The position numbers and the translations under genes are program-made. Below are positions 1-64,000 of a stretch of DNA of 64,000 nucleotides, in pieces. The notes beneath the pieces are model-generated. The model did no database searches. It saw only the letters and a program-made list of their open reading frames with translations, and was not told the origin of the DNA. The stretch is taken from the NCBI GenBank assembly GCA_944320235.1, contig CALUGQ010000010.1, forward strand, positions 2,040 to 66,039. Reading direction: 5' to 3'. The stretch is from an uncultured Prevotella sp. (GTDB lineage Bacteria; Bacteroidota; Bacteroidia; Bacteroidales; Bacteroidaceae). Position 1 is the first letter of the stretch; every line of letters starts with the position of its first letter.

Positions 1-140
1 AGGAGTTGGAACTGCAGCTCTTCCATATTTTACAGCTGTTGGAGTTGCCGTTGGAGTTGGCAGTGCAATATATGATAGCAAGATTCATAAATTACCAAAT
101 GGACACTATTTAAGATTACGCCCTGTTATAAAATGAAAAA

Positions 141-995
141 ATGATATGCATAAACAAAGCATGCTTCATAGTTTATCCTATCTCGCTGGCAGGAATATGG
201 GGAATGGCAATGGACATCTCTATTATAAAAGAAGAATCATCAATTGAAAGCACTCTGGCTTTCTATGGCATAATGCTGTATTTAACGATATTCCCAATAT
301 GGTTTTTCCGCAAAGTTCCATTGTGCATAATAGAAAAAGGCAAGGCCCTCACAATGTATTATGAGACATTCAGAAAACGAGTGATTGGCTTCAATGAGAT
401 AGTGGCATTCAACTATCCCGTCACCACAGGCAAAAGGATTACATACAACATCATCACCAAAGATAAAGAAATCATTCAGCTTGAAGATGATTATTCAAAC
501 CTTAAAAGCATCTGCTTCAAATGGAACATGGAATATAGAGGTGAAGAATACAGAAAGAGCATGGTGAGCAAGTATGCAGACAACGGTGAGCACTATTCAT
601 TTTCAACAAGATGGACTGAAGCGTGCTTTGGCCTGCAAACAATCATGCTGGTATTGCTGTTGGTGATTCCCTTTTTCAAAATAGCGACGGAAAAACCGAT
701 GAGCACAGCCGCTTTCATATTGGCAGTAATGCTGGCCGGCGGTGTGTACCTTTGGCTTTATACGCTGACATCTTTCAGCGTAAAAGCCGGCACGTTCATT
801 GCCAGAAACCATTTCACAAAAAACAACAACCTTGCCATAGAACTTTCACGTGTGGCTTGGATACATCTTGGGCGTTACCGGATTAACATCATGATGGCAG
901 ACGGCAAAGCGCATGGCATAAGCCATAAGTTGTCGTCATCGCAGATTGAAGATTTCAAAAGAAAGCTGCAAGGACTGGGCATCACCTGCCTGTAA
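141..995 (+). CDS. Hypothetical membrane protein (two units of 2 TM helices plus a soluble, possibly PH-like domain)
   Basis: 284-aa ORF, AT-rich relative to neighbours; two hydrophobic helix pairs each followed by a ~70-aa soluble segment. Confidence 0.65.
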   Translation: MICINKACFIVYPISLAGIWGMAMDISIIKEESSIESTLAFYGIMLYLTIFPIWFFRKVPLCIIEKGKALTMYYETFRKRVIGFNEIVAFNYPVTTGKRITYNIITKDKEIIQLEDDYSNLKSICFKWNMEYRGEEYRKSMVSKYADNGEHYSFSTRWTEACFGLQTIMLVLLLVIPFFKIATEKPMSTAAFILAVMLAGGVYLWLYTLTSFSVKAGTFIARNHFTKNNNLAIELSRVAWIHLGRYRINIMMADGKAHGISHKLSSSQIEDFKRKLQGLGITCL

Positions 996-1142
996 AGCCA
1001 AATCGCATCAAGCTCATGGCCATGGCAAGTGATGCCGCCACGGACTTGATGCGATTTTGCGTTAACAATTTAATGTCAATGCCCCGCCTCGGTGCTTCGC
1101 CCCGTAACACCCTGGCACAGAACACCTTGTGCAATGATGCGT

Positions 1143-1230
1143 TTCCGCGATGCGAAATGGGCCGTTTGGGGTTGCAAAACGGCCCATTTCGCATCGTCAT
1201 CCGTGCCGTTTTGCCATTCCGCCCGGCCAT
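1143..1230. repeat. 22-bp-periodic quasi-palindromic intergenic array
   Basis: Units ttccgcgatgcgaaatgggccg / tttggggttgcaaaacggccca / tttcgcatcgtcatccgtgccg. Confidence 0.7.
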
Positions 1231-1650
1231 GGCGCGGAATGGCCCGGGGCGTCAGCCTTTTGATTGCAGCATTTCAACCATGCAAAGCGAAGCAGACCGA
1301 AATGGAAGCCACTATCTTCATGGAGAAGCAGGCTGCCTGTTGGTACAGCAACCTATTGCTTGGGAACATCGCGGACACAACAAGAGCTTTCACAACAAAC
1401 GGCCTGAAGCAACAAAACTTACATGATTTCGTATATAGATAACCTCACAAATGCGGGCGGCCATGATGACCGCCCGCTTTATTTGCATCCTTCAATAAAT
1501 TGTACACCCTAAAAACTTGCAACCGCTTTCCCAAAACATTATCTTTGCATAAGATAAGCTGCGCCCGGGAATCAGTTAGCAAGCTCGCTTTCCACTTGCC
1601 TGCATTATCTTTGCAGGGAGACAAGCACAAGCCTACATTGCCCGCCGATG

Positions 1651-2724
1651 TCACTCCGGCTGCTCGGCGTCGAGTTTGTCTATGGCGCCGGTGGCGGGGT
1701 TGAGCGTAAGGTGGGTGGTGTAACGCTTGTTGAAGAGCTCGCCGCTGAGCAGCTCGGTGTAGCCATACTGCGCCGCCGAGGTGTCGAAACTGTCGAGCAC
1801 GGCAGAGCCTTTGTATATGGTGACGGAAATTTTGCCGGGTATGTTGACGTAGATGCCGTCCTCCTTGTCTTTCTTCTTCTTTCCCCCCTCGGCCTCGGGC
1901 GCGGCTGCCGGCAGGTTCTTCTCGTCGGTGACGCTGATGTAGTAAGGCTCGCCCGCGAGGTCGTCGGCATCGACAAGGCCCAGCTTCTGCGACAGGCGGA
2001 AGAGCACCTGCTTCCCCATGCCGGGCTGCGGGCATACGGTGAGCACGTACTCAGCGGTGTCTCTGACCGTAGTGCCGGTAAAGAGCTGCGTCAAAGCACG
2101 ATCCTGACGATCGAGGTTGGCCAGCATTATGCGCAGCTGCTCGCCGTCCTTGGGCATATAGTCGGCCTCGCCGCGGTTGAGGTAGTTCTTGCTGTCGCGT
2201 ATGTCGTATATGTCCTGCGCCGTGAGTTCGGCCATCTTTGCCGCGCTCCCGGCGGCGAGCACCTCCTCGCTGAGGTACTGGCGCGGGTTGGCAGCGGCAG
2301 GCCTGGGCGCGGCCCTGAACGGCTCGGGATGCTCCGCCTTGCGCGGCGTGGCGTTGACGGCGAGCAGGGTGCCGTCGCCGGCCAGCGCGATGTTGCACGC
2401 AGAAGTCTTGGCGTTGAATTTCACGGCGTAGCCCTTGGCCTTGTCGGCCTCGCCGAAGGTGGTCATCGACAGGCCTATGAGCCTGTGTGTGACTGACGGC
2501 TCGGCCTTGACATCGTTCAGCCGGAGGTAGCGCTGGGCGTAACGGCAGAAGTCGCCCGGGGTGTAACTGGTCTTCTCGACGCGCACCACGAAGCGCAACA
2601 CCGTCTTGGGGAGGAAGTAAACGGCCCCCTCGGGCGTGACGCCCGGCCTGTAAACGCTTGTCTCTGTCTGGGCTGCCGCTCCGCTGCAGAGCGCGAGCAA
2701 GCAGGCAATCAATGTCTTTCTCAT
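1651..2724 (-). CDS. DUF4831-like exported protein
   Basis: Signal peptide followed by GAVYFLPKT and MAELTAQDIYDIRDS motifs typical of this Bacteroidales family, which is usually next to nnr. Confidence 0.7.
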   Translation of the reverse strand: MRKTLIACLLALCSGAAAQTETSVYRPGVTPEGAVYFLPKTVLRFVVRVEKTSYTPGDFCRYAQRYLRLNDVKAEPSVTHRLIGLSMTTFGEADKAKGYAVKFNAKTSACNIALAGDGTLLAVNATPRKAEHPEPFRAAPRPAAANPRQYLSEEVLAAGSAAKMAELTAQDIYDIRDSKNYLNRGEADYMPKDGEQLRIMLANLDRQDRALTQLFTGTTVRDTAEYVLTVCPQPGMGKQVLFRLSQKLGLVDADDLAGEPYYISVTDEKNLPAAAPEAEGGKKKKDKEDGIYVNIPGKISVTIYKGSAVLDSFDTSAAQYGYTELLSGELFNKRYTTHLTLNPATGAIDKLDAEQPE

Positions 2725-2754
2725 AATGTATGTGGTGTTTCTTTATGCTTAACG

Positions 2755-4266
2755 CTATTCTTGTAGTTTCCTGAAAGCCTGCGGCAGGTACCTCACTATA
2801 TCGCCGGCCACAAGGCTCTCGCGCCCGAGGTCGGCCGCCGCAAGGTCGCCGGCAAGGCCATGGATGTACATCCCGGCCACGCAGGCGCCTGCCTGCCCGT
2901 AGCCGCGGGCCAGCAGCGCTGCTATGACGCCGGTGAGCACGTCGCCACTGCCGGCCGTGGCCATGCCCGCATTGCCCGTGGGGTTGAAGGCCACGTGGCC
3001 GTCGGGCAGGCATAGGGCTGAGTAATGCCCCTTTATGATGATGTAGGCGCCGAGGCGCGCGGCCATGTCGCTGGCTTTGACAAGGCGCTCGTAGCTGTCG
3101 GCACAGTGGCCTGCCATGCGGTCGAACTCCTTTGGATGGGGCGTCATCACTATGCCCCTGGGCAGCTGCTGCAGCCATGCACGGTGGTTGGCGAGGATGT
3201 TCAGCGCGTCGGCGTCGGCCACGATGGGGCACTGGGTGCGCCTGAGCTGGGCTATGAGCGCTATGGCCGTGGCCTCCTCCAAGCCGAGGCCGGGGCCTAT
3301 GGCCAGCGCGGTGAAGCGCTCGGTGTCTACGGCCTCCGAGAAGAAAGTCTCCTCCGGGTCGAGCTGCACCACCGCCTCTGGCACCGCCACCTGCACTGCA
3401 AGGTTGTTGCACCGGGGCGTGTGCACCGTTACCTTGCCCACACCCGAGCGCAGGCAGGCACGGGCGGCAAGCACCGAGGCGCCCGCCATGCCGCAGCTGC
3501 CGGCCACGAGCAGGGCGCTGCCCATGCTGCCCTTGTGGGCAAAATCATCGCGCCCCTTGACCAGGGAACGCACCTCGGCCTCCTCCACAACACGGTAGCG
3601 GGCGTCGGAAGAGGCAATGCCTTCTGCGCTTATGCCTATGTCGAGCGTCTTGAACCGGCCCACGTACTGCTGGTTCTCCGCAAAGAGGAACGACAGCTTT
3701 GGCTGCTGGAGCGTAAGGGTGAGGTCGGCGCGTATGGTGTTGGCGCGTACATTGTATGTGTTGTCCTCGCCCATCAGCCCCGAAGGCACGTCGATGCTGA
3801 CCACCGTGGCAGGCGAAGCGTTGATATATTTCACCAAAGAGGCAAAGCCCCCGGCCAGGGGCTTGTTCAGCCCCGAGCCGAAAAGCCCGTCGACGACCAG
3901 CGTGCCGGCTTCAAGCTGCGGCGGGTCGAACTCTTGCGTCACCTCCACGAACTGCACGCCGCCCAAGGCGGCAAGCCGCTCCTTGTTGGTTGCACAATCG
4001 GCGGAGAGACGGCCGGTGGTGTTGAACAGGAAAGCCGAAACGGAATAGCCCCTGCCACTCAGCAGCCGGGCCACGGCCAGCGCGTCGCCGCCATTGTTGC
4101 CCGGGCCGGCAAACACAACCACGGGCGTGGCAGCCCCCCATTCGCCGGCTATCGAGCGCGCTATGGCCTCAGCCGCGCGCTCCATCAAGTCAATGGAGGA
4201 TATCGGCTCGTGTTCTATCGTATACTTGTCCAACTCATGAATCTGAGCGCTTGTGAAAATCTTCAT
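2755..4266 (-). CDS. nnr: Bifunctional NAD(P)H-hydrate epimerase/dehydratase
   Basis: YjeF_N motif GPGNNGGD, plus AHKG, DADALN, TPHPKEF and ATAGSGDVL motifs. Confidence 0.95.
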   Translation of the reverse strand: MKIFTSAQIHELDKYTIEHEPISSIDLMERAAEAIARSIAGEWGAATPVVVFAGPGNNGGDALAVARLLSGRGYSVSAFLFNTTGRLSADCATNKERLAALGGVQFVEVTQEFDPPQLEAGTLVVDGLFGSGLNKPLAGGFASLVKYINASPATVVSIDVPSGLMGEDNTYNVRANTIRADLTLTLQQPKLSFLFAENQQYVGRFKTLDIGISAEGIASSDARYRVVEEAEVRSLVKGRDDFAHKGSMGSALLVAGSCGMAGASVLAARACLRSGVGKVTVHTPRCNNLAVQVAVPEAVVQLDPEETFFSEAVDTERFTALAIGPGLGLEEATAIALIAQLRRTQCPIVADADALNILANHRAWLQQLPRGIVMTPHPKEFDRMAGHCADSYERLVKASDMAARLGAYIIIKGHYSALCLPDGHVAFNPTGNAGMATAGSGDVLTGVIAALLARGYGQAGACVAGMYIHGLAGDLAAADLGRESLVAGDIVRYLPQAFRKLQE

Positions 4267-4355
4267 ACGTGCAAAAATACAAAATTAATGCTAACCGCTG
4301 GTTATACTTTGGATGATTTTTAGTAATTTTGCCCCAAAATTTCTAAAAAGCAAGC

Positions 4356-4895
4356 ATGGGCGTAGTCAAAATCAAAGACAAATCGTTTGAGACTTCAATC
4401 ACCGAGGCCGAGATAAAACAGCGCGTGAAAGCCGTGGCCGAACAGATAAACCACGACATGGCGGGCAAGAACCCGCTGCTGCTGGCAGTGCTCAACGGCG
4501 CGTTCGTGTTCGCAGCCGACCTCATGCGCGAACTTACCATCCCCTGCGAGATATCATTCGTGAAGCTGGCTTCATACCAGGGAGTGACCTCGAGCGGCAC
4601 GGTGAAAGAGGTAATCGGCATCAACGAGAACCTGGCCGGTCGCACAATAATCATTGTAGAGGACATCGTTGAAAGCGGACTGACAATGAAGAGGATGATA
4701 GAGAGCATCGGAACGCGCAACCCGGCCTCCGTACACATCTGCACATTGCTGCTGAAACCCGACCGCCTGCAGGTGCCGCTCGACATTGAATACGTGGCAT
4801 TCAGCATCCCGAACGACTTCATCCTGGGCTACGGGCTTGACTACGACCAGCAGGGAAGGCAGCTGAGAGACATCTACACACTCAAGGAGGGGTGA
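4356..4895 (+). CDS. hpt: Hypoxanthine phosphoribosyltransferase
   Basis: VLNGAFVFAADL, IIIVEDIVESG PRPP-binding loop, FILGYGLDY. Confidence 0.95.
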   Translation: MGVVKIKDKSFETSITEAEIKQRVKAVAEQINHDMAGKNPLLLAVLNGAFVFAADLMRELTIPCEISFVKLASYQGVTSSGTVKEVIGINENLAGRTIIIVEDIVESGLTMKRMIESIGTRNPASVHICTLLLKPDRLQVPLDIEYVAFSIPNDFILGYGLDYDQQGRQLRDIYTLKEG

Positions 4896-4984
4896 GCCAC
4901 TGCCACGGCGGGACGCCCCCGGGACGGGCCAAACACAGACAACACAGAACCAATCAGATACAAGACAAACATAACAGACTTACG

Positions 4985-5557
4985 ATGAAGAATATTGTGA
5001 TATTCGGTGCGCCGGGCTCCGGCAAGGGAACACAGAGCGACCTGCTCATAAAGAAATATGGTTTCGGACACATCTCGACCGGCGACGTGCTGCGCGGCGA
5101 GATCAAGAAAGGCACCGAGCTTGGCAAGACGGCCAAAGGCTACATCGACAACGGCCAGCTGATACCCGACGAACTGATGGTCAGCATACTCGCCAGCGTA
5201 TACGACAGCTTCGGGGCCGACCACGCAGGTGTCATCTTCGACGGCTTCCCACGCACCATAGCCCAGGCCGAGGCTCTCAAGGCCATGCTAGCAGAGCGCA
5301 GCCACAACGTGGCAGCCATGATTGAGCTCGACGTTCCCGAGGACGAGCTCATGAGCCGCCTCATAAAGCGCGGGCAGGAAAGCGGGCGCTCCGACGACAA
5401 CGAGGAGACAATAAAGAAACGCCTCGACGTTTACCACAACCAGACAGCACCGCTCATAGAGTGGTACGAGAAAGAAGGAATACACAACCACATCAACGGC
5501 CTCGGTGAGCTCGACAGGATTTTCAGCGACATCTGCAAGGTCATTGACAACATATAA
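4985..5557 (+). CDS. adk: Adenylate kinase
   Basis: [11 protein letters not shown]-loop, HISTGD, FDGFPRT, RSDDNEE; start moved to ATG 4985. Confidence 0.97.
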
Positions 5558-5565
5558 CACAGCCG

Positions 5566-6759
5566 ATGGCAGCATCCAACTTTGTTGACTACGTGAAGAT
5601 ATACTGCCGCTCAGGCAAGGGCGGCAGGGGGTCGATGCACCTGCGGCGCGCCAAGTACAACCCCAACGGAGGACCCGACGGAGGCGACGGAGGGCGCGGC
5701 GGCAACGTATACCTGCGCGGCAACCATAACTACTGGACGCTGCTCCACCTGCGCTACGAGCGCCACATACGGGCCGGGCACGGAGGGAACGGAGGACGCG
5801 ACAAGTGCCACGGAACCGACGGCAAGGACGTTTACATCGACGTGCCGTGCGGAACGGTGGCCTACAACGCCGAGACGGGCAAGTACATCTGCGACGTAGC
5901 ACGCGACGGGCAGGTGGTAATGCTCCTCAAGGGCGGCCGGGGCGGGCTGGGCAACTACCAGTTCCGCACCGCCACAAACCAGGCGCCGCGCTTCGCACAG
6001 CCCGGCGAGCCGATGCAGGAGATGACCGTCATACTCGAGTTGAAACTGCTTGCCGACGTAGGTCTCGTAGGATTCCCAAACGCTGGCAAGTCAACGCTGC
6101 TCTCGTCGCTGTCGAGCGCAAGGCCGAAGATAGCCAACTATCCCTTCACAACGCTCGAGCCCTCGCTCGGAATCGTGGAATACCGCGACCACAAGTCGTT
6201 CGTCATGGCCGACATCCCCGGCATCATAGAGGGAGCAAGCCAGGGCCGGGGACTGGGGCTGCGCTTCCTGCGCCACATCGAGCGCAACTCGCTGCTGCTC
6301 TTCATGGTGCCGGGCGACACGGACGACATAAAGCGCGAGTACGAGGTGCTGCTCGGCGAGCTGCGCAACTTCAACCCCGAGATGCTCGACAAGCACCGCG
6401 TGCTGGCCGTGACAAAGTCTGACCTGCTTGACGACGAGCTGATAGAGATGCTCCGCGAGACCGTGCCGACAGACATTCCCGTGGTGTTCATATCCGCCGT
6501 TGCCCGCCAAGGGCTCGACGAACTGAAAGACATCCTCTGGCGAGAGCTCAACAGCGAGAGCAACAAGCTCAAGGAAATAACCGCCGAGGAGACCCTCGTG
6601 CACCGCGACAAGGACATGAGCGTGTTCGCCGCTGAGCTGGCTGCCGAGGGCGAAGACCTCGACGAGGGATTTGAAGCCGATGCCGACGAGGTAGACGTGG
6701 ACGACCTCGAGGACTTCGACGACTTTGAATACGAAGACGAGGAGGATGCCAATGGCTGA
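5566..6759 (+). CDS. obgE: GTPase Obg
   Basis: Gly-rich Obg fold, [18 protein letters not shown], acidic C-terminal tail. Confidence 0.97.
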
Positions 6760-7537
6760 ACCGGTGCTCCGCTACCACGGCATCACCCCGGGTGTGGTCG
6801 CCTTCAGCACCACCCGCCACGGGGGCTACAGCCGTGGCAACTACGCCGAGTTCAACATCAACCAGCATTGCGGGGATGCCCCTGAGGACACGCAAAGGAA
6901 CCTTTGCCTGCTGTGCCGCAAGCTAAACATCAAGCCCGGGCGGCTGGTAATGCCCCACCAGACACACGGAACCGAGGTGAGGCAAATAGCTGAAGAGTTC
7001 TTCAGCCTGCCGCAACCGACACGCCGCCTCCTGCTCGAAGGCGTGGACGCCGTGATGACCGACGTGCAGGAAACGTGCATAGGCGTTTCAACAGCCGACT
7101 GCATACCCATCCTTCTTTATGACACTGACCACCGCGCCGCCTGCGCCGTGCACGCCGGGTGGCGCGGCACGGTGGGGCGCATTGCCCGCAAGGCCGTGGC
7201 AGCCATGCAGGCCGCCTACTCCACCCGGCCGCAATCACTCCGCGCCGTCATCGGGCCGGGCATATCGGCAGATGCTTTCGAGGTAGGCGACGAAGTATAC
7301 GCGAAGTTCGCACAGGCCGGCTTCGACATGGGGCGCATCAGCCGCCGCACCGGCAAATGGCACATCGACCTATGGGAATGCAACCGCCTCGAGCTTGTCG
7401 AGGCTGGCCTTCCCCCTGCCGCAATCAGCGTCACAGGCCCCTGCACATACTCACACGCCGACGAATATTTCTCCGCGCGACGCTTCGGTACGGCCTCCGG
7501 GAGGATATTCACCGGGATAATAATAAGAAACAGCTAA
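6752..7537 (+). CDS. pgeF: Peptidoglycan editing factor / YfiH laccase-domain protein
   Basis: [31 protein letters not shown] motifs; ATG 6752 overlaps the obgE end. Confidence 0.92.
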
Positions 7538-7542
7538 AGCCC

Positions 7543-8739
7543 ATGACTCTAAGAATCCACAGCACACTTACCGTAAAGCCTTTCCTTGCCGCCGCCATAG
7601 CCATAATAACGCTCACGTCGGCCACGAAAGACCAGTTTACGCCGCCCGAGCAGCAGCAGATAAGCATCGAAACGCCGGGGCTGTTCGACCGCTCCGACGC
7701 TTTCACTGTCGACTTCGCCGCCATTCGCCCGGCAGACTACAGTTTCCCGCTGCCCGTGGGCAAAGCGAGGCTGCTCAAGGACAACACCCTCGAAATCTCC
7801 ACGGCAAAGGGCGATGCCGTCAAGGCGATGTTCGGCGGCACGGTGCGACTATCGAGACACATCCCCGGCCACGGCAATGTCATCGTGGTGCGCCACGCCA
7901 ACGGGCTCGAAACCGTTTATGCACGCAACGCCCAGAACCTCGCCAAGGTCGGCGACGTGGTGAAAGCCGGGCAGACCATAGCCATCGTCGGGGGCAAGGA
8001 GGGGCGCACGTTCTGCTCGTTCGCCATCATGGTCAACGGCGGGCGCATCAACCCCGCGACCCTGCTGAACCCTGAGAGCCACAGGCTCCTGCGCCAGACC
8101 ATACTGTGCAAGAAAGTGCCTGGCCACGTAAGCCTCACCATAACCCACCCCGACAAGGAGCAACTGGCGCAGGCCGAGGCTGAGAAGCGCAGGCAGCAGG
8201 CAAAGGAATTCACCGCCAACCCCTTTGCCGACGGCAACAAGTTCAGCATAAATTTCGCCGAACTGGCCCCCGGCCAGTGGTGCTACCCCCTGCCCGGGGC
8301 GAAGGTGATAAGCCGCTACGGCCGCCGCAGCGGCAGGATGCACAGCGGGGTTGACCTCAAGACCAAGCCCAACGACGAGATACTGGCCGCCTTCGACGGC
8401 GTGGTAACAATGTCGCAACGCTACTATGCCTACGGCAACTACATCAAGATACGCCACGCCAACGGACTGGAGACCTGCTACAGCCACAACTCCAAGAACC
8501 TCGTGAAGAAAGGCGACGTGGTAAAGGCTGGGCAGGTGATAGCCCTCACGGGGCGCACCGGGCGCGCCTCCACCGAGCACCTGCACTTTGAATGCCGGGT
8601 GAACGGGCAGACATTCGACCCCGCCAAGATATTCGACCACGCAAACCAGGCAGTGAAGATGGACCGGCTCACGTTCACCAAGCGCGGGCGCAGCGTATCC
8701 ATCAAGGCCGAAAAGAACTACATGGCCAAGGGGAAATGA
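7543..8739 (+). CDS. M23 family peptidase with two tandem M23 domains (first degenerate)
   Basis: Domain 2 has HSGVD and HLHFE; domain 1 keeps RHANGLETVY but lacks the Zn ligands; ATG 7543. Confidence 0.85.
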   Translation: MTLRIHSTLTVKPFLAAAIAIITLTSATKDQFTPPEQQQISIETPGLFDRSDAFTVDFAAIRPADYSFPLPVGKARLLKDNTLEISTAKGDAVKAMFGGTVRLSRHIPGHGNVIVVRHANGLETVYARNAQNLAKVGDVVKAGQTIAIVGGKEGRTFCSFAIMVNGGRINPATLLNPESHRLLRQTILCKKVPGHVSLTITHPDKEQLAQAEAEKRRQQAKEFTANPFADGNKFSINFAELAPGQWCYPLPGAKVISRYGRRSGRMHSGVDLKTKPNDEILAAFDGVVTMSQRYYAYGNYIKIRHANGLETCYSHNSKNLVKKGDVVKAGQVIALTGRTGRASTEHLHFECRVNGQTFDPAKIFDHANQAVKMDRLTFTKRGRSVSIKAEKNYMAKGK

Positions 8740-8872
8740 CCCCAGCGCAGGCCCGCTTGCCGCCATGCCCCGGCAAGGCAAGGCCATGGCGTAAGGATAT
8801 TTCGCAAGCGGCCATGAAGCCGCGCCATTTACGGTAACATACTGACAGTCAGCCACTGCCGAGGCGTGGCTC

Positions 8873-8966
8873 ATGGCGATGCCGAAACTGGCTGTTCCGC
8901 AGTGCGGAACAGCCAGTTTCGGCATACGAAAGAGGCCGTCCCGCAACGCCGGACGGCCTCTTTCGT
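8873..8966. repeat. 22-bp-periodic array forming two perfect hairpins between convergent genes
   Basis: Perfect 23-bp arms at 8879-8925 (1-nt centre) and 16-bp arms at 8926-8966. Confidence 0.85.
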
Positions 8967-9012
8967 GCCGCAATCCCCATTGTGTAAAACAAAATTCCCG
9001 CCCGCGCCGCCG

Positions 9013-10680
9013 TCAGCCGAGGTGCAGCACCTGGTCACAGTAGTCCATCACGGCGGGGCGGTGGGTGATGAACACTACCGTCTTGTCACGCCCGCTGAGT
9101 ATGTTTTTCAGCAGCCTGCGCTCGGTCTCGGGGTCGAGTGCGCTCGTGGCCTCGTCGAAGAGCATCACGCTGCGGCCGCGCAGCAGGGCGCGGGCTATGG
9201 CTATGCGCTGCGCCTGGCCCTCGCTAAGGCCGCCGCCACCCTCGGCTATCCGGGTGTCAAGCCCCTCGGGCAAGTCGCCGATGAAGTCGGCGCAGGCAGT
9301 GGCGAGCGCGTCGAGCATGGCCCGCTCGGTGGCCGCTGGGTCGGCCAGCAGCAGGTTCTGGCGTATGGTTCCGCTCAGCAGGGTGTTACCCTGCGGCACA
9401 TATACAAAGTTGCAGCGGCTGGCAGGCGACACTTCGCGGCTCCCGTCGGCGTTGTAAAGCTCTATGCGGCCCTCGGTGGGGCGCACGAGCGCCAGCATGA
9501 GTCGCACGAGCGTTGTCTTGCCCGCCCCCGTCTCGCCGAGTATGGCGGTGCAGGTGCCGGGGCGGAAGTCGAACGACAGGCGGTCTATCACGTTCTCCCT
9601 GCCGTCGCCGTAAGCATAGCTCACGCCGCTCAGGCGCACGCCGCAGGGTGCCTTCACAGGCTCACCGCCCCCGGTTTCCTCCTGCGGCGTGTCCTCAAGC
9701 TCCATGAGCCGCTCGGCGGCGGTGAACACGGCGACGAACGCCGGGGCCAGCTTCGTGAGGTCGCGGGCTGGCGACTGTATGCGGTATACGAGCTGCAGGA
9801 AGGCCGTCATGCCTCCGAACGTGAGCGTGCCTTGCTGCAACCGGAGCGCGCTCCAGAGGAAAGCCACGAGGTAGCCCACGGAGAAGCCCGAGTTGAGCAG
9901 CAGGTTCGACATGACGGAGAACACCGTGCGGCGGCGCACGTGGCGGCGAAGCACGCCCTGCGTGGAGTCGAGGCGGCTCACCATCAGGCTGTCGCACTCA
10001 AGCGTCTTTATCACCATGCGGTGCTGCACCGTCTCTTGCAGCAGGCTCTGCACGCGGCTGTCGCTGCGGCGCACGCGGCGGGTGAACTTGCGCATCCGCG
10101 CCACGTAGAAGCGGCTCCCGGCCATGAAGAGCGGCAGCATTGCCACTGTGATGACGGCCAGCACCACGTCCATGCTCAGCAGGTAGCAGAAGGCGCCGGC
10201 GAACATGGCCGCCACGGAGAGTGCACCCGGCAGCGTCTCTGTGACGAATGTGACCACCGTGGCCACGTCTTGCTCCAGCCTGTTGATTACGTCGCCGCTG
10301 TGGTAGCGCTCCTTCCCGCTCCACTCGGAGCGCAGCAGGCGGTCAACCATGCGCTGCTGCAACCGGTTCTGGGCCTTGATGCCGAGGATGTTCCTTATCC
10401 AAACGCGGCTCACGCCGAGGCCGAAATCGCAGGCGATGAAGAGCGCCATGAGCCCCACCGCACAGTAAAGCGAGCCGGGGCGCGCCCCGGCAGCTATGTC
10501 AACAGCCCGCTGCACGGCCCACACCGAGGCCAGGCTCACGCCCACCCCGGCCAGCCCAACGGCCGCATTGAGCACAGCCTGCAGGCGGTTGCCCTTGAGG
10601 GCTCGCCACAGCCAGCGCACTATCTCGGCCACGCCGTAGCGCGACTTCTGCAATCTCAGTACGTTGCGGATTCTTCCCAT
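9013..10680 (-). CDS. ABC transporter, fused permease/ATPase
   Basis: Six TM helices, GETGAGKT Walker A, LSEGQ signature, FDEAT Walker B; start MGRIRN at 10680. Confidence 0.9.
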   Translation of the reverse strand: MGRIRNVLRLQKSRYGVAEIVRWLWRALKGNRLQAVLNAAVGLAGVGVSLASVWAVQRAVDIAAGARPGSLYCAVGLMALFIACDFGLGVSRVWIRNILGIKAQNRLQQRMVDRLLRSEWSGKERYHSGDVINRLEQDVATVVTFVTETLPGALSVAAMFAGAFCYLLSMDVVLAVITVAMLPLFMAGSRFYVARMRKFTRRVRRSDSRVQSLLQETVQHRMVIKTLECDSLMVSRLDSTQGVLRRHVRRRTVFSVMSNLLLNSGFSVGYLVAFLWSALRLQQGTLTFGGMTAFLQLVYRIQSPARDLTKLAPAFVAVFTAAERLMELEDTPQEETGGGEPVKAPCGVRLSGVSYAYGDGRENVIDRLSFDFRPGTCTAILGETGAGKTTLVRLMLALVRPTEGRIELYNADGSREVSPASRCNFVYVPQGNTLLSGTIRQNLLLADPAATERAMLDALATACADFIGDLPEGLDTRIAEGGGGLSEGQAQRIAIARALLRGRSVMLFDEATSALDPETERRLLKNILSGRDKTVVFITHRPAVMDYCDQVLHLG

Positions 10681-10722
10681 TGGCTTTATATTCTGAGGAG
10701 AAATGAGAGTTATGGGAGTAAT

Positions 10723-10790
10723 GGGAGCGCCGTGAAGCCCGAGGGGAGCGCTGGGAAGCCCGAGGGGAACGCCGGGAAGCCCGAGGGAAC
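10723..10790. repeat. 21-bp tandem repeat x3
   Basis: gggagcgccgtgaagcccgag / gggagcgctgggaagcccgag / gggaacgccgggaagcccgag. Confidence 0.85.
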
Positions 10791-10847
10791 CTATGGCCAC
10801 GTGAATGGCGCAGCCTTAATTCCTAATTCCAAACTCCCAATTCCAAA

Positions 10848-11738
10848 TTACTTTTCCCTTCCGTCGGCCCCCCACATCATCTTCTCGCGCAGGGTGTCGT
10901 AGTAACTGGTGCCGGGCCGCTTCACAATCCTCACTTTGTAAGGGGCCTTGCGCAGGCGGATGGCCACCCCGTCGGCACACTTCTCCGAGCGCCCGTCGAC
11001 GGCTATGAGGAAGTTGTGGCTGCGGCTCTCCACCCTGAACGTAAGCACGGAGCGGTCGGATATCACCATCGGGCGCGTGTTAAGGCTGTGAGGGGCCACG
11101 GCCGTGATGCCAAACACGGGCGTGCCAGGCACGATTATCGGGCCGCCGTTGCTCAGCGAGTAAGCCGTAGAGCCCGTAGGCGTGCAAACGATGAGGCCGT
11201 CAGCCTGGTACGTGGCAAGGCTTTCGCCGTCTATCGAGGCATGGATGGTAATCATGGATGCATCGTCGCGCTTTAGTATCGCAACGTCGTTGAGCGCACA
11301 GACAGGCCCCGCAAGACTGCCGCCAAGCGGCTCCACGAGCAGCGCGCCGCGGTCTTCGATGGCATAGTCACCCCGGTGGAGCGCCTCTATGCACGCCTCT
11401 ATGTCGCCAGGGCCTACGTCGGCGAGGAAGCCCAGCCGCCCCACGTTCACCCCAACTATTGGTATTTGCTTTGCGCCGACGCGCGAGGCAGCCTTCAGGA
11501 AGGTGCCGTCGCCGCCCATGGAGATTACGAAGTCGGCATCAAAGTCGCCGCCGTCGAACACCCGCGCCACGCCCACCCGCTCGCGGCTGCAGCGGCAGAT
11601 GAAGTCGTAGAAGGCCCTGTCCATGGCCACCTCGTCGCCAAACGAGGCCAGGCACGAGAGCAACCGCCGGATGGAAGCCGACTTCTTGGGCTGGAACACG
11701 TTGCCGAAGATGGCGAGCCTAAGTCTGTCCGTTGTCAT
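10848..11738 (-). CDS. nadK: NAD kinase
   Basis: [36 protein letters not shown]. Confidence 0.95.
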
Positions 11739-11893
11739 GCAAAATAGTTTTTTATATATCTTTAGCCCTGCCAGATATCGTTATTTGGCAAACATTTAGT
11801 ACTTTTGCGCTTGACAATGCCACGCAAAACGTATGCAAAAATACACATTTATCGCGAATATGGCATTATGGGATGATATTTAATTGCATAAAG

Positions 11894-12619
11894 ATGACCA
11901 AATTAAGCGTTAACATCAACAAGGTGGCGACCATCCGCAACGCCCGGGGCGGCAACCACCCCGACGTGCTCCGCGTGGCACAGGACTGCGAGCTGTTCGG
12001 CGCCGAGGGCATAACCGTGCACCCGCGGCCCGACGAACGCCACATACGCTACGCCGACGTGAGGGCATTGAGGCCGCTCGTCAGGACTGAGCTCAACATT
12101 GAGGGCAACCCGATAGACCGCTTCACGAGCCTCGTACTGGAGGTGAAGCCGACGCAGGTGACGCTCGTTCCCGACGCGGAGGACCAGATAACGTCGAACC
12201 ACGGCTGGGACACGAGGGCCAACCGCGCGCTGCTCACCGACGTGGTGGGCCGCTTCCGCGAGGCGGGCATACGCACGTCTATCTTCGTTGACCCCGACCC
12301 TGCGATGGTAGACGGGGCGAAGGAGTGCGGCGCCGACCGCGTGGAGCTTTACACAGAGCCTTATGCAGCCGGCTATGCGGCCAACCGCGAGGAAGCGATA
12401 GCGCCCTTCTTGGATGCCGCCAGGGAAGCCCGCGCCATAGGGCTCGGCCTCAACGCAGGCCACGACCTGAGCCTGCAGAACCTCCACTACTTCCTCTGCC
12501 GCATACCGTGGGTCGACGAAGTGAGCATAGGCCACGCCATCATCTGCGACGCCCTGTACCTCGGCCTGCGCGAAACGATAGCGATGTACAAGGCGGCGGC
12601 GCGAGTAGAAAACCTCTGA
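11894..12619 (+). CDS. pdxJ: Pyridoxine 5'-phosphate synthase
   Basis: [34 protein letters not shown]; ATG 11894. Confidence 0.97.
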
Positions 12620-12688
12620 ACAAGCAAGGCCGGGCAAACACCCACACAGCATGTTTTCTTAACTTTTAATTCTTAACTTTTAATTCTT

Positions 12689-13249
12689 ATGGTTTACGAA
12701 TTTCTTGCAACAGGCTTCGAGGAAGTCGAGGCCCTCGCCCCGGTGGACATACTGCGCCGAGGCGGAGTGGAGATAAAGACAGTGAGCGTAACGGGCGACC
12801 TCATCGTGGAGTCGGCCCACGGCGTGGGCATCAAGGCCGACGCGCTCTTCGAGGACATCGACCCGACGGCCGCCGACCTGCTGATGCTTCCCGGCGGACT
12901 GCCCGGGGCCACCAACCTCAACGAGCACGAGGGCTTGCGCCGCGCCCTCGTGGAGCAGAACGCACGCGGAGGGCGCATAGCCGCCATCTGCGCCGCGCCG
13001 CTGGTGCTGGGCGGCCTCGGCTTGCTCGAGGGGCGCAAGGCCACGTGCTACCCCGGATTCGAGAAATACATGACGGGCGCAACGTATACCGCCGACCTCT
13101 ACACCACAGACGGCAACATCACCACAGGCCGCGGGCCGGCCGCCGTACTGCCTTACAGCTACGCCCTGCTTGAGCAGTTCGTAGGCGCAGAGGCCGCCAA
13201 GCAGGTGCGCGACGGCATGATTTACACGCAGCTGATGGAGGGCAAGTAG
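12689..13249 (+). CDS. DJ-1/ThiJ/YajL family glyoxalase/deglycase
   Basis: GFEEVEA, LPGG, AAICAAP (catalytic Cys), TCYPG. Confidence 0.92.
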   Translation: MVYEFLATGFEEVEALAPVDILRRGGVEIKTVSVTGDLIVESAHGVGIKADALFEDIDPTAADLLMLPGGLPGATNLNEHEGLRRALVEQNARGGRIAAICAAPLVLGGLGLLEGRKATCYPGFEKYMTGATYTADLYTTDGNITTGRGPAAVLPYSYALLEQFVGAEAAKQVRDGMIYTQLMEGK

Positions 13250-13458
13250 CCCCGCCAGCCGCCGCCCAAAACATCGCGCCGCCCCTTGCAGGCTCCTTTC
13301 AGGCCTGCAAGGGGCGGCGCTGCGCGCAATACGGTATGCGTGAGCGACTTATCGCGCCATGGCATACGGCAGGCGGCACCGCCACAACCACTTATTTCCA
13401 ACCCTTTTCAGCCACCGGCGCAACCCACTGGGCCTCAGCAGGTTAGCCACACAGGCCG

Positions 13459-13546
13459 TTTTGCGTTCCAAAACAAGCCGTCCCGGCCTCTGAAACAGGC
13501 TGCTTGGCAACGCAAAACGGCCAGCCTTGCAACGCCGTGGGGGCGA
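13459..13546. repeat. 22-bp-periodic intergenic array
   Basis: ttttgcgttccaaaacaagccg / tcccggcctctgaaacaggctg / cttggcaacgcaaaacggccag. Confidence 0.7.
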
Positions 13547-13675
13547 CGTTGACTTTTTGCCACGCCTCCGGGCGCGCCCCCTACGGCGGTACCAAATCAC
13601 AGGCGCCGCCCGTGCGAAAAATAAAAAAGCGGTGTTTGGGACGAAAGTTAAATAAAATTCGTAACTTTGCACTAT

Positions 13676-14401
13676 ATGGACAACAACAATGACTACACCT
13701 CCCTGCCCCGCTGCTACGCCATCATAGTGGCCGGAGGCAAGGGCCTGCGCATGGGCGGCCCGCTGCCCAAGCAGTTCATGAGCGTGGGCGGCAGGCCCAT
13801 ACTCATGCGCACCATCGACCGCTTTCGCGAGGCCCTGCCCGGCGTAAGCATAGTGCTCGCGCTGCCAAGAGAGCAGCACGAACTGTGGAGAGGGCTGTGC
13901 CGCGAGCACGCTTTCGACGCCGGCTGCCCCGTGGCCGACGGGGGCGCGACGCGCTTCCACTCCGTGCAGAACGGCCTCAGGCTCATCCCCGCAGGGGCGC
14001 AGGGCATAGTTGGCGTCCACGACGGGGTGCGCCCGTTTGCCTCGGTGGCCACCATCCGCGCCTGCTATGAGGCGGCGCGGCTCAGCGGGGCGGCCATACC
14101 GGTGACCCCCGTGGTCGAGACGTTGCGCCATGCGGGCGGCCACACCGTGCCGCGCTCAGACTACCGGCTCGTGCAGACGCCCCAGGCATTCAGCCTCGAC
14201 GTGCTCCGCCGGGCCTACGCCCAGCCCTACCGCGATGCCTTCACCGACGACGCATCGGTAGTGGAAGCCTCAGGCCACGAGGTAACCCTCGTGGAAGGCA
14301 ACCGCGAGAACATAAAGATAACCACACCGTTCGACCTGGCCGTGGCCGAGGCCGTGCTCCGCCAGCAGGCGGAGGGGCGGCCGGCGCACAGCCGCACATG
14401 A
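13676..14401 (+). CDS. ispD: 2-C-methyl-D-erythritol 4-phosphate cytidylyltransferase
   Basis: [38 protein letters not shown]. Confidence 0.95.
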
Positions 14402-16515
14402 CACAACAAGCAGCCGTGACCGACATACTGAGCCAAGACATACAGTTTCTGCCGGGCGTGGGGCCGGCCCGCAAGAAGCTGCTCGCCGAGGAGGCAGGCA
14501 TCAACACCTACGGCGACCTGCTCACGTACTACCCCTACAAGTACGTGGACCGCAGCCGCCTGTACTCCATACGCGAGCTTACGGGCGACATGCCTTACGT
14601 GCAGGTGCGCGGACAGATACTGAGCTACGAGACGTTCGAGATGGGGCCACGCAAGGAGCGCGTGGTCGCCCACTTCTCAGACGGCACGGCCGTGATGGAC
14701 CTGACGTGGTTCAACGGGGGCAAGTATGCCAAGAAGACCTACCGCCCCGGCACGGTCTACATAGTGTTCGGCAAGCCGACGGTCTTCAACGGGCGCATAA
14801 ACGTGGTGCATCCCGACATCGACGAGGCCGCCTCACTTGAGCTTTCGGCCATGGGCCTGCAGCCTTATTACCCCACGACGGAGAAGATGAAGAAGGCCGG
14901 ACTGACCTCGCGCTCCATCGAGCGGCTCACGAAGAGCCTCGTGGAAAGGCTCAAGGCACCGCTCCAAGAGACGCTCACCGAGGGGCAGCTGGCGCGGCTC
15001 CACCTCATGGGGCGCGACGAGGCACTGCGCACAATCCACTATCCCAAGGACGCGCGGAGCCTGGAGCGCGCCCGCGCAAGGCTGAAGTTCGAGGAGCTTT
15101 TCTACGTACAGCTGGGCATAGTGCGCTACGCCAGCGACCAGAGGCGCAAGTACCGGGGCTATGTGTTCACCCATGTGGGCCAATGCTTCAACACGTTCTA
15201 CAGCGAGCGGCTGCCCTTCGCGCTCACCGAGGCGCAGAAGCGCGTCATCCGCGAGATACGCCGCGACGTGGGCTCGGGCCGCCAGATGAACCGCCTCTTG
15301 CAGGGCGACGTTGGCTCGGGCAAGACGCTCGTGGCCCTGATGGCCATGCTGCTGGCCATCGACAACGGCTTCCAGGCGTGCATAATGGCACCCACGGAGA
15401 TACTGGCCGAGCAGCACCTGGCCACCATACGCGCCCTGCTCGGCCCCATGGCGGTGCGCGTGGAGCTGCTCACAGGCATCGTGAAGGGCAGGCGAAGGCG
15501 CGAGGTGCTCGACGGGCTGGCCGCGGGCGGGGTGCAAATCCTCGTAGGCACGCACGCCGTCATCGAGGACCCGGTGCGCTTTGCGCGCCTCGGCTTCGTC
15601 GTGGTAGACGAGCAGCACCGCTTCGGGGTGGCCCAGCGGGCCAAGCTCTGGGCCAAGAGCGACAACCCGCCCCACATACTCGTAATGACGGCGACGCCCA
15701 TACCACGCACGCTGGCGATGACCTTGTACGGCGACCTCGACGTAAGCGTGATTGACGAACTGCCCCCCGGGCGCAAGCCCGTGGCCACGCAGCACGTGTA
15801 CGACAGCCAGCTGCCGCGCCTCTACAACGGCATACGCCGCCAGATAAGCCTCGGGCGGCAGGCCTACATAGTGTTCCCGCTCATAGAGGAGAGCGAGAAG
15901 AGCGACCTCAAGAACCTCGAGGCGGGCTACGAACAGCTGCGCGAGGCTTTCCCGGGGATGCGCATCGGCAAGGTGCACGGGCGCATGAAACCGGCCGAAA
16001 AGGACGCGGAGATGCAGCGCTTCGCCAGTGGCGAGACGCAGATACTAGTGGCCACGACGGTGATAGAGGTGGGAGTGAACGTGCCTAACGCCTCGGTCAT
16101 GGTCATATTCGACGCCCAGCGGTTCGGTCTCTCGCAGCTCCACCAGCTCCGGGGGCGCGTGGGCAGGGGCGCGGAGCAGTCGTACTGCATCCTCGTGACG
16201 CCCTTCAAGCTCAGCGACGACACCCGCAAGCGCATCGACATCCTATGCGACACGAACGATGGGTTCCGCATAGCGGAGGCCGACTTGAAGCTGCGCGGCC
16301 CGGGAGACCTTGAGGGTACGCAGCAGAGCGGCATGGCCTTCGACCTCAAGATAGCCGACATTGCGCGCGACGGGCAGCTCGTGCAGATGGCCAGGGACGA
16401 GGCGCAGCGCATCATCGAGGCCGACCCCGACTGCCAGGACCCGCGCCACGCCCTGCTGTGGGAGCGGCTCAGGCAGCTGCGCAAGGGGCAGGTGAACTGG
16501 GGGGCGATATCCTGA
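14398..16515 (+). CDS. recG: ATP-dependent DNA helicase RecG
   Basis: [42 protein letters not shown]. Confidence 0.97.
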
Positions 16516-16635
16516 GACCGGGCCACGCGGCCTTGCCGCCACCCAAGGCGCGCGCCACCCGGCAACAGGCAGGCCCTGCACAGGATGGCGCCACTGCCGA
16601 CTGTGACCTTTGTTACACTTAACAGACAAAACGGA

Positions 16636-17424
16636 ATGCTAGGAGCGATTGTTGGAGACATTGCCGGCTCGTTCTACGAGTCGTGCGGACTGAAAAGTTA
16701 CGAACCCGAGAAGATAAACCTGTTCATGGCGATGAGCCGCTTCACCAACGACACGGTGATGACTCTCGCCGTGGCCCGCTGGCTCACGGAGAGCAAGGAC
16801 AAGGGCGCAGCAGACCTCACGAGAGCGATGCAGGAGCTGGGGCGCAAGTACCCGCGGGCGGGCTACGGCCCTGCCTTTGCGCGCTGGCTGGCCTCCAGCG
16901 AGCCGCGCCCTTACGGCAGCTGGGGCAACGGCGCGGCAATGAGGGTAAGCCCCGTGGGGCTTTACGCCGGGTCGATGGACGAGGCATTGCGGCTGGCCGA
17001 GGTGTCGGCGGCGGTGTCGCACGACCACCCCGAGGCCCTTGCTGCAGCCCGGGCCGTGGCCGCGGCGGTTTACATGGCGCGCCACGGCGAGGGCAACGAT
17101 GCCATACGGGCGTTCGTGGAGAACCTGGCCGGCTACGACCTCAGCCGCACGATAGAGGAGATAAGGCCGGGCTACAGGTGGGATGTGTCGTGCCGAGGCT
17201 CCGTGCCTGAGGCCATCACGGCCTTCCTCTGCGCCGACGGCGTTGAGCAAGCCGTGCGGCTGGCCATCTCGCTGGGCGGCGACGCCGACACGCAGGCTGC
17301 CATCGCCGCAGGGATAGCAGCCGCGCGGTGGCCCGTGCCGGAGTGGATGGAGCGCGAATGCCGCGCGCGGCTCACGCCCGAACTGGCAGCAATCATGGAC
17401 GAGTTCGAGCGGACGGCAGGGTGA
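16636..17424 (+). CDS. ADP-ribosylglycohydrolase (DraG/ARH family)
   Basis: MLGAIVGDIAGS, SWGNGAAMRVSP, GGDADT; metal motif reads TNDT. Confidence 0.88.
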   Translation: MLGAIVGDIAGSFYESCGLKSYEPEKINLFMAMSRFTNDTVMTLAVARWLTESKDKGAADLTRAMQELGRKYPRAGYGPAFARWLASSEPRPYGSWGNGAAMRVSPVGLYAGSMDEALRLAEVSAAVSHDHPEALAAARAVAAAVYMARHGEGNDAIRAFVENLAGYDLSRTIEEIRPGYRWDVSCRGSVPEAITAFLCADGVEQAVRLAISLGGDADTQAAIAAGIAAARWPVPEWMERECRARLTPELAAIMDEFERTAG

Positions 17425-17503
17425 GAAAGGCGTTGCGGCCCCGGGCAGAGGCACTGCCCGGGGCCGCAAACGCAATATAAAACCACGGCTCACGCCATAA
17501 GGC

Positions 17504-18583
17504 TCAGAGCTTCAGCTTGCCGGGGAAGGTGCGGTGGTTTTCCTTCCAGTACTCCTCGAGCCTCTTCGCCTCGTCGCGGGTGAGCCATGTCACAGCCCCG
17601 TGCTTCTGCCCGTCGAAGTTTGTGCGGCGCATCACGCCCTCGTCAAAGCGGCCTATGCTGGTGAAGTGCTCCAGGTCGGTGGTCTCGGAGAAGCCGAAGT
17701 TCATCGGGTTGGCGCGGTACACGTCGAACATGAGCACCCACCGGTCCTCGCCTATGAGCTTGTATACGCTCGGGGCCTCGCAGCCTATCCGCTCGGGGTC
17801 CACCAGGCGGTCGTCAAACTTCCACGGCCCGGTGATGCTCTCCGACGTGGCCTGCTTTATGCCGGTCTTGCCGTCGTGGGAGCAATAGAACAGGTGGTAC
17901 ACGCCGTCCTTGCAGATTATGTTGCCGTCGATGGCCTCCTTGCCTTCCTTCGGGTATGTGAAGAGCACCTCGGGCTTGCCTTCGGGGCGGTTGAAGTCGT
18001 CGTTCACATAGAAGTAATAGAGCTTTGTCTTGCCGTTGCGGTGGCGCATCGTGAAGTGCACCATGAGCTTCTTGGCCTCCGGGTCGTAGCAAGTCTCGGG
18101 CGCCCAGGCGCAACCAATGTCGGCAAGCGAGGGGTCGAGCTGGTCGACGCGTATGTTGGCGCGCGTCCAGTTGATGAGGTCGCGCGACTTCATGAGCACG
18201 AGCGCCCGGTTGTTCCCCCAGCCGTACTGCCTCCCGTCGCGCTCCCACTCGGTCTGGCGGAAGCCTGCCTGCTTGGCGTAGATGTGCAGGTCGGTCATGG
18301 CCAGGTAGAAAGCGCCGTCGGGGCCGCGGAAGATGTGCGGGTCGCGTATGCCGCGCTGCAGGGCGATGGTGTCGCCGGCTATGACCGGCTCGTTGCCGTT
18401 GACGGCGGTGAACGTGCGCCCGTCGTAGCTCACGGCCATGTGCAGGCTGTGCGTATCGTCCTTGTGGTAAACCATGAGGTAGGCTCCCATTTCCTCCTCA
18501 CCCGGGGCATCGGCAGCAGAAGCCGGTGCGAGCGTGGCGGCGAAGAGCGCGGCCAGCGCGATGATGCATCTCGAATGTTTCAT
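17504..18583 (-). CDS. Glycoside hydrolase family 43-like beta-propeller, exported
   Basis: Signal peptide, GIRDPHIFRGPDG, WAPE, AIDG, CEAP; start MKHSRC at 18583. Confidence 0.8.
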   Translation of the reverse strand: MKHSRCIIALAALFAATLAPASAADAPGEEEMGAYLMVYHKDDTHSLHMAVSYDGRTFTAVNGNEPVIAGDTIALQRGIRDPHIFRGPDGAFYLAMTDLHIYAKQAGFRQTEWERDGRQYGWGNNRALVLMKSRDLINWTRANIRVDQLDPSLADIGCAWAPETCYDPEAKKLMVHFTMRHRNGKTKLYYFYVNDDFNRPEGKPEVLFTYPKEGKEAIDGNIICKDGVYHLFYCSHDGKTGIKQATSESITGPWKFDDRLVDPERIGCEAPSVYKLIGEDRWVLMFDVYRANPMNFGFSETTDLEHFTSIGRFDEGVMRRTNFDGQKHGAVTWLTRDEAKRLEEYWKENHRTFPGKLKL

Positions 18584-18878
18584 TTGTCTGTCAGTATTGT
18601 TCGTTGAATGTTGCATTGGCTGCGAGCACGGCGCGGCCTGCCTGCAGGCCACAGCTATGCAAAGGTACAACAATTCCGCCATACGGGCAAACGCGCACTG
18701 CAAAGATTTAAATCGACGGAAACCTTCCGCCCCATCCGAGACGGGCAAAAGCGGCGGCCACACTCCCCGTGCCGCATGGCACGGAACAAGGACGGCGCAC
18801 GGGCAGTGTAAGCATTTTTCAAGCAGGCGGGCCGTCGGGCCAACCGGCTGACCGCCAGGCGGTTGCGCTGAAGCACCA

Positions 18879-18966
18879 TACCGCACTGCAAAACGGCCGG
18901 TATCAACGCACGGAACAGACGGTTTTGCACCGCAAGACGGGCCATATCGGAAGCCCAAACGGGCGG
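18879..18966. repeat. 22-bp-periodic intergenic array (4 units)
   Basis: taccgcactgcaaaacggccgg / tatcaacgcacggaacagacgg / ttttgcaccgcaagacgggcca / tatcggaagcccaaacgggcgg. Confidence 0.75.
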
Positions 18967-19298
18967 CGCGGCCATGCGGCAAAGCTTTTGTAAACATTTA
19001 TCATACCCGGCCCCGGCACGGCGTTGGCACAAAGCGCGGCCACAACCCTGCGGCGACGGCCAGCAGCGGGCATGGCGCGGCAAGGCGGCGCAAACCGCCG
19101 ACCCGACGGGAAGCGGCAAAATAAAGTGTTAAAATACCAACAAAAAGCGTTAACCACTTTGCGCGTTGCGAAATATTTGCTATCTTTGCACCGTTCGTGC
19201 TGAAAAAGAGAATGTGGCATGGCTATAATTGGGTTATAATTATTATGCCATTCTCCCCCTTCGGCAGTTATTTCTCATTCAAACCAATAACGATATCA

Positions 19299-20237
19299 AT
19301 GATTAAGAAGCTAAGAACATTCGCCATAGCAGCCTTGATGTCAGTCAGCGCACTCCCGATAGCAGGGCAAGACCTGCTGGCACGACAGGCCCCGATAGAC
19401 AGAAAGATGAAAGCAGTGGACTCAGTCGCACTGAACAGACTTATCCAAATAGAGCAGACAGGCTCGCCGGCAGCCGACCTCTATGACGACTGGGACAACA
19501 AATACGCACACCGCGCCACCGAACTCCCCGACTCATTCCGCATCGACCTGCGCGGCTTCTGCATGCCGACCACGAGCCGCGTGCTCACGTCGAACTTCGG
19601 GGCGCGCTGGGGAAGGCAGCACAAGGGGCTCGACATCAAGGTGTATATAGGCGACACAATACGCGCGGCGTTCAGCGGCAAGGTGCGCATAGTGCGCTAC
19701 GAGGCCCGCGGCTACGGCAAGTACGTGGTGATACGCCACTACAACGGCCTTGAGACCATCTACGGACACATGTCGAAGCAGCTCGTGAAGGAGAACCAGG
19801 AAGTGCGCGCCGGGGAGCCCATCGGCCTCGGCGGCAACACAGGCCGGAGCACAGGCTCGCACCTGCACTTCGAGACAAGGCTCTGCGGCGTGGCCCTCAA
19901 CCCCACACTGATGTTCGACTTCGTCAACCAGGACGTGGTGAGCGACTTCTATATGTTCCGCCGCGACACCTACCAGAGGGAAGGCTTGTCTGCCAACCGC
20001 CTGCGCGGAGTGGGCGCACAGACAGTGAACAGCGCCGATGCCGGCGACGAGAGGCTCTCGGCGGCAGCCCCGGCGGCAAAGGTTGAGAAGACCATACGCT
20101 ACCACAAGGTGCGCAAAGGGGAGACACTGGGCCACATAGCGCGCAAGCGCCACACCACAGTCAACGCCCTATGCCGCCTCAACCACATCACAAAGACATC
20201 GCGGCTCATGCCGGGCCAAATCCTGAAATACAAATAA
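19299..20237 (+). CDS. M23 peptidoglycan endopeptidase with C-terminal LysM
   Basis: HKGLD, HLHFE, YHKVRKGETLGHIA LysM; ATG 19299. Confidence 0.92.
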   Translation: MIKKLRTFAIAALMSVSALPIAGQDLLARQAPIDRKMKAVDSVALNRLIQIEQTGSPAADLYDDWDNKYAHRATELPDSFRIDLRGFCMPTTSRVLTSNFGARWGRQHKGLDIKVYIGDTIRAAFSGKVRIVRYEARGYGKYVVIRHYNGLETIYGHMSKQLVKENQEVRAGEPIGLGGNTGRSTGSHLHFETRLCGVALNPTLMFDFVNQDVVSDFYMFRRDTYQREGLSANRLRGVGAQTVNSADAGDERLSAAAPAAKVEKTIRYHKVRKGETLGHIARKRHTTVNALCRLNHITKTSRLMPGQILKYK

Positions 20238-20346
20238 CGCAGACGCATACAGGCAAATGCGCGCAGGGCGGGAAGCTGCATTGGTTCAGCTTCCCGCCCT
20301 GCGAGCGTAATATGCAGCGTGGCCAAGGCTTGCCTCCCGCGCCCCG

Positions 20347-23310
20347 TCAATCACCAAACAGCACCACGCCCTCCTGCTTCTTGCCGTCCATCATTATCTT
20401 CAACGGGCGGTCGAAGCGCACATGGCGCACAAACTGCGTCTCCTCCACAGCCGGCATGGCATCGAGGATGTCGCGGCGGAAAAGCCCGTCGCCGCGGAAT
20501 GTGTTGATAGTAAAGTAGCCCACGCCAAACGAAGTGAGGTTCTGGAAGAAGTGGGTTCCCTGGCTCGGATCCACACGGTAGTTCTTCAGCCCGGCCTCAA
20601 CGATCACCTTCGCCGCGCTGATGTGCGGCCATTTCACCGGGATTCCGAGCCATGGGTCGCTCGACCCCCACCGCCCCGGGCCCACGAGCACGTAGCCCAG
20701 GCCGTCGGCAAGGAACTGCCGGTTCATCCGTTCTATCTCGCAAGCAATGGCAGGATTGTTGGTTGCAGTGAAATCCTCGCCCGCCTTGACATACACAACG
20801 TCGCAAACGCCGTCGCATATGCCGTGGCCCAGCGAGTTGTGGGAGCGCAGCAGGCAACGCTCGTCGGGCAGCGCGGCCAGGTCTTCGTCAAGCATCTGCT
20901 TGCTGTCCACTATCGGGCGAATCTGCAAAAGGTTCAACTCGCCGGTCTTGTCGGCGTTGAGGTTGCAGGCAAACTCAATCTCCACGGGCCGCCTCATCTC
21001 TTCAGTGCCGAGCCTCTGCACCATCTGCAGCAGCTCAGGCAGGGGGAAAACGCCGTGCTGCAGCACCCCGCAGAAAGTGATGACCTTGCGCCCTCCCTCG
21101 TAGATACCGTCGCGGATGACCTGGTCGTAGGGGTCGAACGTCGAGGCGATGTACTGGAGCGAGCCGTCCTTGTCGGCCTCCTTGACGCGCAGGTTGAGTA
21201 TGTTGAAACCGTCATCCACCTTGAACCCGTCGCCCACGTGGGTCATGTCGAGGGCGTAGAAGCGCGTCTGTGTCTCCCTGAGGGCCATTTCCATCTCGCT
21301 GGTCTGCAGCACCTGGCGCGGATGGTAAGGGCTTACGCGCAGCGTCTGGCCCCCGTCGACGATGTACTTGCCCAAGCCCAGGGCAAGGTTCACTATCCCC
21401 TCCTCGGCCTTCTCCTCCCCAATGGGATAGTAGTTGAGCGAGCGGAGCACCCCGCTGAAGCTCGGGTAATAGCGGTCGCCGTAGCGGCGGCCTACCACTT
21501 CCTGCAAGATGACGGCCATCTTCTCCTGGTCAATGACGTTGCGCGTGGCGGTCATGTAAGCCTTCGAGTCGCGGTAGTAGACCGAAGCGTACACCGCCTT
21601 GATGGCTGAAGCCAGCATCCGCAGCATCTCATACTTGTCTTCAAGGTACGGAATCATGTAAGTGGAATAGATTCCGGCAAAGGGTTGGTAGTGGCTGTCC
21701 TCCAGCAGGGATGACGACCGGATGGCTATCGGGGCCTTGACCGCGTCGAAGAAGGTGAAGAAGTCGGCTATCAGCGAGTCCGGCAGCTGCGCCCGGAGGA
21801 AGTGGGCCAGTATCTCCTCGTCGCTGGCATCGCTCAGCGCAACCTGGTAAAGGTTGTTCTTGTCCATGAAATCGTCAAAGACATCGGTGCAGAGCACGAG
21901 CGTCTTGGGTATGCAGACGGCCGCCCCGGGATACTGGTTAAGCTCGGGGTGGCGCTTGATTATGTTGTCTATGAAGGCCAATCCGCGCCCCTTGCCTCCC
22001 AGCGAGCCGTCGCCGATGCGTGCGAAGTGGCCGTAAGCGTCGAACTTCCCGCGGTCGAAGACGGCCACCACGCCGATGTTCTTCATCCGTCGGTACTGCA
22101 CTATTGCGTCGAAGATTATCTGCCTGTGCGCGTCAACGTCCTGCAGCTTGTGCCATGTGACGTGCTTGAGGAACGCAGACACGGGGAAGATGGCCCTGGC
22201 CGAGAGCCAGCGGCTCATGTGGTTGCGGCTCACGTGGTAGAGCATCGAATCGTTTGGTATGGTGAAGATGTTGTCCTGCAGTTCCTTCAGCGTGCGTATG
22301 CGCAGTATCTCGCTGCCGGTCTTGGGGTCGTGGAACACGAAGTCGCCGAAGCCCATGTGCTCTTCCATGAGGCGTCGCAGGTCGATGTCCATCTTCTTCG
22401 AGTTCTTGTCGACGAAGCGGAAGCCCTCGGCCTCAGCCTTCTGGCGGTTTTCCGACTCGGCGCTCTGCAGGATTAGAGGCACGTACTCGTCGCGTTTCCT
22501 TATCTCGCGGAGCAGCTTCAGGCCCGCCTCGGGGTCTTTCTTGCCTTCGCGGGGGAAGCGCGCGTCGCTGATTACGCCCAGCGCGTTGTCGCCATACTTG
22601 CCGTACAGCTCCATTGCCTCCTCGTAAGTGCGGGCCAGGAGCACCTTTGGCCGCCCCCGCTTACGCTGCGCCGCGGCGTGCGGATTGAGCGCCTCGGTAG
22701 AGAAATTGCGCGACTGCAGCAGTATGTAATTGTACAGGTTGGGCAGTATTGACGAGTAGAAGCGCACCCCGTCCTCCACGAGCAGTATCATCTGCACGCC
22801 CGCCTCGGCCATGTCGTGCTCGATGTTCATCTTGTCTTCGATGAGCTTTATGATGGAGAGGATGAGGTTTGTGTTGCCGAGCCAGCAGAAAACGTAGTCG
22901 AACACGGAGAGGTCTTCGTTCTCCATACGCTTGGTGATGCCGTGCGAGAAGGGCGTGAGCACCACGCAGGGGGTGGATGGCGAAGCCGCCTTCACGGCGC
23001 GCGCCACGTCGAACGCGTCGTTGTCGGCGTTGCCCGGCATGCATATCACGAGGTCTATGTCGGTGGTCTTGAGCACCTTGTCGGCCTCCTCGGTGGTTGT
23101 CACTTGCGTGAACGTGGGCGGATAGCGCAGCCCCAGGTCCATGTACTCGTCGAATATCTTCTCGTCAACGCGGCCGTCGTCCTCGAGCATGAATGCGTCG
23201 TAGGGGTTGGCCACAATCAGCACGTTGAATATTCGGCGCGTCATCAGGTTGACGAACGACACGTCCTTAAGGTAGAACTTGTTCCACTCTGCCGGTATCT
23301 TAGCTCTCAT
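20347..23310 (-). CDS. PEP/pyruvate-binding-domain (PEP synthase-like) protein with N-terminal receiver-like domains
   Basis: GSLGGKGRGL, AIRSSSLLED, FAGIY, GPGRWGS; N-terminal REC-like segments. Confidence 0.85.
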   Translation of the reverse strand: MRAKIPAEWNKFYLKDVSFVNLMTRRIFNVLIVANPYDAFMLEDDGRVDEKIFDEYMDLGLRYPPTFTQVTTTEEADKVLKTTDIDLVICMPGNADNDAFDVARAVKAASPSTPCVVLTPFSHGITKRMENEDLSVFDYVFCWLGNTNLILSIIKLIEDKMNIEHDMAEAGVQMILLVEDGVRFYSSILPNLYNYILLQSRNFSTEALNPHAAAQRKRGRPKVLLARTYEEAMELYGKYGDNALGVISDARFPREGKKDPEAGLKLLREIRKRDEYVPLILQSAESENRQKAEAEGFRFVDKNSKKMDIDLRRLMEEHMGFGDFVFHDPKTGSEILRIRTLKELQDNIFTIPNDSMLYHVSRNHMSRWLSARAIFPVSAFLKHVTWHKLQDVDAHRQIIFDAIVQYRRMKNIGVVAVFDRGKFDAYGHFARIGDGSLGGKGRGLAFIDNIIKRHPELNQYPGAAVCIPKTLVLCTDVFDDFMDKNNLYQVALSDASDEEILAHFLRAQLPDSLIADFFTFFDAVKAPIAIRSSSLLEDSHYQPFAGIYSTYMIPYLEDKYEMLRMLASAIKAVYASVYYRDSKAYMTATRNVIDQEKMAVILQEVVGRRYGDRYYPSFSGVLRSLNYYPIGEEKAEEGIVNLALGLGKYIVDGGQTLRVSPYHPRQVLQTSEMEMALRETQTRFYALDMTHVGDGFKVDDGFNILNLRVKEADKDGSLQYIASTFDPYDQVIRDGIYEGGRKVITFCGVLQHGVFPLPELLQMVQRLGTEEMRRPVEIEFACNLNADKTGELNLLQIRPIVDSKQMLDEDLAALPDERCLLRSHNSLGHGICDGVCDVVYVKAGEDFTATNNPAIACEIERMNRQFLADGLGYVLVGPGRWGSSDPWLGIPVKWPHISAAKVIVEAGLKNYRVDPSQGTHFFQNLTSFGVGYFTINTFRGDGLFRRDILDAMPAVEETQFVRHVRFDRPLKIMMDGKKQEGVVLFGD

Positions 23311-23549
23311 AGTCGTATTGTTTTCGGTTTGCCTGCGCCCGCCGCGGGCCGCCTTGCCGCCGCTTCAGCGCGCAGCTGCGTGCCGCCGGCCCCGCAAAAC
23401 GGCTTAGCGCAATGCAAATGTATGAATAAAATCCGACATACGCAAGCCTGCCGCGCTATTTTGCGCCCGGGGCGCGACGAAAGCAAGGCGGCGGAACGCG
23501 CCTGAGCCCGTTCCGCCGCCATTCTGTCCATCCATCAATCCTTTTGCCT

Positions 23550-24422
23550 TCACGGCAGGAAGTCCACCTGCCAGTCGGCCGTTACGCGCAGGTCGCGCTC
23601 GGGCCGCTCGGTCTCCACGAGCCAGTAGCTGCCCGCGGGCGTCTCGATATAGTCGCAGTCGTCGATGCGCGCGCCCGGAAGCTCGCGGGCCACGGCCTCG
23701 CTGACCACCGCAGGCACGTTGCGGTCGCAGTCGGTCTTCGACATCACCCAGTTGCCCTCGCGGTCGAACACCACCTCGATGCTCTTGCCCTCGTGGCGCA
23801 GGTCTACCTCGTAGTATCCCCTGTCCTCGCGGTCGAAGTCGACGATTGCCGCCCCGGGGTATTGCGTGTTGATGTAATCCGAGAGTGCAGCCGGCAGCCT
23901 GTCGTGTATCATGCCGCTGTTGTCGTGGTCGCGCCCGTCGTCCTGTACGTCGCGGAAGAGCGTTCCGCCGAGGTCGAAATAAAGGTCATGGTCGGGCTGG
24001 CCGGCCTTCTCCACCTCTATCTTGTATACGTTCTCGTAGCCGGGCCGCTGTATCTCGTCGATGTCGTCGATGCGCCAGCCGTCCTGCGCGTATGTGGTTG
24101 CGTTGTAGCCGTCCTGCACGGCCTGCGGCAGGGCCTGCAGGTTGCGCCCGTAGTCAACCTCGGTCATCATCCAGCTGCCATCGGGCGAATACCACGCCTC
24201 GCACTCGCGACCGTCCATGTAGAACTCGCCCACGCAGTAACCGCCGCGCTCGGCATCCCAGTCCACGCGCCCATGGCCGCCGTATCGGTCGGCAAAGGCA
24301 GCCTCGACCGCAGCCGGCACGCGGGTGTAGCCGTCGTCATCGTCGTCGTTGTCGCACGCCGTAAAGGCCAGTGCGCCCACGGCGCAGAGCGCCGTTGCTT
24401 GCATCCATTTCCAGTACTTCAT
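23550..24422 (-). CDS. Lipoprotein with PepSY-like (BLIP-like) repeats
   Basis: Lipobox LAFTAC; repeated VPAAVEAAF/LPQAV/LPAAL/VPAVV units. Confidence 0.75.
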   Translation of the reverse strand: MKYWKWMQATALCAVGALAFTACDNDDDDDGYTRVPAAVEAAFADRYGGHGRVDWDAERGGYCVGEFYMDGRECEAWYSPDGSWMMTEVDYGRNLQALPQAVQDGYNATTYAQDGWRIDDIDEIQRPGYENVYKIEVEKAGQPDHDLYFDLGGTLFRDVQDDGRDHDNSGMIHDRLPAALSDYINTQYPGAAIVDFDREDRGYYEVDLRHEGKSIEVVFDREGNWVMSKTDCDRNVPAVVSEAVARELPGARIDDCDYIETPAGSYWLVETERPERDLRVTADWQVDFLP

Positions 24423-24665
24423 AGTCGTGTCTCCTTTTCTCGTTTGGTTTGTTGTCATTGTTTTCACTGGCAAATGTACGGGGCAATTCTGAAAAGAATC
24501 TGAAATGAGCCTGCCTGCGAAACAAATCTTTTATTTTCTCCGCATGACATTTGCCCTGCCCGTCGCCGCAGGCCCCGCTCCGGCCCATGCTTTTTGTAAA
24601 GATTGGCTACCAGAACAGCCACACCACATAACCACCTGGGCCTCAAGCGGTTACCCACATGACCG

Positions 24666-24753
24666 TTCCGCAGCGCAAAACAGCCTGTTTTGCGCCACAA
24701 GACGGGCCGCTTTGAAGCGCAGAACGGGCCATTCCGCACCGCCGGTTGCCGGC
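24666..24753. repeat. 22-bp-periodic intergenic array
   Basis: ttccgcagcgcaaaacagcctg / ttttgcgccacaagacgggccg / ctttgaagcgcagaacgggcca. Confidence 0.75.
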
Positions 24754-24973
24754 TGCGGCCCTGCCATACGGAATTTGTAACATTTAATTACCAACTTGAC
24801 AGGCAGCGCTGCACGCCTGCGCGCGCGCCACCGTTAAATATAATTAAGAAAGCAGCCGCCCGCCCCGCAAAGAGCAAGAAAACCGCTACCTTTGCAGAAT
24901 AGGCTGTGCCTGCCTGCAACGGCGGGCGGACAAACCTACAAGAATGTACCATCAACGACAAAAAACACAAACT

Positions 24974-27442
24974 ATGATGAGGAAAACCATCCTTTGCGCC
25001 ATGCTCGCCGTATCGGCGGCAACAGGCGCCGCGGCCTCCGAGTCGCGGCAGGACTCGCTATACCTGTTCTCTTACACCACCTCTGCAGCCAACAACACCA
25101 CCGGGCTGCACCTGGCATGGAGCGCCGACGGGCAGCGGTGGCAAAAGATTGGAGGCGAGTTTGCCTTCGTAAAGAGCGACTACGGCCCCTGGGGCAGCGG
25201 CAAGCGGATGTACGACCCCGTGCTGGAGCGTATGCCCGGCGGCGCGTGGGCGTGCTCGTGGCTCGTGGGCAAGGACGGCAAGACCATGGCGCTCACCGAG
25301 AGCCGCGACCTGCTGCTGTGGAAACCGCAGGACTATGTGTCCTCGCGCGCAAAGACGGGCCCTAACCGCAGCGTGCCGCGCGACACGGTGACGTTCACCG
25401 ACGGCAGCCGGGCCGTGGGCCGCATACTCCGCGTGGAGAGCCGCGTAGTGGAGGATGCCATCGCCGGGTGCGAGCTGGCGCAATACCGCGCGGCCAAGAA
25501 CGCCGAGCTGATGAAGGACGACCCCGCGCGCTTCAAGGGGCTTAAGAACGTCAGCGTCACCGTGACGGCGCAGCCGTCGGCCGGGAAGGCAATCAGCCCC
25601 GACCTCTTCGGCGTGTTCTTCGAGGACATAAACTATGCCGCCGACGGCGGCCTCTATGCCGAACTCGTGCAGAACCGCGACTTTGAATATACCACCGAGG
25701 GCCGCAAGCGCCACAAGGACTGGGGGCCGACATACGCCTGGCGCACCACCGGCGGGGCCTCCGTGGAGATTAAGACCGACAACCCCATACACGCCAACAA
25801 CGCCCACTACGCCCTGCTCACGGTCAGCGAGGCGGGCGGCGCGCTCGCCAACACGGGCTACGGCGGCATAGCCGTGGAGCACGGAAAGAAATACCGGGTG
25901 TCCGTATTTGGCAAGATGGTCGGCGGCGACAACCGCCGCGTGCGCCTGGCCCTGCGCTGCAAGGACGGCCGCACCATCGGCTCCGCAGCCGTGACGCTGC
26001 CCAAAAGCGGCTGGCGGCGGCTCGAAGCCACCATCAAGGCCACGGCAAGCGACCCCGAGGCCGAGCTGGCCGTGATACCCGAAGAGGCAGGAAGCTATGC
26101 CATCGACATGCTCTCGCTCTTCCCATACGACACGTTCAAGGGCCGCGAGAACGGCCTCAGGCGCGACCTCGCCCAGGCCATAGCCGACCTCAAGCCACGC
26201 TTCGTGCGCTTCCCCGGCGGCTGCGTGGCCCACGGCAACGGCCTGCAGAACATCTACCGGTGGAAAAACACCGTAGGCCCGCTCCACGAACGCAAGGGGA
26301 TGTACAACATCTGGAACTACCGCCAGTCCATGGGCCTGGGCTTCTATGAGTACTTCCAGTTCTGCGAGGACATCGGGGCAGAGCCGCTGCCGGTGGTGGC
26401 GGCGGGCGTGCCATGCCAGAACTCGTCGCTCGGAGGCGACGGGCAGCAGGGCGGACTGCCCCTGGGCGAGGAGATGGACGAGTACATACAGGACGTGCTC
26501 GACCTCATCGAGTGGGCCAACGGCGACAAGTCGACCACCTGGGGCCGCGTGCGGGCCGAGGCCGGGCACCCCGAGCCGTTCGGCCTGAAGTACCTCGGCA
26601 TAGGCAACGAAGACCTGATCTCAGAGGTGTTCAAGGAGCGGTTCAAGCTCATCTACGACGCCGTGAAGGCAAAATATCCCGACATCACCGTCATCGGCAC
26701 GGCCGGGCCGTTCTACGAAGGCTCCGACTATGAGTACGGCTGGCAGTTCGCCAAGGAGCTGGGCGTGCCGATGGTAGACGAGCACTACTACTGCCCGCCG
26801 GGCTGGTTCATACACAACCGCGACTTCTACGACGCCTACGACCGCCGCGGGCCGAAGGTCTACCTCGGCGAATATGCCTCGCACGCCCCCGGCAGGCCCA
26901 ACAACATGGAGACAGCACTCACCCTCGCGCTATACATGACCGAGCTGGAGCGCAACGCCGACGTGGTGAGCCTGGCCAGCTACGCGCCGCTCATGGCACG
27001 GCGCGGCGACACGCAGTGGACGCCCGACATGATGTACTTCGACAACAAGTCAATCCGCTTCACCACCGACTACTACGTGCAGCGTATGTTCGGACAGAAC
27101 GCTGGCGACACATACATACCCGCCACCGTGGCCCCCGACAACGCCCGCGAGGACGTATGCCTGCGCATAGGGCAGTCAATAGTGCGCGACAAGGAGACCG
27201 GCGACGTGATAATCAAGCTCGTGAACCTGCTCCCAGTGCGCGTGGATTACAAGCTCGACCTCGGCTCACTTGTGGCCGACGGCACGCCGACGCAGGAAGA
27301 GCACATCACCGGGACACCCTCCGACAGCCGCGCCAAGCCGCTGAAAGCGGAAGGAACCATCAACAAAAAGCACACCATCGGCGTGGAGCCTTACTCCTTT
27401 ACCGTGATAAGGGCAAAGGCACCTGCCGCAAAGAAGAAATAA
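24974..27442 (+). CDS. Alpha-L-arabinofuranosidase (GH51) with extra N-terminal domain and CBM4-like insert
   Basis: FFEDINYAADGGLYAELVQNRDFE, RFPGGC, GNE, DEHYY, YLGEY. Confidence 0.9.
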   Translation: MMRKTILCAMLAVSAATGAAASESRQDSLYLFSYTTSAANNTTGLHLAWSADGQRWQKIGGEFAFVKSDYGPWGSGKRMYDPVLERMPGGAWACSWLVGKDGKTMALTESRDLLLWKPQDYVSSRAKTGPNRSVPRDTVTFTDGSRAVGRILRVESRVVEDAIAGCELAQYRAAKNAELMKDDPARFKGLKNVSVTVTAQPSAGKAISPDLFGVFFEDINYAADGGLYAELVQNRDFEYTTEGRKRHKDWGPTYAWRTTGGASVEIKTDNPIHANNAHYALLTVSEAGGALANTGYGGIAVEHGKKYRVSVFGKMVGGDNRRVRLALRCKDGRTIGSAAVTLPKSGWRRLEATIKATASDPEAELAVIPEEAGSYAIDMLSLFPYDTFKGRENGLRRDLAQAIADLKPRFVRFPGGCVAHGNGLQNIYRWKNTVGPLHERKGMYNIWNYRQSMGLGFYEYFQFCEDIGAEPLPVVAAGVPCQNSSLGGDGQQGGLPLGEEMDEYIQDVLDLIEWANGDKSTTWGRVRAEAGHPEPFGLKYLGIGNEDLISEVFKERFKLIYDAVKAKYPDITVIGTAGPFYEGSDYEYGWQFAKELGVPMVDEHYYCPPGWFIHNRDFYDAYDRRGPKVYLGEYASHAPGRPNNMETALTLALYMTELERNADVVSLASYAPLMARRGDTQWTPDMMYFDNKSIRFTTDYYVQRMFGQNAGDTYIPATVAPDNAREDVCLRIGQSIVRDKETGDVIIKLVNLLPVRVDYKLDLGSLVADGTPTQEEHITGTPSDSRAKPLKAEGTINKKHTIGVEPYSFTVIRAKAPAAKKK

Positions 27443-27461
27443 AAACGACAAAAACACAACA

Positions 27462-28532
27462 ATGAAAAAGACTCTTACAGCCATCTTGGCGGCCATGCTG
27501 ACCGCAGCCGCCGCGCCGACAGCATCGGCGCAAAACCCGCAAAAGGGCGACTACGGCTACCTGTTCTGCCACATGAGCGGGCGCGGCGAGTGGACGGCCT
27601 ACGCCATCAGCCGCGACGGATTCAACTACCACGACCTGCGCGGGGGCGAACCCGTGTTCGACCAGAAGAAGCTTGCCGGCATAGAGGGCGGCACGCGCGA
27701 CGCATACATCTGCCGCAAGCACGACTGCTCCGGCTACCTGATGGTGACCACCGACATGTGCGTGGGCAAGAGCAAGGTGTGGGACAACTACGGCATCAAC
27801 CTCCTCACCAGCGACGACATGCTGAACTGGAAGTCCGTGACGTTCGACTTCCGCAAGGGCGCGGCCATCTTCTCCGACAAGGACAGCCCCGACCCATACA
27901 AGGACTACTCGAAAATAAACCGCGTGTGGGCCCCGCAGATATTCTGGGACCCGGCATACGTGTGGCCCGACGGGCGCAAGGGCGGCTACCTCATATACTA
28001 CTCCATGCTCAACCGAGCCGAGGAGGGCTACGACCGCATGTATTACTCATACGCCGACGAGTCGTTCACCACGCTCACCAAGCCGCGGCTGCTCTTCGAC
28101 TGGGGCTATGCCACCATCGACGCCGACATCAACTACCTTGCCTCCGACGGCCTCTACCACATGATGATAAAGAAGGAGGGCGGGCAGCGCGGCCTTTTCA
28201 CCGCCACGGCGCCTAAGCTGACAGGCCCCTGGAGCGAGCCGGTGGAGGACGACTACGTTGACTTTGAGGGCAACAAGAAGTGCGAGGGAGTGTCTGCCTT
28301 CCAGCTCGCGGGCGACTCAACCTGGGTGATTGGCTACATAGAGTACTCCTCCAAGCCCAAGCGCTACCGCCTCTGCCGCGCCGACAAGTACCTGCGCAAC
28401 TTCCACTCACCGCAGGACATACGCGGCGTGGAGGCCCCGCAGCACGGCTCGTTCATGCGACTGACCAAGGAGGAATACGACCGCCTGGAAGCCTGGGGCA
28501 AGGAAAAGCCAGAATCAACAGCCAAGAATTAA
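27462..28532 (+). CDS. Glycoside hydrolase family 43-like protein
   Basis: Signal peptide, GTRDAYI, WAPQIFWD, TIDADI, CEG. Confidence 0.8.
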   Translation: MKKTLTAILAAMLTAAAAPTASAQNPQKGDYGYLFCHMSGRGEWTAYAISRDGFNYHDLRGGEPVFDQKKLAGIEGGTRDAYICRKHDCSGYLMVTTDMCVGKSKVWDNYGINLLTSDDMLNWKSVTFDFRKGAAIFSDKDSPDPYKDYSKINRVWAPQIFWDPAYVWPDGRKGGYLIYYSMLNRAEEGYDRMYYSYADESFTTLTKPRLLFDWGYATIDADINYLASDGLYHMMIKKEGGQRGLFTATAPKLTGPWSEPVEDDYVDFEGNKKCEGVSAFQLAGDSTWVIGYIEYSSKPKRYRLCRADKYLRNFHSPQDIRGVEAPQHGSFMRLTKEEYDRLEAWGKEKPESTAKN

Positions 28533-28534
28533 CA

Positions 28535-28668
28535 GCCAAGAGACAAGGCCCGGGAACCAAGAGACAAGGCCCGGGAGCCAAGGATTAGGGCCGCGCGCCC
28601 ACATCCAGCACAACTCCCAGCCCTCCCACAACTCCCATGCCTCCCATAACTCCCAGCCCTCCCATCAC
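28535..28668. repeat. Short tandem repeats (21-mer x2; 18-mer-like x3)
   Basis: ccaagagacaaggcccgggaa/ccaagagacaaggcccgggag and acaactcccagccctccc-type units. Confidence 0.7.
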
Positions 28669-28723
28669 CAAGGCTCAACCCCGCGCCCCGCAAGGGCGCG
28701 GACAACATAACAATCAGCACAAA

Positions 28724-30007
28724 ATGGAAAAGAAACTAAGACCGGCGTCGCTCTGCGTCCGCGCAGGGTGGACACCCAAGAACGGCGAGCCCGTGGAGCC
28801 GCCAATCGTGCAAAGCACGACATTCAAGTATGACGACAGCGACGAGATGGCCCTGCTCTTCGACCTGAAGAAGGAGGGCTACTTCTACACCCGACTGCAA
28901 AACCCCACCAACGACGCCGTGGCGCAGAAGATTGCCGCGCTCGAAGGCGGCGTGGGCGCGGTGCTCACGTCGTCGGGCCAGGCAGCTAACTTCTACGCGG
29001 TGTTCAACATCTGCGAGGCGGGCGACCACATAGTGGCCTCGAACGAGATTTACGGGGGCACCTACAACCTCTTCGGCGTGACGCTGAAGAAGCTCGGCAT
29101 CGACTGCACCTTCGTAAACCCCGAGGCCGGCGACGAGGAGATTGAAAAGGCGTTCCGCCCGAACACCAAGGTGATGTTCGGCGAGACTATCTCCAACCCC
29201 GGCTGCAAGGTGCTCGACATAGAGCGCTTCGCCCGCCTGGCCCACAGCCACGGCGTGCCGCTCATCGTTGACAACACCTTCGCGACGCCCATCAACTGCC
29301 GCCCCTTTGAGTGGGGAGCCGACATCGTCACCCACTCCACAACCAAGTACATGGACGGCCACGCCATGCAGGTGGGCGGGTGCGTGGTGGACAGCGGCAA
29401 CTTCCCCTGGACGGAGCACGCCTCGCGCTACCCCGGGCTGTGCTCGCCCGACGAGTCGTACCACGGGCTGGTGTATGCCGAAGCCTTCGGGAAGATGGGC
29501 TACACCACCAAGCTCGTGGCGCAGCTCATGCGCGACCTCGGCTCCGTGCCCTCGCCCATGAACTCGTTCCTGCTCAACATCGGCCTGCAGACGCTCCACC
29601 TGCGCGTGCGCCAGCACTGCCAGAACGCGCAGAAGGTGGCCGAGTTCCTTAGCGCCGACCCGCGCGTGGCGTGGGTTAACTACCCCGGCCTGCCCGGCAA
29701 CCCCTACCACGCCCTTGCCGAGAAGTACCTGCCACAGGGCAGCTGCGGCGTGATAGCCTTCGGCCTCAAGGGCGACCGCGACACGGCAGTGAAGTTCATG
29801 GACTCGCTGCAGATGGCGAGCATCGTAACCCACGTGGCCGACGCGCGCACCTGTGTGCTCCATCCCGCCAGCCACACCCACCGCCAGCTCTCCGACGAGC
29901 AGCTGCGCGAGGCCGGCATCGCGCCCGACCTAATCCGCCTCTCCGTGGGCATTGAGGACGTGGAGGACATCCTCGACGACATCCGCCAGGCCCTCGACAG
30001 GATCTGA
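28724..30007 (+). CDS. metY: O-acetylhomoserine aminocarboxypropyltransferase/sulfhydrylase
   Basis: YTRLQNPT, VDNTF, HSTTKY PLP lysine, HPASHTHRQL, IRLSVGIE; ATG 28724. Confidence 0.92.
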   Translation: MEKKLRPASLCVRAGWTPKNGEPVEPPIVQSTTFKYDDSDEMALLFDLKKEGYFYTRLQNPTNDAVAQKIAALEGGVGAVLTSSGQAANFYAVFNICEAGDHIVASNEIYGGTYNLFGVTLKKLGIDCTFVNPEAGDEEIEKAFRPNTKVMFGETISNPGCKVLDIERFARLAHSHGVPLIVDNTFATPINCRPFEWGADIVTHSTTKYMDGHAMQVGGCVVDSGNFPWTEHASRYPGLCSPDESYHGLVYAEAFGKMGYTTKLVAQLMRDLGSVPSPMNSFLLNIGLQTLHLRVRQHCQNAQKVAEFLSADPRVAWVNYPGLPGNPYHALAEKYLPQGSCGVIAFGLKGDRDTAVKFMDSLQMASIVTHVADARTCVLHPASHTHRQLSDEQLREAGIAPDLIRLSVGIEDVEDILDDIRQALDRI

Positions 30008-30080
30008 CTTTTGTAAAAGCATTTCGCAATCCACGCCCCTTCCCGCAACTGCCTGTGCCACAGCGCATTGCGGGAAGGGG

Positions 30081-30146
30081 CGTTTTGCGTTGCAAAACAG
30101 GCCGCATCGCGCTGCAAAACGCGCCGTTTGGCCCCGCCACAACGGC
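30081..30146. repeat. 22-bp-periodic intergenic array
   Basis: cgttttgcgttgcaaaacaggc / cgcatcgcgctgcaaaacgcgc / cgtttggccccgccacaacggc. Confidence 0.75.
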
Positions 30147-30463
30147 CTCCCCGGACAGCAAGGCGCAAGCCCGGCCCTGCGGCCGCGGCTTTTGTAGCAA
30201 TTGTTTACCCCGAACCGGCCATCATAGGCCAAAGTGATTTCGTCCTGCCAGCGTGCAGGCCGGCAGCCGCCTTTGCTGAAGGCGCAGCAGGACAGGCCGA
30301 GACAAGGCGTCAGGCAAGATGGCGCAGGCAGGACGAGAGCGCTTGGAAAGCCGCACACAGCCAAAGGACAAGGCAGCAGGCGGCCTGATGACCGACTTGG
30401 ATTTTCACCAAAATAGTGGCGCGAGAGCCTCCCCGTTAAGGATTTTTTTAGTACATTTGCACC

Positions 30464-32137
30464 ATGAAGCACGCGCCAACCATAATAATCACCATGCTCG
30501 CCCTGCTGCTACTGGCCGCCTGCGGACGCCACAGGTACCCGCCAGGGTTGGCCAAAGTGGACAGCATCGCCGCCGCCCATCCCGACAGCGCGGCCTCGAT
30601 GCTCAGCCAGATGGCCGCCGACACGGCCACATGGGCCGAAGACGCGCGCATGTACTACAGCCTATTGCGCCTCGAAACCGCCGACCGACTGTACGAAACG
30701 CCACGCTCAGACTCGGCAGTGCTCCCACTGCTGCGCTACTACGAGCAGGGCGGCGACCGCCGCCTGCTGCCCAGGGCTTACTACACAGCAGGGAAGATTT
30801 ACACGGAAATGAAAGACGCGCAGCAGGCTGCAAAATATTTCAGGCTTGTCCTTGAGACCGCAAAAGGAGATGACAAATCACTCATCAAAAGCAGGGCTTA
30901 CTCACGCATTGGATATATGTTTGCAGAAAGTGAGCTCTACGATGACGCATTGGATATGTTCATGCGTTCCTATAACATAACATCACAATCAAGGGACACA
31001 ACTAACATGATTTATGACCTACGCGACATTGCACGCACCTATGCCGACAAAAACATCATTGACAGTGCTCTCAATACATACAACAAAGCTTTGAAATTAG
31101 CAATAAAGCAAGGCAACAAAAAGATGGAGGCATCTGCCAACACACAAATAGCTGCACTTTATGAAAAAGAGGGGCAATACGCACTTGCCTGGAGACATCT
31201 GCGTCCTGCCATATCATACAACAACCCTCATGAAAGGAATGCGATGTTGGCAATCGCTGCCCGTCTGTTTTCCAAAGAAGACAAACTGGACTCGGCCGTG
31301 ATTTGCTACAACGCACTTGCAGAAAAAGGCAATTCGTTTGGCAAACACGCAGCACATACATGGTTGGCAGAACATTATTCAAATACAGGTGACACAAGAA
31401 AAGCCACACATCACCTTAAGCTCAGCAAACAATATGCAGATTCAGTAAATTTAAAACGTGCAGCAAGCGCAGTGAACTTGGAGGTTGCGTTATACGACAA
31501 CAACTCCCTCAAAAATGAAAACCAAAAACAACACAACATCATCATAGCCATGACTATATGCTTCATTTGCATTGTCTCTATTTATTTTGCCAGGCCCATC
31601 CTAAAAGAAAGAGTTACCATGAACAAAGGAACACATAAAAACACAGCAACAGAGACAGAAAGCAAAGGAGCAAGCCATACAACAAATGGAAATCACAAGA
31701 TTAACGTTGTTACTTCAAATGACGGCAAACAACATTTGCCTATAACGCCCCCAGCAGCAAACATTGACCTTGACACACTAAAAAAAGAGCAAAAGAACAA
31801 AATAAAAGAATCACGCATATACAACGAAATACGCAAGAAACTGGACAAGACTGGGCAACCACAGCCTTTGTCGGATGAAGAATGGGAAGAACTTGCATCA
31901 ACCGTAGATACCATATACACAGATTTCAGAAAACGGCTTTATGAACTCTGTGACATGAGCGTGGCCGACTATCATGTGTGCCTGCTACTAAAAATAAATC
32001 TCAAACTTCGCGAAATAGCATCACTTACTTGCCTCTCTTACCAAGGGCTCGCATCTGTACGCATAAAACTATACATGAGAGCATTTAAAGAAAAAGGCGA
32101 AGCAAAAGCTTGGGACAAAGTTATTCTTGAGCTATAA
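30464..32137 (+). CDS. TPR-repeat lipoprotein/membrane sensor with C-terminal HTH-like (LuxR-type) domain
   Basis: Lipobox LLLLAAC, TPR helices, TM IIIAMTICFICIVSIYFA, C-terminal EEWEEL...VCLLLKINLKLREIA...SVRIKL. Confidence 0.75.
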   Translation: MKHAPTIIITMLALLLLAACGRHRYPPGLAKVDSIAAAHPDSAASMLSQMAADTATWAEDARMYYSLLRLETADRLYETPRSDSAVLPLLRYYEQGGDRRLLPRAYYTAGKIYTEMKDAQQAAKYFRLVLETAKGDDKSLIKSRAYSRIGYMFAESELYDDALDMFMRSYNITSQSRDTTNMIYDLRDIARTYADKNIIDSALNTYNKALKLAIKQGNKKMEASANTQIAALYEKEGQYALAWRHLRPAISYNNPHERNAMLAIAARLFSKEDKLDSAVICYNALAEKGNSFGKHAAHTWLAEHYSNTGDTRKATHHLKLSKQYADSVNLKRAASAVNLEVALYDNNSLKNENQKQHNIIIAMTICFICIVSIYFARPILKERVTMNKGTHKNTATETESKGASHTTNGNHKINVVTSNDGKQHLPITPPAANIDLDTLKKEQKNKIKESRIYNEIRKKLDKTGQPQPLSDEEWEELASTVDTIYTDFRKRLYELCDMSVADYHVCLLLKINLKLREIASLTCLSYQGLASVRIKLYMRAFKEKGEAKAWDKVILEL

Positions 32138-32207
32138 GCATCATCACGAGAAATCAAAAAAGGCCAATATCTTACAATATAACAGAACTATACGTAAAAA
32201 AACGACA

Positions 32208-32287
32208 ATAAGAAGCAATTAAGAACCATTTGAGAAGTAATTGAGAAGTAAAAAGCTTTGTCGGCCAATCACTATTTTATAACTTTG
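32208..32287 (+). promoter_or_regulatory. Bacteroidetes sigma-A promoter preceded by four 11-bp direct repeats
   Basis: TTTG 32257-32260, 19-nt spacer, TAACTTTG 32280-32287; repeats ataagaagcaa/ttaagaaccat/ttgagaagtaa/ttgagaagtaa. Confidence 0.75.
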
Positions 32288-32314
32288 CACTCAACAAAAC
32301 CAAAATTAACGCTT

Positions 32315-32665
32315 ATGAAAAAAGTATTATTTACTTATCTCGCAATGGCCATCTGTGTTTCAAGCTTAGCCAGCACCAATGTAGTGCAATGGCAAAACGA
32401 TGACGAGACAAGGGGTGAACCCAAACCCAACATACACACTCCTACAATAACTTTCGATGAAAGTTCCGTCTACCTGCGCACCGACTCTGGAGCAGTAGCC
32501 GCCAACATCACCATAACAGGCACGGGCGGAACAATAATGTACAGCGGCGAGACGGTGCTAACGCCAGGCGTACAGGCCATCAGCGTACCCGACACCGACG
32601 GAGAAGAGAAGTACATGATAGAGATAACCACCGACAGGCGGAGGCTCTACGGATACTTCATGTAA
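32315..32665 (+). CDS. Small secreted DUF3244-like Ig-fold protein
   Basis: Signal peptide, beta-rich body ending YMIEITTDRRRLYGYF; directly after a TPR regulator. Confidence 0.7.
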   Translation: MKKVLFTYLAMAICVSSLASTNVVQWQNDDETRGEPKPNIHTPTITFDESSVYLRTDSGAVAANITITGTGGTIMYSGETVLTPGVQAISVPDTDGEEKYMIEITTDRRRLYGYFM

Positions 32666-32780
32666 TCAACGTGAAACTCTGAAAAAAAACAAACGGGTAC
32701 CCATGCCCGCCCGCGGGAAAATGGGAGCAACGCCCCTAACGCTTCAGCACGGGGCAAAACAACAATAAAATAAAACAAAC

Positions 32781-33164
32781 ATGAAAAAGACATTGGCCAT
32801 GGTCGTGCTCACGGCCGCATTCTGCGCAACGGCAAACGCACAAGGAACGTCAATACCAAAGGAAGTCAAAGAGACTTTTTATGGAACGAAAGCCAGCAAA
32901 AGCCCGAACAACCCATGCAAGGGCGCGACGACACGCGTTTGCGGAATAAGAGTCATCACCTATTCTGACATGGGCGACAACACCACGCGCGTAACGAGGC
33001 TGACAACCGACTGCGACGGCGACGTGCTCGAAAACTGGACAAACATTCTTCCATTCCCCTTTGATATCATAGCGGAGTACCCCGGAGACGTTAACTTCAC
33101 CGACATCAAACATCGTGGAGACAACGATGACAACGGCAACACAGACGGCACGCCACTTCCATAA
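32781..33164 (+). CDS. Small secreted Cys-containing protein, copy A
   Basis: Signal peptide, NNPCKGATTRVC motif; 102/127 identical to 36262-36645 by manual alignment. Confidence 0.85.
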   Translation: MKKTLAMVVLTAAFCATANAQGTSIPKEVKETFYGTKASKSPNNPCKGATTRVCGIRVITYSDMGDNTTRVTRLTTDCDGDVLENWTNILPFPFDIIAEYPGDVNFTDIKHRGDNDDNGNTDGTPLP

Positions 33165-33177
33165 ACGCAATTCGCCA

Positions 33178-34962
33178 ATGAAGATATTATCCATAATATT
33201 CTTATCTTTACTAATGGGCATAGTTTCCCGCGCAGAGGACTTCCCTCTCGTGCGGGAAACGATGTCGCTTTCGCTGCAAGTACGCCAAAAGCCAGGCACG
33301 GAAGGTCTTTTAAAGGAATACCTTGGCATGGTGCCTGCCGACCAAGACACCATATATGCCATTCTCTACGAGCCGGGCTTCTGCCCGAGATGCGAGGTGT
33401 TCATAAACGGAGTTGGCGGATTGCTCAAGCAGCAATCGCCCACAAGCAGGCTCGTGCTCATCACCACTTACAGCGACTCCGCGAGGGCTGCCGCCTACAA
33501 CAAGGCCAAGGAATATGCCGCCGATTACTACGTCTACGACACAGACAAAGCCTTTCTCAACATATTCAGCTTCAACTCCAGTGGACTTTCGGGCTTATAC
33601 TTGTTCAAGATTTGCAAGTCGAAGGGCGAAGTGCTGACGGGAGGGGTAAACTACTTCGCCACGCCTGAGTTCGTAAAGGAACTGGCACAGTGGACAGAAC
33701 GGATGCCGCCCCACGACTATGCGATAGACGAAAAAGGTTACGACATGGGGAAATGGGAACTGCAGCGCCCTCAATGCCCACCCATCGGCACTGCCTACAC
33801 CGACTACCCAATAGCCCCGGACGGACAGATGCTGTCGCACGTGTTCGACATACCGAAGTTCGACGGCAGCCACTTTTACTACACCGACAAGCTAAGCGAG
33901 GGCGTGATGCTGTTTAAAATCGACGGCGATTCGCTACGCTTCAAGGCGCACATAGAAGCCGACAGCACCGAGCGTTACAGCTTTATCAAGGTAAGCAAGG
34001 AGGCCCGCAAGCATATTACAGACGACGATTTGTCGTTCATACCGCTTGCAACTAGCATCATAGACAGCACGCGCATCGGCGTGTCTTACTCGCTGCCCAA
34101 CGTCACCGAGGACACCATTGCCAAGCAGCTTGGCTTTTACAACGAGCCTGTGTTGCTCCTGCGCGACCTCAACACGCTTAAGCCGCTGCCGCTCTACGAG
34201 CCGCTTTTCAACATTGAAAACGACACACTGTTCTTCTACCAGCACTTCAACTTCTGCGTGTTCAAGGGCAACGTCATCTATAGCTGCCAGAAGATGACAT
34301 TCCCCATGGAGTACGAACGATGGGAATACGAGCACAACCCCGCGCTCAACCCGTTCACGCCGGAGTTCTACCGTAGCGGCAACCCGTGGCTGGCGGCGTT
34401 CAACCTCAGTACGGGCAAGCTCTCCGCGCGCTTCGCCGAGCTTGAGCCTTGCGCCGAGGCCGGCCGCACGGGCTATTACTACCAGAACCCGCTGATGTAC
34501 AGCGACGGCAAGGAACTGCTCTATGCCGACGGGTTCTCTGGCACGGTACACATCACACGCGACATCGACGGCGGCCCGGTGGAGAGCTTCTCGGCCTTTG
34601 CCGTGGACACCGCGGCGTTCCCGCAGCCCGACACGGCCATGTTCTACCGCCGCGAATACTTCAAGGCTTACGACCGCTTTTACTACCGATGCATAATGCA
34701 CGCGCGCATGGATGCCGACAAGGTGTGCTGCCTCGTGATGTACTCCCGACGCGATGTGGCCAAGCCAGGACCCGAAACGAACGACTATACCCTCGTGACC
34801 ATCGACCGACGCACGGGCCTTGCCACTGAGCGGATGCTGCCGCGATACCCGGGAATGCGCCCCCTGGGCTACGGACTGCGCACTGACAACGGGCAGATAC
34901 GCCCCTTCGGCTTCTACCGCCGCGCCGACGGCAGCTACGTGGTGCGCCTGTGGGGCGAATGA
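33178..34962 (+). CDS. Exported protein with N-terminal CPRC thioredoxin-like motif, copy A
   Basis: Signal peptide, LYEPGFCPRCE, beta-rich C-terminal region; paralog at 36659-38449. Confidence 0.8.
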   Translation: MKILSIIFLSLLMGIVSRAEDFPLVRETMSLSLQVRQKPGTEGLLKEYLGMVPADQDTIYAILYEPGFCPRCEVFINGVGGLLKQQSPTSRLVLITTYSDSARAAAYNKAKEYAADYYVYDTDKAFLNIFSFNSSGLSGLYLFKICKSKGEVLTGGVNYFATPEFVKELAQWTERMPPHDYAIDEKGYDMGKWELQRPQCPPIGTAYTDYPIAPDGQMLSHVFDIPKFDGSHFYYTDKLSEGVMLFKIDGDSLRFKAHIEADSTERYSFIKVSKEARKHITDDDLSFIPLATSIIDSTRIGVSYSLPNVTEDTIAKQLGFYNEPVLLLRDLNTLKPLPLYEPLFNIENDTLFFYQHFNFCVFKGNVIYSCQKMTFPMEYERWEYEHNPALNPFTPEFYRSGNPWLAAFNLSTGKLSARFAELEPCAEAGRTGYYYQNPLMYSDGKELLYADGFSGTVHITRDIDGGPVESFSAFAVDTAAFPQPDTAMFYRREYFKAYDRFYYRCIMHARMDADKVCCLVMYSRRDVAKPGPETNDYTLVTIDRRTGLATERMLPRYPGMRPLGYGLRTDNGQIRPFGFYRRADGSYVVRLWGE

Positions 34963-35252
34963 CTGCGGCGAGTCGGTGCTAACACCCGGCGTACAGGGAC
35001 GGCGACTTTAACCCAAAGCTATATTTACAGTACAGCCGTATTGAGTCCATAAACGTCAAAAGACTACTTAGCCTTTTCATGGAAGCTTACGAAATGTACC
35101 CTAACGACATTGATGACATTGCGGAAGTAGTAAACCATTACACCGCAATCATGGAGACAAACAACGAACTCACTGAAAGAGAAAAAATGATTATATATGG
35201 AGCACTCACCATTTCACTCTACAGCCCGCAACTATGGAATAACTTTGAATAG
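34959..35252 (+). pseudogene. Probable gene remnant (3' part of an unknown gene)
   Basis: ATG 34959 overlaps the upstream stop, in-frame TAA 34980, then 89 open codons ending EREKMIIYGALTISLYSPQLWNNFE. Confidence 0.45.
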
Positions 35253-35409
35253 CTTGTTCTGGGATGCGCTCACGCTCGTGTTCATATGGATAGTCTTTGG
35301 CATAGGATACGTTTTGTGGTTATTCACCGCCATCACCATCGTAGAGAACATTTTCCGCATAGCTTGGATGATAAGAAAAAGGAAAAGGCAACTTGAAGAA
35401 CATGAATAA
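35245..35409 (+). CDS. Small membrane protein
   Basis: TTG start overlapping the previous stop; hydrophobic helices followed by RKRKR. Confidence 0.45.
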   Translation: MNSLFWDALTLVFIWIVFGIGYVLWLFTAITIVENIFRIAWMIRKRKRQLEEHE

Positions 35410-36112
35410 CAATGCGATGACATTAAGTTACGAAAGACAAGTCGCCCACATCGCCACGGCATGCGCGTGCGGGGTTATCATGGCATTGACGCCCATGCAG
35501 GGGGCATGGGTGGCAGTCGGTGGGGCGCTGATAATATCTGTCGTTTGCACGGTGTTTGCCATGAGCCTGCGCTCCCGAGGCGCAGCCGAAGCATGGAGCC
35601 CCACCCTTTCTTCCGATGCGGCCATGGCCGGCTGCGCCATGCTCGTGCCGTGCCTTACGCAATCGCACGGGTGGCTGGCACTGCCGCTCATGCTCATCCC
35701 CGCAGCAGATGCGCTGTTGGCCTTGCGCAGCAAGCCAACAGCCGAAGAGCCGCCTGCCAGGCAGAGCCTTGCCCTCCTGGCCTTGGAGGCCGCACTCATT
35801 GCCGTGGCAGTGGCCTTGGCGCTGGCCTACGGCGTTGACGGATGGAACGCGCCCCGCTTGGCTTGCGCAGCCGTCTCCATGCTGATGCTTGCAGTGGCGA
35901 TATGCACCATGGGCGGATGGGGCATGGCGAAAGTGCCGCACAAGGAGAGGCGACTGTCGCTCTGCATCATGCCAATCCCCATTGCCATCTGTGTCTACGG
36001 CTTGGCTTACGGCGATGGCGCGGCGGCCAAAGCCATTTGCCTGTCCACGGCGGCTGCATGCGCCGCCGTGCTGGAGATTGACAAGCACAGGACAAAGCCA
36101 CGACGAACATGA
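35402..36112 (+). CDS. Multi-pass membrane protein
   Basis: About 8 hydrophobic helices; start overlaps the previous stop. Confidence 0.65.
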   Translation: MNNNAMTLSYERQVAHIATACACGVIMALTPMQGAWVAVGGALIISVVCTVFAMSLRSRGAAEAWSPTLSSDAAMAGCAMLVPCLTQSHGWLALPLMLIPAADALLALRSKPTAEEPPARQSLALLALEAALIAVAVALALAYGVDGWNAPRLACAAVSMLMLAVAICTMGGWGMAKVPHKERRLSLCIMPIPIAICVYGLAYGDGAAAKAICLSTAAACAAVLEIDKHRTKPRRT

Positions 36113-36261
36113 AACAATGAATGCACCACTGACCAACCCATAGGGGCAACCGAAAGCAAACTGGCTCTCACCTTCAGCAGGCCACTCATGCCCTGCACGC
36201 AAAAGCATGGAAGCAACGCCCCTAACGCTTCAGCACGGGGCAAAACATAACACGTTATAAC

Positions 36262-36645
36262 ATGAAAAAGACATTGTTTATGGCTGCGCTCGCAGCTACT
36301 TTCTGCGCCACGGCAAGCGCACAAGGAACGTCAATACCCAAGGAAGTCAAAGAGACTTTTTATGGAACGAAAGCCAGCAAAAAACCGAACAACCCATGCA
36401 AGGGCGCGACGACACGCGTTTGCGGAATAAGAATCATCACCCATTCTGACATGGGTGACAACACCACGCGCATAACGAGGCTGACAACCGACTGCGACGG
36501 CGACGTGCTCGAAAACTGGACAAACATAATTCCATTCCCCATTGATTCCATCGCGAAGTCCCCCGGAGCCGGCAAGTCCTTCGACATCAGGCATCGTGGG
36601 AACAACGATGACAATGACAACACAGGTGGCACGCCACGTCCATAA
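36262..36645 (+). CDS. Small secreted Cys-containing protein, copy B
   Basis: Paralog of 32781-33164. Confidence 0.85.
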   Translation: MKKTLFMAALAATFCATASAQGTSIPKEVKETFYGTKASKKPNNPCKGATTRVCGIRIITHSDMGDNTTRITRLTTDCDGDVLENWTNIIPFPIDSIAKSPGAGKSFDIRHRGNNDDNDNTGGTPRP

Positions 36646-36658
36646 ACGCAATTCGCCA

Positions 36659-38449
36659 ATGAAGAGATTATCCATAATATTCTTCTCTTTACTAATGGGC
36701 ATAGTTTCCCGCGCAGAGGACTTCCCCCTCGTGCGGGAAACCATCGCCATGGAGCTGCAGATACGGCAGAAACCCGGCACCGAGCCATTGCTGAAAGACT
36801 ACCTCAGCAGCATAAGCGCGCCCAACGACACGGTGTACGCCATACTCTACGAGCCTACTTTCTGCCCACGCTGCGAAATAGACATAAAGCCATACAGCAA
36901 GATGCTGAGTGAGCTTGCGCCGCAAAGCCCGTTCGTGCTGATTACCGCTTACCCCGACTCGGCGAGGGCCGCGGCCTACAACAAGGAGAAAGGATACGCC
37001 GCCGACGGCTACATATACGACACGGACGAGGCGTTCATGCGCATCTTCAGCTTCAACACAAACGGCCTCTCCGGCCTGTACATCCTGAAGATGTGCAAAT
37101 CCACGGGCGAACTCCTCGTAGGGGCAAACAGCTTCTACACAAGCATGGAATACACAAAAGAGCTTACTGGCTGGACGGAACGGATGGAACAGCACAACTT
37201 CGCGCAGGCCTCCGGCGCTGCTGGCGGCGAACCATGGCAGCTGCCACGCCCGGCGTGCGAGCCGCTCACCGGCCCATTCACCGACCATGGGCTGAAGCTC
37301 GACGGGCAGATGCTGTCTGACGTGTATGACGTACCCAAGTTTGACTGGCCGTACTTCTTCTACAACGACAAGCTGAACAACTGCGTGATGCTCTTCAAGG
37401 AGGACGGCGGCTCACTGCGCTTCTCCGCACGCATAGAGGCCGACAGCACCGAACGCGACCATTTCATAGAGCTGAGCGATGACTGGAAACGGCTCCTCGA
37501 CAAGTCGAGCCTGTGCTACATACCGCTGGCGGCGACGATGACGGACAGCCAACGGATAGGGGTGTCGTACTCACTGCCCCACGTCATGGAAGACACCATA
37601 GCCAAGAACGGCGGCCTGGCTTTCTTCAACGCACCCGCAATCGTCATTCGCGACGCGGGGACGCTGGCCAAGTCGCCGATGTACTGCCCCGACTTCATGC
37701 TCTTCAAGGACACCACCTACTTCTATGCCCACTTCAACTTCTGCGTGTTCAAGGGCGAGGTGATCTACAGTTGCCAGAAAATGACATGGCCGATGATGTA
37801 TGAGCGGTGGGAATACGAGCACAACCCGGTGATGAACCCTTTCTCCGAGAAGTTCTACAGCAGCGGCAACCCGTGGCTGGCGGCGTTCAGCCTCAGGACG
37901 GGCAAGCTGGTGGAGCGCTTCGCCGAGCTTGAGCCGTGCGCCGAGGCCAGCCGCACCGGCTATTGGTTCGTCAACCCGGTGATGTACAGCAACGGCGACG
38001 AACTTCTGTATTCCGACGGGTTCTCAGGCGCTATCCACATCACTCGCGACATCCACAAGGGCGCAGCCGAGAGCTACTCTGCATTTGCCGTGGACACGGC
38101 GGCGTTCCCGCAGCCCGACACGGCCATGTTCTACCGCCAAGAATACACCAAGGCTTACGACCGCTTTTATTACCGCTGCATAACGGCGGCGAGCATGGAC
38201 GCCGGCAAGGTGACCTGCATCGTGAGGTATGCCCGCAACGACATGGCCAACCCTACAGCCGAGGCGAACGACCACACCGTGGTGACCATCGACCGCCGCA
38301 CGGGCCTCGCCACAGAAAGGCTGATACCACGCTACCAGGGAATGCGCCCCATGGGCTACGGACTGCTCACTGCCAACGGGAGGGTAAGCCCATTCGGCTT
38401 CTACCGACGCGCCGACGGCAGCTATGTGGTGCGCGTGTGGGATGCATGA
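36659..38449 (+). CDS. Exported CPRC-motif protein, copy B
   Basis: Paralog of 33178-34962 (LYEPTFCPRCE; shared WEYEHNP, FPQPDTAMFYR); ATG 36659. Confidence 0.8.
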   Translation: MKRLSIIFFSLLMGIVSRAEDFPLVRETIAMELQIRQKPGTEPLLKDYLSSISAPNDTVYAILYEPTFCPRCEIDIKPYSKMLSELAPQSPFVLITAYPDSARAAAYNKEKGYAADGYIYDTDEAFMRIFSFNTNGLSGLYILKMCKSTGELLVGANSFYTSMEYTKELTGWTERMEQHNFAQASGAAGGEPWQLPRPACEPLTGPFTDHGLKLDGQMLSDVYDVPKFDWPYFFYNDKLNNCVMLFKEDGGSLRFSARIEADSTERDHFIELSDDWKRLLDKSSLCYIPLAATMTDSQRIGVSYSLPHVMEDTIAKNGGLAFFNAPAIVIRDAGTLAKSPMYCPDFMLFKDTTYFYAHFNFCVFKGEVIYSCQKMTWPMMYERWEYEHNPVMNPFSEKFYSSGNPWLAAFSLRTGKLVERFAELEPCAEASRTGYWFVNPVMYSNGDELLYSDGFSGAIHITRDIHKGAAESYSAFAVDTAAFPQPDTAMFYRQEYTKAYDRFYYRCITAASMDAGKVTCIVRYARNDMANPTAEANDHTVVTIDRRTGLATERLIPRYQGMRPMGYGLLTANGRVSPFGFYRRADGSYVVRVWDA

Positions 38450-38579
38450 CAACGGCTGAAGGCCTCCGGCACACGCCAATCAGCGGGTCTGCCTGCACGC
38501 AAAGGGGAGACGCCGCAGCTGACACGCCGGCCGATGACACGCCACACTCCAGGCAAAACAAGCTGAAACAAACAAAAAG

Positions 38580-38615
38580 AAAGTGAAAACGCGAACTTTT
38601 CCGCGTTTTCACTTT
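38580..38615 (+). terminator. Intrinsic terminator-like hairpin ending island 1
   Basis: Perfect 14-bp stem aaagtgaaaacgcg / cgcgttttcacttt. Confidence 0.65.
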
Positions 38616-38702
38616 GCCGTTTAAGTATTATTTCCTATATTTGCGTTGTCTTTATGACACAATGACACGACTATTACTAAACCTTTAAAACATCGCATTA
38701 CT

Positions 38703-40040
38703 ATGGAAGTGGAGAAGATAATGCAGGCCCTGGAGCAGAAGCATCCGGGCGAGCTTGAGTACTTGCAGGCAGTAAAAGAGGTGCTCATATCGGTGAAGGA
38801 CGTTTACAACCAGCACCCAGAGTTTGAGCGCGCCAAGATAATAGAGCGCATAGTCGAGCCGGAGCGCGTGGTGACGTTCCGCGTGCCTTGGGTTGACGAC
38901 CGCGGCGAGGTACACGTAAACCTTGGCTACCGCGTGCAGTTCAACAGTGCCATCGGCCCGTACAAGGGCGGACTGAGGTTCCACTCGTCGGTCAACCTCT
39001 CCATCCTTAAGTTCCTCGGCTTTGAGCAAACGTTCAAGAACGCGCTCACCACGCTGCCCATGGGCGGCGGCAAGGGCGGTTCCGACTTCTCCATCCGCGG
39101 GCGGTCGGACAACGAGGTGATGCGCTTCTGCCAGGCATTCATGACCGAGCTTTACCGAGTGATAGGCCCCGAGGAGGACATACCCGCAGGCGACATAGGC
39201 GTAGGAGCCCGCGAGATAGGCTACCTGTTCGGCGCATACAAGAAACTTACCCACCGCTGGAACGGCGTGATGACGGGCAAGGGCCTCGAATGGGGAGGCT
39301 CGCGCATACGCCCCGAGGCCACAGGCTACGGTGCGCTGTACTTCGTGAACCAGATGCTGCAGACCCACGGCCATGACATAAAGGGCAAGACCGTGGCCAT
39401 AAGCGGATTCGGCAACGTGGCCTGGGGCGCGGCAAAGAAAGCCACCGAGCTGGGGGCAAAGGTCATCACCATCTCCGGGCCCGACGGTTACATCTACGAC
39501 CCGGCCGGCCTCGACGACGAAAAGATAGCCTATATGCTTGAGCTGCGCGCCAGCGGCAACGACATCTGCCAGCCTTACGCCGACGAATTCCCCGGCTCTG
39601 AGTTCCGCGCCGGGCGCAAGCCGTGGGAGGTGAAGTGCGACATCGCGCTGCCGTGCGCCACGCAGAACGAGCTTAACGGCGACGATGCCGACCAGCTGCT
39701 GGCCAACAAGCCGCTGTGCGTGGCCGAGGTTTCCAACATGGGATGCACCGCCGAGGCCGCCGAGAAGTTCGTGGCCGCCAAGCAGCTCTTCGCCCCGGGC
39801 AAGGCCGTCAACGCCGGAGGCGTGGCCACGTCGGGCCTGGAGATGACGCAGAACGCCATGCGCCTGAGCTGGAGCGAGGCCGAGGTAGACGACAAGCTGC
39901 ACTACATCATGCACAACATCCACGACCAATGCGTGAAGTACGGGCGCGAGGCCGACGGATACGTGGACTACGTGAAGGGTGCCAACATCGCCGGATTCAT
40001 GAAAGTGGCCAACGCCATGATGGCACAGGGCATTGTCTGA
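38703..40040 (+). CDS. gdhA: NADP-specific glutamate dehydrogenase
   Basis: GPYKGGLRF, KNALT, GGGKGG, SGFGNVA, KAVNAGGV. Confidence 0.95.
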   Translation: MEVEKIMQALEQKHPGELEYLQAVKEVLISVKDVYNQHPEFERAKIIERIVEPERVVTFRVPWVDDRGEVHVNLGYRVQFNSAIGPYKGGLRFHSSVNLSILKFLGFEQTFKNALTTLPMGGGKGGSDFSIRGRSDNEVMRFCQAFMTELYRVIGPEEDIPAGDIGVGAREIGYLFGAYKKLTHRWNGVMTGKGLEWGGSRIRPEATGYGALYFVNQMLQTHGHDIKGKTVAISGFGNVAWGAAKKATELGAKVITISGPDGYIYDPAGLDDEKIAYMLELRASGNDICQPYADEFPGSEFRAGRKPWEVKCDIALPCATQNELNGDDADQLLANKPLCVAEVSNMGCTAEAAEKFVAAKQLFAPGKAVNAGGVATSGLEMTQNAMRLSWSEAEVDDKLHYIMHNIHDQCVKYGREADGYVDYVKGANIAGFMKVANAMMAQGIV

Positions 40041-40068
40041 GCACGCCCGGCCATGCCCCAAGGCTGAC

Positions 40069-40142
40069 AAACGGGGCTGACCGCAGAATGATTGCCGCAC
40101 GGCACCGCGCCGGAAGCAATAAAACTGCGGTCAGCCCCGTTT
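40069..40142 (+). terminator. 18-bp inverted repeat after gdhA
   Basis: aaacggggctgaccgcag ... ctgcggtcagccccgttt. Confidence 0.6.
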
Positions 40143-40185
40143 ATTATGTAGTACCTGTGACTGCCAATAGCAAAACCAAGACAAA

Positions 40186-40788
40186 GTGAAGCATAAGACA
40201 ACAAGACTGATACTGACATTCATCATGTGCGCCGTAGCGGCCGCGCAGGCACAATACGTGCAGCGGGGCAAGGCCACCTATTACTCAAAGCGGGCCACAG
40301 GGGCACGCACAAGCAGCGGCGAGCGGCTGCACCACGACAGCCTGACCTGCGCCCACCGCACCTACCCATTCGGCACGAAGCTGCAGGTCACCAACCTGCA
40401 GAACGGCCGTTCGGTCGTGGTGCGCGTCACCGACCGCGGCCCTTTCGCCCGAGGCAGGATAATAGACCTGTCGTGGCGCGCCGCCAAGGAGCTGGGCATA
40501 CTCACACAGGGCGTGGCCATGGTGGAGGTGGTGAGGGCCGACGAGATTGTGGTTCCGTTCAAGCCGAGCAACGACAAGCGGCTGGTGGAGTTCGACTTTG
40601 AGAGCTCCGACCTCGAAGACCACCTGCGGCCGTCGTGGCACGAAATGCGCGAGGCCAACCGCCGGCCTCCACGCAAAGCGGCAAGACGCCGTGCCACAAC
40701 CCGCCATAGCGGCAAAGCGGCGCGGCATGACAGCCACACGGGCTCACAGCGCAAGCCACCGGCAGACAGCAAGGAAGCGGGCCGCTGA
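40186..40788 (+). CDS. rlpA: Septal ring lytic transglycosylase RlpA family
   Basis: GKATYY, TCAHRTYPFGT, VTDRGPF, RIIDLS; GTG start. Confidence 0.88.
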   Translation: MKHKTTRLILTFIMCAVAAAQAQYVQRGKATYYSKRATGARTSSGERLHHDSLTCAHRTYPFGTKLQVTNLQNGRSVVVRVTDRGPFARGRIIDLSWRAAKELGILTQGVAMVEVVRADEIVVPFKPSNDKRLVEFDFESSDLEDHLRPSWHEMREANRRPPRKAARRRATTRHSGKAARHDSHTGSQRKPPADSKEAGR

Positions 40789-40878
40789 CCCTCACGGCGA
40801 GGGCAAGCAGCCCGCATTTCATCAATGCCCATGCTTCAAGCCAAGTGCGGGTGAAGCCCCGTGCCTGCAAATGGGCTG

Positions 40879-41739
40879 TCAGCGCTTGCGCAGCGGCACG
40901 CGCAGCTCCCTGACCTGCGACGTTATCTCCTTGTCGCCCTGCACTACGCCCAGCCTCAGCACTGCCTCGCCGTCCTTGAGGCGCGAGTCGGCAAACACGG
41001 TTGCCGTGTAGCGCACGCCACGCCCGGGCGCTATGCTCTCCACGCGCAGCGGCGGCGAGACATGAACGTGCTTGTTGCCGGTAGACTCCACCACCATCGG
41101 ATGGACATCATAGAGCGTCACGCCGCCAAAATTCATCACCTCAAACGACACCTTTGCGCTCTCGCGGCGGCTCAGTGCGCCGTCGCCCCCGGCATCGGCG
41201 AAGCTGATGTTGCGCACCTCTATGCCTTTGTTCACTGCCAGCTTGTAGCCCGGCATGGTGGCCTTGAGCTCATCGACCGATACCGACGGGGCTGCCACTG
41301 GCCGGCCCGCGTTGCCGTATTGCGGGTGCGAGCCGCCCTCAGGCTCCATCACTATGCGGTCGTCGCCACTATGCGTGGGGTCGAAGCCGCTCTCGTCGGC
41401 TTGCTGCCGTGGCGGGTTGTAGGCACTGCCGCCCTCGTGCCAGTCTCCCCTGCCCTGCCCGCCGCCATAACGCGAGTCGCGGTATTCCATGTAGCGGCGA
41501 TACTCTTCCTGCTTGGCCTTGTCGGCAGCCGAGCCCACAGCAGCCCCGAGGGCAGCCCCCCCGGCCATGCCGACCAGGGTGCCCACGTCGCTCCCGCGCG
41601 GCCCGCCGGTTATGCCGCCTATGGCCGAGCCGAGTATCGTGCCAAAGGTGGCTCCGGTGGCCGCGCCCTGCCCTGCGTATGAGCCGCACGAGGCCAGTGC
41701 CAGGGCTGCGCTCAATGTGAGTAAAACGCCCTTTTTCAT
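40879..41739 (-). CDS. Glycine-zipper lipoprotein with C-terminal Ig-like domain
   Basis: Lipobox ALASC, GATFGTILGSAIGG..GAALGAAVG; start 41739. Confidence 0.75.
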   Translation of the reverse strand: MKKGVLLTLSAALALASCGSYAGQGAATGATFGTILGSAIGGITGGPRGSDVGTLVGMAGGAALGAAVGSAADKAKQEEYRRYMEYRDSRYGGGQGRGDWHEGGSAYNPPRQQADESGFDPTHSGDDRIVMEPEGGSHPQYGNAGRPVAAPSVSVDELKATMPGYKLAVNKGIEVRNISFADAGGDGALSRRESAKVSFEVMNFGGVTLYDVHPMVVESTGNKHVHVSPPLRVESIAPGRGVRYTATVFADSRLKDGEAVLRLGVVQGDKEITSQVRELRVPLRKR

Positions 41740-42228
41740 GTCATCACAAGTTTGTATCAGTGTGCTAAGATACAAATAATAATCCAATGGCGCATCATAA
41801 AAAAGGTGAAAAGAGCCACGATGCCTGCCCAAAGCCCAAGCGCAACGGCCATTTAGGCCACAACTGCGGGAATGGAGAACAGCGGCCATGCCCCAGAGAA
41901 GCAGGCAAAAGAGACGCAAGAGCAGCACTGCGGGTGACTGCACACCGCCAATATGGGCTGAAAGCCGTTTGTGGAAAAGCACTTGCTTATGGAATCCGCC
42001 CCGCAACCTTTTTTAGTTAAACAAACATAAAAACACGCTGCCAGCGGCGCATTTTCACCATTCCATACACGCCAACAATATTTTTTTATTATCTTTAACG
42101 CCAGAAAATGATAAAGCAATGAACAATTTCCCCTGCACCCAAGGGGGAGCGCAGCATTTGCGCCACGAGACTATATCATACGCGCGGCATGCTTGCCGCC
42201 TACTGTTCACACCTAACCACAAAACAAC

Positions 42229-43392
42229 ATGAAGCGAGTACTATCAGTCATCACGCTCCTGCTCTGCATCACCACAATGGCGGGCCAAGAGCAAAAGTAC
42301 GGCCAACTGTACGTGGCCGACCACCTTACGCGCGACTCCATCAAGCTGGAGGCAGTGGAACATACCCCCGAAGCCAAGGGAAACGCCGCCATCATGGTGC
42401 CCAACGGCGACACACTGCGGCTGGCGGGCATGGACGGCGAGGCCGCCATAGTGGAATACCAGGGCAAGCGATACAAGACCTACGGCAGTTTCATGCGCTT
42501 CGTGAGCGACAACGAGGCGGGCGACGGCAACGTGGCCCAGGACGAGTACGACGCGCGCTACCACTCGGTGATGGGCGACTTCTTCTACAGCCCCGTGCCG
42601 CTTGTCATCATCTTTGTGCTCCTTGCGGTGGCCGGGGTGGCCATGCTGATGGTGAGGCGGGCCGACACCATGGGCAAGGCCCTGCCATCGCTCGCCACGC
42701 TGATGGGGTCGCTGCTGGTGGCGTGCATAGTGGAGGCCATGTTCCTTGTATATACCGACGACATCACCTGGTGGTGCGACTCCGATAGCTTCTGGGCTTC
42801 ACTATTCTCGCTGCTGCCCGCCATGCTCGCCCTGGCCGTGCAGCTGTACGTAGGCATAGGCATAAAGAAAAAGCTGGAAGAGCTTACTGGCAGCTCGCTG
42901 TCGCTGAAGACGGCCTTCCTGAGCATCCCGCTGGCACTGGTGCTTACCTTCATCGTGGCCATAATGCACTACGGCGACTTCGTGCAAGGAACGGTGTTCC
43001 TTGCCACGATGGCAGTGTGCGCCCTCTATTCGTGGTACAAGAACGGCCGCGGGCTGGGCGTGGCCTCGGGCCTGGCCTACACCTTGTTCAACTTCGTATA
43101 TGCCCTCGGGGCGATCATCGCCGTGGCTGTGCTGCTTATCCTGATATGGAACATGTTCATGATCGTGCTGCCCTACCTGCTTATGGCCGCAGCGGCGATA
43201 GTGGCCTACGCATTCTTGTCGAGCAGCTCGAGCAGCTCGGGCAGCAGTGGCGGTGGCGGCTACGGCAACAATGGCGACCAGTGGACAAACATCGACGGCC
43301 ACTGGGGAACGAAACACGCCGACGGCTCGTTCACCACCGGCGGCACAACCTACAAGCGCGACGGCCTCACGGGCGAGTGGAAAAAGAAATAA
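42229..43392 (+). CDS. Hypothetical membrane protein (exported N-terminal domain, ~7 TM, Ser/Gly-linked C-terminal tail)
   Basis: Signal peptide, SH3-like beta segment, hydrophobic helices. Confidence 0.7.
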   Translation: MKRVLSVITLLLCITTMAGQEQKYGQLYVADHLTRDSIKLEAVEHTPEAKGNAAIMVPNGDTLRLAGMDGEAAIVEYQGKRYKTYGSFMRFVSDNEAGDGNVAQDEYDARYHSVMGDFFYSPVPLVIIFVLLAVAGVAMLMVRRADTMGKALPSLATLMGSLLVACIVEAMFLVYTDDITWWCDSDSFWASLFSLLPAMLALAVQLYVGIGIKKKLEELTGSSLSLKTAFLSIPLALVLTFIVAIMHYGDFVQGTVFLATMAVCALYSWYKNGRGLGVASGLAYTLFNFVYALGAIIAVAVLLILIWNMFMIVLPYLLMAAAAIVAYAFLSSSSSSSGSSGGGGYGNNGDQWTNIDGHWGTKHADGSFTTGGTTYKRDGLTGEWKKK

Positions 43393-43816
43393 GCCCATGG
43401 CCTGGCATCCGCCTGGCTAAGCACAACGCCTCAACAACACTCACGCCAAGGCGGGCTTGCGGCCACAAATGGCCGCAAGCCCGCCTAAACGTTGCCGCGC
43501 GCAGCAAGCCGCATCCTGCGTTGGCCAAAGCATGGCTGCGCTTCAACCCAAAATCGCATCAGACTTCAGCCGGATTTCGCGCTGCCAGTCAGATTGACTT
43601 CCGGTTTTGCCGAAGATACCATGGCAGAGACGCGGCGCGCCGCGTCTCTACTGCGAGAAAAGGCGGAAGGCAAGATGCCGGCAGCGGTGCGGAAGATGGC
43701 TGAAGAGACAACAATCAAGTGAAAATGTAGTTTTGGCGGCCTAACTACCGATTAGGGATAATTGCGAATATGCAAGCAAAGACGCCCCGCTCCACCGTGG
43801 CTTCACGGATGCGGCA

Positions 43817-43904
43817 TGCCGCCGCGCAATACAGCCCATATTGAGTTGCAATACGGCCTGTCCCAGCCGCCAAGACGCGCCGTTTCGCAAGCCGCAACGG
43901 CACA
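43817..43904. repeat. 22-bp-periodic intergenic array
   Basis: tattgagttgcaatacggcctg / tcccagccgccaagacgcgccg / tttcgcaagccgcaacggcaca. Confidence 0.7.
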
Positions 43905-44081
43905 GCCTGCCAACCGGCTGGACATCAATCGGTTAGCCGCAGCAGGCATTGCCATTTCAGATTAACGCAAAAAACATTAAGCCCCAAGCCTGTTGCCATG
44001 CTTCAGCCGGATGGCGTGCCGGCACACAACGGCTTGAGAATAAAGCCTCAAGCCATCCGGGCAAAAGGATTCAGGGCTGAA

Positions 44082-44255
44082 TCACAACAAGATGCCCACA
44101 GCCGCAACGATCACGGCTATCCCGACAGCCAAGGCCACCGCGCTCCACACGAACAACATCCGGGGCATGGCGCCCACCACGTGGCGCAGGCCTTCATCGC
44201 GCAGTTCCACGCCGCCGCGCCCCTTTCCTCCGTTAGTGTCAACAGTATCGCTCAT
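44082..44255 (-). CDS. 57-aa truncated HlyD-like membrane-fusion N-terminus
   Basis: Manual translation MSDTVDTNGGKGRGGVELRDEGLRHVVGAMPRMLFVWSAVALAVGIAVIVAAVGILL; ATGA overlap with the exporter stop. Confidence 0.6.
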   Translation of the reverse strand: MSDTVDTNGGKGRGGVELRDEGLRHVVGAMPRMLFVWSAVALAVGIAVIVAAVGILL

Positions 44256-46447
44256 AGTTCCAACTGATTCTTGACCAACCTGTAATAAGCCCCGCGCAAG
44301 GCAGCAAGCTCCTCGTGAGTGCCTTGCTCCACGATGCGCCCACGCTCCATCACCACTATGCGGTCGGCGCCGCGCACGGTGCTCAGCCTGTGGGCTATCA
44401 CGAGCACGGTGCGCCCGCGCAGGAATGCACCCAGCCCCTCAACAATGGCCCGCTCGTTGCTTGCGTCGAGCGAATTGGTGGCCTCGTCCATGAAGATGTA
44501 CTCCGGCTCCTTGTAAATGGCCCGCGCTATGAGTATGCGCTGACGCTGGCCCGCGCTCAGGCCCATGCCGTTGCGCCCTACGCGGGTGTCGTACTTAAGC
44601 GGCAAGCGCTCGGCAAACTCGTCCACGCGCGCCATGCGGGCGGCGCGCAGCAGCCGCCCGGCATCCACCTCGCCGTCGCCCACGGCTATGTTGCGGGCTA
44701 TCGACTCGGAGAACACCACCCCGTCCTGCATCACCACGCCAAGGCGGCTGCGCCACCACTGCGGGTCGTAGTCGGCGAGCAGCCGCCCGCCTACGGTTAT
44801 CGCGCCGGCCTCGGGCGCATAGTAGCCCAGCAGCAGCTTCAGCAGCGTGGTCTTGCCGCTGCCGCTCACGCCGACGATGGCCGTGGTCTTGCCCTCGGCG
44901 ATGTCGAGGCTCACGCCGCTGAGCGTGGGGCTGGGGGCGTTGGGGTCGTAGCGGAACGTGACGCCTTGCAGGCTCAAGGTGCGCCCCTTGGTGGCGAAGG
45001 CCGTGAGCGCGCCCTCGCGCCCCTCGCCCTTGGCCTGGTGCACCTCGCCTATGCGCTCAAGGCTCAGCCTTACGTCCTGCAGCGAATATACGAAGCCGAG
45101 CAGGCTCTCCACCGGGGCCGACAGCTGCCCGATGATGTACTGCACGGCCAGCATCTGCCCGAGCGTCAGCCGCCCGTCGATGACGGCCATGGCGGCCAGC
45201 ACCGTCACCACCACGTTCTTCACGCCGTTGATGAGCACGCCGCCGGCCTCCTCGGCCTGCTGCAGCTTGAGGCCCTTCATGCGCACGCCGTAGAGGGCGG
45301 CCTCGGCCTCCTCCCACTCGCGGCGGCGGCGCAGGCGGCAGTCCTGCAGCTTGGCCTCCTGCATGGTGGTGACGAGCTGCCACGTGGTGTCCTGCGCCTC
45401 GGCGGCCTTGCCGAACCGCTCGCGGTCGAGCACGCGGCGGCGCCCGAGGAAAGCCCTTATCCACAGGCCGTAAAGCAGGCTGAAGGCCATGAACACGCCG
45501 AACACCACTGCATCGTAGGCCAGCAACACGAAGCCGAACACGCAAAACGTGGCGGCGGAGAACAGCACCGTGAGCGCACCGCCGGTGAGAAACTGCTCCA
45601 CGCGGTCGTGGTCGCCCATGCGCTGCATTATGTCGCCGGTGTGCTTGGTGTCGAAGAAAGCCATGGGCAGGGTGAAGAGCTTACAGAGGAAGTCGGAGAC
45701 GATGGCCAGGTTGACCCTCATGCTCACGTGGAGCAGCAGCCAGCGGCGCACGAAGTCGATGGCCGTGGAGCTGAGCGTGAGCATGAGCTGCCCGGCAAGC
45801 ACGAGCCATACGAAGCCTATGTCGCGCTGGGCGATGCCGCGGTCGACTATGGCCTGGGTGAGCAGCGGCAGCAGCAGCTGCAGGGCGCTGCCCACGGCCA
45901 GCCCCGCCGCCACGTGGGCCAGGGCGCGGCGGTGGCGCCCCATGTAGCCCAGCAGGAAGCGCAGCGAGCGCGGCCCGGGGGCGCGCCCGGCTCCTGCGTC
46001 GGGCCTGAAGCCTGCCGACGGCTCCAAGAGCAAGGCTATGCCCTTGTCCTCGCCGCCGGAGCACGCGCTGAGCCAGCACTCCTCCATCTCGCCGCGCCCG
46101 CACACCACCAGCCCCCTGGCGGGGTCGGCAAGGCAGTAGCGCGCCCGGCTGCCGCTGCCCTTTATGCGGTAAAGCACCACGAAGTGCTGCTGCCGCCAAT
46201 GGAGGATGGCGGGCAGCGGCACCTTGCCAAGGGCATCAAGCGAAAGGCGGCCAGCCACCGTGTGAAGCCCATAGGCTTCGGCTGCGCGGCTCAGCCCCAG
46301 CAGCGACGCCCCCTCGGCCGTGGGAGGGCAAAGGGCCTCCACCTCGGCCATGGCGCACCGCCGCCCATAGTGCTCAAGCACCATGCGGAGACAGGCCACG
46401 CCGCACTGCATGGCATCGTGCTGGAGATATAGCGGGAAGCGGTTCAT
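44252..46447 (-). CDS. C39 peptidase-containing ABC transporter (PCAT)
   Basis: QHDAMQCG catalytic Cys, HWRQQHFVV, TMD, GVSGSGKT, LSAGQ, MDEAT. Confidence 0.95.
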   Translation of the reverse strand: MNRFPLYLQHDAMQCGVACLRMVLEHYGRRCAMAEVEALCPPTAEGASLLGLSRAAEAYGLHTVAGRLSLDALGKVPLPAILHWRQQHFVVLYRIKGSGSRARYCLADPARGLVVCGRGEMEECWLSACSGGEDKGIALLLEPSAGFRPDAGAGRAPGPRSLRFLLGYMGRHRRALAHVAAGLAVGSALQLLLPLLTQAIVDRGIAQRDIGFVWLVLAGQLMLTLSSTAIDFVRRWLLLHVSMRVNLAIVSDFLCKLFTLPMAFFDTKHTGDIMQRMGDHDRVEQFLTGGALTVLFSAATFCVFGFVLLAYDAVVFGVFMAFSLLYGLWIRAFLGRRRVLDRERFGKAAEAQDTTWQLVTTMQEAKLQDCRLRRRREWEEAEAALYGVRMKGLKLQQAEEAGGVLINGVKNVVVTVLAAMAVIDGRLTLGQMLAVQYIIGQLSAPVESLLGFVYSLQDVRLSLERIGEVHQAKGEGREGALTAFATKGRTLSLQGVTFRYDPNAPSPTLSGVSLDIAEGKTTAIVGVSGSGKTTLLKLLLGYYAPEAGAITVGGRLLADYDPQWWRSRLGVVMQDGVVFSESIARNIAVGDGEVDAGRLLRAARMARVDEFAERLPLKYDTRVGRNGMGLSAGQRQRILIARAIYKEPEYIFMDEATNSLDASNERAIVEGLGAFLRGRTVLVIAHRLSTVRGADRIVVMERGRIVEQGTHEELAALRGAYYRLVKNQLEL

Positions 46448-46456
46448 GTGATATCA

Positions 46457-46599
46457 GGAGTTAAGGAGTTAGGGAGTCAGGGAGTTAAGGAGTTAAGACG
46501 CATGCAAGAGACCCCGCCACAGCGCGCTGCCCTTTTACCTTTTTACTTTTTTACCTTTTTACTTTTTTACCTTTTTACTTTTTTACCTTTTTACTTTTA
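46457..46599. repeat. Simple sequence repeats: ggagttaa-type 8-mer x5 and cctttttactttttta 16-mer x3.5
   Basis: Read directly at 46457-46496 and 46538-46593. Confidence 0.9.
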
Positions 46600-46601
46600 T
46601 G

Positions 46602-48698
46602 TCATAGTCGCATTATTCCAGACGAGCCTTTCTCCACGTTGAGCTTCTCGCGCTCCACTTTCTTGCGGCCGAAGTCGAAGCTGTAAGACAGGCTGACGTA
46701 AGCCTTCCGCCCGTTGAGAGAGGTGGTGGTGCTGTTGTCAAACCTGTAAACGCCGTGGTCGGCCCAAGTGCGCAAGGCATAGTTGCCATCAAAGAAGAGC
46801 TGGCCGCCCACGGCCACGTGGAGCCCCTTGTGGTGCCAGGCCAGCTCCGCGATGTAGAATTGCGGAATCTCTTGATAGTAGCCGCCCCACTCGAGGCTGC
46901 GCCGCTTGGTGACATACTGCGCCATGATGCTGAAGTTCTTAATGTAGTAGTTGCCTGTAAGGGCGAACAGCCAGCGGCCCGAGTTGCAGGAGTTTAGCCC
47001 GGTGATGCGCTGCCCCCTATACTGCAGCGTGGGCGAGAGCTGCAGCGAGCGCTTGAATAGGAACAGCGAGGCCGACACCCCGGCGAGATAGGTGATGTGC
47101 TTGCCGTCGGAAATGTAAGTGCTCACCAGCGTTCCGCCCTCGTCCATATAGTAAGGCTTCGTGTAGTCGGTGTATATCGTGGAACTGCCATATACCGAGA
47201 TGTTGGCGTTCTTTAGCGAAAGGTTGTACGAGGCGTTCACGAAATGCACCTTGGTGATGTCCAAGTGGGGGTTGCCCCGCTGCACGGTGTACTGGTTTAC
47301 GCGCTGTTCCGTGCTGTTGTAGTTGTACATCTGCGGCACGTTGCTCGCCATGTGCCAATATGCATACAGCGAGCTGCGCCCGTTTATCTTGTAGTTGATG
47401 GTGGCCCCGGGGCGCGGCAGCAGCTTGCTTAAGGTGCCTATGCCCTTCACCCTGTACAAATCCCAGTATAGGCCAAAGCGGGCAGAAAGCGTAAGCCGCT
47501 TGCCAAAGGTGTGCGAATAGCTGGGGTCAAAGAGCACCACGCCGTCGTCAATCCCCTGGTCGGCAGCCATGGTGCCTGCGTATGTGGTGCGGTTGCTGCT
47601 GAATCTCCCAAACAGCATCGCCCCTATGGCATTGCCGTGCTTCAGGTCGGCGTTATATACGAGCATGGCGTCGGCACGGTATTGCTTTTCCTTCGAGTCA
47701 GTGACCACGGTGGGCAGCGAGCCTTCGGTGTAAGTGCGGCTGTAGGTGTTGTCGGCATACCAGCCGCTGGCCGAAGCCCGAAGCCGATGACCCTTGGCCA
47801 CCTCCGTCTCAAGGAAGAAGTTCATCGACGGGGTGGCGTTGCGACTGTGATTGTCGGTCACAGCTTCCGACGAGGGATAGGCCTGCGGCGTGTAGCTCAC
47901 CATGGTGCTTTGGTGGCTCTCGGGCATCTCGCTCCAGTTAAAGCCGAGGTCGAGAATGGCGGTGGTCTTTTCCGTGCGGTACTTGGTGCGCAGCAGGCCG
48001 TAGTGGTTTTGCGTCTTTGTCAACAGGCCGAGGGCAGTCTCCTTCTTGGTGAACGGCGTGGCAAAGCCCACGTATTCAGTGCCGCTGGTGCCGGGCGTAT
48101 CCTCCTTTGTGAAGCCGGTGCCTGCGTAGAGGGTGAAGTTGAATTTGTTCACGTCGAGGCTCGCCTGCAGTGAATAGTCGCCGTAGTCGAGCCATGGGTA
48201 GGCAAGGGTGCTTGTGCGCATGTCTACGTAGCCGCCGCGGTCGTACTTGCGCGTGATGAAGTTGAGCACGGTCTGCTCGCTAGGAAAGGCGGGCGACGGG
48301 CGGTCGTAGTACTCCACCCGCACTATGTCCTTGGGCCTCAGCCTGTCGGCCTCCGTGACGTCGGCCTTGCGGTTGTCTATGTATATGGAGGGAGCTGTGC
48401 CGTCGGCGTTCTTCACGGTCTTGCCTATGTGGTCCACCAGCAGCTTTGGTATCATCATGCGCGCCAGCAAGCTTATGCCCGAGGCCGAGGCGTCAGCCTG
48501 CCGCTTGGTGGGCATGTAGTTGGTGTGGTCGTCCTTTTGTATGGCCATGCGCCCCTCTACGGTGACGCCCCCGAGGTCTACTTGGCGAAATATGCTGTCC
48601 TGCCCCGCCGCCTGCGCCGTGCTGTCTGCCGCGGCGGCACGGGCCTCAACGCCGAAGAACGCCAGCAATGCAACAATTGTTAAGCAAAAACCCTTCAT
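46602..48698 (-). CDS. Outer-membrane beta-barrel protein (plug plus barrel), paralog 2
   Basis: Signal peptide, LRPKDIVRVEYYDRP plug motif, C-terminal SLSYSFDFGRK; start MKGFCL at 48698. Confidence 0.8.
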   Translation of the reverse strand: MKGFCLTIVALLAFFGVEARAAAADSTAQAAGQDSIFRQVDLGGVTVEGRMAIQKDDHTNYMPTKRQADASASGISLLARMMIPKLLVDHIGKTVKNADGTAPSIYIDNRKADVTEADRLRPKDIVRVEYYDRPSPAFPSEQTVLNFITRKYDRGGYVDMRTSTLAYPWLDYGDYSLQASLDVNKFNFTLYAGTGFTKEDTPGTSGTEYVGFATPFTKKETALGLLTKTQNHYGLLRTKYRTEKTTAILDLGFNWSEMPESHQSTMVSYTPQAYPSSEAVTDNHSRNATPSMNFFLETEVAKGHRLRASASGWYADNTYSRTYTEGSLPTVVTDSKEKQYRADAMLVYNADLKHGNAIGAMLFGRFSSNRTTYAGTMAADQGIDDGVVLFDPSYSHTFGKRLTLSARFGLYWDLYRVKGIGTLSKLLPRPGATINYKINGRSSLYAYWHMASNVPQMYNYNSTEQRVNQYTVQRGNPHLDITKVHFVNASYNLSLKNANISVYGSSTIYTDYTKPYYMDEGGTLVSTYISDGKHITYLAGVSASLFLFKRSLQLSPTLQYRGQRITGLNSCNSGRWLFALTGNYYIKNFSIMAQYVTKRRSLEWGGYYQEIPQFYIAELAWHHKGLHVAVGGQLFFDGNYALRTWADHGVYRFDNSTTTSLNGRKAYVSLSYSFDFGRKKVEREKLNVEKGSSGIMRL

Positions 48699-48723
48699 AG
48701 GCAACAATTTTATGTTATATATG

Positions 48724-48731
48724 CAAAGATA
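48724..48731 (-). promoter_or_regulatory. -7 promoter element TATCTTTG upstream of barrel 2
   Basis: Reverse complement of caaagata matches TAnnTTTG. Confidence 0.5.
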
Positions 48732-48926
48732 GTGAAAATCACGCAAACAAGAAAAAAAAAAAGACATTTCGCATATAATCATGTCAAAAAATTCTCGATA
48801 TGCAAGAAAATGCCTCACTTTGCTTGCTTTGACTTATAATACATATACAGCATATCAAACAATGCATCTTCGTTGTCTTTATATATGCTGCACAGTTCGT
48901 AATATTCTGTTAAATATGAATCTCTC

Positions 48927-48959
48927 AAAAATGAAGAAGCACTTAAAGCACTTCTTCAT
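48927..48959 (-). terminator. Intrinsic terminator after the precursor gene
   Basis: Minus-strand RNA AUGAAGAAGUGC-UUUAA-GUGCUUCUUCAU-UUUU. Confidence 0.7.
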
Positions 48960-48986
48960 TTCTGAAATAGCATTTGGTTCACAATG

Positions 48987-49160
48987 TCAGCACTTTGCGT
49001 TTGTACCTACACAGCCGCCACAAACACTGTTGCAACCACACATATTGTGAGTCTCTTGGCATCCGCTATTAGTTCCCAAGCCACCAAGGACTGCGAGGGA
49101 TTCCCCATCGCTCAGACGCTGAATGATGCTCAGCTCGTTAAGTCTTTTCTTAATTTCCAT
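48987..49160 (-). CDS. RiPP precursor peptide, double-glycine leader and six-Cys core
   Basis: MEIKKRLNELSIIQRLSDGESLAVLGG|LGTNSGCQETHNMCGCNSVCGGCVGTNAKC*; A-rich translation initiation region, 27 nt after the upstream stop. Confidence 0.9.
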   Translation of the reverse strand: MEIKKRLNELSIIQRLSDGESLAVLGGLGTNSGCQETHNMCGCNSVCGGCVGTNAKC

Positions 49161-49187
49161 AATTGTTGTTTTTTAAAAGATTAAACA

Positions 49188-51257
49188 TTAATCAGTGCCG
49201 CTAGTAAGGAGGGCACTGTTTATCTTACGGTCAATTTCTTCGTTTACCCTCTCGGTCTTGCGGCCAAAATCAAACGTGTATCGCAGCGAGATGGACACAA
49301 AGCGGCTTTGGCTCCTGTCGAATGTGCTTGTGTCTGCCCAATATGCATCCGTATCGGTGACACGATGGACACGCCGCTTAGCAAACGGGCAGCCCAAATA
49401 CAACTGCGCAAAAAATCCCTTGTGGCTGTAGGAGCAACTGAAGTCGTAATCAATAGGCTCTGCCACGATGGCTGTATTCTGGAAATCAATGTATTTCCGT
49501 CGAGAGGTGACATTGGCCGCCAGCATAAAGTCGCCAAGATAGTACAATACACCTGCAAAGCCCACATAGTGGGTGTGAGACATTGACGTGGAACCACGCA
49601 ACGACGTATACGACACGGCACCATTGCATGTCACTTGCAACTTGTCAGTAAGGCGGTAAGACACGCTCCCCCAAAACGAAACTTCATTCATCTCAATGTC
49701 ATTGGCATACGTTTTCAGCACCCGCGAGCCATCTTCCACAAGCCCATAGCTGTTGAGCACGAGGTTGTGGCCATAGTAATATTGCGGGTTAGCCATGACG
49801 CTGAGCTTGCCGAAACTCTGGCTGTAATATATATTAGAGTTAACGTTGCTCACACGGCGCAGGCTGCCCGTTCCCCTCATGGTCATGTAGGGTGATATTT
49901 CCACCTGCGCATTGTTAAACACGTTCATACCGTAAGTGGGGTTGGAATAGAAAGCCTGCCACGACAGCAGGCCATCATGCAGGCGCAACTGCATGGCCAC
50001 ATTGAGCCGCGGGGTAAGCTGGCTGAACTTGCGGCTGCCGTGCAATCGCAACTGCATCCAGTCAAGGCCCGTGCGCAGGCGCAGTGAGAGATTGCGCCCG
50101 AATTTCCGCGTATAAGATGCGAGAGCCAGCGACTCGCCTTTCCACAAGTGCTGCCACAAAGGGTTGTCGCCTGTGTAAGAAGAAATCCAAATGTCGTGAT
50201 AGTGTATCGCCATAGCCGTGAAAGCGTTCTTGCCCTTGGCGTATGAGTACGTCAAATCGGCCATGAAGCTGTAAGCATCCTCCTCGGCATGGGTGGCTGA
50301 TGCAAAAGCAGCCTCAGTGTAGTTGCGGTCGTAGCTGTTGCGCGAATATGAGCCATTTACTGTATAATTGAGCGTGTGGCATTCCGCCAAGCTCACTTGG
50401 CCGGAGAAGTCTATCTTAGGCGACAAGCCCTGCCTGGAAGTCGCCGACGCGAACTCAGAAAGCGAGCTGCCATCGCGCAGCCACCCTTCCTCAGCATCCG
50501 CCGGCGTGCTCTTGTTGTAAAGCGTCAGCTTGCCCACCCAATATGACTTATCCCTTTTGTTCTGCACCCTAAGCTGCACATACTCATCGTTATTGCGAAG
50601 CGACTGCGCGGCGTTGCTCTCACGCAACACATTGCCGGCAGGCAACTTGTAAAGCTCGGCGCCTGCGGCCTCGCTGCCACCAACGTTCTTGTAAGACGCG
50701 CCTGCAAACAATGAGTAAGTCACGCTGCCGCTGCTCATTGTGGCTGCCGCGGAGTAATAGCCCGAGCTGAAACCAACAATCTGCTCTGCTGATGCGGAAA
50801 CATAACCACCATAACGATACTGGCGCATCACGAAGTTTATGGCGAACTTGTCGTTGGCATACTTGCCGTCGGGCATATCCATGTACTCTATGCGCAATAT
50901 GTCCTGTGGGCGCATCATGCTCACCTCGTTGATGTCGCAAGGCTGCCCGTTGACATATATGGTGGCCTCAACGTTCATCAAGCTAACCTTTCCGGCCTTT
51001 TCGTCTACCTGCAAGCCGGGCAGCATAAGGTTGCGCAGCACTCCAAAGCCATTGGCGGCATGCTTGCGCTGGTCTGCATTGGGGAAAATCCACATGCTGC
51101 CGTCTTGCTTCCGCTGCATATTTGAGCCGGTGACAGTGACCTCGCGCACTGCAAGGTGCGCGTCAACGGAATCACGAGTCACGCTATCGGCTCTCTCTGC
51201 CAACAGACCAAGGGTGCTGACAAAGCATAGCAACAAAACGGAAGCAATTCTCAGCAT
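49188..51257 (-). CDS. Outer-membrane beta-barrel protein (plug plus barrel), paralog 1
   Basis: Signal peptide, MRPQDILRIEYMDMP plug motif, C-terminal ISLRYTFDFGRK. Confidence 0.8.
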   Translation of the reverse strand: MLRIASVLLLCFVSTLGLLAERADSVTRDSVDAHLAVREVTVTGSNMQRKQDGSMWIFPNADQRKHAANGFGVLRNLMLPGLQVDEKAGKVSLMNVEATIYVNGQPCDINEVSMMRPQDILRIEYMDMPDGKYANDKFAINFVMRQYRYGGYVSASAEQIVGFSSGYYSAAATMSSGSVTYSLFAGASYKNVGGSEAAGAELYKLPAGNVLRESNAAQSLRNNDEYVQLRVQNKRDKSYWVGKLTLYNKSTPADAEEGWLRDGSSLSEFASATSRQGLSPKIDFSGQVSLAECHTLNYTVNGSYSRNSYDRNYTEAAFASATHAEEDAYSFMADLTYSYAKGKNAFTAMAIHYHDIWISSYTGDNPLWQHLWKGESLALASYTRKFGRNLSLRLRTGLDWMQLRLHGSRKFSQLTPRLNVAMQLRLHDGLLSWQAFYSNPTYGMNVFNNAQVEISPYMTMRGTGSLRRVSNVNSNIYYSQSFGKLSVMANPQYYYGHNLVLNSYGLVEDGSRVLKTYANDIEMNEVSFWGSVSYRLTDKLQVTCNGAVSYTSLRGSTSMSHTHYVGFAGVLYYLGDFMLAANVTSRRKYIDFQNTAIVAEPIDYDFSCSYSHKGFFAQLYLGCPFAKRRVHRVTDTDAYWADTSTFDRSQSRFVSISLRYTFDFGRKTERVNEEIDRKINSALLTSGTD

Positions 51258-51322
51258 ATATTACTTGAATTTAAACTAAATTCATCCCGCTGGAAGCCAA
51301 CAGCAAAGGCAAGCTACGGGAA

Positions 51323-52642
51323 TCAGCCATTCAACAATTTTCTCCTGCAAGCCTCACTTATCACAAATTCATCAACAGTAGACTGGGAGTTTTCGACCAC
51401 ACAGGGCATAGGGTTGCCTGTGTCGCGAGCCTCCTTGCACTTTGCGATGCATGGCCCCATGCATATAGGCAACAGTTTACAAGCCAGGCACCGTTCGTTG
51501 TCAAACGTTGGGTGGGAAAACAAACTTGAGCGAAGCTTGTCACTCCATTCAATGTGGCCATCCTGCCCCAACCGCCCCAAGACCTTGTCATCGGCATAAT
51601 CCTGCGCCGTACACTTAAATACCCTCCCGTCGTAGTTAATGACATAATGATGCAGCCTGTCTGCATAACACCTGTGGAACATCCTTGGAGTAAACGCCCA
51701 AAAGTCCACACAAAAGCCATTGTCGGCAAACGCCTTGCGCACCATGCGCAAGCGTTCCAAATCTTCCTCATTGCACTTTATCTGCCACACCTTTTGGAAA
51801 TCGACCGTCATGTGACGCTTGGCGTTCTCCGTAAAAAGGGGTATTATATCCTCTATGCCGCGCAATGTTCTCTTGTCAAAGTTTATCCTCAATATTATAT
51901 GAGCATCCGGGATTATCTCCGGCAGCATATTGATGTTGCCAACTATTGCCTTGAACGTGCCGCCCTTGTCTGCGTTTTTCTTGATGACATTGTGATGGCG
52001 CTCATTGCCGTCGAGCGGTATCTGGAAGCTCGTGAAATGCAGCTCGGCCATTCTTTGCATCATCTTTTCGGTCATGAAAACAGAGTTGGTAGTCACGTGC
52101 TGAGTGAATCCTATGCCATGCTCCCGCACAAGTTCGTTGGCAACGGAGGATATCGGGGCAACAATTTCATCGAAATACATCAATGGCTCACCACCAAACC
52201 AGTCCAAATGCAAGGCCGTTATGCGCTTCTTTTCCACCAAGTATGCCATGTGCGATTTCACCGCCTTGACAATTTCTGGCGACATGCAGCCTTCATGCTG
52301 TGCCTTGGCGTATTCCGTGGAGCAATACCAGCACCGCAGGTTGCAGTCGAGCGTTGGGTTTATGGTTACGTGATAGCGTTGGTCTTCATAAACCACCTTG
52401 TTGTTCTGAAGCCTTATGTAATCAAGCTCATTGAAATCGCCATCGACTATGAAACCACTTTTCTTGAAGTTATCATAAAGAGACGGATAATCATGCCCAA
52501 AGCCTTCAAGGTTGTCTGCATAAGCCGACAAAATGGAGTATTCGTCTGCCGTTAGGCACACGAGAGAGTTCGTCAGTGTGTTATACACTAACTTATACGC
52601 CCCATGCGGCACAACGATATTATAGTAACTTAATTTATCCAT
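51323..52642 (-). CDS. Radical SAM/SPASM peptide maturase
   Basis: CNLRCWYC, WFGGEPL, SPASM Cys HRCYAD..FKCTA..CLACKLLPICMGPC. Confidence 0.92.
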   Translation of the reverse strand: MDKLSYYNIVVPHGAYKLVYNTLTNSLVCLTADEYSILSAYADNLEGFGHDYPSLYDNFKKSGFIVDGDFNELDYIRLQNNKVVYEDQRYHVTINPTLDCNLRCWYCSTEYAKAQHEGCMSPEIVKAVKSHMAYLVEKKRITALHLDWFGGEPLMYFDEIVAPISSVANELVREHGIGFTQHVTTNSVFMTEKMMQRMAELHFTSFQIPLDGNERHHNVIKKNADKGGTFKAIVGNINMLPEIIPDAHIILRINFDKRTLRGIEDIIPLFTENAKRHMTVDFQKVWQIKCNEEDLERLRMVRKAFADNGFCVDFWAFTPRMFHRCYADRLHHYVINYDGRVFKCTAQDYADDKVLGRLGQDGHIEWSDKLRSSLFSHPTFDNERCLACKLLPICMGPCIAKCKEARDTGNPMPCVVENSQSTVDEFVISEACRRKLLNG

Positions 52643-52687
52643 AATGACATTTATATTTTACCCGTATCTTAATTAAACAGCCTTACC

Positions 52688-53065
52688 CTACCTGCCTATC
52701 TCAACAGTATCGGCCAGGCGCGGCACTCCCTCGGTCTCCACAACCACGGTGCACTGAGCGGCATCTGTTCCGGCAAAGGTATATCCTATCACGGTACTAC
52801 GGTCGGCCGTCTCCTTGTCGTCAACCACGAGCTTGCCGTCCTTGATTATCTTCACACGAATGTCATCTGACTGACGGTTGAAAGCTATGGAAATGGTGCG
52901 GCTGCCATCTTCGTGGAACACCTCCACCGGGTTTGTGCCGACATTCCAATTGGGCTTGAAACCTATATCCTTTGACTTTGTAACCTCATCGCTTGCCTGC
53001 GTTGGCGAACAAAGGAACTGCATAAATAGCAATGCAGCAACTATAAAAAACCTGCTTCTTTTCAT
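52688..53065 (-). CDS. Small secreted DUF3244-like protein
   Basis: Signal peptide, beta-rich ~100-aa body; divergent from a TPR regulator. Confidence 0.6.
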   Translation of the reverse strand: MKRSRFFIVAALLFMQFLCSPTQASDEVTKSKDIGFKPNWNVGTNPVEVFHEDGSRTISIAFNRQSDDIRVKIIKDGKLVVDDKETADRSTVIGYTFAGTDAAQCTVVVETEGVPRLADTVEIGR

Positions 53066-53090
53066 AATAAATTCAATTGATTCGTGCTAG

Positions 53091-53121
53091 CAAAATTATA
53101 ATTTAAAATCAATGCGGCAAA
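53091..53121 (-). promoter_or_regulatory. Promoter of the RiPP operon
   Basis: Minus strand TTTG (53121-53118), 19-nt spacer, TAATTTTG (53098-53091). Confidence 0.7.
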
Positions 53122-53249
53122 ATTTTCTGATGAAAAATTAATTTTGCCTGTGACGTTTCAGAAAACTTGAAAATCCCCATAAACAAAGGGATTTAAACGA
53201 TTTTCAGCCCCAAAACACGCTTAAAACTTTCACACTGAGCGTCATCGAA

Positions 53250-53281
53250 TTTGGCCATTTCGGATGAAATTCATATTTTTG
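53250..53281 (+). promoter_or_regulatory. Promoter of the divergent TPR regulator
   Basis: TTTG 53250-53253, 20-nt spacer, TATTTTTG 53274-53281. Confidence 0.65.
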
Positions 53282-53308
53282 CAGCGGTTAATCTAAGTCA
53301 TTACTGAT

Positions 53309-54967
53309 ATGAACAAGAAAGCAAAAGGCATAAACTGGTGGCAGAAAAAATACATCATAATGACATTTTCAGCCATTGCCATCGTATGCATCGCATTGTG
53401 TTTATACCGCAACAATGAGACAACTGAGGCTAACATTACCCAAATTGACACCCTACTGGCACATGGCAAGGCTGACTCTGCATACCAAGCCTTACCAAAG
53501 GTGATAAAAGGGGGTATTCAAAGTGAAAGCGAGCAGGCTTATTACAATTTACTTAAGGCTGAGATAATGTTCAGAAAAAGCATTGCCCCGCCAGAATACA
53601 CTGGCATAAACCAAAGCATCAGTTTTTATGGCAAGGCAAAAGATTACCGTAAACTCGCAAGGGCATACTACGTAAAAGGGAGAATTGCAGACCTGAACGG
53701 AAATGTAAAAGAATGCGTAAAGTGCATGGCAATGGCGGAAAGTATGGCCTCCAAGACTAACGATAACCTTCTTAAATGTAGAATATACATAACCCTCACT
53801 GCAACATGCTTAAATGGAGGAGAAAGTCAGCTCGCGCTTGAAAATGGGAGGAAAGCAATATACTTCGGTGAGAAATCGGGAAACAAAGAAATGCTATTAT
53901 ACTGTTATAGCAACTTATCTTCAATACACTCAAGACTCAACAACCCAGACAGCTCCTTATTCTACGCAAACAAGAGCCTCCCCTTGATTAGGTACATATC
54001 AGACGGCAGCAAAATATATGCATTAACCAACATCGGGGCTGCCTACGAATTCCGCGACCCTGCCAAGGCGAAGGCTTACGCAAGGAAAGCCCTGGAGATA
54101 AAGCCTTATGCCAACGCATACCACCTGCTCGGTGCCATTGCATACAGGGAGGGGCGCACCGAAGATGGCAAGGCCCTGCTCTGGCGTGGCATAGAGGTGA
54201 GCACCGAACTAATGCGCACCATAAGCATGACGGAAGACCTGGCCGAGTGCGAGCAAAAGGAGGGGAACAGCGGCGAAGCGGCACGGCTACTGAAGATGGC
54301 CACGGCCATGCGCGACAGCCTGGCGCGCAAGAACACGGCAGACAGCATAGCCGGGGTGATGGCGGCGCACGAGCTGCTGCAAACCGAACAGGCCGCAAAA
54401 GCAGAGCGCTGTCTCTTTAATATAATTATATCAGCATTGGCCGCAGCTGCCGTGATAGGACTGTTGGCTGTTGTGGTTTACTTAAGCCTGTCGAAAAAAA
54501 GCCTGCGGCAGGCTAAGGAGAAGGCCGAGGAAAGCGAACGGGAGCTGAGTGCACTAAAGGAGAAGCTCGCAGCACTAAGGGCCACGGGCAAGAAAGAAGC
54601 CGACGCACATCAAAAGGAATTGCGCAAGATGGAGGCTCAGCACAAAAAAGCCGTGGAAGCTCTGAACAAGGCCACGGAGGAGACCATGGCCAACGGCCAC
54701 CGCCTGTACGGGCAGGTGGCGCGCGGAGAGAGCATAGCACAGTGGAAGAAAAGGGAGATGGCTTGGTTTGCCGAATACTACATGGCTATAAACAAGGAGT
54801 TCGGACACATGATAGAAAACGGCTACACGGGGCTTTCATACAGGCAGACTACGTTTCTCATACTTGAACACTTGGGCAAGACGCAAGAGGAAACCATGGA
54901 GATGATGAACATTAGCTACGACAACTACCGCAAGATGCGCTCGGTGATAAACACGAAGAAAATTTAG
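53309..54967 (+). CDS. TPR-repeat membrane sensor/regulator with C-terminal HTH-like domain
   Basis: N-terminal TM anchor, TPR helices, second TM, coiled coil, LSYRQTTFLILEHLGKTQEETMEMMNIS tail. Confidence 0.75.
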   Translation: MNKKAKGINWWQKKYIIMTFSAIAIVCIALCLYRNNETTEANITQIDTLLAHGKADSAYQALPKVIKGGIQSESEQAYYNLLKAEIMFRKSIAPPEYTGINQSISFYGKAKDYRKLARAYYVKGRIADLNGNVKECVKCMAMAESMASKTNDNLLKCRIYITLTATCLNGGESQLALENGRKAIYFGEKSGNKEMLLYCYSNLSSIHSRLNNPDSSLFYANKSLPLIRYISDGSKIYALTNIGAAYEFRDPAKAKAYARKALEIKPYANAYHLLGAIAYREGRTEDGKALLWRGIEVSTELMRTISMTEDLAECEQKEGNSGEAARLLKMATAMRDSLARKNTADSIAGVMAAHELLQTEQAAKAERCLFNIIISALAAAAVIGLLAVVVYLSLSKKSLRQAKEKAEESERELSALKEKLAALRATGKKEADAHQKELRKMEAQHKKAVEALNKATEETMANGHRLYGQVARGESIAQWKKREMAWFAEYYMAINKEFGHMIENGYTGLSYRQTTFLILEHLGKTQEETMEMMNISYDNYRKMRSVINTKKI

Positions 54968-55172
54968 CTCAAACTGACCTTTGGCCGGGTCTGTGCCCTG
55001 GTAAAGCCACTATGGCATACGGCGCCAGACCTGTTTTTTTGCTCTTCTGGATGGTCTCCGCAAGGGATGCGCATTCCATCAACAGCAAGCGAAAATCCTT
55101 ATCCAGAACTCGCGCACCACCAAAACCGAATATTGCTGTATAACGCGGCTTGGTGTTATCGCAAGAAATGAC

Positions 55173-55207
55173 AAAAACGCTGCCGGGCTAAGGATTGCCC
55201 GGCAGCG
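55173..55207 (-). terminator. Terminator of the ribosomal operon
   Basis: cgctgccgggc-N8-gcccggcagcg with a U-tract on the minus strand. Confidence 0.8.
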
Positions 55208-55243
55208 CTCATAAATGCATCAATAATCTTTTCATCCATAACA

Positions 55244-55792
55244 TCATTCAGCCTTGGGGGCTTCCTCCTTGGCAGGCGCCTCAGCGGCTGCCTCGGCCTG
55301 AGCCGACTCAGCTGCGGGAGCCTCCGTTGCCTCAACGGTCTCGGCTGTTGCCTCTGCAGCGGCAGCCTCGGCCTTGCCCGAGCGGCGAGAGCGGCGCGTA
55401 GCCTTCTTCTTCGTGGCGGTCTTGGCCATGTTCTCGTCGAAGTCTACCAGCTCGATGAAGCAGATGGGAGCGCCATCACCCTTGCGGAAACCGAGCTTGA
55501 TGATGCGGGTATAGCCACCGGGGCGGTCGCCCACCTTGGCGGCAACCGGGCCGAACAGCTCCTTGAGGGCTTCCTTATTCTGCAGGTAGCTGAACACCAC
55601 GCGGCGTGAGTGGGTGGAGTCGTCCTTGCAACGGGTGATGAGAGGCTCGGCGTACTTCTTCAGCGCCTTGGCCTTTGCGAGAGTCGTAGTGATTCTTTTG
55701 TGCATGATCAGCGAGATGGTCATGTTTGCGAGCATGGCATGACGATGGTCTGCAGTACGACTCAGATGTTTGAATTTTCTGTTATGTCTCAT
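55244..55792 (-). CDS. rplQ: 50S ribosomal protein L17 with Ala/Glu-rich tail
   Basis: [25 protein letters not shown]. Confidence 0.97.
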
Positions 55793-55866
55793 TTTGTCTT
55801 TTTACTTTTACTGAGCGGCAGCCGTGCGTGGGCGCAACCTGAAAGCGCCCACGCGGCGGACGGCCG

Positions 55867-56859
55867 TCATTCCTTGTCTAACTTATACTTGGAAATATCG
55901 GTTCCAAACGACAGATTCAGACTCTCGAGCAAATCATCAAGCTCGGTGAGCGATTTCTTGCCGAAGTTGCGGAACTTGAGGAGGTCGGTCTTATTGTACT
56001 GAACGAGGTCGCCCAGCGTCTCCACATCGGCTGCCTTGAGGCAGTTGAGGGCGCGCACGCTGAGGTTCATGTCAACGAGTCGCGTCTTGAGCAGCTGGCG
56101 CATGTGCAGCACTTCCTCATCGAACTCCTGATTGCCGTCCACGTCGGTGTTCTCGAGCGTGATCTTCTCGTCGGAGAAGAGCATGAAGTGGTAGATGAGT
56201 ATCTTGGCTGCCTCCTTGAGTGCGTCCTTCGGGTGAATGGAACCATCCGTCGACACCTCAAGCACCAGCTTGTCGTAGTCGGTCTTCTGCTCGACACGGT
56301 ACGGCTCGACTGAATACTTGACGTTGCGGATCGGGGTGTAAATAGAATCGATTGGAATTACGTTGACATCGGTGCAGAACTCCCGGTTCTCGTCGGCGGG
56401 AACGTATCCGCGGCCTTTGTTGATCGTAAGGTCAATCTGCATTGAAGCCTTTGAATCTAAATGACAAATCACCAAATCAGGGTTTAACACTTCAAATCCA
56501 GTAAGATACTTGCCTATGTCACCGGCCTTGAACTCGGTGGAATTCTCGACTGTGATGCTTACCTTTTCGTTCTCGAATTCTTCTACTACTTGCTTGAACC
56601 TCACTTGCTTGAGATTCAGGATAATGTTGGTCACGTCTTCCTTTACACCGGGCACTGACGAGAACTCGTGCTCAACACCCGCTATGCGGACTGTGTTGAC
56701 AGCATAGCCCTCAAGCGATGAAAGAAGAATGCGGCGCAGGGCGTTACCTATGGTGACACCGAAGCCAGGCTCCAATGGACGGAATTCGAACTTGCCGAAC
56801 TTGTCCGTGGCCTCCAGCATTACGACTTTATCAGGTTTTTGAAATGCTAATATCGCCAT
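55867..56859 (-). CDS. rpoA: RNA polymerase alpha subunit
   Basis: [23 protein letters not shown]. Confidence 0.98.
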
Positions 56860-56871
56860 TAATTCAATGAT

Positions 56872-57477
56872 TTATTTAGAGTACAACTCAACGATTAACT
56901 GCTCCTTAATGTTCTCAGGGATGTCCGCACGGTCGGGCTTGTGGAGATACTTGCCTCCCATGATGTTGGCATCCCACTCGAGCCATGGATACTTGCTGTG
57001 GTTGAAACCTGCAAGCGCAGCCTCAATGACCTCAAGCGACTTCGACTTCTCGCGCACGGCCACAATCTGGCCGGGCTTTACAGAGTAAGAAGGGATGTTA
57101 ACCACTTGTCCGTCGACAGTGATGTGCTTGTGGCCCACGAGCTGACGGGCAGCTGCACGCGTGGGAGCGATGCCGAGACGGAACACGATGTTGTCAAGGC
57201 GGCTCTCAAGGTTCTGCAACAGCACCTCACCGGTGATGCCCTCTGCGCGCGCGGCCTTCTCGAACATATTGCGGAACTGGCGCTCAAGCACGCCATAAGT
57301 ATACTTGGCTTTCTGCTTCTCTGCCAGCATGACACCGTACTCGGAAGTCTTCCTGCGGCGGCTGTTGCCATGCTGTCCAGGAGGGAAGTTTCTCCTAGAC
57401 AAAACTTTGTCTGCGCCGAAGATGGGCTCACCAAAACGACGCGCAATCCTTGATTTCGGTCCAATATATCTTGCCAT
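56872..57477 (-). CDS. rpsD: 30S ribosomal protein S4
   Basis: [20 protein letters not shown]. Confidence 0.98.
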
Positions 57478-57514
57478 AATTCTTTTTGCTTAATTGTTCT
57501 GATATGCTCGTTGA

Positions 57515-57904
57515 CTACACTCTTCTTCTCTTCGGAGGACGGCATCCGTTGTGAGGCAGCGGAGTAACATCCACAATCTCGGTAACCTCAATGCCGGCAC
57601 CATGCACGGCACGGATAGCCGACTCGCGGCCATTGCCCGGTCCCTTTACGTATGCCTTCACCTTGCGCAGGCCAAGGTCGTAAGCAACCTTGGCGCAATC
57701 CTCGGCTGCCATCTGGGCTGCATAAGGTGTGTTCTTCTTTGAACCGCGGAAGCCCATCTTTCCGGCAGAAGACCAAGAGATGACCTGGCCCTCGCTGTTG
57801 GCCAAAGAGACGATGATGTTATTGAACGAGCTGTGCACGTGGAGCTGACCCATAGCGTCCACTTTCACGTTCCTTTTCTTTGAAGTGACTGTTTTCTTTG
57901 CCAT
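57515..57904 (-). CDS. rpsK: 30S ribosomal protein S11
   Basis: [21 protein letters not shown]. Confidence 0.98.
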
Positions 57905-57934
57905 AATTCCTAATTCCTAATTCAAAAATCACAA

Positions 57935-58315
57935 TTACTTGGTGGCCTTCTTCTTGTTTGCAACAGTCTTCTTCTTTCCCTTGCGGGTACGAGCATTGTT
58001 CTTAGTGCTCTGACCGCGAACCGGAAGACCGAGACGATGACGGATACCACGATAGCAACCAATGTCCATCAGTCGCTTGATGTTCAGCTGGATCTCCGAA
58101 CGGAGGTCACCTTCAACTTTGTATTCAGCGCCGATGATTTCACGGATTTTGGCTGCCTGGTCGTCTGTCCACTCGCTGACCTTCAGGTCGCGGCTAACGC
58201 CTGCCTTATCCAATATCTTTGCTGAACTACTTCGACCTATACCGTAGATATAAGTCAATGCGATTTCGCCACGCTTGTTCTGGGGCAAATCTACTCCAAC
58301 AATTCTTATTGCCAT
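57935..58315 (-). CDS. rpsM: 30S ribosomal protein S13
   Basis: [22 protein letters not shown]. Confidence 0.98.
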
Positions 58316-58350
58316 TTGTTAATAAATAAATGAAATGATTGATAACTTAC

Positions 58351-58467
58351 TTAACCCTGACGCATCTTGTACTTAGGGTTCTTCTTGTTGATAACGAACA
58401 GGCGACCCTTGCGACGCACAATCTTGCAGTCGGGGGTGCGCTTCTTCAATGATGCTCTTGTCTTCAT
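58351..58467 (-). CDS. rpmJ: 50S ribosomal protein L36
   Basis: Manual translation [38 protein letters not shown]. Confidence 0.95.
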
Positions 58468-58481
58468 ATTACGACTAATGG

Positions 58482-58700
58482 TTATTTGTATCTAAACACG
58501 ATTCTTCCCTTGGTCAAGTCGTATGGGCTCATCTCTACCTTGACCTTGTCGCCCGGGAGAATCTTGATGTAGTGCATACGCATCTTGCCCGAAATGTGGG
58601 CTATTATCTGCACTCCATTTTCAAGCTCCACACGGAACATTGCGTTGGAAAGCGACTCGATGATCGTTCCATCTTGCTCTATAGCTGATTGCTTTGCCAT
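58482..58700 (-). CDS. infA: Translation initiation factor IF-1
   Basis: [23 protein letters not shown]. Confidence 0.98.
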
Positions 58701-58702
58701 TT

Positions 58703-59503
58703 TCAGTATATGTTGCCTTCTAAACGTTCTACTTCTTCGAATGATGATAAAATATCTGCCTTGCCCTTGCGTATTGCTATCGTATGCTCAAAGTGAGCGG
58801 CAGGCTTGCCGTCGAGTGTCTTGACTGTCCAGCGGTCGGGCATCAAGCCGATTGCCTTGTCGCCCATGGTAACCATAGGCTCTATGGCTATGCACATGCC
58901 TGACTTTAGCATTATGCCATTACCTCTGCGCCCATAGTTAGGAACCTTGGGGTCTTCATGCATCTCGCGACCAATGCCATGACCTGTCAGTTCGCGGACA
59001 ATGCCATAGCCGTAGCCTTGACAATAGTCCTGAACAGCAGCTCCGATGTCGCCAATGTGCTTGCCAGCCATCGCGGCATCAATGCCCAGATAGAGCGACT
59101 CTTTCGTGACCTTAAGCAGTTGCCTTACCTCGGGAGCGACCTCACCAACACAAAAAGTGTAGCATGAATCTCCATTGTAACCGTTAAGCAACACTCCGCA
59201 GTCAATCGAAATGATGTCACCATCCTTCAGTATGGTATCGTCGTCAGGTATGCCATGCACTACCACGTCGTTGACCGAAGTGCAGATACTGGCCGGAAAC
59301 GGCGCGCCATATGGATTGGGGAATCCCTTGAAGGTTGGCTCGGCCCCATTGTCACGGATGAACTCTTCGGCAACTTTGTCAAGCCGGGAAGTGGCAACGC
59401 CGGGCTTTATGTGGCTAGCCAATTCGCCAAGCGTCCTGCCCACGAGCAGGTTCGCTTGGCGCATAAGCTCTATTTCATCCTCAGTCTTCAGAAATATGTT
59501 CAT
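58703..59503 (-). CDS. map: Type I methionyl aminopeptidase
   Basis: [29 protein letters not shown]. Confidence 0.96.
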
Positions 59504-59516
59504 CGCTGAAGCTCAA

Positions 59517-60860
59517 TCAATATGCAGAGACACCGCCGCGGCCATGAACACGGCCCGAATTGAGCAGGCCGTCGTAATGGCGCATCATCAAATGACTCTC
59601 TATCTGCTGGAGTGTGTCAAGCACAACACCAATCAAAATGAGAAGCGAGGTTCCACCAAAGAACTGCGAAAAAGCATCCTGCACATTGAGAAGCCCGGCT
59701 AGTGCCGGCATGATGGCGATGAAGGCGATGAACAAAGAACCGGGGAAAGTGATGCGCGACATCACTGTGTCTATGTATTCCGCGGTGTCCTTGCCCGGCT
59801 TCACCCCTGGGATAAAGCCATTGTTACGCTTCATGTCTTCTGCCATCTGGGTTGGGTTCAACGTTATTGCCGTATAGAAATATGTGAATGCTATGATGAG
59901 CAAGGCAAACACAACATTATACAGCAAGCTGCGATGATCCATCAGCGAGCGCACAAACCAACTGGAATTCTCCGGGGTTGAATATTGCACTATCGCCAAA
60001 GGGATGAACATCAATGCCTGGGCAAAGATGATAGGCATCACGTTGGCTGCAAACAGCTTCAAGGGGATGTACTGACGCGCACCTCCATACTGCTTGTTGC
60101 CTATGACACGCTTGGCGTACTGAACCGGCACCTTGCGCGTTCCCTGCACGAGGACGATGGCCGCGCATACGACTATGTAAAGTATGAGGATCTCTATCAA
60201 GAACATGACGAGACCTCCACCGGTAATGGCCGTGAAACGGGAGCCGACCTCTTGTATGAACGCCTGGGGCAAGCGCGCAATGATACCAATCATGATTATG
60301 AGCGAGACGCCGTTGCCAACGCCCTTGTCAGTAATGCGCTCTCCTAACCACAGGATAAACATACTTCCTGCCGCGAGGATTATAGTGGCCGGAATCATGA
60401 ATACAGACCAGGAAATGCCCGTTGCCAGGGCACTTCCAGCCTGCATCTTGAGGTTTATCAGGTAACTCGGGGCCTGGAACAGCAAAATAGCCACCGTGAG
60501 CCACCGAGTATACATGCTGATTTTCTTGCGGCCACTTTCGCCCTCACGCTGCATCTTCTGGAAATAAGGCACAGCAATCGCAAGAAGCTGCATAACGATA
60601 GAAGCTGAGATATAAGGCATTATTCCCAACGCAAAGATAGAAGCATTGGAAAATGCACCACCAGAGAACATATCCAGAAGCGACATCAATCCCCCCTGGG
60701 TCTGCGACTGTAGTTTGTCCAACATTGCCGGGTTAATACCTGGAAGTACAACGAAAGACCCAAAACGGTAAATTGCCGTGAAAAGGAGAGTGATCAAAAT
60801 GCGCTGACGCAAATCCTCAATCTTCCAAATGTTCTGTAGTGTCTCAATTAACTTCTTCAT
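59517..60860 (-). CDS. secY: Preprotein translocase SecY
   Basis: FALGIMPYISASI, GVGNGVSL, FGGTSLLI. Confidence 0.98.
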   Translation of the reverse strand: MKKLIETLQNIWKIEDLRQRILITLLFTAIYRFGSFVVLPGINPAMLDKLQSQTQGGLMSLLDMFSGGAFSNASIFALGIMPYISASIVMQLLAIAVPYFQKMQREGESGRKKISMYTRWLTVAILLFQAPSYLINLKMQAGSALATGISWSVFMIPATIILAAGSMFILWLGERITDKGVGNGVSLIIMIGIIARLPQAFIQEVGSRFTAITGGGLVMFLIEILILYIVVCAAIVLVQGTRKVPVQYAKRVIGNKQYGGARQYIPLKLFAANVMPIIFAQALMFIPLAIVQYSTPENSSWFVRSLMDHRSLLYNVVFALLIIAFTYFYTAITLNPTQMAEDMKRNNGFIPGVKPGKDTAEYIDTVMSRITFPGSLFIAFIAIMPALAGLLNVQDAFSQFFGGTSLLILIGVVLDTLQQIESHLMMRHYDGLLNSGRVHGRGGVSAY

Positions 60861-60864
60861 TTTC

Positions 60865-61311
60865 TCAGATTATTGTTGTGTTTCCACCTACTGCCTTGAT
60901 TGCTTCTTCTGCTGTCTTTGAGAAAGCATTTGCTTCAACATCCAACTTGGCGGTAAGTTCGCCCTTGCCAAGAATCTTGACAAGCTTCTTGCCATTGGTC
61001 ACACCTGCCTCTACAAGCTCGGCCAAACCTATCTTGGTAAGCTGCTTCTCATCTGCCAACGCCTGGAGCGTAGAGAGATTCACAGCAAAGTACTCCTTGT
61101 GGTTGATGTTCTTGAATCCGAACTTGGGAATACGACGCTGCAAAGGCATCTGGCCGCCTTCAAAACCTATCTTCCTCTTATAGCCAGACCTTGCCTTGGC
61201 ACCCTTGTGTCCGCGAGTAGAAGTTCCACCCAAGCCAGAACCTGGGCCACGACCAATCCTACGACGGGAATGTGTAGAACCAGCAGCCGGCTTCAAATTA
61301 TGTAGTTTCAT
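60865..61311 (-). CDS. rplO: 50S ribosomal protein L15
   Basis: GRGPGSG, GFEGGQMPL. Confidence 0.98.
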   Translation of the reverse strand: MKLHNLKPAAGSTHSRRRIGRGPGSGLGGTSTRGHKGAKARSGYKRKIGFEGGQMPLQRRIPKFGFKNINHKEYFAVNLSTLQALADEKQLTKIGLAELVEAGVTNGKKLVKILGKGELTAKLDVEANAFSKTAEEAIKAVGGNTTII

Positions 61312-61337
61312 ATCAAATGTTTTAAAGTTTGAAATAA

Positions 61338-61517
61338 TTAGCCCTCAATAACAGTCACCAGATGGTGAACCTTGCGGATCATACCACGGATGGCAGGAGA
61401 ATCTTCCTTCTCAACCACTTGCGAAATCTTGTGCAAGCCCAATGCCTCAAGAGTCCTCTTCTGGTCTGCAGGAGCACCAATCTTGCTCTTTATCTGTTTG
61501 ATTTTAACTGTTGCCAT
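61338..61517 (-). CDS. rpmD: 50S ribosomal protein L30
   Basis: Manual translation [14 protein letters not shown]...ALGL...[11 protein letters not shown]. Confidence 0.95.
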
Positions 61518-61533
61518 AATAAATTCTCCTAAA

Positions 61534-62046
61534 TTATCCTCTGAACACTTTCTCCATACTTATACCACGTGTGCCGGCGATGGTGTAGGCATCGCGCAAC
61601 TGTGTGAGCGCCAGGATTGTGGCCTTGACCAAGTTGTGAGGGTTGGAAGAACCCTTCGACTTGGCAAGCACATCCTTTACGCCAACACTCTCGAGCACTG
61701 CACGCATAGCGCCACCGGCAACAAGCCCGGTACCGGCAGCGGCAGGACGCAAGAACACGTCAGCACCACCGAAGCGAGCCTCGGTCTCATGGGGAAGAGT
61801 GCCTTTAAGAAGAGTCACTTTCACAAGGTTTTTCTTGGCTGCCTCAACTCCCTTGGCGATGGCTGCGGTTACTTCACCAGCCTTGCCAAGGCCGCATCCT
61901 ATGATGCCGTTGCCGTCGCCGACAACGACTATTGCTGCGAAAGTAAAGGTACGGCCTCCTTTTGTAACCTTGGTCACACGGTTTATAGCAACCAACTTGT
62001 CTTTCAACTCAACGTCACTATTTACTTTAACTCTGTTCATTGCCAT
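61534..62046 (-). CDS. rpsE: 30S ribosomal protein S5
   Basis: [27 protein letters not shown]. Confidence 0.98.
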
Positions 62047-62052
62047 AATCGT

Positions 62053-62397
62053 TTAAAAATTAAGTCCAGCCTTGCGAGCTGCGTCAGCGAGCTGCTTCAC
62101 GCGGCCATGATAGAGATATCCATTACGGTCAAACACAACAGCTGTAACTCCAGCCTCGAGTGCTTTCTGGGCAATCAGTTCGCCGACTTTCTCAGCTTGC
62201 TGAACCTTAGGCATAGCCTCCATGCCGAGAGAAGAAGCAGACACAAGCGTCTTGCCTATCTCATCATTGATCACCTGAGCGTATATCTGCTTGTTGCTGC
62301 GGAATACACTCAAGCGGGGACGCTCTGGCGTTCCAAAAATCTTCTTGCGAATTCTGTATTTAATCTTGATTCGTCTTTCAATCTTCTTTGTTGTCAT
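62053..62397 (-). CDS. rplR: 50S ribosomal protein L18
   Basis: [21 protein letters not shown]. Confidence 0.98.
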
Positions 62398-62415
62398 AAT
62401 CGTAATTAATTAAAG

Positions 62416-62982
62416 TTACTTAGCTGCAGCTGTCTTGCCAGACTTCCTGCGGATAACTTCACCCTGGAACAGGACACCTTTTCCTTTGTAAGGCTCCGGC
62501 ATACGGAAAGAACGAATTTTAGCACAGATAAGACCCAGCAAAGCCTTGTCGCAAGACTCAAGTATGACGAGAGGATTCTGATTCCTTTCAGACTTAGTCT
62601 CAACCTTCACTTCCTTGGGAAGCTGAATGAAGATAGGATGGGTATAACCGAGGGAGAACTCGAGGAGGTTGCCTTGATTAGACACACGATAACCCACACC
62701 TACAAGCTCAAGCACTTTCTTGTAGCCCTCGCTAACGCCAACAACCATGTTGTTGACAAGAGCACGATAAAGGCCATGGAAAGCCTGCTTCTGCTTATAG
62801 TTAACAGGGCTGTTCTCGTCTACCTCAAAAGTGACGTGACCGTCAGCTATCTTGACAATGATGGAGGAATCTACTTTCTGGGAAAGTTCGCCTTTCGGAC
62901 CTTTGACGTTAACGGTACCGTTGTCGAGCGTAACAGTTACACCTGCCGGAATGGCGATTGGCAATTTACCTATTCTTGACAT
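62416..62982 (-). CDS. rplF: 50S ribosomal protein L6
   Basis: MSRIGKLPI, PEPYKGKG; start 62982. Confidence 0.97.
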   Translation of the reverse strand: MSRIGKLPIAIPAGVTVTLDNGTVNVKGPKGELSQKVDSSIIVKIADGHVTFEVDENSPVNYKQKQAFHGLYRALVNNMVVGVSEGYKKVLELVGVGYRVSNQGNLLEFSLGYTHPIFIQLPKEVKVETKSERNQNPLVILESCDKALLGLICAKIRSFRMPEPYKGKGVLFQGEVIRRKSGKTAAAK

Positions 62983-62996
62983 ATTCAACCCTCCAA

Positions 62997-63392
62997 TTAA
63001 TATACGTAACAAAGAACCTCGCCACCAATCTTGAGATCAGAAGCTTCCTTGTCAGTCATGACACCCTTGGATGTAGATAGTATTGCGATACCTAATCCGT
63101 TAATTACTCTCGGCATATCCTTGTACCCGGTATATTTGCGCAAACCGGGGGTGGACACTCTTTTAAGGCACTTGATTGCACTTGCCTTTGTGGCGGGGTC
63201 GTACTTCAAAGCGACCTTGATTGTACCCTGGGGGCCATCCTCAATGAACTTATAGTTCAGGATGTAACCTTTCTCGAAGAGGATTTTCGTGATTTCCTTC
63301 TTCAAGTTTGAAGCTGGAACTTCCACAACACGGTGATGAGCCATGATTGCGTTTCTCAACCTCGTCAGAAAATCTGCTATTGGATCTGTCAT
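62997..63392 (-). CDS. rpsH: 30S ribosomal protein S8
   Basis: DPIADFLTRLRNA, STSKGVMT, GGEVLC. Confidence 0.98.
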   Translation of the reverse strand: MTDPIADFLTRLRNAIMAHHRVVEVPASNLKKEITKILFEKGYILNYKFIEDGPQGTIKVALKYDPATKASAIKCLKRVSTPGLRKYTGYKDMPRVINGLGIAILSTSKGVMTDKEASDLKIGGEVLCYVY

Positions 63393-63460
63393 AAAATGAT
63401 TGTTTAATTAATCGGGCCTATCCCGACAATATTAAAAACTATTGATTGCACTCCATCATA

Positions 63461-63763
63461 TTACCAACTGGCCTTCTTTACGCCAGGAATCAGCCCCTTG
63501 GAAGCCATTTCACGGAACTGAATGCGAGAAAGGCCAAACTGGCGCATATAACCACGTGGGCGACCGGTAATCTTGCAACGGTTATGCAGGCGGATTGGGT
63601 TGGCATTGAGAGGAATGCTCTGCAACTTGCGGGCTGCCTCATATGCCTCTGCCGGATCATCAGTTGTTGCAATGATTTTCTTGAGGGCAGCACGCTTCTC
63701 TGCATAACGTGCAACGAGCTTTGCGCGCTTTACCTCACGGGCTTTCATTGATTCTTTTGCCAT
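63461..63763 (-). CDS. rpsN: 30S ribosomal protein S14
   Basis: [22 protein letters not shown]. Confidence 0.97.
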
Positions 63764-63779
63764 AATCTACTAAATCGTT

Positions 63780-64000
63780 TTAAGCGTTTTTAAACGGCAG
63801 GCCGAAAGCCTTGAGCAATGCAAATCCCTCCTCATCAGTCTGGGCAGACGTAACGAAAGTGATGTTCATGCCTTGAAGACGGTCTACTGCATCTATGTTT
63901 ATCTCTGGGAAAATAATCTGCTCCTGGATGCCAAGAGAATAGTTTCCATGCCCGTCGAGCTTGGTCTCAATTCCCTTGAAGTCGCGGATACGCGGCAGGG
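63780..64000 (-). CDS. rplE: 50S ribosomal protein L5 (3' part; runs off the window)
   Basis: Manual translation [45 protein letters not shown]. Confidence 0.95.

Follow-up and report, generated by a model that had tools for sequence, protein, structure and literature searches.

The stretch of DNA analyzed here (the window) comprises 64,000 nucleotides from an uncultured Prevotella sp. (GenBank assembly GCA_944320235.1, contig CALUGQ010000010.1). It carries two diverged copies of a gene pair, each encoding a small exported protein (S) and a large one (L), and together the copies form one regulated operon in which a promoter at 32257-32287 is followed by a DUF3244 gene, S1, L1, small open reading frames (ORFs) and TM239, S2, and L2. 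The features, by position in the window, are as follows.

30464-32137, + strand: SusR-like one-component membrane regulator (Pfam and NCBIfam profile searches, residue reading)
32208-32287, + strand: operator-like direct repeats, then a Bacteroidetes-type promoter (pattern search)
32315-32665, + strand: DUF3244 small exported beta-sandwich protein, the operon's first gene (Pfam PF11589)
32727-32760, + strand: 34-nt leader element, copy 1, GCAACGCCCCTAACGCTTCAGCACGGGGCAAAAC (repeat search)
32781-33164, + strand: S1, 127 aa (ORF list, alignment, AF2)
33178-34962, + strand: L1, 594 aa counted from ATG (ORF list, alignment, AF2)
35079-35252, + strand: 57-aa ORF in a low-GC spacer (gene call in independent assemblies)
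35197-35409, + strand: 70-aa ORF with one hydrophobic helix (gene call in independent assemblies)
35402-36112, + strand: TM239, an Ala/Cys-rich multipass membrane protein (profile searches, orthologue comparison)
36213-36246, + strand: 34-nt leader element, copy 2, upstream of S2 (repeat search)
36262-36645, + strand: S2, 127 aa, paralogue of S1 with 80% identity (ORF list, alignment)
36659-38449, + strand: L2, 596 aa, paralogue of L1 with 65% identity and dS of ~0.86 (ORF list, alignment)
38580-38615, unstranded: terminator-like 16-bp hairpin between L2 and the gdh promoter

The regulator has a lipoprotein-type signal, a periplasmic TPR domain (Pfam TPR_12/TPR_8/TPR_1), a single transmembrane (TM) helix, and an HTH-containing cytoplasmic C terminus, the helix and the HTH being read from the residues themselves. 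It scored 24.9 bits against Pfam DUF6377, under the cut-off of 36.7, and matched NCBIfam BT3442_fam at 1.6e-21 (under the cut-off) and SusR_regulator at 3e-5; its homologues adjoin S-L genes at 16 loci. Downstream of the direct repeats, the promoter TTTG-N19-TAACTTTG at 32257-32287 is the sole match to its pattern from the regulator to the glutamate dehydrogenase (gdh) promoter at 38613-38643, and across the window the pattern occurs 7 times versus 0.46 expected. The DUF3244 gene reaches 25.0 bits at a cut-off of 25, and of 10 other loci tested, 8 have a DUF3244-like gene upstream of S (4 over the cut-off and 4 under it). The S-L pair of the window is the cargo of this SusR-like TPR-TM-HTH regulator and DUF3244 “switch.” Based on the promoter and terminator search, both S-L copies appear to be cotranscribed, and the hairpin at 38580-38615 is probably the operon end.

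An earlier, sequence-only reading of this DNA had described a diverged tandem duplication of a secreted two-gene system and had proposed a cognate, co-diversifying pair. Its ORFs and its duplicated unit are confirmed, with two S and L pairs where it placed them: S1 and S2 are identical at 102 of 127 positions and have NNPCKGATTRVC in common, L1 and L2 are identical at 385 of 594 (65%), and both large proteins contain FCPRCE. The large proteins are indeed more diverged in the middle (43 to 58% identity over aa 181-360 versus 70 to 78% at the ends), and the clustering of S changes at aa 90-127 stands insofar as aa 91-127 are 60% identical, but the signal peptide (aa 1-30, 80%) differs as well. 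At the DNA level, 32699-34969 aligns with 36184-38456 at 75.8% identity over 2,303 columns. A repeat that is only 76% identical cannot have been duplicated by an assembler, and separate metagenome assemblies made in several studies (L094, L096, and 16 similar places) show the two-unit layout again, with 100% identical proteins; thus, the assembly artifact that the reading had named as a possible refutation does not apply. A protein identical to L2 (P0004) is found on 66 contigs.

The pairing extends well beyond this locus. S lies directly upstream of L at ~39 of 55 fetched loci from Prevotellaceae, Bacteroidaceae, Muribaculaceae, and Flavobacterium, and 15 of 19 nonredundant pairs overlap or are at most 20 nt apart, 5 of them via an ATGA overlap, all of which bears out the claim of a cognate pair. 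At L100 and L026, S-L has no other conserved neighbor. All but one of the S genes seen adjoin an L gene, and L stands without a detectable S in 4 of 5 genomes checked on this point. The module is present in merely ~5% of congeneric species, in a patchy pattern with decaying copies, and in Segatella copri and Phocaeicola massiliensis a mobilizable transposon, 99.4% identical in nucleotides across the two families (Prevotellaceae versus Bacteroidaceae), carries it as its apparent sole cargo. S-L is a conserved, uncharacterized two-gene module of the Bacteroidota, accessory and mobile.

How did the two copies arise? Between units 1 and 2, dS is 0.20 for S and 0.86 for L, a roughly fourfold difference from which it follows that the units are mosaics of different ages. 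A three-way alignment with the sister strain L095 delimits the following feature.

32845-33236, unstranded: recombination (gene-conversion) tract

Within the tract lie the coding sequence of mature S1, the spacer between the genes, and the opening ~20 codons of L1. Most of the tract is 93 to 100% like unit 2 (70 to 87% at 33055-33144), versus 30 to 73% like unit 1 of L095, to which unit 1 of the window is 100% identical outside the tract. These alignments show that an S2-like allele recently overwrote mature S1 by recombination. Among sister strains, an L1 that is 99 to 100% identical stands beside an S that is merely 27 to 41% identical and keeps the cysteine loop; in L099, the S gene next to an intact L1 is a pseudogene, so that either L has a role independent of S or S is dispensable. 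Chimeric S and L alleles (P0062 and P0003) occur in the population, and the structure of the locus varies within the species. The tract and the divergent S beside a near-identical L1 contradict a simple tandem duplication and indicate that S changes independently of L. A regional dN/dS analysis, which the sequence-only reading had proposed, gave pairwise values below 1 in every segment (maximum, 0.68, in the S tail), and together with the tract and the S swaps this speaks against co-diversification. The two copies are old paralogues overlaid by recent recombination and not the product of matched-partner coevolution.

L consists of a TlpA-like thioredoxin fold joined to a six-bladed propeller, the domain plan of NHLRC2/SOQ1. 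In the AF2 model of L1 (pLDDT 87, pTM 0.86), the thioredoxin-like part spans ~aa 30-175 with the motif C70-P-R-C73-E, and the propeller spans ~aa 205-594; the beta-alpha-beta order and the CPRC at the N terminus of the first helix correspond to the canonical arrangement. Against 23 Thioredoxin_8 domains, hhalign gave a P of 1.2e-4 with the CxxC in register (three control profile pairs gave 0.04 to 0.82), and single family members have weak Thioredoxin_8, Redoxin, and AhpC-TSA matches over this region, so the earlier idea that L serves redox maturation gains a redox-type domain. C70, R72, and E74 are invariant in the L alignment (A1), and C73 is kept in 90% or more of the sequences. Two points count against thiol exchange: the motif reads CPRG, not CPRC, in one family member, and L does not conserve the cis-proline loop that nearly all redox-active thioredoxin folds have. 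Foldseek matched the propellers, and the longest alignment listed, 631 columns to 7djk (which we take to be the SOQ1 structure), spans both domains.

S1 is predicted to form a four-stranded antiparallel sheet (aa 27-100; core pLDDT 80 to 92) with a disordered acidic tail. The sole invariant residues of the S family, P45, C46, G48, and C54, lie in the loop N-P-C46-x-G-x5-C54, where C46 and C54 face each other across a hairpin in the model. Both S and L have N-terminal Sec signal peptides, and no other export signal could be read from their sequences. Neither had a match in Pfam, NCBIfam, PADLOC, PHROG, or PDB sequences, L staying under every Pfam cut-off, and the S model had no significant fold match in PDB or BFVD. 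In the profile searches, no characterized family matched either protein.

In total, the mechanism that we favor, tentatively and at somewhat less than even confidence, is a periplasmic thiol-disulfide exchange between the CPRC of L and the cysteine loop of S. In this model, S and L would be translated together and exported to the periplasm, where the conserved loop would dock at the thioredoxin/propeller interface of L; the CPRC pair would then swap a disulfide with C46/C54 and thereby set the redox state of S, with the DsbD of the cell as a possible source of reducing power, and the variable remainder of S would meet a strain-specific target or ligand. The retention of the loop in S proteins only 27 to 41% identical beside a nearly unchanged L1 fits recognition via the conserved loop only. 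In favor of thiol exchange we count the S-L adjacency, the L fold, the invariant S loop, the NHLRC2/SOQ1 precedent, and the full-length DsbD encoded by the host; against it, L is found without S or beside an S pseudogene, S has neither a fold match nor a detectable relation to nDsbD (hhalign P = 0.82), and a housekeeping-type redox role explains poorly the carriage on mobile elements and the presence in ~5% of species.

In NHLRC2 and SOQ1, a Trx-like domain and a six-bladed propeller are followed by a small C-terminal beta domain (CTD), the CxxC lies in the Trx/propeller cleft, and electrons are traded between the Trx domain and a CTD Cys pair; the target of SOQ1 is a small beta-protein, the plastid lipocalin LCNP (PMC6107167; bioRxiv 10.1101/2021.03.16.435614 and 10.1101/2024.11.01.621559). 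L resembles it in its N-terminal TlpA/DsbE-type thioredoxin fold followed by a six-bladed propeller, its similar total size, and its extracytoplasmic location. Under the favored mechanism, S-L would be a split SOQ1 scheme, the propeller carrying a Trx-like domain and electrons moving between this domain and a small beta-domain with a Cys pair. In contrast, L has no NHL repeat or Pfam match, has CPRC instead of CC(I/V)NC, and lacks a conserved cis-proline, while the Cys-pair protein S is a separate, fast-evolving gene without detectable nDsbD/CTD similarity; adjacency is the rule for S-L, whereas bacterial NHLRC2 homologues were reported to have no conserved operon partner (PMC6107167). With TlpA/ResA/CcmG (Thioredoxin_8, Redoxin, AhpC-TSA), L shares the fold, the CxxC at the start of helix 1, the in-register profile match, and export; those proteins have dedicated partners, a role that is predicted for L as well, and use DsbD, which the host encodes. 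L differs from them in staying under the Pfam cut-offs, in lacking the cis-Pro, in its propeller fusion, and in the invariant Arg within the CxxC and the Glu right behind it.

Could the pair instead serve interbacterial antagonism, as a secreted or OMV-borne toxin with a periplasmic immunity or maturation partner (for example, S as a diversifying effector, L as its protector or activator, and orphan L as acquired immunity)? We doubt it, although the patchy, decaying distribution, the near-identical transposon shared across families, and the presence/absence and cassette-swap polymorphism would all suit such a role, as would the fact that L outlasts S while S rarely occurs without L, the usual asymmetry of immunity and toxin. 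A regulator-DUF3244 head also precedes an internally duplicated MACPF cluster in B. thetaiotaomicron, namely, BT_3442 (TPR), BT_3441 (DUF3244), and BT_3440..3433 (PMC2954219). That cassette shares with ours a head upstream of exported, internally duplicated cargo, but our cargo is S-L rather than MACPF/pore forming, and S-L also occurs without the head. Profile and structure searches detected no toxin, pore-forming, nuclease, lipase, or peptidoglycan hydrolase signature in S or L; there is no dedicated exporter and no T6SS or T9SS signal, only Sec signals; dN/dS is below 1 for both proteins; and such divergent S proteins beside an unchanged L1 would be incompatible with a specific toxin-immunity interface unless binding were by the loop only.

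It is likewise improbable that L acts on its own as a periplasmic enzyme or ligand binder whose propeller face, with its conserved aromatic loops, binds a small molecule, glycan, or peptide, S being an accessory (a dispensable inhibitor, chaperone, or specificity subunit) whose disulfide-stapled loop plugs or tunes the propeller site. Such a role would leave the near-invariant CxxC unexplained, no catalytic motif was recognized in L, and no transporter or PUL consistently adjoins the loci. It would accommodate the several genomes that carry L without S, the family length fixed at ~590 aa in 336 representatives, and the invariant propeller residues in loops and insertions (SYSLP, H357, C371-x-K-x-T, NPFxxFY, TGYY, and PDxxxFY). 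The Foldseek propeller matches include the exported Bacteroides protein BF0058 and the siderophore-binding XusB, but they are generic (TM ~0.35, 9 to 11% identity). The S loop, with 9 residues, disulfide closed, and containing Lys/Arg, has the format of the canonical inhibitor loops of Bowman-Birk inhibitors and SFTI-1.

Very improbable is envelope variation, with S as an exposed, variable protein (an adhesin, or a decoy for phages or host antibodies) that L folds or anchors and with recombination in the two-unit array serving antigenic or receptor variation: S evolves faster than L, recombination swaps S while retaining the signal peptide and loop, and chimeric alleles and several haplotypes exist, but most S and L members lack, as read from their sequences, a lipobox, T9SS C-terminal domain, or surface-anchoring feature, neither an invertible promoter nor a shufflon was found, S and L had no PADLOC or PHROG match, and only two, apparently cotranscribed copies are present.

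Bacteroides arrays of NVEALA small proteins and BF3164-type/DUF5128 six-bladed propeller lipoproteins consist of repeated, swappable units under TPR/HTH regulators. S-L likewise joins a small exported protein to a propeller partner in repeated units in gut Bacteroidales, but profile searches found no NVEALA match in S and no TolB_like or DUF5128 match in L, which is not a lipoprotein and has an additional thioredoxin domain.

Two smaller elements accompany the units. The 34-nt leader copies are exactly alike, where chance would be expected to produce none; copy 1 ends 20 nt upstream of S1, fold prediction gave no significant structure, and the element is kept in sister strains and partly at locus L016. 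In the spacer between the units, the 57-aa and 70-aa ORFs overlap in different frames, the former being confined to haplotypes with the TM239 block. TM239 itself, which had no match in Pfam, NCBIfam, or PADLOC, is a lineage-specific orphan, and of 301 genomes from the order, 1 has it; an orthologue with 64.5% identity lies directly downstream of L at L016.

The two gene pairs in the window are copies of a real accessory module, one whose protein pair is new and whose architecture and regulatory setting have known parallels. Each unit consists of a gene for a small exported protein (S) followed by a gene for a large one (L), and the ORF list places the four genes as follows:

32781-33164, S1, small protein of unit 1, 127 aa, co-oriented with L1, S2, and L2
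33178 (ATG) to 34962, L1, large protein of unit 1, 594 aa
36262-36645, S2, small protein of unit 2, 127 aa
36659-38449, L2, large protein of unit 2, 596 aa

In pairwise alignments, S1 and S2 both contain NNPCKGATTRVC and are identical at 102/127 positions, and L1 and L2 both contain FCPRCE and are identical at 385/594, so the two-copy observation of the sequence-only reading stands. Gene callers set the start of L2 12 codons later, and the identical protein P0004 was used in place of full-length L2. By direct reading, each of the four carries an N-terminal signal peptide, in most cases without a lipobox. The repeat (32699-34969 versus 36184-38456) has a DNA identity of 75.8%, too diverged for an assembler artifact, and identical proteins in the same two-unit layout recur in independent metagenome assemblies from several studies (L094, L096, and 16 similar places). 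An assembly duplication is thus rejected.

Searches of Pfam, NCBIfam, PADLOC, and PHROGs and of the sequences of solved structures returned no match to S or L, including a search of PDB sequences with the L profile, and no Pfam match to NVEALA (PF14055), TolB_like, or DUF5128 was seen at E≤1. No characterized family thus matches either protein, and we found no literature on the pair, an orphan for which neither Pfam nor NCBIfam has a model. Homologues of L number 60 in a set of 5.8 billion proteins, and the few with a named source are "hypothetical protein" entries from Prevotella, Phocaeicola, and Flavobacterium. A 1.84-billion-protein library clustered at 50% holds 336 representatives, and the 150 of these that were listed are ~590 aa long or are fragments. 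L is carried by 7/301 genomes of the order and 11/201 species of the genus, a patchy distribution in which some of the copies are decayed. The S family (31 clusters) is much smaller and evolves faster. The proposal that S and L are a cognate pair is borne out by gene order: S lies directly upstream of L in ~39 of the 55 fetched loci, and in 15 of 19 nonredundant pairs the genes either overlap (9 pairs, 5 of them by ATGA) or are separated by at most 20 nt (6 pairs). In locus L100 the pair sits amid housekeeping genes with no other conserved neighbor. L can exist without S, since no S is detectable genome-wide in four of the five genomes whose L has no adjacent S. One locus, L042, carries an orphan second S gene (4529-4897, loop N-K-C-S-G-E-C-V-K-V-C) 1.6 kb downstream of an S-L pair and with no L gene after it. 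In L049 (Bacteroides sp. GM023, 2250-8428), the L gene is split by an insert of ~4 kb, probably an insertion element, with S and the first ~125 L codons at 2250-3027 and the remainder of L at 7070-8428. In three contigs assigned to Lachnospiraceae or Acetatifactor MAGs (L031, L032, and L048, the last with a split S reading frame), the S and L proteins are identical to the ones encoded by L030, a Prevotella MAG contig, and all three most likely come from Bacteroidales and were misbinned.

How did the two units arise? Between them, the S genes differ at a dS of 0.20, falling to zero in codons 31-60, and the L genes at a dS of 0.86. Based on a three-way alignment of unit 1, unit 2, and the sister strain L095, unit 1 is a mosaic. 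It is 100% identical to L095 up to ~32844 and again from ~33237, and between these points it is mostly 93-100% like unit 2 (70-87% at 33055-33144), a recombination tract of ~390 bp that comprises the region encoding mature S, the intergenic spacer, and the signal peptide of L. In L095 itself, slot 1 still has the ancestral S (27-41% identity to S1), next to an L1 that is 99-100% identical, and in L099 this ancestral S carries an in-frame stop. Other haplotypes lack unit 1 (L097) or retain only a chimeric S with L2 (L098), and chimeric alleles exist for both S (P0062) and L (P0003). The sister species locus L016 has a single unit, in the order GH43-metY-regulator-DUF3244-S-L-TM239-gdh, where TM239 is a multipass membrane protein gene and gdh encodes glutamate dehydrogenase; its L is 85% identical to that of unit 1, and its S is only ~40% identical. 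The dS contrast, the L095 mosaic, and the haplotypes together show that L1 and L2 are old paralogues, that S1 is a recent recombinant copy, and that S changes independently of L. The idea that S and L are codiversifying is therefore not upheld, given the divergent S beside a nearly identical L1 in L095, the recombinant origin of S1, and a dN/dS by region that is below 1 in every stretch analyzed (maximum of 0.68, in the S tail); positive selection is rejected on the same dN/dS values. Over the full set of loci, S identity correlates with L identity (rho of 0.57), with S diverging faster, and the only outliers involve the window-type S1. Population data show recombination between tandem paralogues reshuffling such cassettes.

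The module also moves between lineages. In the window, the GC content of positions 30001-34000 is 0.49, versus 0.60 to 0.64 for the flanking housekeeping genes metY and gdh, a contrast that would fit horizontal gain of the regulator-DUF3244-S-L block. The first gene of this block (30464-32137) encodes a SusR-like membrane regulator with a signal-TPR-TM-HTH architecture by direct reading, which scores below the curated cutoffs of DUF6377 (24.9 versus 36.7), BT3442_fam (76.6 versus 940), and SusR_regulator (23.4 versus 480). The second (32315-32665) is a borderline DUF3244 match (PF11589, 25.0 bits at a cutoff of 25), and its homologues in other S-L loci score 25.4 to 34.2 bits. This two-gene head accompanies S-L elsewhere, the regulator in 16 loci and DUF3244 in 8 of 10 loci tested. 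In Bacteroides thetaiotaomicron, a regulator plus DUF3244 head precedes the internally duplicated MACPF cluster BT_3442-3433 (PMC2954219), and S-L is one more cargo type for this Bacteroidales switch. In Segatella copri, Phocaeicola massiliensis, and Prevotellamassilia timonensis, S-L lacks the head and adjoins an integrase, DUF3408, NikA/MobC, and a relaxase, and it is the only apparent cargo of that element. The S. copri and P. massiliensis copies share 99.4% nucleotide identity over 2.9 kb spanning S-L, which indicates a recent interfamily transfer on a mobilizable element. Such transfer, together with the presence of S-L in prominent human gut taxa (S. copri, P. massiliensis, and Prevotella and Muribaculaceae MAGs), suggests a selectable accessory function. 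On a Logan contig (L059, 11003-16374), the genes downstream of regulator-DUF3244-S-L are a weak radical-SAM-like gene, two unknowns, RteC, and a tyrosine integrase, which places the block there within a larger mobile element.

In the AF2 model of L (from 31 aligned sequences; pLDDT of 87, pTM of 0.86), aa ~30-175 form an alpha/beta domain, with CPRC placed after the first core strand, where the first long helix starts, and with secondary structure in the thioredoxin-like order beta-alpha-beta-alpha-beta-beta-alpha. By hhalign, this domain aligns to 23 Thioredoxin_8 domains from related genomes over 94 columns (P=1.2e-4, versus P=0.04-0.82 for three control pairs of unrelated profiles), placing C70-P-R-C73 in register with WCxxC. 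Residues C70, R72, and E74 are invariant, C73 is kept in at least 90% of sequences, and the family motif is C[PYFR]RC. The cis-proline loop that faces the active site in redox-active thioredoxins is not conserved, the column aligned to the TlpA-like "iP" being G/L, and L falls below every Pfam and NCBIfam curated cutoff (Thioredoxin_8 at E=0.0066 in 1 of 31 members; Redoxin at 15.9 bits, cutoff of 26.6). The model and the profile match place aa ~30-175 of L in a thioredoxin-like fold of the TlpA/ResA branch, with putative thiol-disulfide oxidoreductase activity. Residues ~205-594 are modeled as a six-bladed beta-propeller with four-stranded blades, a count taken from DSSP strand groups rather than coordinates. 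Foldseek returned 278 matches to the L model at E≤0.001, the best 50 being almost all beta-propeller proteins; propellers of every kind match at a TM of ~0.35, among them the exported Bacteroides propellers 4raa and 9hqk. The longest alignment among the matches listed is to 7djk (631 columns), which we take to be the SOQ1 lumenal region. Proteins of 590 to 670 aa with a Thioredoxin_8/Redoxin domain occur in the host's own genome (L104, contig C13, 702-2687) and in the congeneric genome G305 (L105, 1282-13030), where two are confirmed among three Thioredoxin_8 matches on one contig, next to an OMP_b-brl_3 barrel and a carboxylesterase. In these proteins the thioredoxin domain is C-terminal, after ~470-540 unannotated aa, and with this different, likewise uncharacterized architecture they were rejected as a bridge to L.

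For S, the AF2 model (25 sequences, core pLDDT of 80 to 92) shows a sheet of four antiparallel strands and a disordered tail of acidic character, and it has no Foldseek match in PDB or BFVD at E≤0.001. The only invariant residues, P45, C46, G48, and C54, lie in a loop-hairpin after the first strand (Y-x-G-x-K-A-x5-N-P-C-x-G-x5-C). Partial matches of S to single blades prompted the idea that it supplies a missing blade of the L propeller; on the strand list, though not on coordinates, L already has six blades and an N-terminal closing strand, and the idea was dropped.

We tentatively propose, as a reading that has a reasonable chance of being right but falls short of even, that the CPRC of L exchanges a disulfide with the cysteine loop of S. 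In this model, L would bind the conserved loop of S, the two would exchange a disulfide, and the variable rest of S would meet something strain specific. The proposal builds on the tight genetic coupling of S and L, the export signals, the CxxC thioredoxin fold of L, the invariant Cys pair of S, and a host-encoded DsbD. It amounts to a concrete and cheap biochemical hypothesis, namely, that L CPRC acts on S C46/C54. The nearest worked-out parallel is SOQ1/NHLRC2, whose Trx-like domain, mounted on a six-bladed propeller, passes electrons to or from a small beta-domain bearing a Cys pair, a scheme that also acts on a small beta-protein (PMC6107167; bioRxiv 10.1101/2021.03.16.435614; 10.1101/2024.11.01.621559). 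L resembles these proteins in its Trx-like domain and six-bladed propeller (AF2, Foldseek, and hhalign). L itself falls outside that family: none of 31 L members matches an NHL Pfam model, its motif is C[PYFR]RC rather than CC(I/V)NC, and it lacks a conserved cis-Pro. S, in turn, has no detectable relation to the DsbD N-terminal domain and was rejected as a homologue of that domain or the SOQ1 C-terminal domain (hhalign of the S family alignment against 25 Bacteroidales DsbD_N domains, P=0.82; Foldseek match to 1l6p, E=1.2, prob 0.08). In S-L, bacteria provide an analogue of the NHLRC2/SOQ1 architecture whose parts can be separated genetically. The 2018 structure paper (PMC6107167) did not establish the molecular function of NHLRC2, and that of SOQ1 is proposed only in a 2024 preprint (bioRxiv 10.1101/2024.11.01.621559).

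A bolder form of this reading, which we consider unlikely, is that S-L acts as a two-gene counterpart of the SOQ1/NHLRC2 redox machine that spreads horizontally, in which L would charge a rapidly diversifying S that donates or takes up electrons, or a sulfur or metal ligand. If so, S would act at strain-specific periplasmic or extracellular targets, recombinational exchange of S would give one conserved enzyme a new target, and gut Bacteroidales would have an undescribed route to diversify envelope redox activity, possibly in competition. Could the pair instead serve antagonism or immunity? Mobility, patchy distribution, and orphan L genes speak for such a module; neither protein carries a toxin signature, however, and no toxin or defense model in Pfam, NCBIfam, PADLOC, or PHROGs matched, and we find the idea doubtful. 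That L is a self-sufficient enzyme or binder and S an accessory plug seems improbable to us, though some genomes do hold L without S. An envelope-variation module is very unlikely.

Ahead of the gdh promoter (38613-38643), the stretch downstream of the regulator has a single Bacteroidetes-type promoter, at 32257-32287, and a strong hairpin follows L2; on these grounds DUF3244 through L2 is probably one operon. Inside it, a 34-nt element with a 5-bp GC stem, GCAACGCCCCTAACGCTTCAGCACGGGGCAAAAC, occurs in perfect copies at 32727-32760 and 36213-36246, ~20 nt upstream of the S1 and S2 start codons, in intergenic DNA that is 30-67% identical between the copies. It is kept in sister strains and partly in L016, and distant loci do not conserve it. 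Its fold z-scores (-1.4 and -0.75) are not significant, and a structured RNA was rejected; the element may be a processing or translation control site. Between the units lie the following:

34963-35392, low-GC spacer after L1, 430 bp
35079-35252, 57-aa ORF in this spacer, called as a gene in independent assemblies
35197-35409, 70-aa ORF with one hydrophobic helix, overlapping the 57-aa ORF and likewise called as a gene in independent assemblies
35402-36112, TM239, Ala/Cys-rich multipass membrane protein, no family match

Searches of Pfam, NCBIfam, PADLOC, and PHROGs yielded no informative match for TM239. Because it has no family match and occurs in only 1/301 genomes of the order, we rejected the idea that it conducts electrons in the manner of CcdA/DsbD or is a partner at the core of the module. 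L016 lacks the 430-bp spacer, and there a TM239 orthologue (64.5% identical) follows L after 37 bp.

What the first reader, a model, noticed from the sequence alone, without database searches (positions are those of the whole stretch)
44082..54967. Complete candidate RiPP biosynthetic cluster: rSAM/SPASM, GG precursor, two OM barrels, PCAT and regulator
Seen, on the minus strand: DUF3244-like gene, radical SAM/SPASM, barrel 1, precursor, terminator, barrel 2, C39 ABC exporter, mini-HlyD; a TPR regulator is divergent. Established: PCATs cleave after double-Gly leaders, and SPASM enzymes crosslink peptides. Inference: a probably undescribed Cys-rich modified peptide (bacteriocin, signal or metallophore) from a Prevotella-like host, placed just beyond the rplQ terminator.
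Basis: partly seen in the sequence, partly recalled or inferred. Interest (0 to 1): 0.9.

Follow-up and report, generated by a model that had tools for sequence, protein, structure and literature searches.

The report
Prevotella radical-SAM modified-peptide gene cluster
This is a real, intact gene cluster in a gut Prevotella-like bacterium that makes, probably cross-links and secretes a small cysteine-rich peptide; clusters of this layout have been listed in surveys but none has been studied experimentally, and this one gives a testable prediction of its chemistry.

Summary
On the minus strand lie a small secreted beta-sandwich protein, a radical SAM/SPASM enzyme, a barrel, a 57-aa GG-leader precursor with a 6-Cys core, a strong hairpin, a second barrel, a C39 ABC exporter (PCAT) and a 57-aa HlyD N-terminal fragment. 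A divergent TPR membrane protein completes the set.

Corrections:
- Both barrels are TonB-dependent-transporter (TBDT) folds.
- Barrel 2 starts at 48698.
- "DUF3244-like" is only a remote similarity.
- No DNA-binding domain was detected in the TPR protein.

The rSAM belongs to a large Bacteroidota family (159 species loci) that no curated model covers. GG-leader, Cys-rich small ORFs lie next to most homologues.

In the window's subclade, 17 of 34 core Cys sit in NxxC motifs (3.5 expected). This suggests Cys-Asn thioether rings like those made by streptococcal NxxcB.

Across loci, the TBDT-like barrel and a truncated HlyD adaptor go together, while full-length adaptors occur only without a barrel. 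This hints that the barrel replaces the adaptor/TolC route.

The cluster is a patchy, mosaic cassette at a fixed site between rplQ and gdh. The layout (precursor, rSAM, TonB receptor, PCAT) is already noted as uncharacterised in the literature. I class it as a new member of a known but unstudied kind, of moderate interest.

The parts
44082..44255 (-). small57: a 57-aa 'mini-HlyD', i.e. the cytoplasmic N-terminus plus one TM helix of a bacteriocin-type membrane fusion protein, with no periplasmic domain
   Evidence: ATGA overlap with the PCAT stop. The motif ELRDEGLRHVVGAMP plus a TM helix at 40-56. BLASTP to residues 8-42 of the 432-aa L023 protein, which carries Pfam HlyD_3, gives E 0.003. 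Kept as a 49-73 aa ORF in many relatives.
44252..46447 (-). PCAT: C39 peptidase-containing ABC exporter (731 aa)
   Evidence: Pfam Peptidase_C39 95 bits, ABC_membrane 81, ABC_tran 109. Motifs holding the C39 Cys, His and Asp, Walker A and the signature motif are present. It is the only C39 ABC transporter in the genome.
46602..48698 (-). barrel 2: TBDT-like outer-membrane protein (698 aa from M at 48698), paralogue of barrel 1
   Evidence: Pfam OMP_b-brl_3 37 bits, above the cut-off of 27. 25% identity to barrel 1 over its full length. Signal-peptide start MKGFCLTIVALLAFFGVEARA. Relatives are 698 aa.
48724..48731 (-). TATCTTTG, a Bacteroidetes-type -7 box (TAnnTTTG) upstream of barrel 2; candidate second promoter
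   Evidence: Read from the sequence. The consensus is from my own knowledge. Function is not tested.
48923..48967 (-). strong hairpin directly after the precursor stop; terminator, attenuator or RNA-stabilising stem
   Evidence: Terminator scan. Fold -27 kcal/mol, z = -4.95, 0 of 200 shuffles as stable; conserved in L016.
48987..49160 (-). precursor peptide: 27-aa GG leader plus 30-aa core with 6 Cys and three NxxC motifs (N4-C7, N17-C20, N27-C30)
   Evidence: The leader is conserved in relatives while cores vary.
49188..51257 (-). barrel 1: TBDT-like outer-membrane protein (689 aa) with a plug-like N-terminal domain and a TonB-box-like motif (REVTVTG)
   Evidence: AF2 model pLDDT 83.4, pTM 0.74. 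Foldseek against PDB gives only TonB-dependent transporters at the top (ChuA E 1e-17, OprC, Cir, FecA, BtuB, XusA). Conserved N-terminal LxEVxVxA in alignment A2.
51323..52642 (-). radical SAM/SPASM peptide maturase (439 aa); the only tailoring enzyme in the cluster
   Evidence: The closest solved structure is CteB, 5wgg, E 3e-12. It has 596 homologues in the large database and 159 species loci.
52688..53065 (-). p125: small secreted or lipoprotein-like all-beta protein, first gene of the operon
   Evidence: N-terminal hydrophobic segment with Cys19. AF2 pLDDT 71, eight strands. Generic Ig-like matches, with the DUF3244 structure 3sd2 at TMt 0.62. BLASTP E 0.001 to a true DUF3244 protein at the same position in the genome's second cluster.
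53091..53121 (-). TTTG-N19-TAATTTTG: Bacteroidetes-type promoter upstream of p125
   Evidence: Read from the sequence. The consensus is from my own knowledge. Function is not tested.
53309..54967 (+). divergent TPR membrane protein (552 aa); predicted periplasmic TPR region between two TM helices, then a cytoplasmic coiled coil and an ~80-aa C-terminal domain; putative regulator
   Evidence: Pfam TPR_12 45.8 bits. TM helices at 15-33 and 372-390 with a positive-inside pattern. No DNA-binding domain detected. Kept next to the cluster in L004 and L016; TPR proteins stand in the same place in L087, L096 and L097, and a paralogue in the second cluster on C2.

Best explanation
This is a functional radical-SAM RiPP locus built from two transcription units.

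- Unit 1 runs from a TTTG-N19-TAATTTTG promoter through p125, the rSAM/SPASM enzyme, barrel 1 and the precursor, and ends at a strong hairpin.
- Unit 2 holds barrel 2, the PCAT and the mini-HlyD.

The proposed steps are:
1. The rSAM/SPASM enzyme binds the conserved leader and installs intramolecular cross-links on the Cys-rich core. The most likely cross-links are thioethers from Cys sulfur to the Asn three residues upstream, at the three NxxC motifs (inferred).
2. The C39 domain of the PCAT cuts after Gly-Gly27 and the transporter moves the 30-aa product across the inner membrane (established for PCATs in general).
3. The adaptor is reduced to a 57-aa membrane anchor, and the genome has no full-length bacteriocin-type adaptor. 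The peptide is therefore probably released into the periplasm rather than channelled through TolC.
4. The outer-membrane step is then handled by the TonB-dependent-transporter-like barrels. I lean towards export, with barrel 2, the PCAT and the mini-HlyD acting as a trio. Re-uptake, perhaps through barrel 1 and feeding the periplasmic TPR domain of the divergent membrane protein, is nearly as likely.

The biological role is most likely strain-level competition or signalling among Prevotella. The reason is that the maturase, precursor and barrel cassette is hypervariable next to a conserved exporter.

Sub-probabilities:
- Real RiPP cluster with a PCAT-processed, rSAM-modified peptide: about 0.85.
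- Thioether chemistry: about 0.6.
- Specifically the NxxC Cys-Asn link: about 0.4.
- Barrels act in export: about 0.4.
For: Shown:
- Domain content and intact catalytic motifs.
- The same gene set is conserved in relatives.
- GG-leader Cys-rich ORFs lie next to rSAM homologues in at least 71 of 94 loci.
- NxxC is enriched: 17 motifs for 34 Cys against 3.5 expected (P < 2e-5). Without the window and L016 it is still 11 against 2.3. In the first test, on five cores, no other offset was enriched.
- NxxcB makes a Cys-Asn beta-thioether in an NxxC motif (PMC9389541).
- The nearest families with known chemistry are thioether formers: CteB in PDB at E 3e-12, and PapB at 96 bits and the SCIFF maturase at 66 bits in NCBIfam.
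- Barrel 1 has a TBDT fold.
- All 12 loci with a full-length adaptor (about 435-443 aa) lack a barrel. About 22 of 24 loci with a truncated adaptor (about 50-170 aa) carry a 700-800 aa TBDT-like ORF, usually directly next to the PCAT.
- L098 has rSAM, PCAT, a full adaptor and a TolC-like OEP, and no adjacent barrel.
- The genome holds no full-length bacteriocin-type adaptor.
- A TBDT (Oar) is required for secretion of PopC (PMC6434023).
- Mosaic conservation against L016/L087: PCAT 95/83% identity, rSAM 88/60%, barrel 2 85/51%, and the precursor 76% against L016 and 54% against L087, with the differences mostly in the core.
- Patchy distribution: only 3 of 36 same-genus genomes have even a ~30% homologue.
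Against:
- rSAM orthology to NxxcB was not tested.
- The S. copri-type sister cores lack NxxC and instead carry CLAGCGC...ACxxCQA. The family chemistry may therefore not depend on Asn.
- Three Cys of the window core (C14, C16, C23) lie outside NxxC motifs.
- The canonical direction of TBDTs is import.
- The barrel/adaptor association rests on only 4 phylogenetically independent contrasts (sign test p = 0.125).
- Pfam Plug and TonB_dep_Rec models do not hit the window's barrels.
- No DNA-binding domain was detected in the TPR protein.
- No immunity gene was recognised.
Confidence: 0.55

Rival explanations
1. The barrels are importers, which is the canonical TBDT role. The exported peptide, or its metal complex, is taken back into the periplasm. 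There it either acts as an autoinducer sensed by the periplasmic TPR domain of the divergent membrane protein, or delivers a metal as a metallophore does.
For: - TBDT fold with a conserved TonB-box-like motif and a plug.
- The TPR region is predicted to be periplasmic.
- The TPR protein is the least conserved large protein against L016 at 74%, as would be expected for a receptor that diverges along with its ligand.
- The core is Cys-rich.
- OprC (copper) and siderophore receptors are among the structural matches.
- No inner-membrane importer is encoded, which fits sensing in the periplasm.
Against: - It does not explain why the adaptor is truncated exactly where a barrel is present and full-length where it is absent. 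Export through TolC would still be needed.
- Structural matches to metal transporters are at fold level only.
- No Fur/Zur-type regulator or metal-related gene is in the cluster.
Confidence: 0.3
2. The rSAM installs a different modification: sactionine (Cys to C-alpha) or Cys to another acceptor. In that case the NxxC motifs are structural, for example Asn turns or disulfide spacing, rather than cross-link sites.
For: - Sister-clade cores, with rSAMs 53-58% identical, have no NxxC enrichment.
- The best NCBIfam matches (Clo7bot, TIGR04463, CefB) are Cys-rich-peptide maturases whose chemistry is, to my knowledge, not established.
- Other SPASM enzymes make C-C or ether links.
Against: The NxxC enrichment is strong, specific to the -3 offset, and holds in independent members. 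There is a direct precedent for Asn as acceptor in NxxC (PMC9389541).
Confidence: 0.3
3. The cluster is a decaying remnant. The truncated HlyD shows that export is broken and no product is made.
For: - The adaptor is only 57 aa and no full-length copy exists in the 92%-complete genome.
- GC3 differs sharply between the two halves of the cluster.
Against: - All eight ORFs are intact with catalytic motifs.
- The mini-adaptor is kept as an intact ORF in about 20 loci of different species, and the ATGA overlap with the PCAT stop is kept in the three loci checked.
- The promoter-like site and the hairpin are present, and the hairpin is kept in L016.
Confidence: 0.05

Closest known systems
Uncharacterised Parabacteroides distasonis RaS-RiPP cluster (Fig. 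6 of PMC9389541) and the Bacteroidales rSAM clusters with PCAT + OMP but no detected adaptor (PMC10352776)
   Same: Both have a precursor, a radical SAM enzyme, a TonB-dependent receptor and a peptidase-domain ABC transporter. The precursor has a GG leader. The hosts are gut Bacteroidales. Neither has an established product or function.
   Different: Here there are two TBDT paralogues, a TPR membrane protein instead of a two-component system, a beta-sandwich protein, and no nucleotidyltransferases. The 'missing' adaptor is shown here to survive as a 57-aa anchor. Sequence relatedness to those published clusters was not tested.
NxxcA/NxxcB RaS-RiPP of streptococci (beta-thioether Cys-Asn in an NxxC motif; PMC9389541)
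   Same: An rSAM/SPASM enzyme acts on a precursor whose core carries NxxC. The motif is statistically enriched in this subclade.
   Different: The host here is Gram-negative, the core carries three motifs plus extra Cys, and processing is by GG leader and PCAT rather than the streptococcal quorum-sensing-linked (Rgg/SHP) setting. Homology of the enzyme to NxxcB was not tested, and the chemistry is only predicted.
Ranthipeptide/sactipeptide maturases CteB (SCIFF), PapB, RumMC
   Same: They share the radical SAM core plus a SPASM domain with two auxiliary-cluster Cys motifs, and they act on Cys-rich substrates. CteB is the closest solved structure.
   Different: Scores are far below every family cut-off: PapB 96/340, SCIFF 66/425, RumMC 44/720. 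The substrate motifs differ.
NCBIfam TIGR04334 (Clo7bot), TIGR04463 (rSAM_vs_C_rich), NF038107 (CefB)
   Same: These are the best full-length matches at about 150 bits, and all are maturases of Cys-rich peptides.
   Different: Cut-offs are 525-600 bits, so this enzyme is not a member. The S. copri and Bacteroides stercorirosoris homologues also fail.
Oar/PopC: TonB-dependent transporter required for protein secretion in Myxococcus (PMC6434023)
   Same: A TBDT-type barrel is implicated in outward transport across the outer membrane.
   Different: Oar exports a protease and is not linked to a PCAT. The role of the barrels here is inferred from gene association only.
Bacteroidetocins and other GG-leader bacteriocin loci with PCAT + HlyD adaptor (+TolC)
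   Same: GG leader, C39 ABC exporter, gut Bacteroidales hosts, strain-variable loci.
   Different: Those peptides are unmodified (per PMC10352776). Here there is an rSAM maturase, a truncated adaptor and TBDT-like barrels.

Membership tests
Radical SAM superfamily | CX3CX2C cluster motif and a Radical_SAM domain | tested here: met
   C100-x3-C104-x2-C107 is invariant in 25 homologues. PF04055 scores 51.7 bits against a cut-off of 29.5.
SPASM subfamily | C-terminal domain with about 7 Cys (Cx9-15Gx4C ... Cx2Cx5Cx3C ... C) for two auxiliary clusters | tested here: met
   TIGR04085 scores 43.1 bits against a cut-off of 27. C325-x13-G339-x4-C344, C385-x2-C388-x5-C394-x3-C398 and C414 are all invariant.
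TIGR04334 Clo7bot / TIGR04463 / NF038107 CefB maturases | Score at or above the curated equivalog cut-off | tested here: not met
   154.9/600, 152.6/525 and 149.4/600 bits.
TIGR04148 GG_samocin_CFB (Bacteroidetes GG-peptide rSAM) with TIGR04149 precursor | Scores at or above the cut-offs for the enzyme and the precursor | tested here: not met
   The enzyme scores 50/300 bits. The precursor has no hit even at E <= 10.
Ranthipeptide/sactipeptide (PapB, CteB/SCIFF, RumMC) | Membership of the enzyme family | tested here: not met
   PapB 95.7/340, SCIFF 65.8/425, RumMC 44.1/720 bits.
Ranthipeptide/sactipeptide (PapB, CteB/SCIFF, RumMC) | Thioether cross-links in the product | not testable with these tools
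   This needs mass spectrometry or NMR of the modified peptide.
NxxC RaS-RiPP (NxxcA/B) | NxxC motif in the core | tested here: met
   There are three NxxC motifs in the window core. Across seven subclade cores there are 17 NxxC for 34 Cys against 3.5 expected.
NxxC RaS-RiPP (NxxcA/B) | Maturase orthologous to NxxcB; Cys-S to Asn-C-beta bond | not tested
   No NxxcB sequence or model was available in the tools used. The chemistry needs an experiment.
PCAT (peptidase-containing ABC transporter) | N-terminal C39 domain with catalytic Cys/His/Asp, six-helix TMD and an NBD | tested here: met
   The three Pfam domains are present. The motifs QCGVACL (14), QQHFVVL (86) and LADPA (106), which hold the Cys, His and Asp, plus Walker A at 526 and the signature at 630, are present. 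Curated subfamily cut-offs are not reached: TIGR01193 325/524, TIGR03796 431/853.
Double-glycine leader peptides | A leader of about 15-30 aa ending in GG with conserved hydrophobic spacing, next to a PCAT | tested here: met
   The leader ends ...LAVLGG at residue 27. Its pattern M(E/K)xKKLNExxIxxRLSDGE...GG is conserved in relatives. No curated leader model hits it.
TonB-dependent transporter | 22-strand barrel with an N-terminal plug and a TonB box | tested here: met
   At fold level, the Foldseek top 50 are all TBDTs, E down to 1e-17, TM about 0.55. A plug-like domain covers residues about 45-145. A conserved LxEVxVxA motif is present. The Pfam Plug and TonB_dep_Rec models do not hit the window's barrels; PF14905 hits barrel 2 only. 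TonB dependence is not testable here.
HlyD-type membrane fusion protein | Periplasmic lipoyl, hairpin and beta-barrel domains | tested here: not met
   small57 stops right after the TM helix. Only the N-terminal motif is shared with full-length HlyD_3 proteins.
DUF3244 (PF11589) | Pfam score at or above 25 bits | tested here: not met
   p125 has no hit at E <= 10, and a positional counterpart in L087 scores 15.1 bits. The fold is a generic beta-sandwich with 3sd2 at TMt 0.62. BLASTP to a true DUF3244 protein gives E 0.001.
Transmembrane TPR transcription regulator | A DNA-binding output domain | tested here: inconclusive
   TPR repeats and two TM helices are found. No Pfam or PDB match exists for the C-terminal 120 aa. 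The LuxR-like pattern is my reading only.

The most novel reading that the evidence does not exclude
In many Bacteroidota RiPP loci, a TonB-dependent-transporter-like barrel, a PCAT and a roughly 50-170-aa remnant of the HlyD adaptor together form a previously undescribed two-membrane peptide export route. This route replaces the classical PCAT/adaptor/TolC tunnel. In this Prevotella subclade the cargo is a peptide stapled by several Asn-Cys thioethers at NxxC motifs, made by an rSAM family not shown here to be related to NxxcB.
Probability: 0.3. Interest if true: 0.8.

Novelty: new member of a known kind. Interest (0 to 1): 0.55.

Why it matters
Prevotella and Segatella are dominant gut bacteria from which, as far as I found, no modified peptide has been characterised. 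This cluster offers three things.

1. **A concrete, cheap chemistry test.** Co-express the 57-aa precursor with one enzyme and look for -2 Da per link at three NxxC sites.
2. **A genetic handle on an open question from genome surveys.** Many Bacteroidales RiPP loci have a PCAT and an outer-membrane protein but 'no' adaptor. Here the adaptor survives as a mini-anchor that tracks the TBDT-like barrel.
3. **An example of a hypervariable peptide cassette next to a conserved exporter at a fixed chromosomal site.** This is the pattern expected for strain-level competition or pherotype signalling.

If the barrels export the peptide, that would extend the rare precedent of TBDT-dependent secretion.

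Tried and rejected
- **No non-coding RNA.** Rfam and tRNA scans of the window found nothing in or near the cluster.
- **PDB by sequence is uninformative for the barrels.** A search with barrel 2 and with a barrel profile gave nothing useful. Only the fold search was informative.
- **No further precursors in the cluster.** Every other GG/Cys small ORF lies inside a coding region in another frame.
- **No decayed adaptor downstream of small57.** tblastn with full-length adaptors found no remnant there or anywhere in the genome.
- **The PCAT/mini-HlyD 'fusion' in L096 is not real.** The 798-aa ORF results from a frameshift in the PCAT tail of that contig.
- **The TPR C-terminus has no Pfam or PDB match**.
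- **Neither the 154-aa adaptor of S. copri nor small57 has a Pfam domain**, so a TonB_C-like idea has no support.
- **One literature search was wasted.** The TIGRFAM and 'CefB' terms returned only noise.
- **The large protein search with the precursor found only 4 called ORFs**. Precursors had to be taken from loci instead.
- **Metallophore reading.** Considered, but no metal-related gene or regulator is present.

Full report
**1. Observation**

ORF listing with Pfam and NCBIfam scans confirms the described gene order on the minus strand.

| Gene | Coordinates | Size / note |
|---|---|---|
| p125 | 52688-53065 (-) | 125 aa |
| rSAM/SPASM | 51323-52642 (-) | 439 aa |
| barrel 1 | 49188-51257 (-) | 689 aa |
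| precursor | 48987-49160 (-) | 57 aa |
| hairpin | 48967-48923 (-) | 21-bp stem |
| barrel 2 | 46602-48698 (-) | 698 aa |
| PCAT | 44252-46447 (-) | 731 aa |
| small57 | 44082-44255 (-) | 57 aa |
| TPR protein | 53309-54967 (+) | 552 aa, divergent |
| rplQ terminator | 55210-55175 (-) | boundary |

- The rSAM has CX3CX2C (C100/104/107) and the full SPASM Cys pattern, invariant in 25 homologues.
- The PCAT has the C39 motifs that hold the catalytic Cys, His and Asp, and the ABC motifs.
- The precursor is MEIKKRLNELSIIQRLSDGESLAVLGG|LGTNSGCQETHNMCGCNSVCGGCVGTNAKC. It is the only credible GG-leader ORF in the cluster.
- The hairpin after it has a 21-bp stem of -27 kcal/mol, z = -4.95. It is conserved in the nearest relative.
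- A TTTG-N19-TAATTTTG promoter-like site precedes p125. A TAtcTTTG box precedes barrel 2. This suggests two transcription units. The promoter consensus is from my own knowledge.

**2.

- **The barrels are TBDT-like.** The two barrels are paralogues, 25% identical over their full length. An AlphaFold model of barrel 1 (pLDDT 83.4, pTM 0.74) matches only TonB-dependent transporters in the PDB, such as ChuA at E 1e-17, OprC, Cir, FecA, BtuB and XusA. It has a plug-like N-terminal domain and a conserved LxEVxVxA TonB-box-like motif.
- **Barrel 2 starts at 48698**, not 48818.
- **p125 is only remotely DUF3244-like.**
  - It has no Pfam hit.
  - It models as a generic beta-sandwich.
  - Its only links to DUF3244 are a BLASTP E of 0.001 to a true DUF3244 protein and the shared gene position.
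- **The TPR protein is a putative regulator only.**
  - It has two TM helices with a positive-inside pattern, which places the TPR region in the periplasm and a coiled coil plus an ~80-aa domain in the cytoplasm.
  - No DNA-binding domain was detected.

**3. small57 is a truncated adaptor**

- It overlaps the PCAT stop (ATGA). That overlap is kept in L087 and L096.
- It carries the motif ELRDEGLRHVVGAMP followed by one TM helix.
- The same motif opens 432-469-aa proteins downstream of PCATs in other loci. One of these, in L023, has Pfam HlyD_3 and Biotin_lipoyl_2.
- tblastn finds no full-length bacteriocin-type adaptor or remnant anywhere in the 92%-complete genome. It finds three TolC-like OEPs and no second C39 ABC transporter.

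**4. The family**

- The rSAM has 596 homologues in the large protein database. It has 159 species-level loci in GTDB genomes, most of them labelled as Bacteroidota: Segatella copri, Prevotella, Paraprevotella, Muribaculaceae, Bacteroides, Parabacteroides, Riemerella and Bergeyella.
- No NCBIfam equivalog is reached by the window's enzyme. The best are Clo7bot at 155/600, TIGR04463 at 153/525 and CefB at 149/600. The S. copri and B. stercorirosoris homologues also fail.
- The closest solved structure is the thioether-forming CteB.
- GG-leader, Cys-containing small ORFs lie within 3 kb of the rSAM in at least 71 of 94 loci. Most of the rest are contig-limited or had candidates under a looser filter.
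- No curated precursor model matches.

**5. Chemistry lead**

An earlier first-reader note pointed to NxxC motifs, and I tested this.

- I used seven precursors whose rSAMs are at least 60% identical to the window's: the window, L016, L087, L096, L097, L100 and L102.
- Their leaders are nearly the same and their cores are hypervariable.
- There are 17 NxxC motifs for 34 Cys, where shuffling gives 3.5 (P < 2e-5).
- Without the window and L016 the count is still 11 against 2.3.
- In the first test, on five of these cores, no other offset was enriched.
- The sister S. copri-type cores instead share CLAGCGC...ACxxCQA and show no NxxC enrichment.
- Streptococcal NxxcB makes a Cys-S to Asn-C-beta thioether in exactly such a motif (PMC9389541).
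- I therefore predict three 4-residue thioether rings (N4-C7, N17-C20, N27-C30). This is inference only, and enzyme orthology to NxxcB was not tested.

**6. Barrel and adaptor go together**

- All 12 loci with a full-length adaptor lack any barrel.
- About 22 of 24 loci with a truncated adaptor (about 50-170 aa) carry a 700-800-aa TBDT-like ORF. Pfam finds OMP_b-brl_3, Plug or TonB_dep_Rec in L046, L050 and L085. The ORF usually lies directly next to the PCAT.
- L098 (rSAM 59% identical) has PCAT, a full adaptor and a TolC-like OEP, and no adjacent barrel.
- On the rSAM tree the window sits in a well-supported clade of 15 rSAMs. All have barrels except one on a 4-kb contig.
- Only four phylogenetically independent contrasts exist. 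All go the same way, but the sign test gives p = 0.125. The association is suggestive, not proven.
- It favours the barrel replacing the adaptor/TolC route, for which Oar/PopC secretion is a precedent (PMC6434023).
- Canonical import, perhaps feeding the periplasmic TPR domain, remains nearly as likely.

**7. Genomic context**

- The cluster occupies the same site between rplQ and the Gly-zipper/DPBB/gdh genes in the window, L087 and L096. In L016 it likewise adjoins rplQ.
- Conservation is mosaic:

| Protein | Identity to L016 | Identity to L087 |
|---|---|---|
| PCAT | 95% | 83% |
| rSAM | 88% | 60% |
| barrel 2 | 85% | 51% |
| TPR protein | 74% | no match at E 1e-5 |
| precursor | 76% (differences mostly in the core) | 54% |

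- GC3 differs between the halves: 0.81-0.89 for barrel 2 and the PCAT, against 0.48-0.66 for the rest.
- Only 3 of 36 same-genus genomes have even a ~30% rSAM homologue.
- This is the pattern of a swappable cassette next to a fixed exporter. It fits competition or pherotype signalling.

**8. Comparison with what is known**

- Surveys already list rSAM RiPP clusters as abundant in Bacteroidales. They note PCAT plus OMP without a detected adaptor (PMC10352776).
- A review shows an uncharacterised P. distasonis cluster with a precursor, an rSAM enzyme, a TonB-dependent receptor and a PCAT (PMC9389541).
- No experimental work on this family was found.
- Earlier AI notes from this scan describe the same cluster type in other genomes. 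They agree with my results but are not independent evidence.
- Verdict: a real, intact, new member of a catalogued but unstudied cluster type. Two things are added here. The first is the NxxC prediction. The second is the link between the mini-adaptor and the barrel.

Noticed in passing
outside the window: G000 contig C2:113500-127500 (locus L099): The same genome has a second RiPP-like system of parallel design. It runs: TPR membrane protein (L099 2256-3878), true DUF3244 protein (3983-4459), rSAM/SPASM (4832-6175), an 85-aa precursor with five heptad repeats of the GNSGxC type (6200-6457), a CarboxypepD_reg TBDT-like barrel (6525-8837), and a daptide-type HExxH intramembrane protease (8844-10043) in place of a PCAT.
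   Followed up: partly
window 32865-34953 and 36346-38440: Two tandem copies of a pair made of a small secreted protein and a ~590-aa protein. They are 51-63% identical to a pair that sits between rplQ and the RiPP cluster in L087 and L096, there together with a third TBDT-like barrel. In this genome the pair lies on the far side of gdh, so a rearrangement has occurred. A functional link to the cluster is possible but untested.
   Followed up: partly
window 42229-43392 (+): A 387-aa multi-TM protein with a Ser/Gly-rich C-terminal tail and no Pfam hit. It sits between the mini-HlyD and the Gly-zipper gene. It is absent from the same position in L087 and L096, where those two genes are neighbours. 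It could be an insertion or an immunity-type gene.
   Followed up: no
window 44082-54967: There is a sharp compositional break inside the cluster. PCAT GC 0.68 (GC3 0.89) and barrel 2 GC3 0.81 resemble the flanking gdh. The rSAM, barrel 1, precursor, p125 and TPR genes have GC3 of 0.48-0.66. Genome GC is 0.557, and the PCAT's GC lies in the range reached by under 1% of 2-kb genome windows.
   Followed up: partly
L089 9001-11669 and L090: A close rSAM homologue (51% identity) with a GG-leader precursor is followed by an S41 peptidase instead of a barrel and PCAT. L040 and L044 also carry S41 peptidases. This may be an alternative processing route in the family.
   Followed up: no
L098 7854-10474: Directly downstream of an rSAM, PCAT, full adaptor and OEP set lies a YcaO gene followed by a CarboxypepD_reg/OMP_b-brl_3 barrel. 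This is a second, different RiPP-like module that also pairs with a TBDT-like barrel.
   Followed up: no
L096 12601-14997: The PCAT appears fused to the mini-HlyD as a 798-aa ORF. This is a frameshift in the PCAT C-terminus of that metagenome contig, not a true fusion.
   Followed up: yes
L007, L008, L010 (9319-9783 in L007); L050, L059, L061: An intermediate class of adaptor remnants of 154-179 aa keeps about 100 periplasmic residues and has no Pfam hit. In the S. copri loci it stands after the rSAM rather than after the PCAT.
   Followed up: partly

What the first reader, a model, noticed from the sequence alone, without database searches (positions are those of the whole stretch)
48987..49160. 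Hidden 57-aa double-glycine precursor with a six-Cys core of repeated N-x-x-C motifs
Seen by manual translation (below the ORF-track cutoff): leader MEIKKRLNELSIIQRLSDGESLAVLGG, core LGTNSGCQETHNMCGCNSVCGGCVGTNAKC. The 30-aa core has NSGC, NSVC and NAKC, is bracketed by a repeated (L/V)GTNxxC, and also has NMCGC and CGGC. Established: the streptococcal rSAM NxxcB links Cys-S to Asn-C-beta in an NxxC motif. Inference: up to 3-4 Cys-Asn thioether rings (a ranthipeptide-like scaffold), with leftover Cys for disulfides or metal binding.
Basis: partly seen in the sequence, partly recalled or inferred. Interest (0 to 1): 0.95.

Follow-up and report, generated by a model that had tools for sequence, protein, structure and literature searches.

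The report
Cysteine-asparagine peptide precursor, radical-SAM cluster
This 57-codon gene is very probably a real precursor of a secreted peptide that the neighbouring radical-SAM enzyme modifies; in its small, unstudied family from gut Bacteroidales, cysteines sit three residues after an asparagine far more often than chance, so a string of small sulfur-bridged rings is a good but still untested guess.

Summary
The ORF exists exactly as described, but on the minus strand (48987-49160). It encodes a 27-aa double-glycine leader and a 30-aa core with six Cys. I take it as a real gene. Its leader matches a family of about 46 representative precursors. In eleven of the twelve related loci whose DNA I checked, the precursor sits directly upstream of an orthologous rSAM/SPASM enzyme (53-64% identity). 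A conserved 20-bp hairpin follows its stop codon. An intact C39-ABC exporter lies in the cluster.

The NxxC motif is more than chance. In the ten cores of the window's clade, Asn lies at -3 of 19 of 46 Cys (4.4 expected, p<5e-5), and only at that offset. The result holds without the window and its nearest relative (13 vs 3.2). The three NxxC Asn survive in a homologue whose core differs at 15 of 30 positions.

In the larger sister clade (C-L-A-G-C-G-C cores, e.g. Segatella copri) Asn is not enriched, but Gln or His takes the same -3 position. Core type follows the enzyme tree.

The enzyme folds like CteB (RRE, rSAM, SPASM with seven conserved Cys) but reaches no curated equivalog cutoff. It could not be compared with NxxcB. 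The thioether chemistry, its carbon and expression are all untested.

Verdict: new variant of a known kind, interest about 0.55.

The parts
48987..49160 (-). Precursor gene, 57 aa plus stop. Leader = 49080-49160 (27 aa, ends in GG). Core = 48990-49079 (30 aa, 6 Cys, 3 NxxC plus HNMC).
   Evidence: Translation. The leader matches a family profile of 46 representatives. G26 and G27 are invariant. No Pfam or NCBIfam model hits it even at E<=10.
48923..48967 (-). Hairpin with a 20-bp stem followed by a T-run, 20 nt after the precursor stop codon. Likely terminator or attenuator closing the unit small protein - rSAM - barrel 1 - precursor.
   Evidence: Terminator scan. RNA fold -26.5 kcal/mol, z=-5.0, 0 of 200 shuffles as stable. 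Nearly identical in the homologous locus L012.
51323..52642 (-). Radical SAM/SPASM peptide maturase, 439 aa. N-terminal RRE-like beta3-alpha3 unit, C99xxxC103xxC106, and seven invariant SPASM Cys (324, 343, 384, 387, 393, 397, 413).
   Evidence: PF04055 and TIGR04085 above their cutoffs; every equivalog model below cutoff. Invariant Cys from a 66-sequence alignment. AF2 model pLDDT 93.8. Best PDB fold match CteB 5WHY/5WGG, TM 0.70.
49188..51257 (-). Outer-membrane beta-barrel protein 1 (689 aa), with a signal peptide.
   Evidence: Paralogue of barrel 2: 25% identity over 674 aa, E=2e-45. The equivalent gene follows the rSAM in relatives and hits PF14905.
46602..48818 (-). Outer-membrane beta-barrel protein 2. 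The ORF is 738 aa; the likely true start is Met41 at 48698, just before the signal peptide.
   Evidence: PF14905 OMP_b-brl_3, E=2.4e-9. The start is inferred from the sequence.
44252..46447 (-). Peptidase-containing ABC transporter (PCAT), 731 aa. C39 domain with Gln9, Cys15 and His88 motifs intact.
   Evidence: PF03412 4e-27, PF00664, PF00005. TIGR03796 431 bits, below its cutoff. Catalytic motifs read from the sequence.
52688..53065 (-). Small secreted protein (125 aa, signal peptide) directly upstream of the rSAM. Function unknown.
   Evidence: A 110-159-aa gene holds the same position in all relatives. No family hit.
53309..54967 (+). Divergently transcribed TPR-repeat protein (552 aa) with hydrophobic segments. 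Candidate regulator.
   Evidence: TPR_12 7e-12. A TPR protein of 491-623 aa lies at the same place in relatives. The regulatory role is inference.

Best explanation
The 57-aa ORF on the minus strand is the precursor of a ribosomally made, enzyme-modified peptide.

Proposed steps:
1. The 27-aa leader (K-x-L-N/D-E-x-x-I-I/L-x-R-L-S-D-G-E ... G-G) is bound by the RRE-like N-terminal domain of the rSAM/SPASM enzyme at 51323-52642.
2. That enzyme makes intramolecular thioether rings. A core Cys thiolate binds the open iron site of an auxiliary Fe-S cluster. 5'-deoxyadenosyl radical abstracts a hydrogen from the residue three positions upstream, and the C-S bond closes a 4-residue ring. This is the same i-3 to i topology as streptococcal NxxcA (Asn20-Cys23).
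3. In this peptide the expected sites are N4-C7, N17-C20 and N27-C30, with H11-C14 as a possible fourth.
4. C16 and C23 would be left for a disulfide, or as free thiols.
5. The PCAT at 44252-46447 removes the leader after Gly27 and exports the 30-aa product. The two paralogous outer-membrane barrels flanking the gene probably carry it across, or back across, the outer membrane.

Shown here: the gene, its family, the motif statistics, the co-variation of enzyme and core type, the enzyme fold, and the intact exporter motifs.

Inferred: that any bond is made, that it is a thioether, which carbon is used, the number of rings, the fate of the remaining Cys, the roles of the barrels, and the biological activity.

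The confidence given (0.5) is for the whole statement. That it is a genuine rSAM-cluster RiPP precursor I put at about 0.9. That the modification is a thioether to the -3 residue I put at about 0.5.
For: 1. Gene reality.
- The leader profile finds 46 representative precursors, 12 at E<=1e-10.
- In eleven related loci with fetched DNA (L005, L009, L010, L011, L013, L036, L038, L041, L059, L061, L063) the precursor lies directly upstream of an rSAM 53-64% identical to the window's.
- L012 (rSAM 88% identical) has the same arrangement as the window.
- A conserved hairpin follows the stop codon.

2. Motif.
- Asn at -3 of Cys: 19 of 46 against 4.4 expected, p<5e-5, and only at offset -3.
- 13 against 3.2 without the window and P0125.
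- [N/Q/H] at -3: 25 of 46 against 7.2.

3. Selection.
- Window and P0125 cores differ at 15 of 30 positions, yet keep 5 Cys and all 3 NxxC Asn. N12, which is not at -3, becomes D, and H11 becomes Q.
- The leader is 25/27 identical.

4. Sister-clade control.
- Asn at -3: 4 against 7.3 expected, so not enriched.
- Gln 31 against 11.7 and His 13 against 3.6, at offset -3 only.
- 33 of 36 cores have [QNH]xxC.
- The window's CGC-NSVC-GGC lines up with CGC-..QRAC-DVC.

5. Enzyme and core co-vary. LAGC-type enzymes form a clade (97/92). NxxC-type enzymes lie outside it, within a family supported at 100/99.

6. Enzyme.
- CxxxCxxC, a SPASM domain, and exactly seven invariant SPASM Cys.
- PMC10352776 notes that the thioether formers CteB, Tte1186 and QhpD also have seven.
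- Best sequence and fold match in the PDB is CteB.
- Among characterised NCBIfam families, PapB scores highest (95.7 bits), above DynA (68.9), SCIFF (65.8) and anSME (59.5).

7. Precedent. NxxcB joins Cys-S to Asn C-beta across NxxC and also tolerates Gln, Asp or Ala at the acceptor position (PMC9389541, PMC8326336).

8. No other tailoring enzyme is present in the cluster.
Against: - No experimental or expression data.
- The enzyme is only distantly related to any characterised thioether synthase: 17% identity to CteB, and all equivalog cutoffs are missed by a wide margin.
- NxxcB itself could not be compared.
- The clade is small, about seven independent lineages. Two members, L054 and P0136, have none or one NxxC.
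- Gly occupies one of the two x positions in 12 of 19 NxxC. Asn-Gly turns before Cys in a compact disulfide-rich peptide could give the same pattern without any cross-link.
- His as an acceptor has no precedent that I know of.
- In the window and in L012 the precursor is separated from the rSAM by a 2-kb barrel gene, unlike in all other relatives.
Confidence: 0.5

Rival explanations
1. It is a real rSAM-modified precursor, but the chemistry or connectivity differs from Cys-S to C-beta of the -3 residue. Possibilities are an alpha-carbon thioether (sactionine) at Asn as made by QmpB, links from Cys to other residues, or a modification that is not a thioether. In that case [N/Q/H]-x-x-C would be an enzyme recognition or turn-forming motif.
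For: - QmpB links Asn C-alpha to Cys-S (PMC11851443), so Asn beside Cys does not fix the carbon.
- The enzyme is equally distant from several SPASM families of different chemistry. Fold hits after CteB include TigE, anSME and SuiB.
- NCBIfam hits include DynA (68.9 bits) and RumMC (44.1 bits).
- Gly is frequent inside NxxC.
Against: - The enrichment is strictly at offset -3 in both clades, even though the residue changes between N and Q/H. This is what a fixed ring size predicts.
- Cys is the only residue type conserved throughout the cores.
- The best structural and sequence match among solved structures is a thioether synthase.
Confidence: 0.3
2. The peptide is exported after leader removal as an unmodified, disulfide-bonded or metal-binding Cys-rich peptide (a class II bacteriocin or a metallophore). 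The rSAM would then act on something else or be dispensable. The plug-barrel proteins would import the metal-loaded peptide.
For: - Six Cys, one His and several Asn in 30 residues.
- Two TonB-receptor-like barrels flank the gene.
- In the window the gene is not adjacent to the rSAM.
Against: - In every other relative the precursor abuts the rSAM.
- Core type tracks the enzyme phylogeny.
- Cys number is odd or variable among close relatives (6, 5 and 4).
- Gln and Asn are poor metal ligands, yet they are the conserved -3 residues.
Confidence: 0.08
3. It is a chance ORF, or antisense noise, and is not translated.
For: - It is only 57 codons.
- A 66-codon ORF overlaps it on the plus strand.
- No expression data could be obtained.
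Against: - The leader is conserved across 46 representatives with invariant GG.
- Synteny with rSAM and PCAT is conserved.
- The leader is 93% identical to the homologue while the core is 50% identical with Cys and Asn retained.
- The hairpin is on the same strand.
Confidence: 0.02

Closest known systems
NxxcA/NxxcB, the NxxC subfamily of streptococcal RaS-RiPPs (Caruso et al. 2019, as summarised in PMC9389541 and PMC8326336)
   Same: - An N-x-x-C motif in the core.
- An rSAM/SPASM enzyme as the only tailoring enzyme.
- The proposed ring joins Cys to the residue three positions upstream.
- NxxcB tolerates Gln at the acceptor, which matches the Gln seen at -3 in the sister clade here.
   Different: - NxxcA has a single ring (Asn20-Cys23). 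This peptide has three or four candidate sites.
- The host is a Gram-negative Bacteroidales bacterium, not Streptococcus.
- There is a double-glycine leader with a PCAT and two outer-membrane barrels instead of an shp/rgg quorum-sensing operon.
- Relatedness of the enzyme to NxxcB could not be tested, and no curated equivalog is reached.
CteB/CteA and other SCIFF ranthipeptide systems; PapB/freyrasin
   Same: - RRE, rSAM and SPASM architecture.
- CteB is the best match in the PDB by sequence (E=3e-12) and by fold (TM 0.70).
- Seven conserved SPASM Cys, as reported for CteB.
- Freyrasin shows that one enzyme can install six small rings at a repeated Cys/acceptor motif.
   Different: - The acceptor lies C-terminal to Cys in those systems (CxxxD; Cys32-Thr37). 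Here it would be N-terminal.
- Only 17% identity to CteB.
- 95.7 bits to the PapB model against a cutoff of 340.
- Those systems are from Firmicutes and have no outer-membrane components.
Bacteroidales rSAM + GG-leader + PCAT clusters surveyed bioinformatically (Fernandez-Cantos et al. 2023, PMC10352776); Haft's GG-Bacteroidales set (TIGR04148/TIGR04149)
   Same: The same general design: rSAM maturase, GG-motif precursor, PCAT, often an OMP and a TPR protein, and no membrane-fusion protein.
   Different: - TIGR04148 scores 50 bits against a cutoff of 300.
- The precursor hits no curated model, TIGR04149 and TIGR01847 included.
- The survey describes no NxxC or [Q/H]xxC rule, and no product has been characterised.
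Computationally defined Cys-rich peptide maturases: Clo7bot (TIGR04334), TIGR04463, CefB 'Cys-every-fifth' (NF038107)
   Same: These are the best-scoring NCBIfam families (about 150 bits over the full length). All pair an rSAM/SPASM enzyme with a Cys-rich precursor.
   Different: The scores are a quarter of the equivalog cutoffs (525-600 bits). The precursors have a different periodicity. To my knowledge the chemistry of those families is also uncharacterised.

Membership tests
Double-glycine-leader peptides processed by a C39 PCAT | Gly-Gly (or GA/GS) at the end of a 15-30-aa leader, at a conserved position | tested here: met
   G26 and G27 are invariant in both family alignments.
Double-glycine-leader peptides processed by a C39 PCAT | Hydrophobic residues at -4, -7, -12 and -15 and an acidic residue near -8, relative to the cleavage site | tested here: met
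   Read from the sequence: V-4, L-6 (S at -7), E-8, L-12, I-15. The -7 position is shifted by one.
Double-glycine-leader peptides processed by a C39 PCAT | A peptidase-C39 ABC transporter with its catalytic residues, in the cluster | tested here: met
   PF03412 4e-27 at residues 4-125. Q9, C15 and H88 motifs are present in the sequence.
Double-glycine-leader peptides processed by a C39 PCAT | A hit to a curated leader model (TIGR01847 or TIGR04149) | tested here: not met
   No NCBIfam or Pfam hit even at E<=10.
Double-glycine-leader peptides processed by a C39 PCAT | Cleavage after GG demonstrated | not testable with these tools
   Needs an in vitro C39 assay or mass spectrometry of the secreted product.
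Ranthipeptides / NxxC RaS-RiPPs | An rSAM enzyme with CxxxCxxC and a SPASM domain carrying auxiliary Fe-S clusters | tested here: met
   C99, C103 and C106. TIGR04085 43.1 bits against a cutoff of 27. Seven invariant SPASM Cys.
Ranthipeptides / NxxC RaS-RiPPs | A leader-recognition (RRE) domain on or beside the enzyme | tested here: met
   The AF2 model has three strands and three helices at residues 7-61. Full-length fold alignment to CteB, which has an N-terminal RRE. Structural inference only; Pfam gave no PqqD hit.
Ranthipeptides / NxxC RaS-RiPPs | Enzyme orthologous to a characterised ranthisynthase (NxxcB, PapB, CteB, QhpD) | tested here: not met
   PapB 95.7 bits against 340; SCIFF maturase 65.8 against 425; QhpD 49.8 against 453.
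Ranthipeptides / NxxC RaS-RiPPs | A conserved Cys/acceptor motif in the precursor family | tested here: met
   Asn at -3 of Cys: 19 of 46 against 4.4 expected. The sister clade has Gln or His at -3 instead.
Ranthipeptides / NxxC RaS-RiPPs | shp/rgg quorum-sensing genes next to the cluster (this defines the streptococcal RaS-RiPP network) | tested here: not met
   The neighbour is a TPR protein. No Rgg-like or SHP-like gene is present.
Ranthipeptides / NxxC RaS-RiPPs | A non-alpha-carbon thioether in the product | not testable with these tools
   Needs MS/MS and NMR.
Haft Cys-rich maturase families (Clo7bot, TIGR04463, CefB) and GG-Bacteroidales TIGR04148 | A score above the curated equivalog cutoff | tested here: not met
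   154.9 against 600; 152.6 against 525; 149.4 against 600; 50 against 300.

The most novel reading that the evidence does not exclude
A family of Bacteroidales rSAM/SPASM enzymes follows one positional rule: it links each Cys to the residue three positions upstream, and that residue has diversified between clades (Asn here; Gln or His in the Segatella copri-type clade).

The window peptide would then be the first multi-ring 'poly-NxxC' ranthipeptide, and the first from a Gram-negative gut bacterium. The sister clade would contain Cys-Gln or Cys-His cross-links not yet described for rSAM enzymes.

The paired plug-barrel proteins would be a dedicated outer-membrane route for such peptides.
Probability: 0.3. 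Interest if true: 0.75.

Novelty: new variant of a known kind. Interest (0 to 1): 0.55.

Why it matters
Gut Bacteroidales are abundant, yet I found no characterised modified peptide of this design from them in the papers I searched. Their rSAM/GG-leader/PCAT clusters are known only from genome mining (PMC10352776).

This analysis turns one such cluster into a specific prediction that is cheap to test: which residues are linked (i-3 to i), how many rings form (three or four), and which Asn or His changes should remove them. It also supplies a natural comparison set, because enzymes 53-57% identical work on cores that carry Gln or His at the same position.

If the prediction holds, it extends the one-ring streptococcal NxxC chemistry to multi-ring scaffolds in a different phylum. 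It would also give a substrate code useful for peptide stapling. If it fails, the strict -3 enrichment still marks a recognition motif of an uncharacterised enzyme family that occurs in Segatella copri, Paraprevotella and Muribaculaceae.

Tried and rejected
- Plus-strand reading of the given coordinates: not the peptide.
- Pfam and NCBIfam on the precursor, also at E<=10: nothing.
- Paralogues of the precursor in its own genome: none.
- Metagenome scan with the leader pattern: 13 true loci, nearly all from one lineage (METKKK...), plus 3 false positives in an unrelated methyltransferase gene. It added little.
- Word-indexed search with the clade profile: only 13 proteins, so the clade is small.
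- Direct comparison with NxxcB: no sequence was reachable with these tools, and no NCBIfam model for it appeared among the 25 families listed.
- Literature: no paper characterises this family. I searched for NxxcB, ranthipeptide with Bacteroidetes, Prevotella or copri with RiPP, and SPASM with TonB.
- Idea rejected: the (L/V)GTNxxC 'bracket' as a duplicated module. It is not conserved in P0125, and the two copies use a different codon for each shared Gly, Thr and Asn.
- Idea rejected: Asn specificity across the whole enzyme family. The sister clade has no Asn enrichment.
- GC content steps from 41-55% (48.4-53.8 kb) to 65-70% in the PCAT gene. I did not read this as horizontal transfer, because the relatives also seem to have GC-rich PCAT genes.

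Full report
**1. Observation**

The coordinates are right, but the gene is on the minus strand. The plus-strand translation of 48987-49160 is unrelated. The minus strand gives MEIKKRLNELSIIQRLSDGESLAVLGG LGTNSGCQETHNMCGCNSVCGGCVGTNAKC followed by a stop.

An A/T-rich stretch precedes the ATG. Twenty nucleotides after the stop lies a hairpin with a 20-bp stem and a T-run (48923-48967). It folds at -26.5 kcal/mol, with z=-5.0 against shuffles.

**2. Context**

Gene order on the minus strand:
- a 125-aa secreted protein (52688-53065);
- an rSAM/SPASM enzyme (51323-52642);
- a 689-aa outer-membrane barrel (49188-51257);
- the precursor, then the hairpin;
- a second barrel (46602-48818, PF14905);
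- a C39-peptidase ABC transporter (44252-46447).

A TPR protein (53309-54967) is transcribed divergently. The two barrels are paralogues (25% identity, E=2e-45). The C39 domain keeps its Gln, Cys and His motifs. No other tailoring enzyme is present.

**3. Is it a real gene?**

The precursor has close homologues: P0123 (95% identical), P0125 (76%) and P0124 (78%, with an aberrant tail). The rSAM has hundreds of homologues in Bacteroidales.

I fetched DNA around rSAM homologues from genomes and assemblies. Where the rSAM is 53-64% identical, a small ORF with the same type of leader lies directly upstream of it.

A profile built from 11 such peptides, searched against 1.8 billion representative proteins, returned 46 hits, 12 of them at E<=1e-10. 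Three of these hits were looked up, and each again lies directly upstream of an orthologous rSAM.

G26 and G27 are invariant.

In the locus with the 88%-identical rSAM (L012, an uncultured Prevotella MAG), the gene order, the A-rich start region and the hairpin are all conserved. Between the window and that locus the leader is 25/27 identical. The core differs at 15 of 30 positions.

I regard the gene as real.

No curated model covers the precursor. Three ENA assemblies left the identical homologue uncalled.

**4. Is NxxC more than chance?**

The cores fall into two types.

*The window's type.* Ten distinct cores come from about seven lineages. Asn stands three residues before 19 of 46 Cys, against 4.4 expected from within-core shuffles (0 of 20,000 shuffles). 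No offset from -6 to +6 other than -3 shows any excess. Leaving out the window and P0125 still gives 13 against 3.2 (0 of 20,000). For the window core alone, p=0.014.

Between the window and P0125, the five shared Cys and the three NxxC Asn are all retained. N12, the one Asn not at -3, becomes Asp. H11, which is at -3 of C14, becomes Gln.

*The larger type.* These cores have the form C-[LIV]-A-G-C-G-C ... A-C-x-x-C. There are 36 representatives, including Segatella copri, Paraprevotella and Muribaculaceae. They serve as a control. Asn at -3 is not enriched (4 against 7.3). Gln (31 against 11.7) and His (13 against 3.6) are enriched, again only at -3, and 33 of 36 cores contain [QNH]xxC.

The window's CGC-NSVC-GGC lines up with the sister clade's CGC-..-QRAC-DVC. 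The conserved feature of the whole family is therefore [N/Q/H]-x-x-C.

With this generalised motif, the window's clade has 25 of 46 Cys against 7.2 expected. The window peptide has four sites: NSGC, HNMC, NSVC and NAKC.

**5. Enzyme**

A maximum-likelihood tree puts all these rSAMs in one family (support 100/99). The enzymes that go with LAGC-type cores form a supported clade (97/92). The enzymes that go with NxxC-type cores lie outside it. The one 'N-type' peptide that lacks typical NxxC (P0161) goes with the LAGC clade. Core type therefore follows enzyme phylogeny.

The enzyme has C99xxxC103xxC106 and a SPASM domain with seven invariant Cys, including Cx2Cx5Cx3C. The AF2 model is confident (pLDDT 93.8). 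It shows an N-terminal beta3-alpha3 unit of the RRE type.

The best PDB matches are:
- by sequence, CteB at E=3e-12;
- by fold, CteB at TM 0.70 over the full length, followed by TigE, anSME and SuiB.

In NCBIfam the best hits are the uncharacterised Cys-rich-peptide maturases Clo7bot, TIGR04463 and CefB, at about 150 bits against cutoffs of 525-600. Among characterised families PapB scores highest (95.7 bits). Nothing reaches an equivalog cutoff.

**6. Mechanism proposed**

Established knowledge:
- NxxcB joins Cys-S to Asn C-beta across NxxC, giving a single ring, Asn20-Cys23.
- It is thought to bind the Cys thiolate on an auxiliary cluster.
- It accepts Gln, Asp or Ala at the acceptor position (PMC9389541, PMC8326336).
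- QmpB links Asn C-alpha to Cys-S (PMC11851443).
- CteB, Tte1186 and QhpD have seven SPASM Cys (PMC10352776).

By analogy, I propose that the window's enzyme installs 4-residue thioether rings at N4-C7, N17-C20 and N27-C30, and possibly at H11-C14. The PCAT then cleaves after Gly27 and exports the product.

Every chemical step here is inference. Which carbon is used, how many rings form, and what happens to C16 and C23 are all open.

The main rival (0.3) keeps the rSAM modification but changes the connectivity or the chemistry, with [N/Q/H]xxC as a recognition or turn motif. Gly sits inside 12 of 19 NxxC, which fits a turn.

A disulfide-bonded or metal-binding unmodified peptide (0.08) is disfavoured by the tight coupling of precursor to rSAM. 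A chance ORF (0.02) is disfavoured by the leader conservation and synteny.

**7. Comparison and novelty**

The general design is known from genome mining of Bacteroidales: rSAM, GG leader, PCAT, an OMP, a TPR protein, and no membrane-fusion protein (PMC10352776). No product has been characterised. I found no paper on this family.

The motif works like the streptococcal NxxC system, but this is not a demonstrated member of it:
- orthology is untested;
- the shp/rgg context is absent;
- the leader and the export system differ.

I class it as a new variant of a known kind.

Earlier notes from this scan report other Bacteroidales rSAM precursors with Asn and Cys at other fixed spacings. The window's own genome holds a second such locus with Asn at -4 of five successive Cys (L003). 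These are leads, not evidence, but they suggest a wider theme. They also make this single instance less exceptional.

**8. Limits**

- No NxxcB sequence to compare.
- The NxxC clade is small.
- The shuffle tests treat the cores as independent, although some share ancestry. I reduced this by using representatives at 50% identity and by leaving out the window lineage.

Noticed in passing
L003 (own genome, contig C2, about 117-121 kb); precursor at L003:2689-2946: There is a second, unrelated rSAM peptide locus in the same genome. Its 85-aa precursor ends in five heptad repeats (GNSGSC GTNSGDC SGNSGGC GENSYDC KGNKSDC), so Asn lies at -4 of five successive Cys. The layout is the same: HTH regulator tail, small secreted protein, rSAM (20% identical to the window's; best NCBIfam hit TIGR04463 at 151.6 bits, below cutoff), precursor, outer-membrane barrel.
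   Followed up: partly
window 48987-52688; L012; compare L036, L038, L041, L059, L061, L063: In the window and in its 88%-identical relative, the precursor sits between the two barrel genes, 2.1 kb downstream of the rSAM. In every other relative it lies directly upstream of the rSAM. In the window only 45 bp separate the small secreted protein gene from the rSAM, so the gene has moved.
   Followed up: partly
L005:5766-5942 (Segatella copri), L009, L010, L011, L013; P0126-P0168: The sister precursor family is widespread. Its core is C-[LIV]-A-G-C-G-C-x(2-4)-[Q/H]-x-A-C-x-x-C-x-A. It occurs in Segatella copri, Paraprevotella and Muribaculaceae, and in MAGs labelled Bacillota or Lachnospiraceae (possibly mis-binned). 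It has no Pfam or NCBIfam model.
   Followed up: partly
window 44200-53800: GC content changes sharply inside the cluster. The PCAT gene is 65-70% GC and barrel 2 is 58-60%. The precursor, barrel 1, the rSAM, the small protein and the start of the TPR gene are 41-55%.
   Followed up: no
window 44082-44255 (-); L038:14994-15197; L063:9332-9499: A 57-67-aa ORF overlaps or abuts the PCAT stop codon in the window and in two relatives.
   Followed up: no
P0124 (71 aa, from a 3.7-kb assembly contig): This variant of the window precursor has a normal leader and the start of the core (..NNFCGCNGVCGG). It then runs into an unrelated 25-aa tail, so it is probably a frameshifted or decaying copy.
   Followed up: no
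L054:5001-5183 and P0172/P0173: Within the METKKK lineage from human gut, some alleles have lost the C-terminal NxxC part of the core (VIGVYFVQWCPVADNPASWHYIAAMPIGCTGMQ, with two Cys and no NxxC). The N-terminal YFVQWCP part is kept. That part may carry its own function or its own modification.
   Followed up: no
window 32726-38449: The ORF listing shows a large exported protein (36542-38449) upstream of the cluster region. I did not examine it.
   Followed up: no
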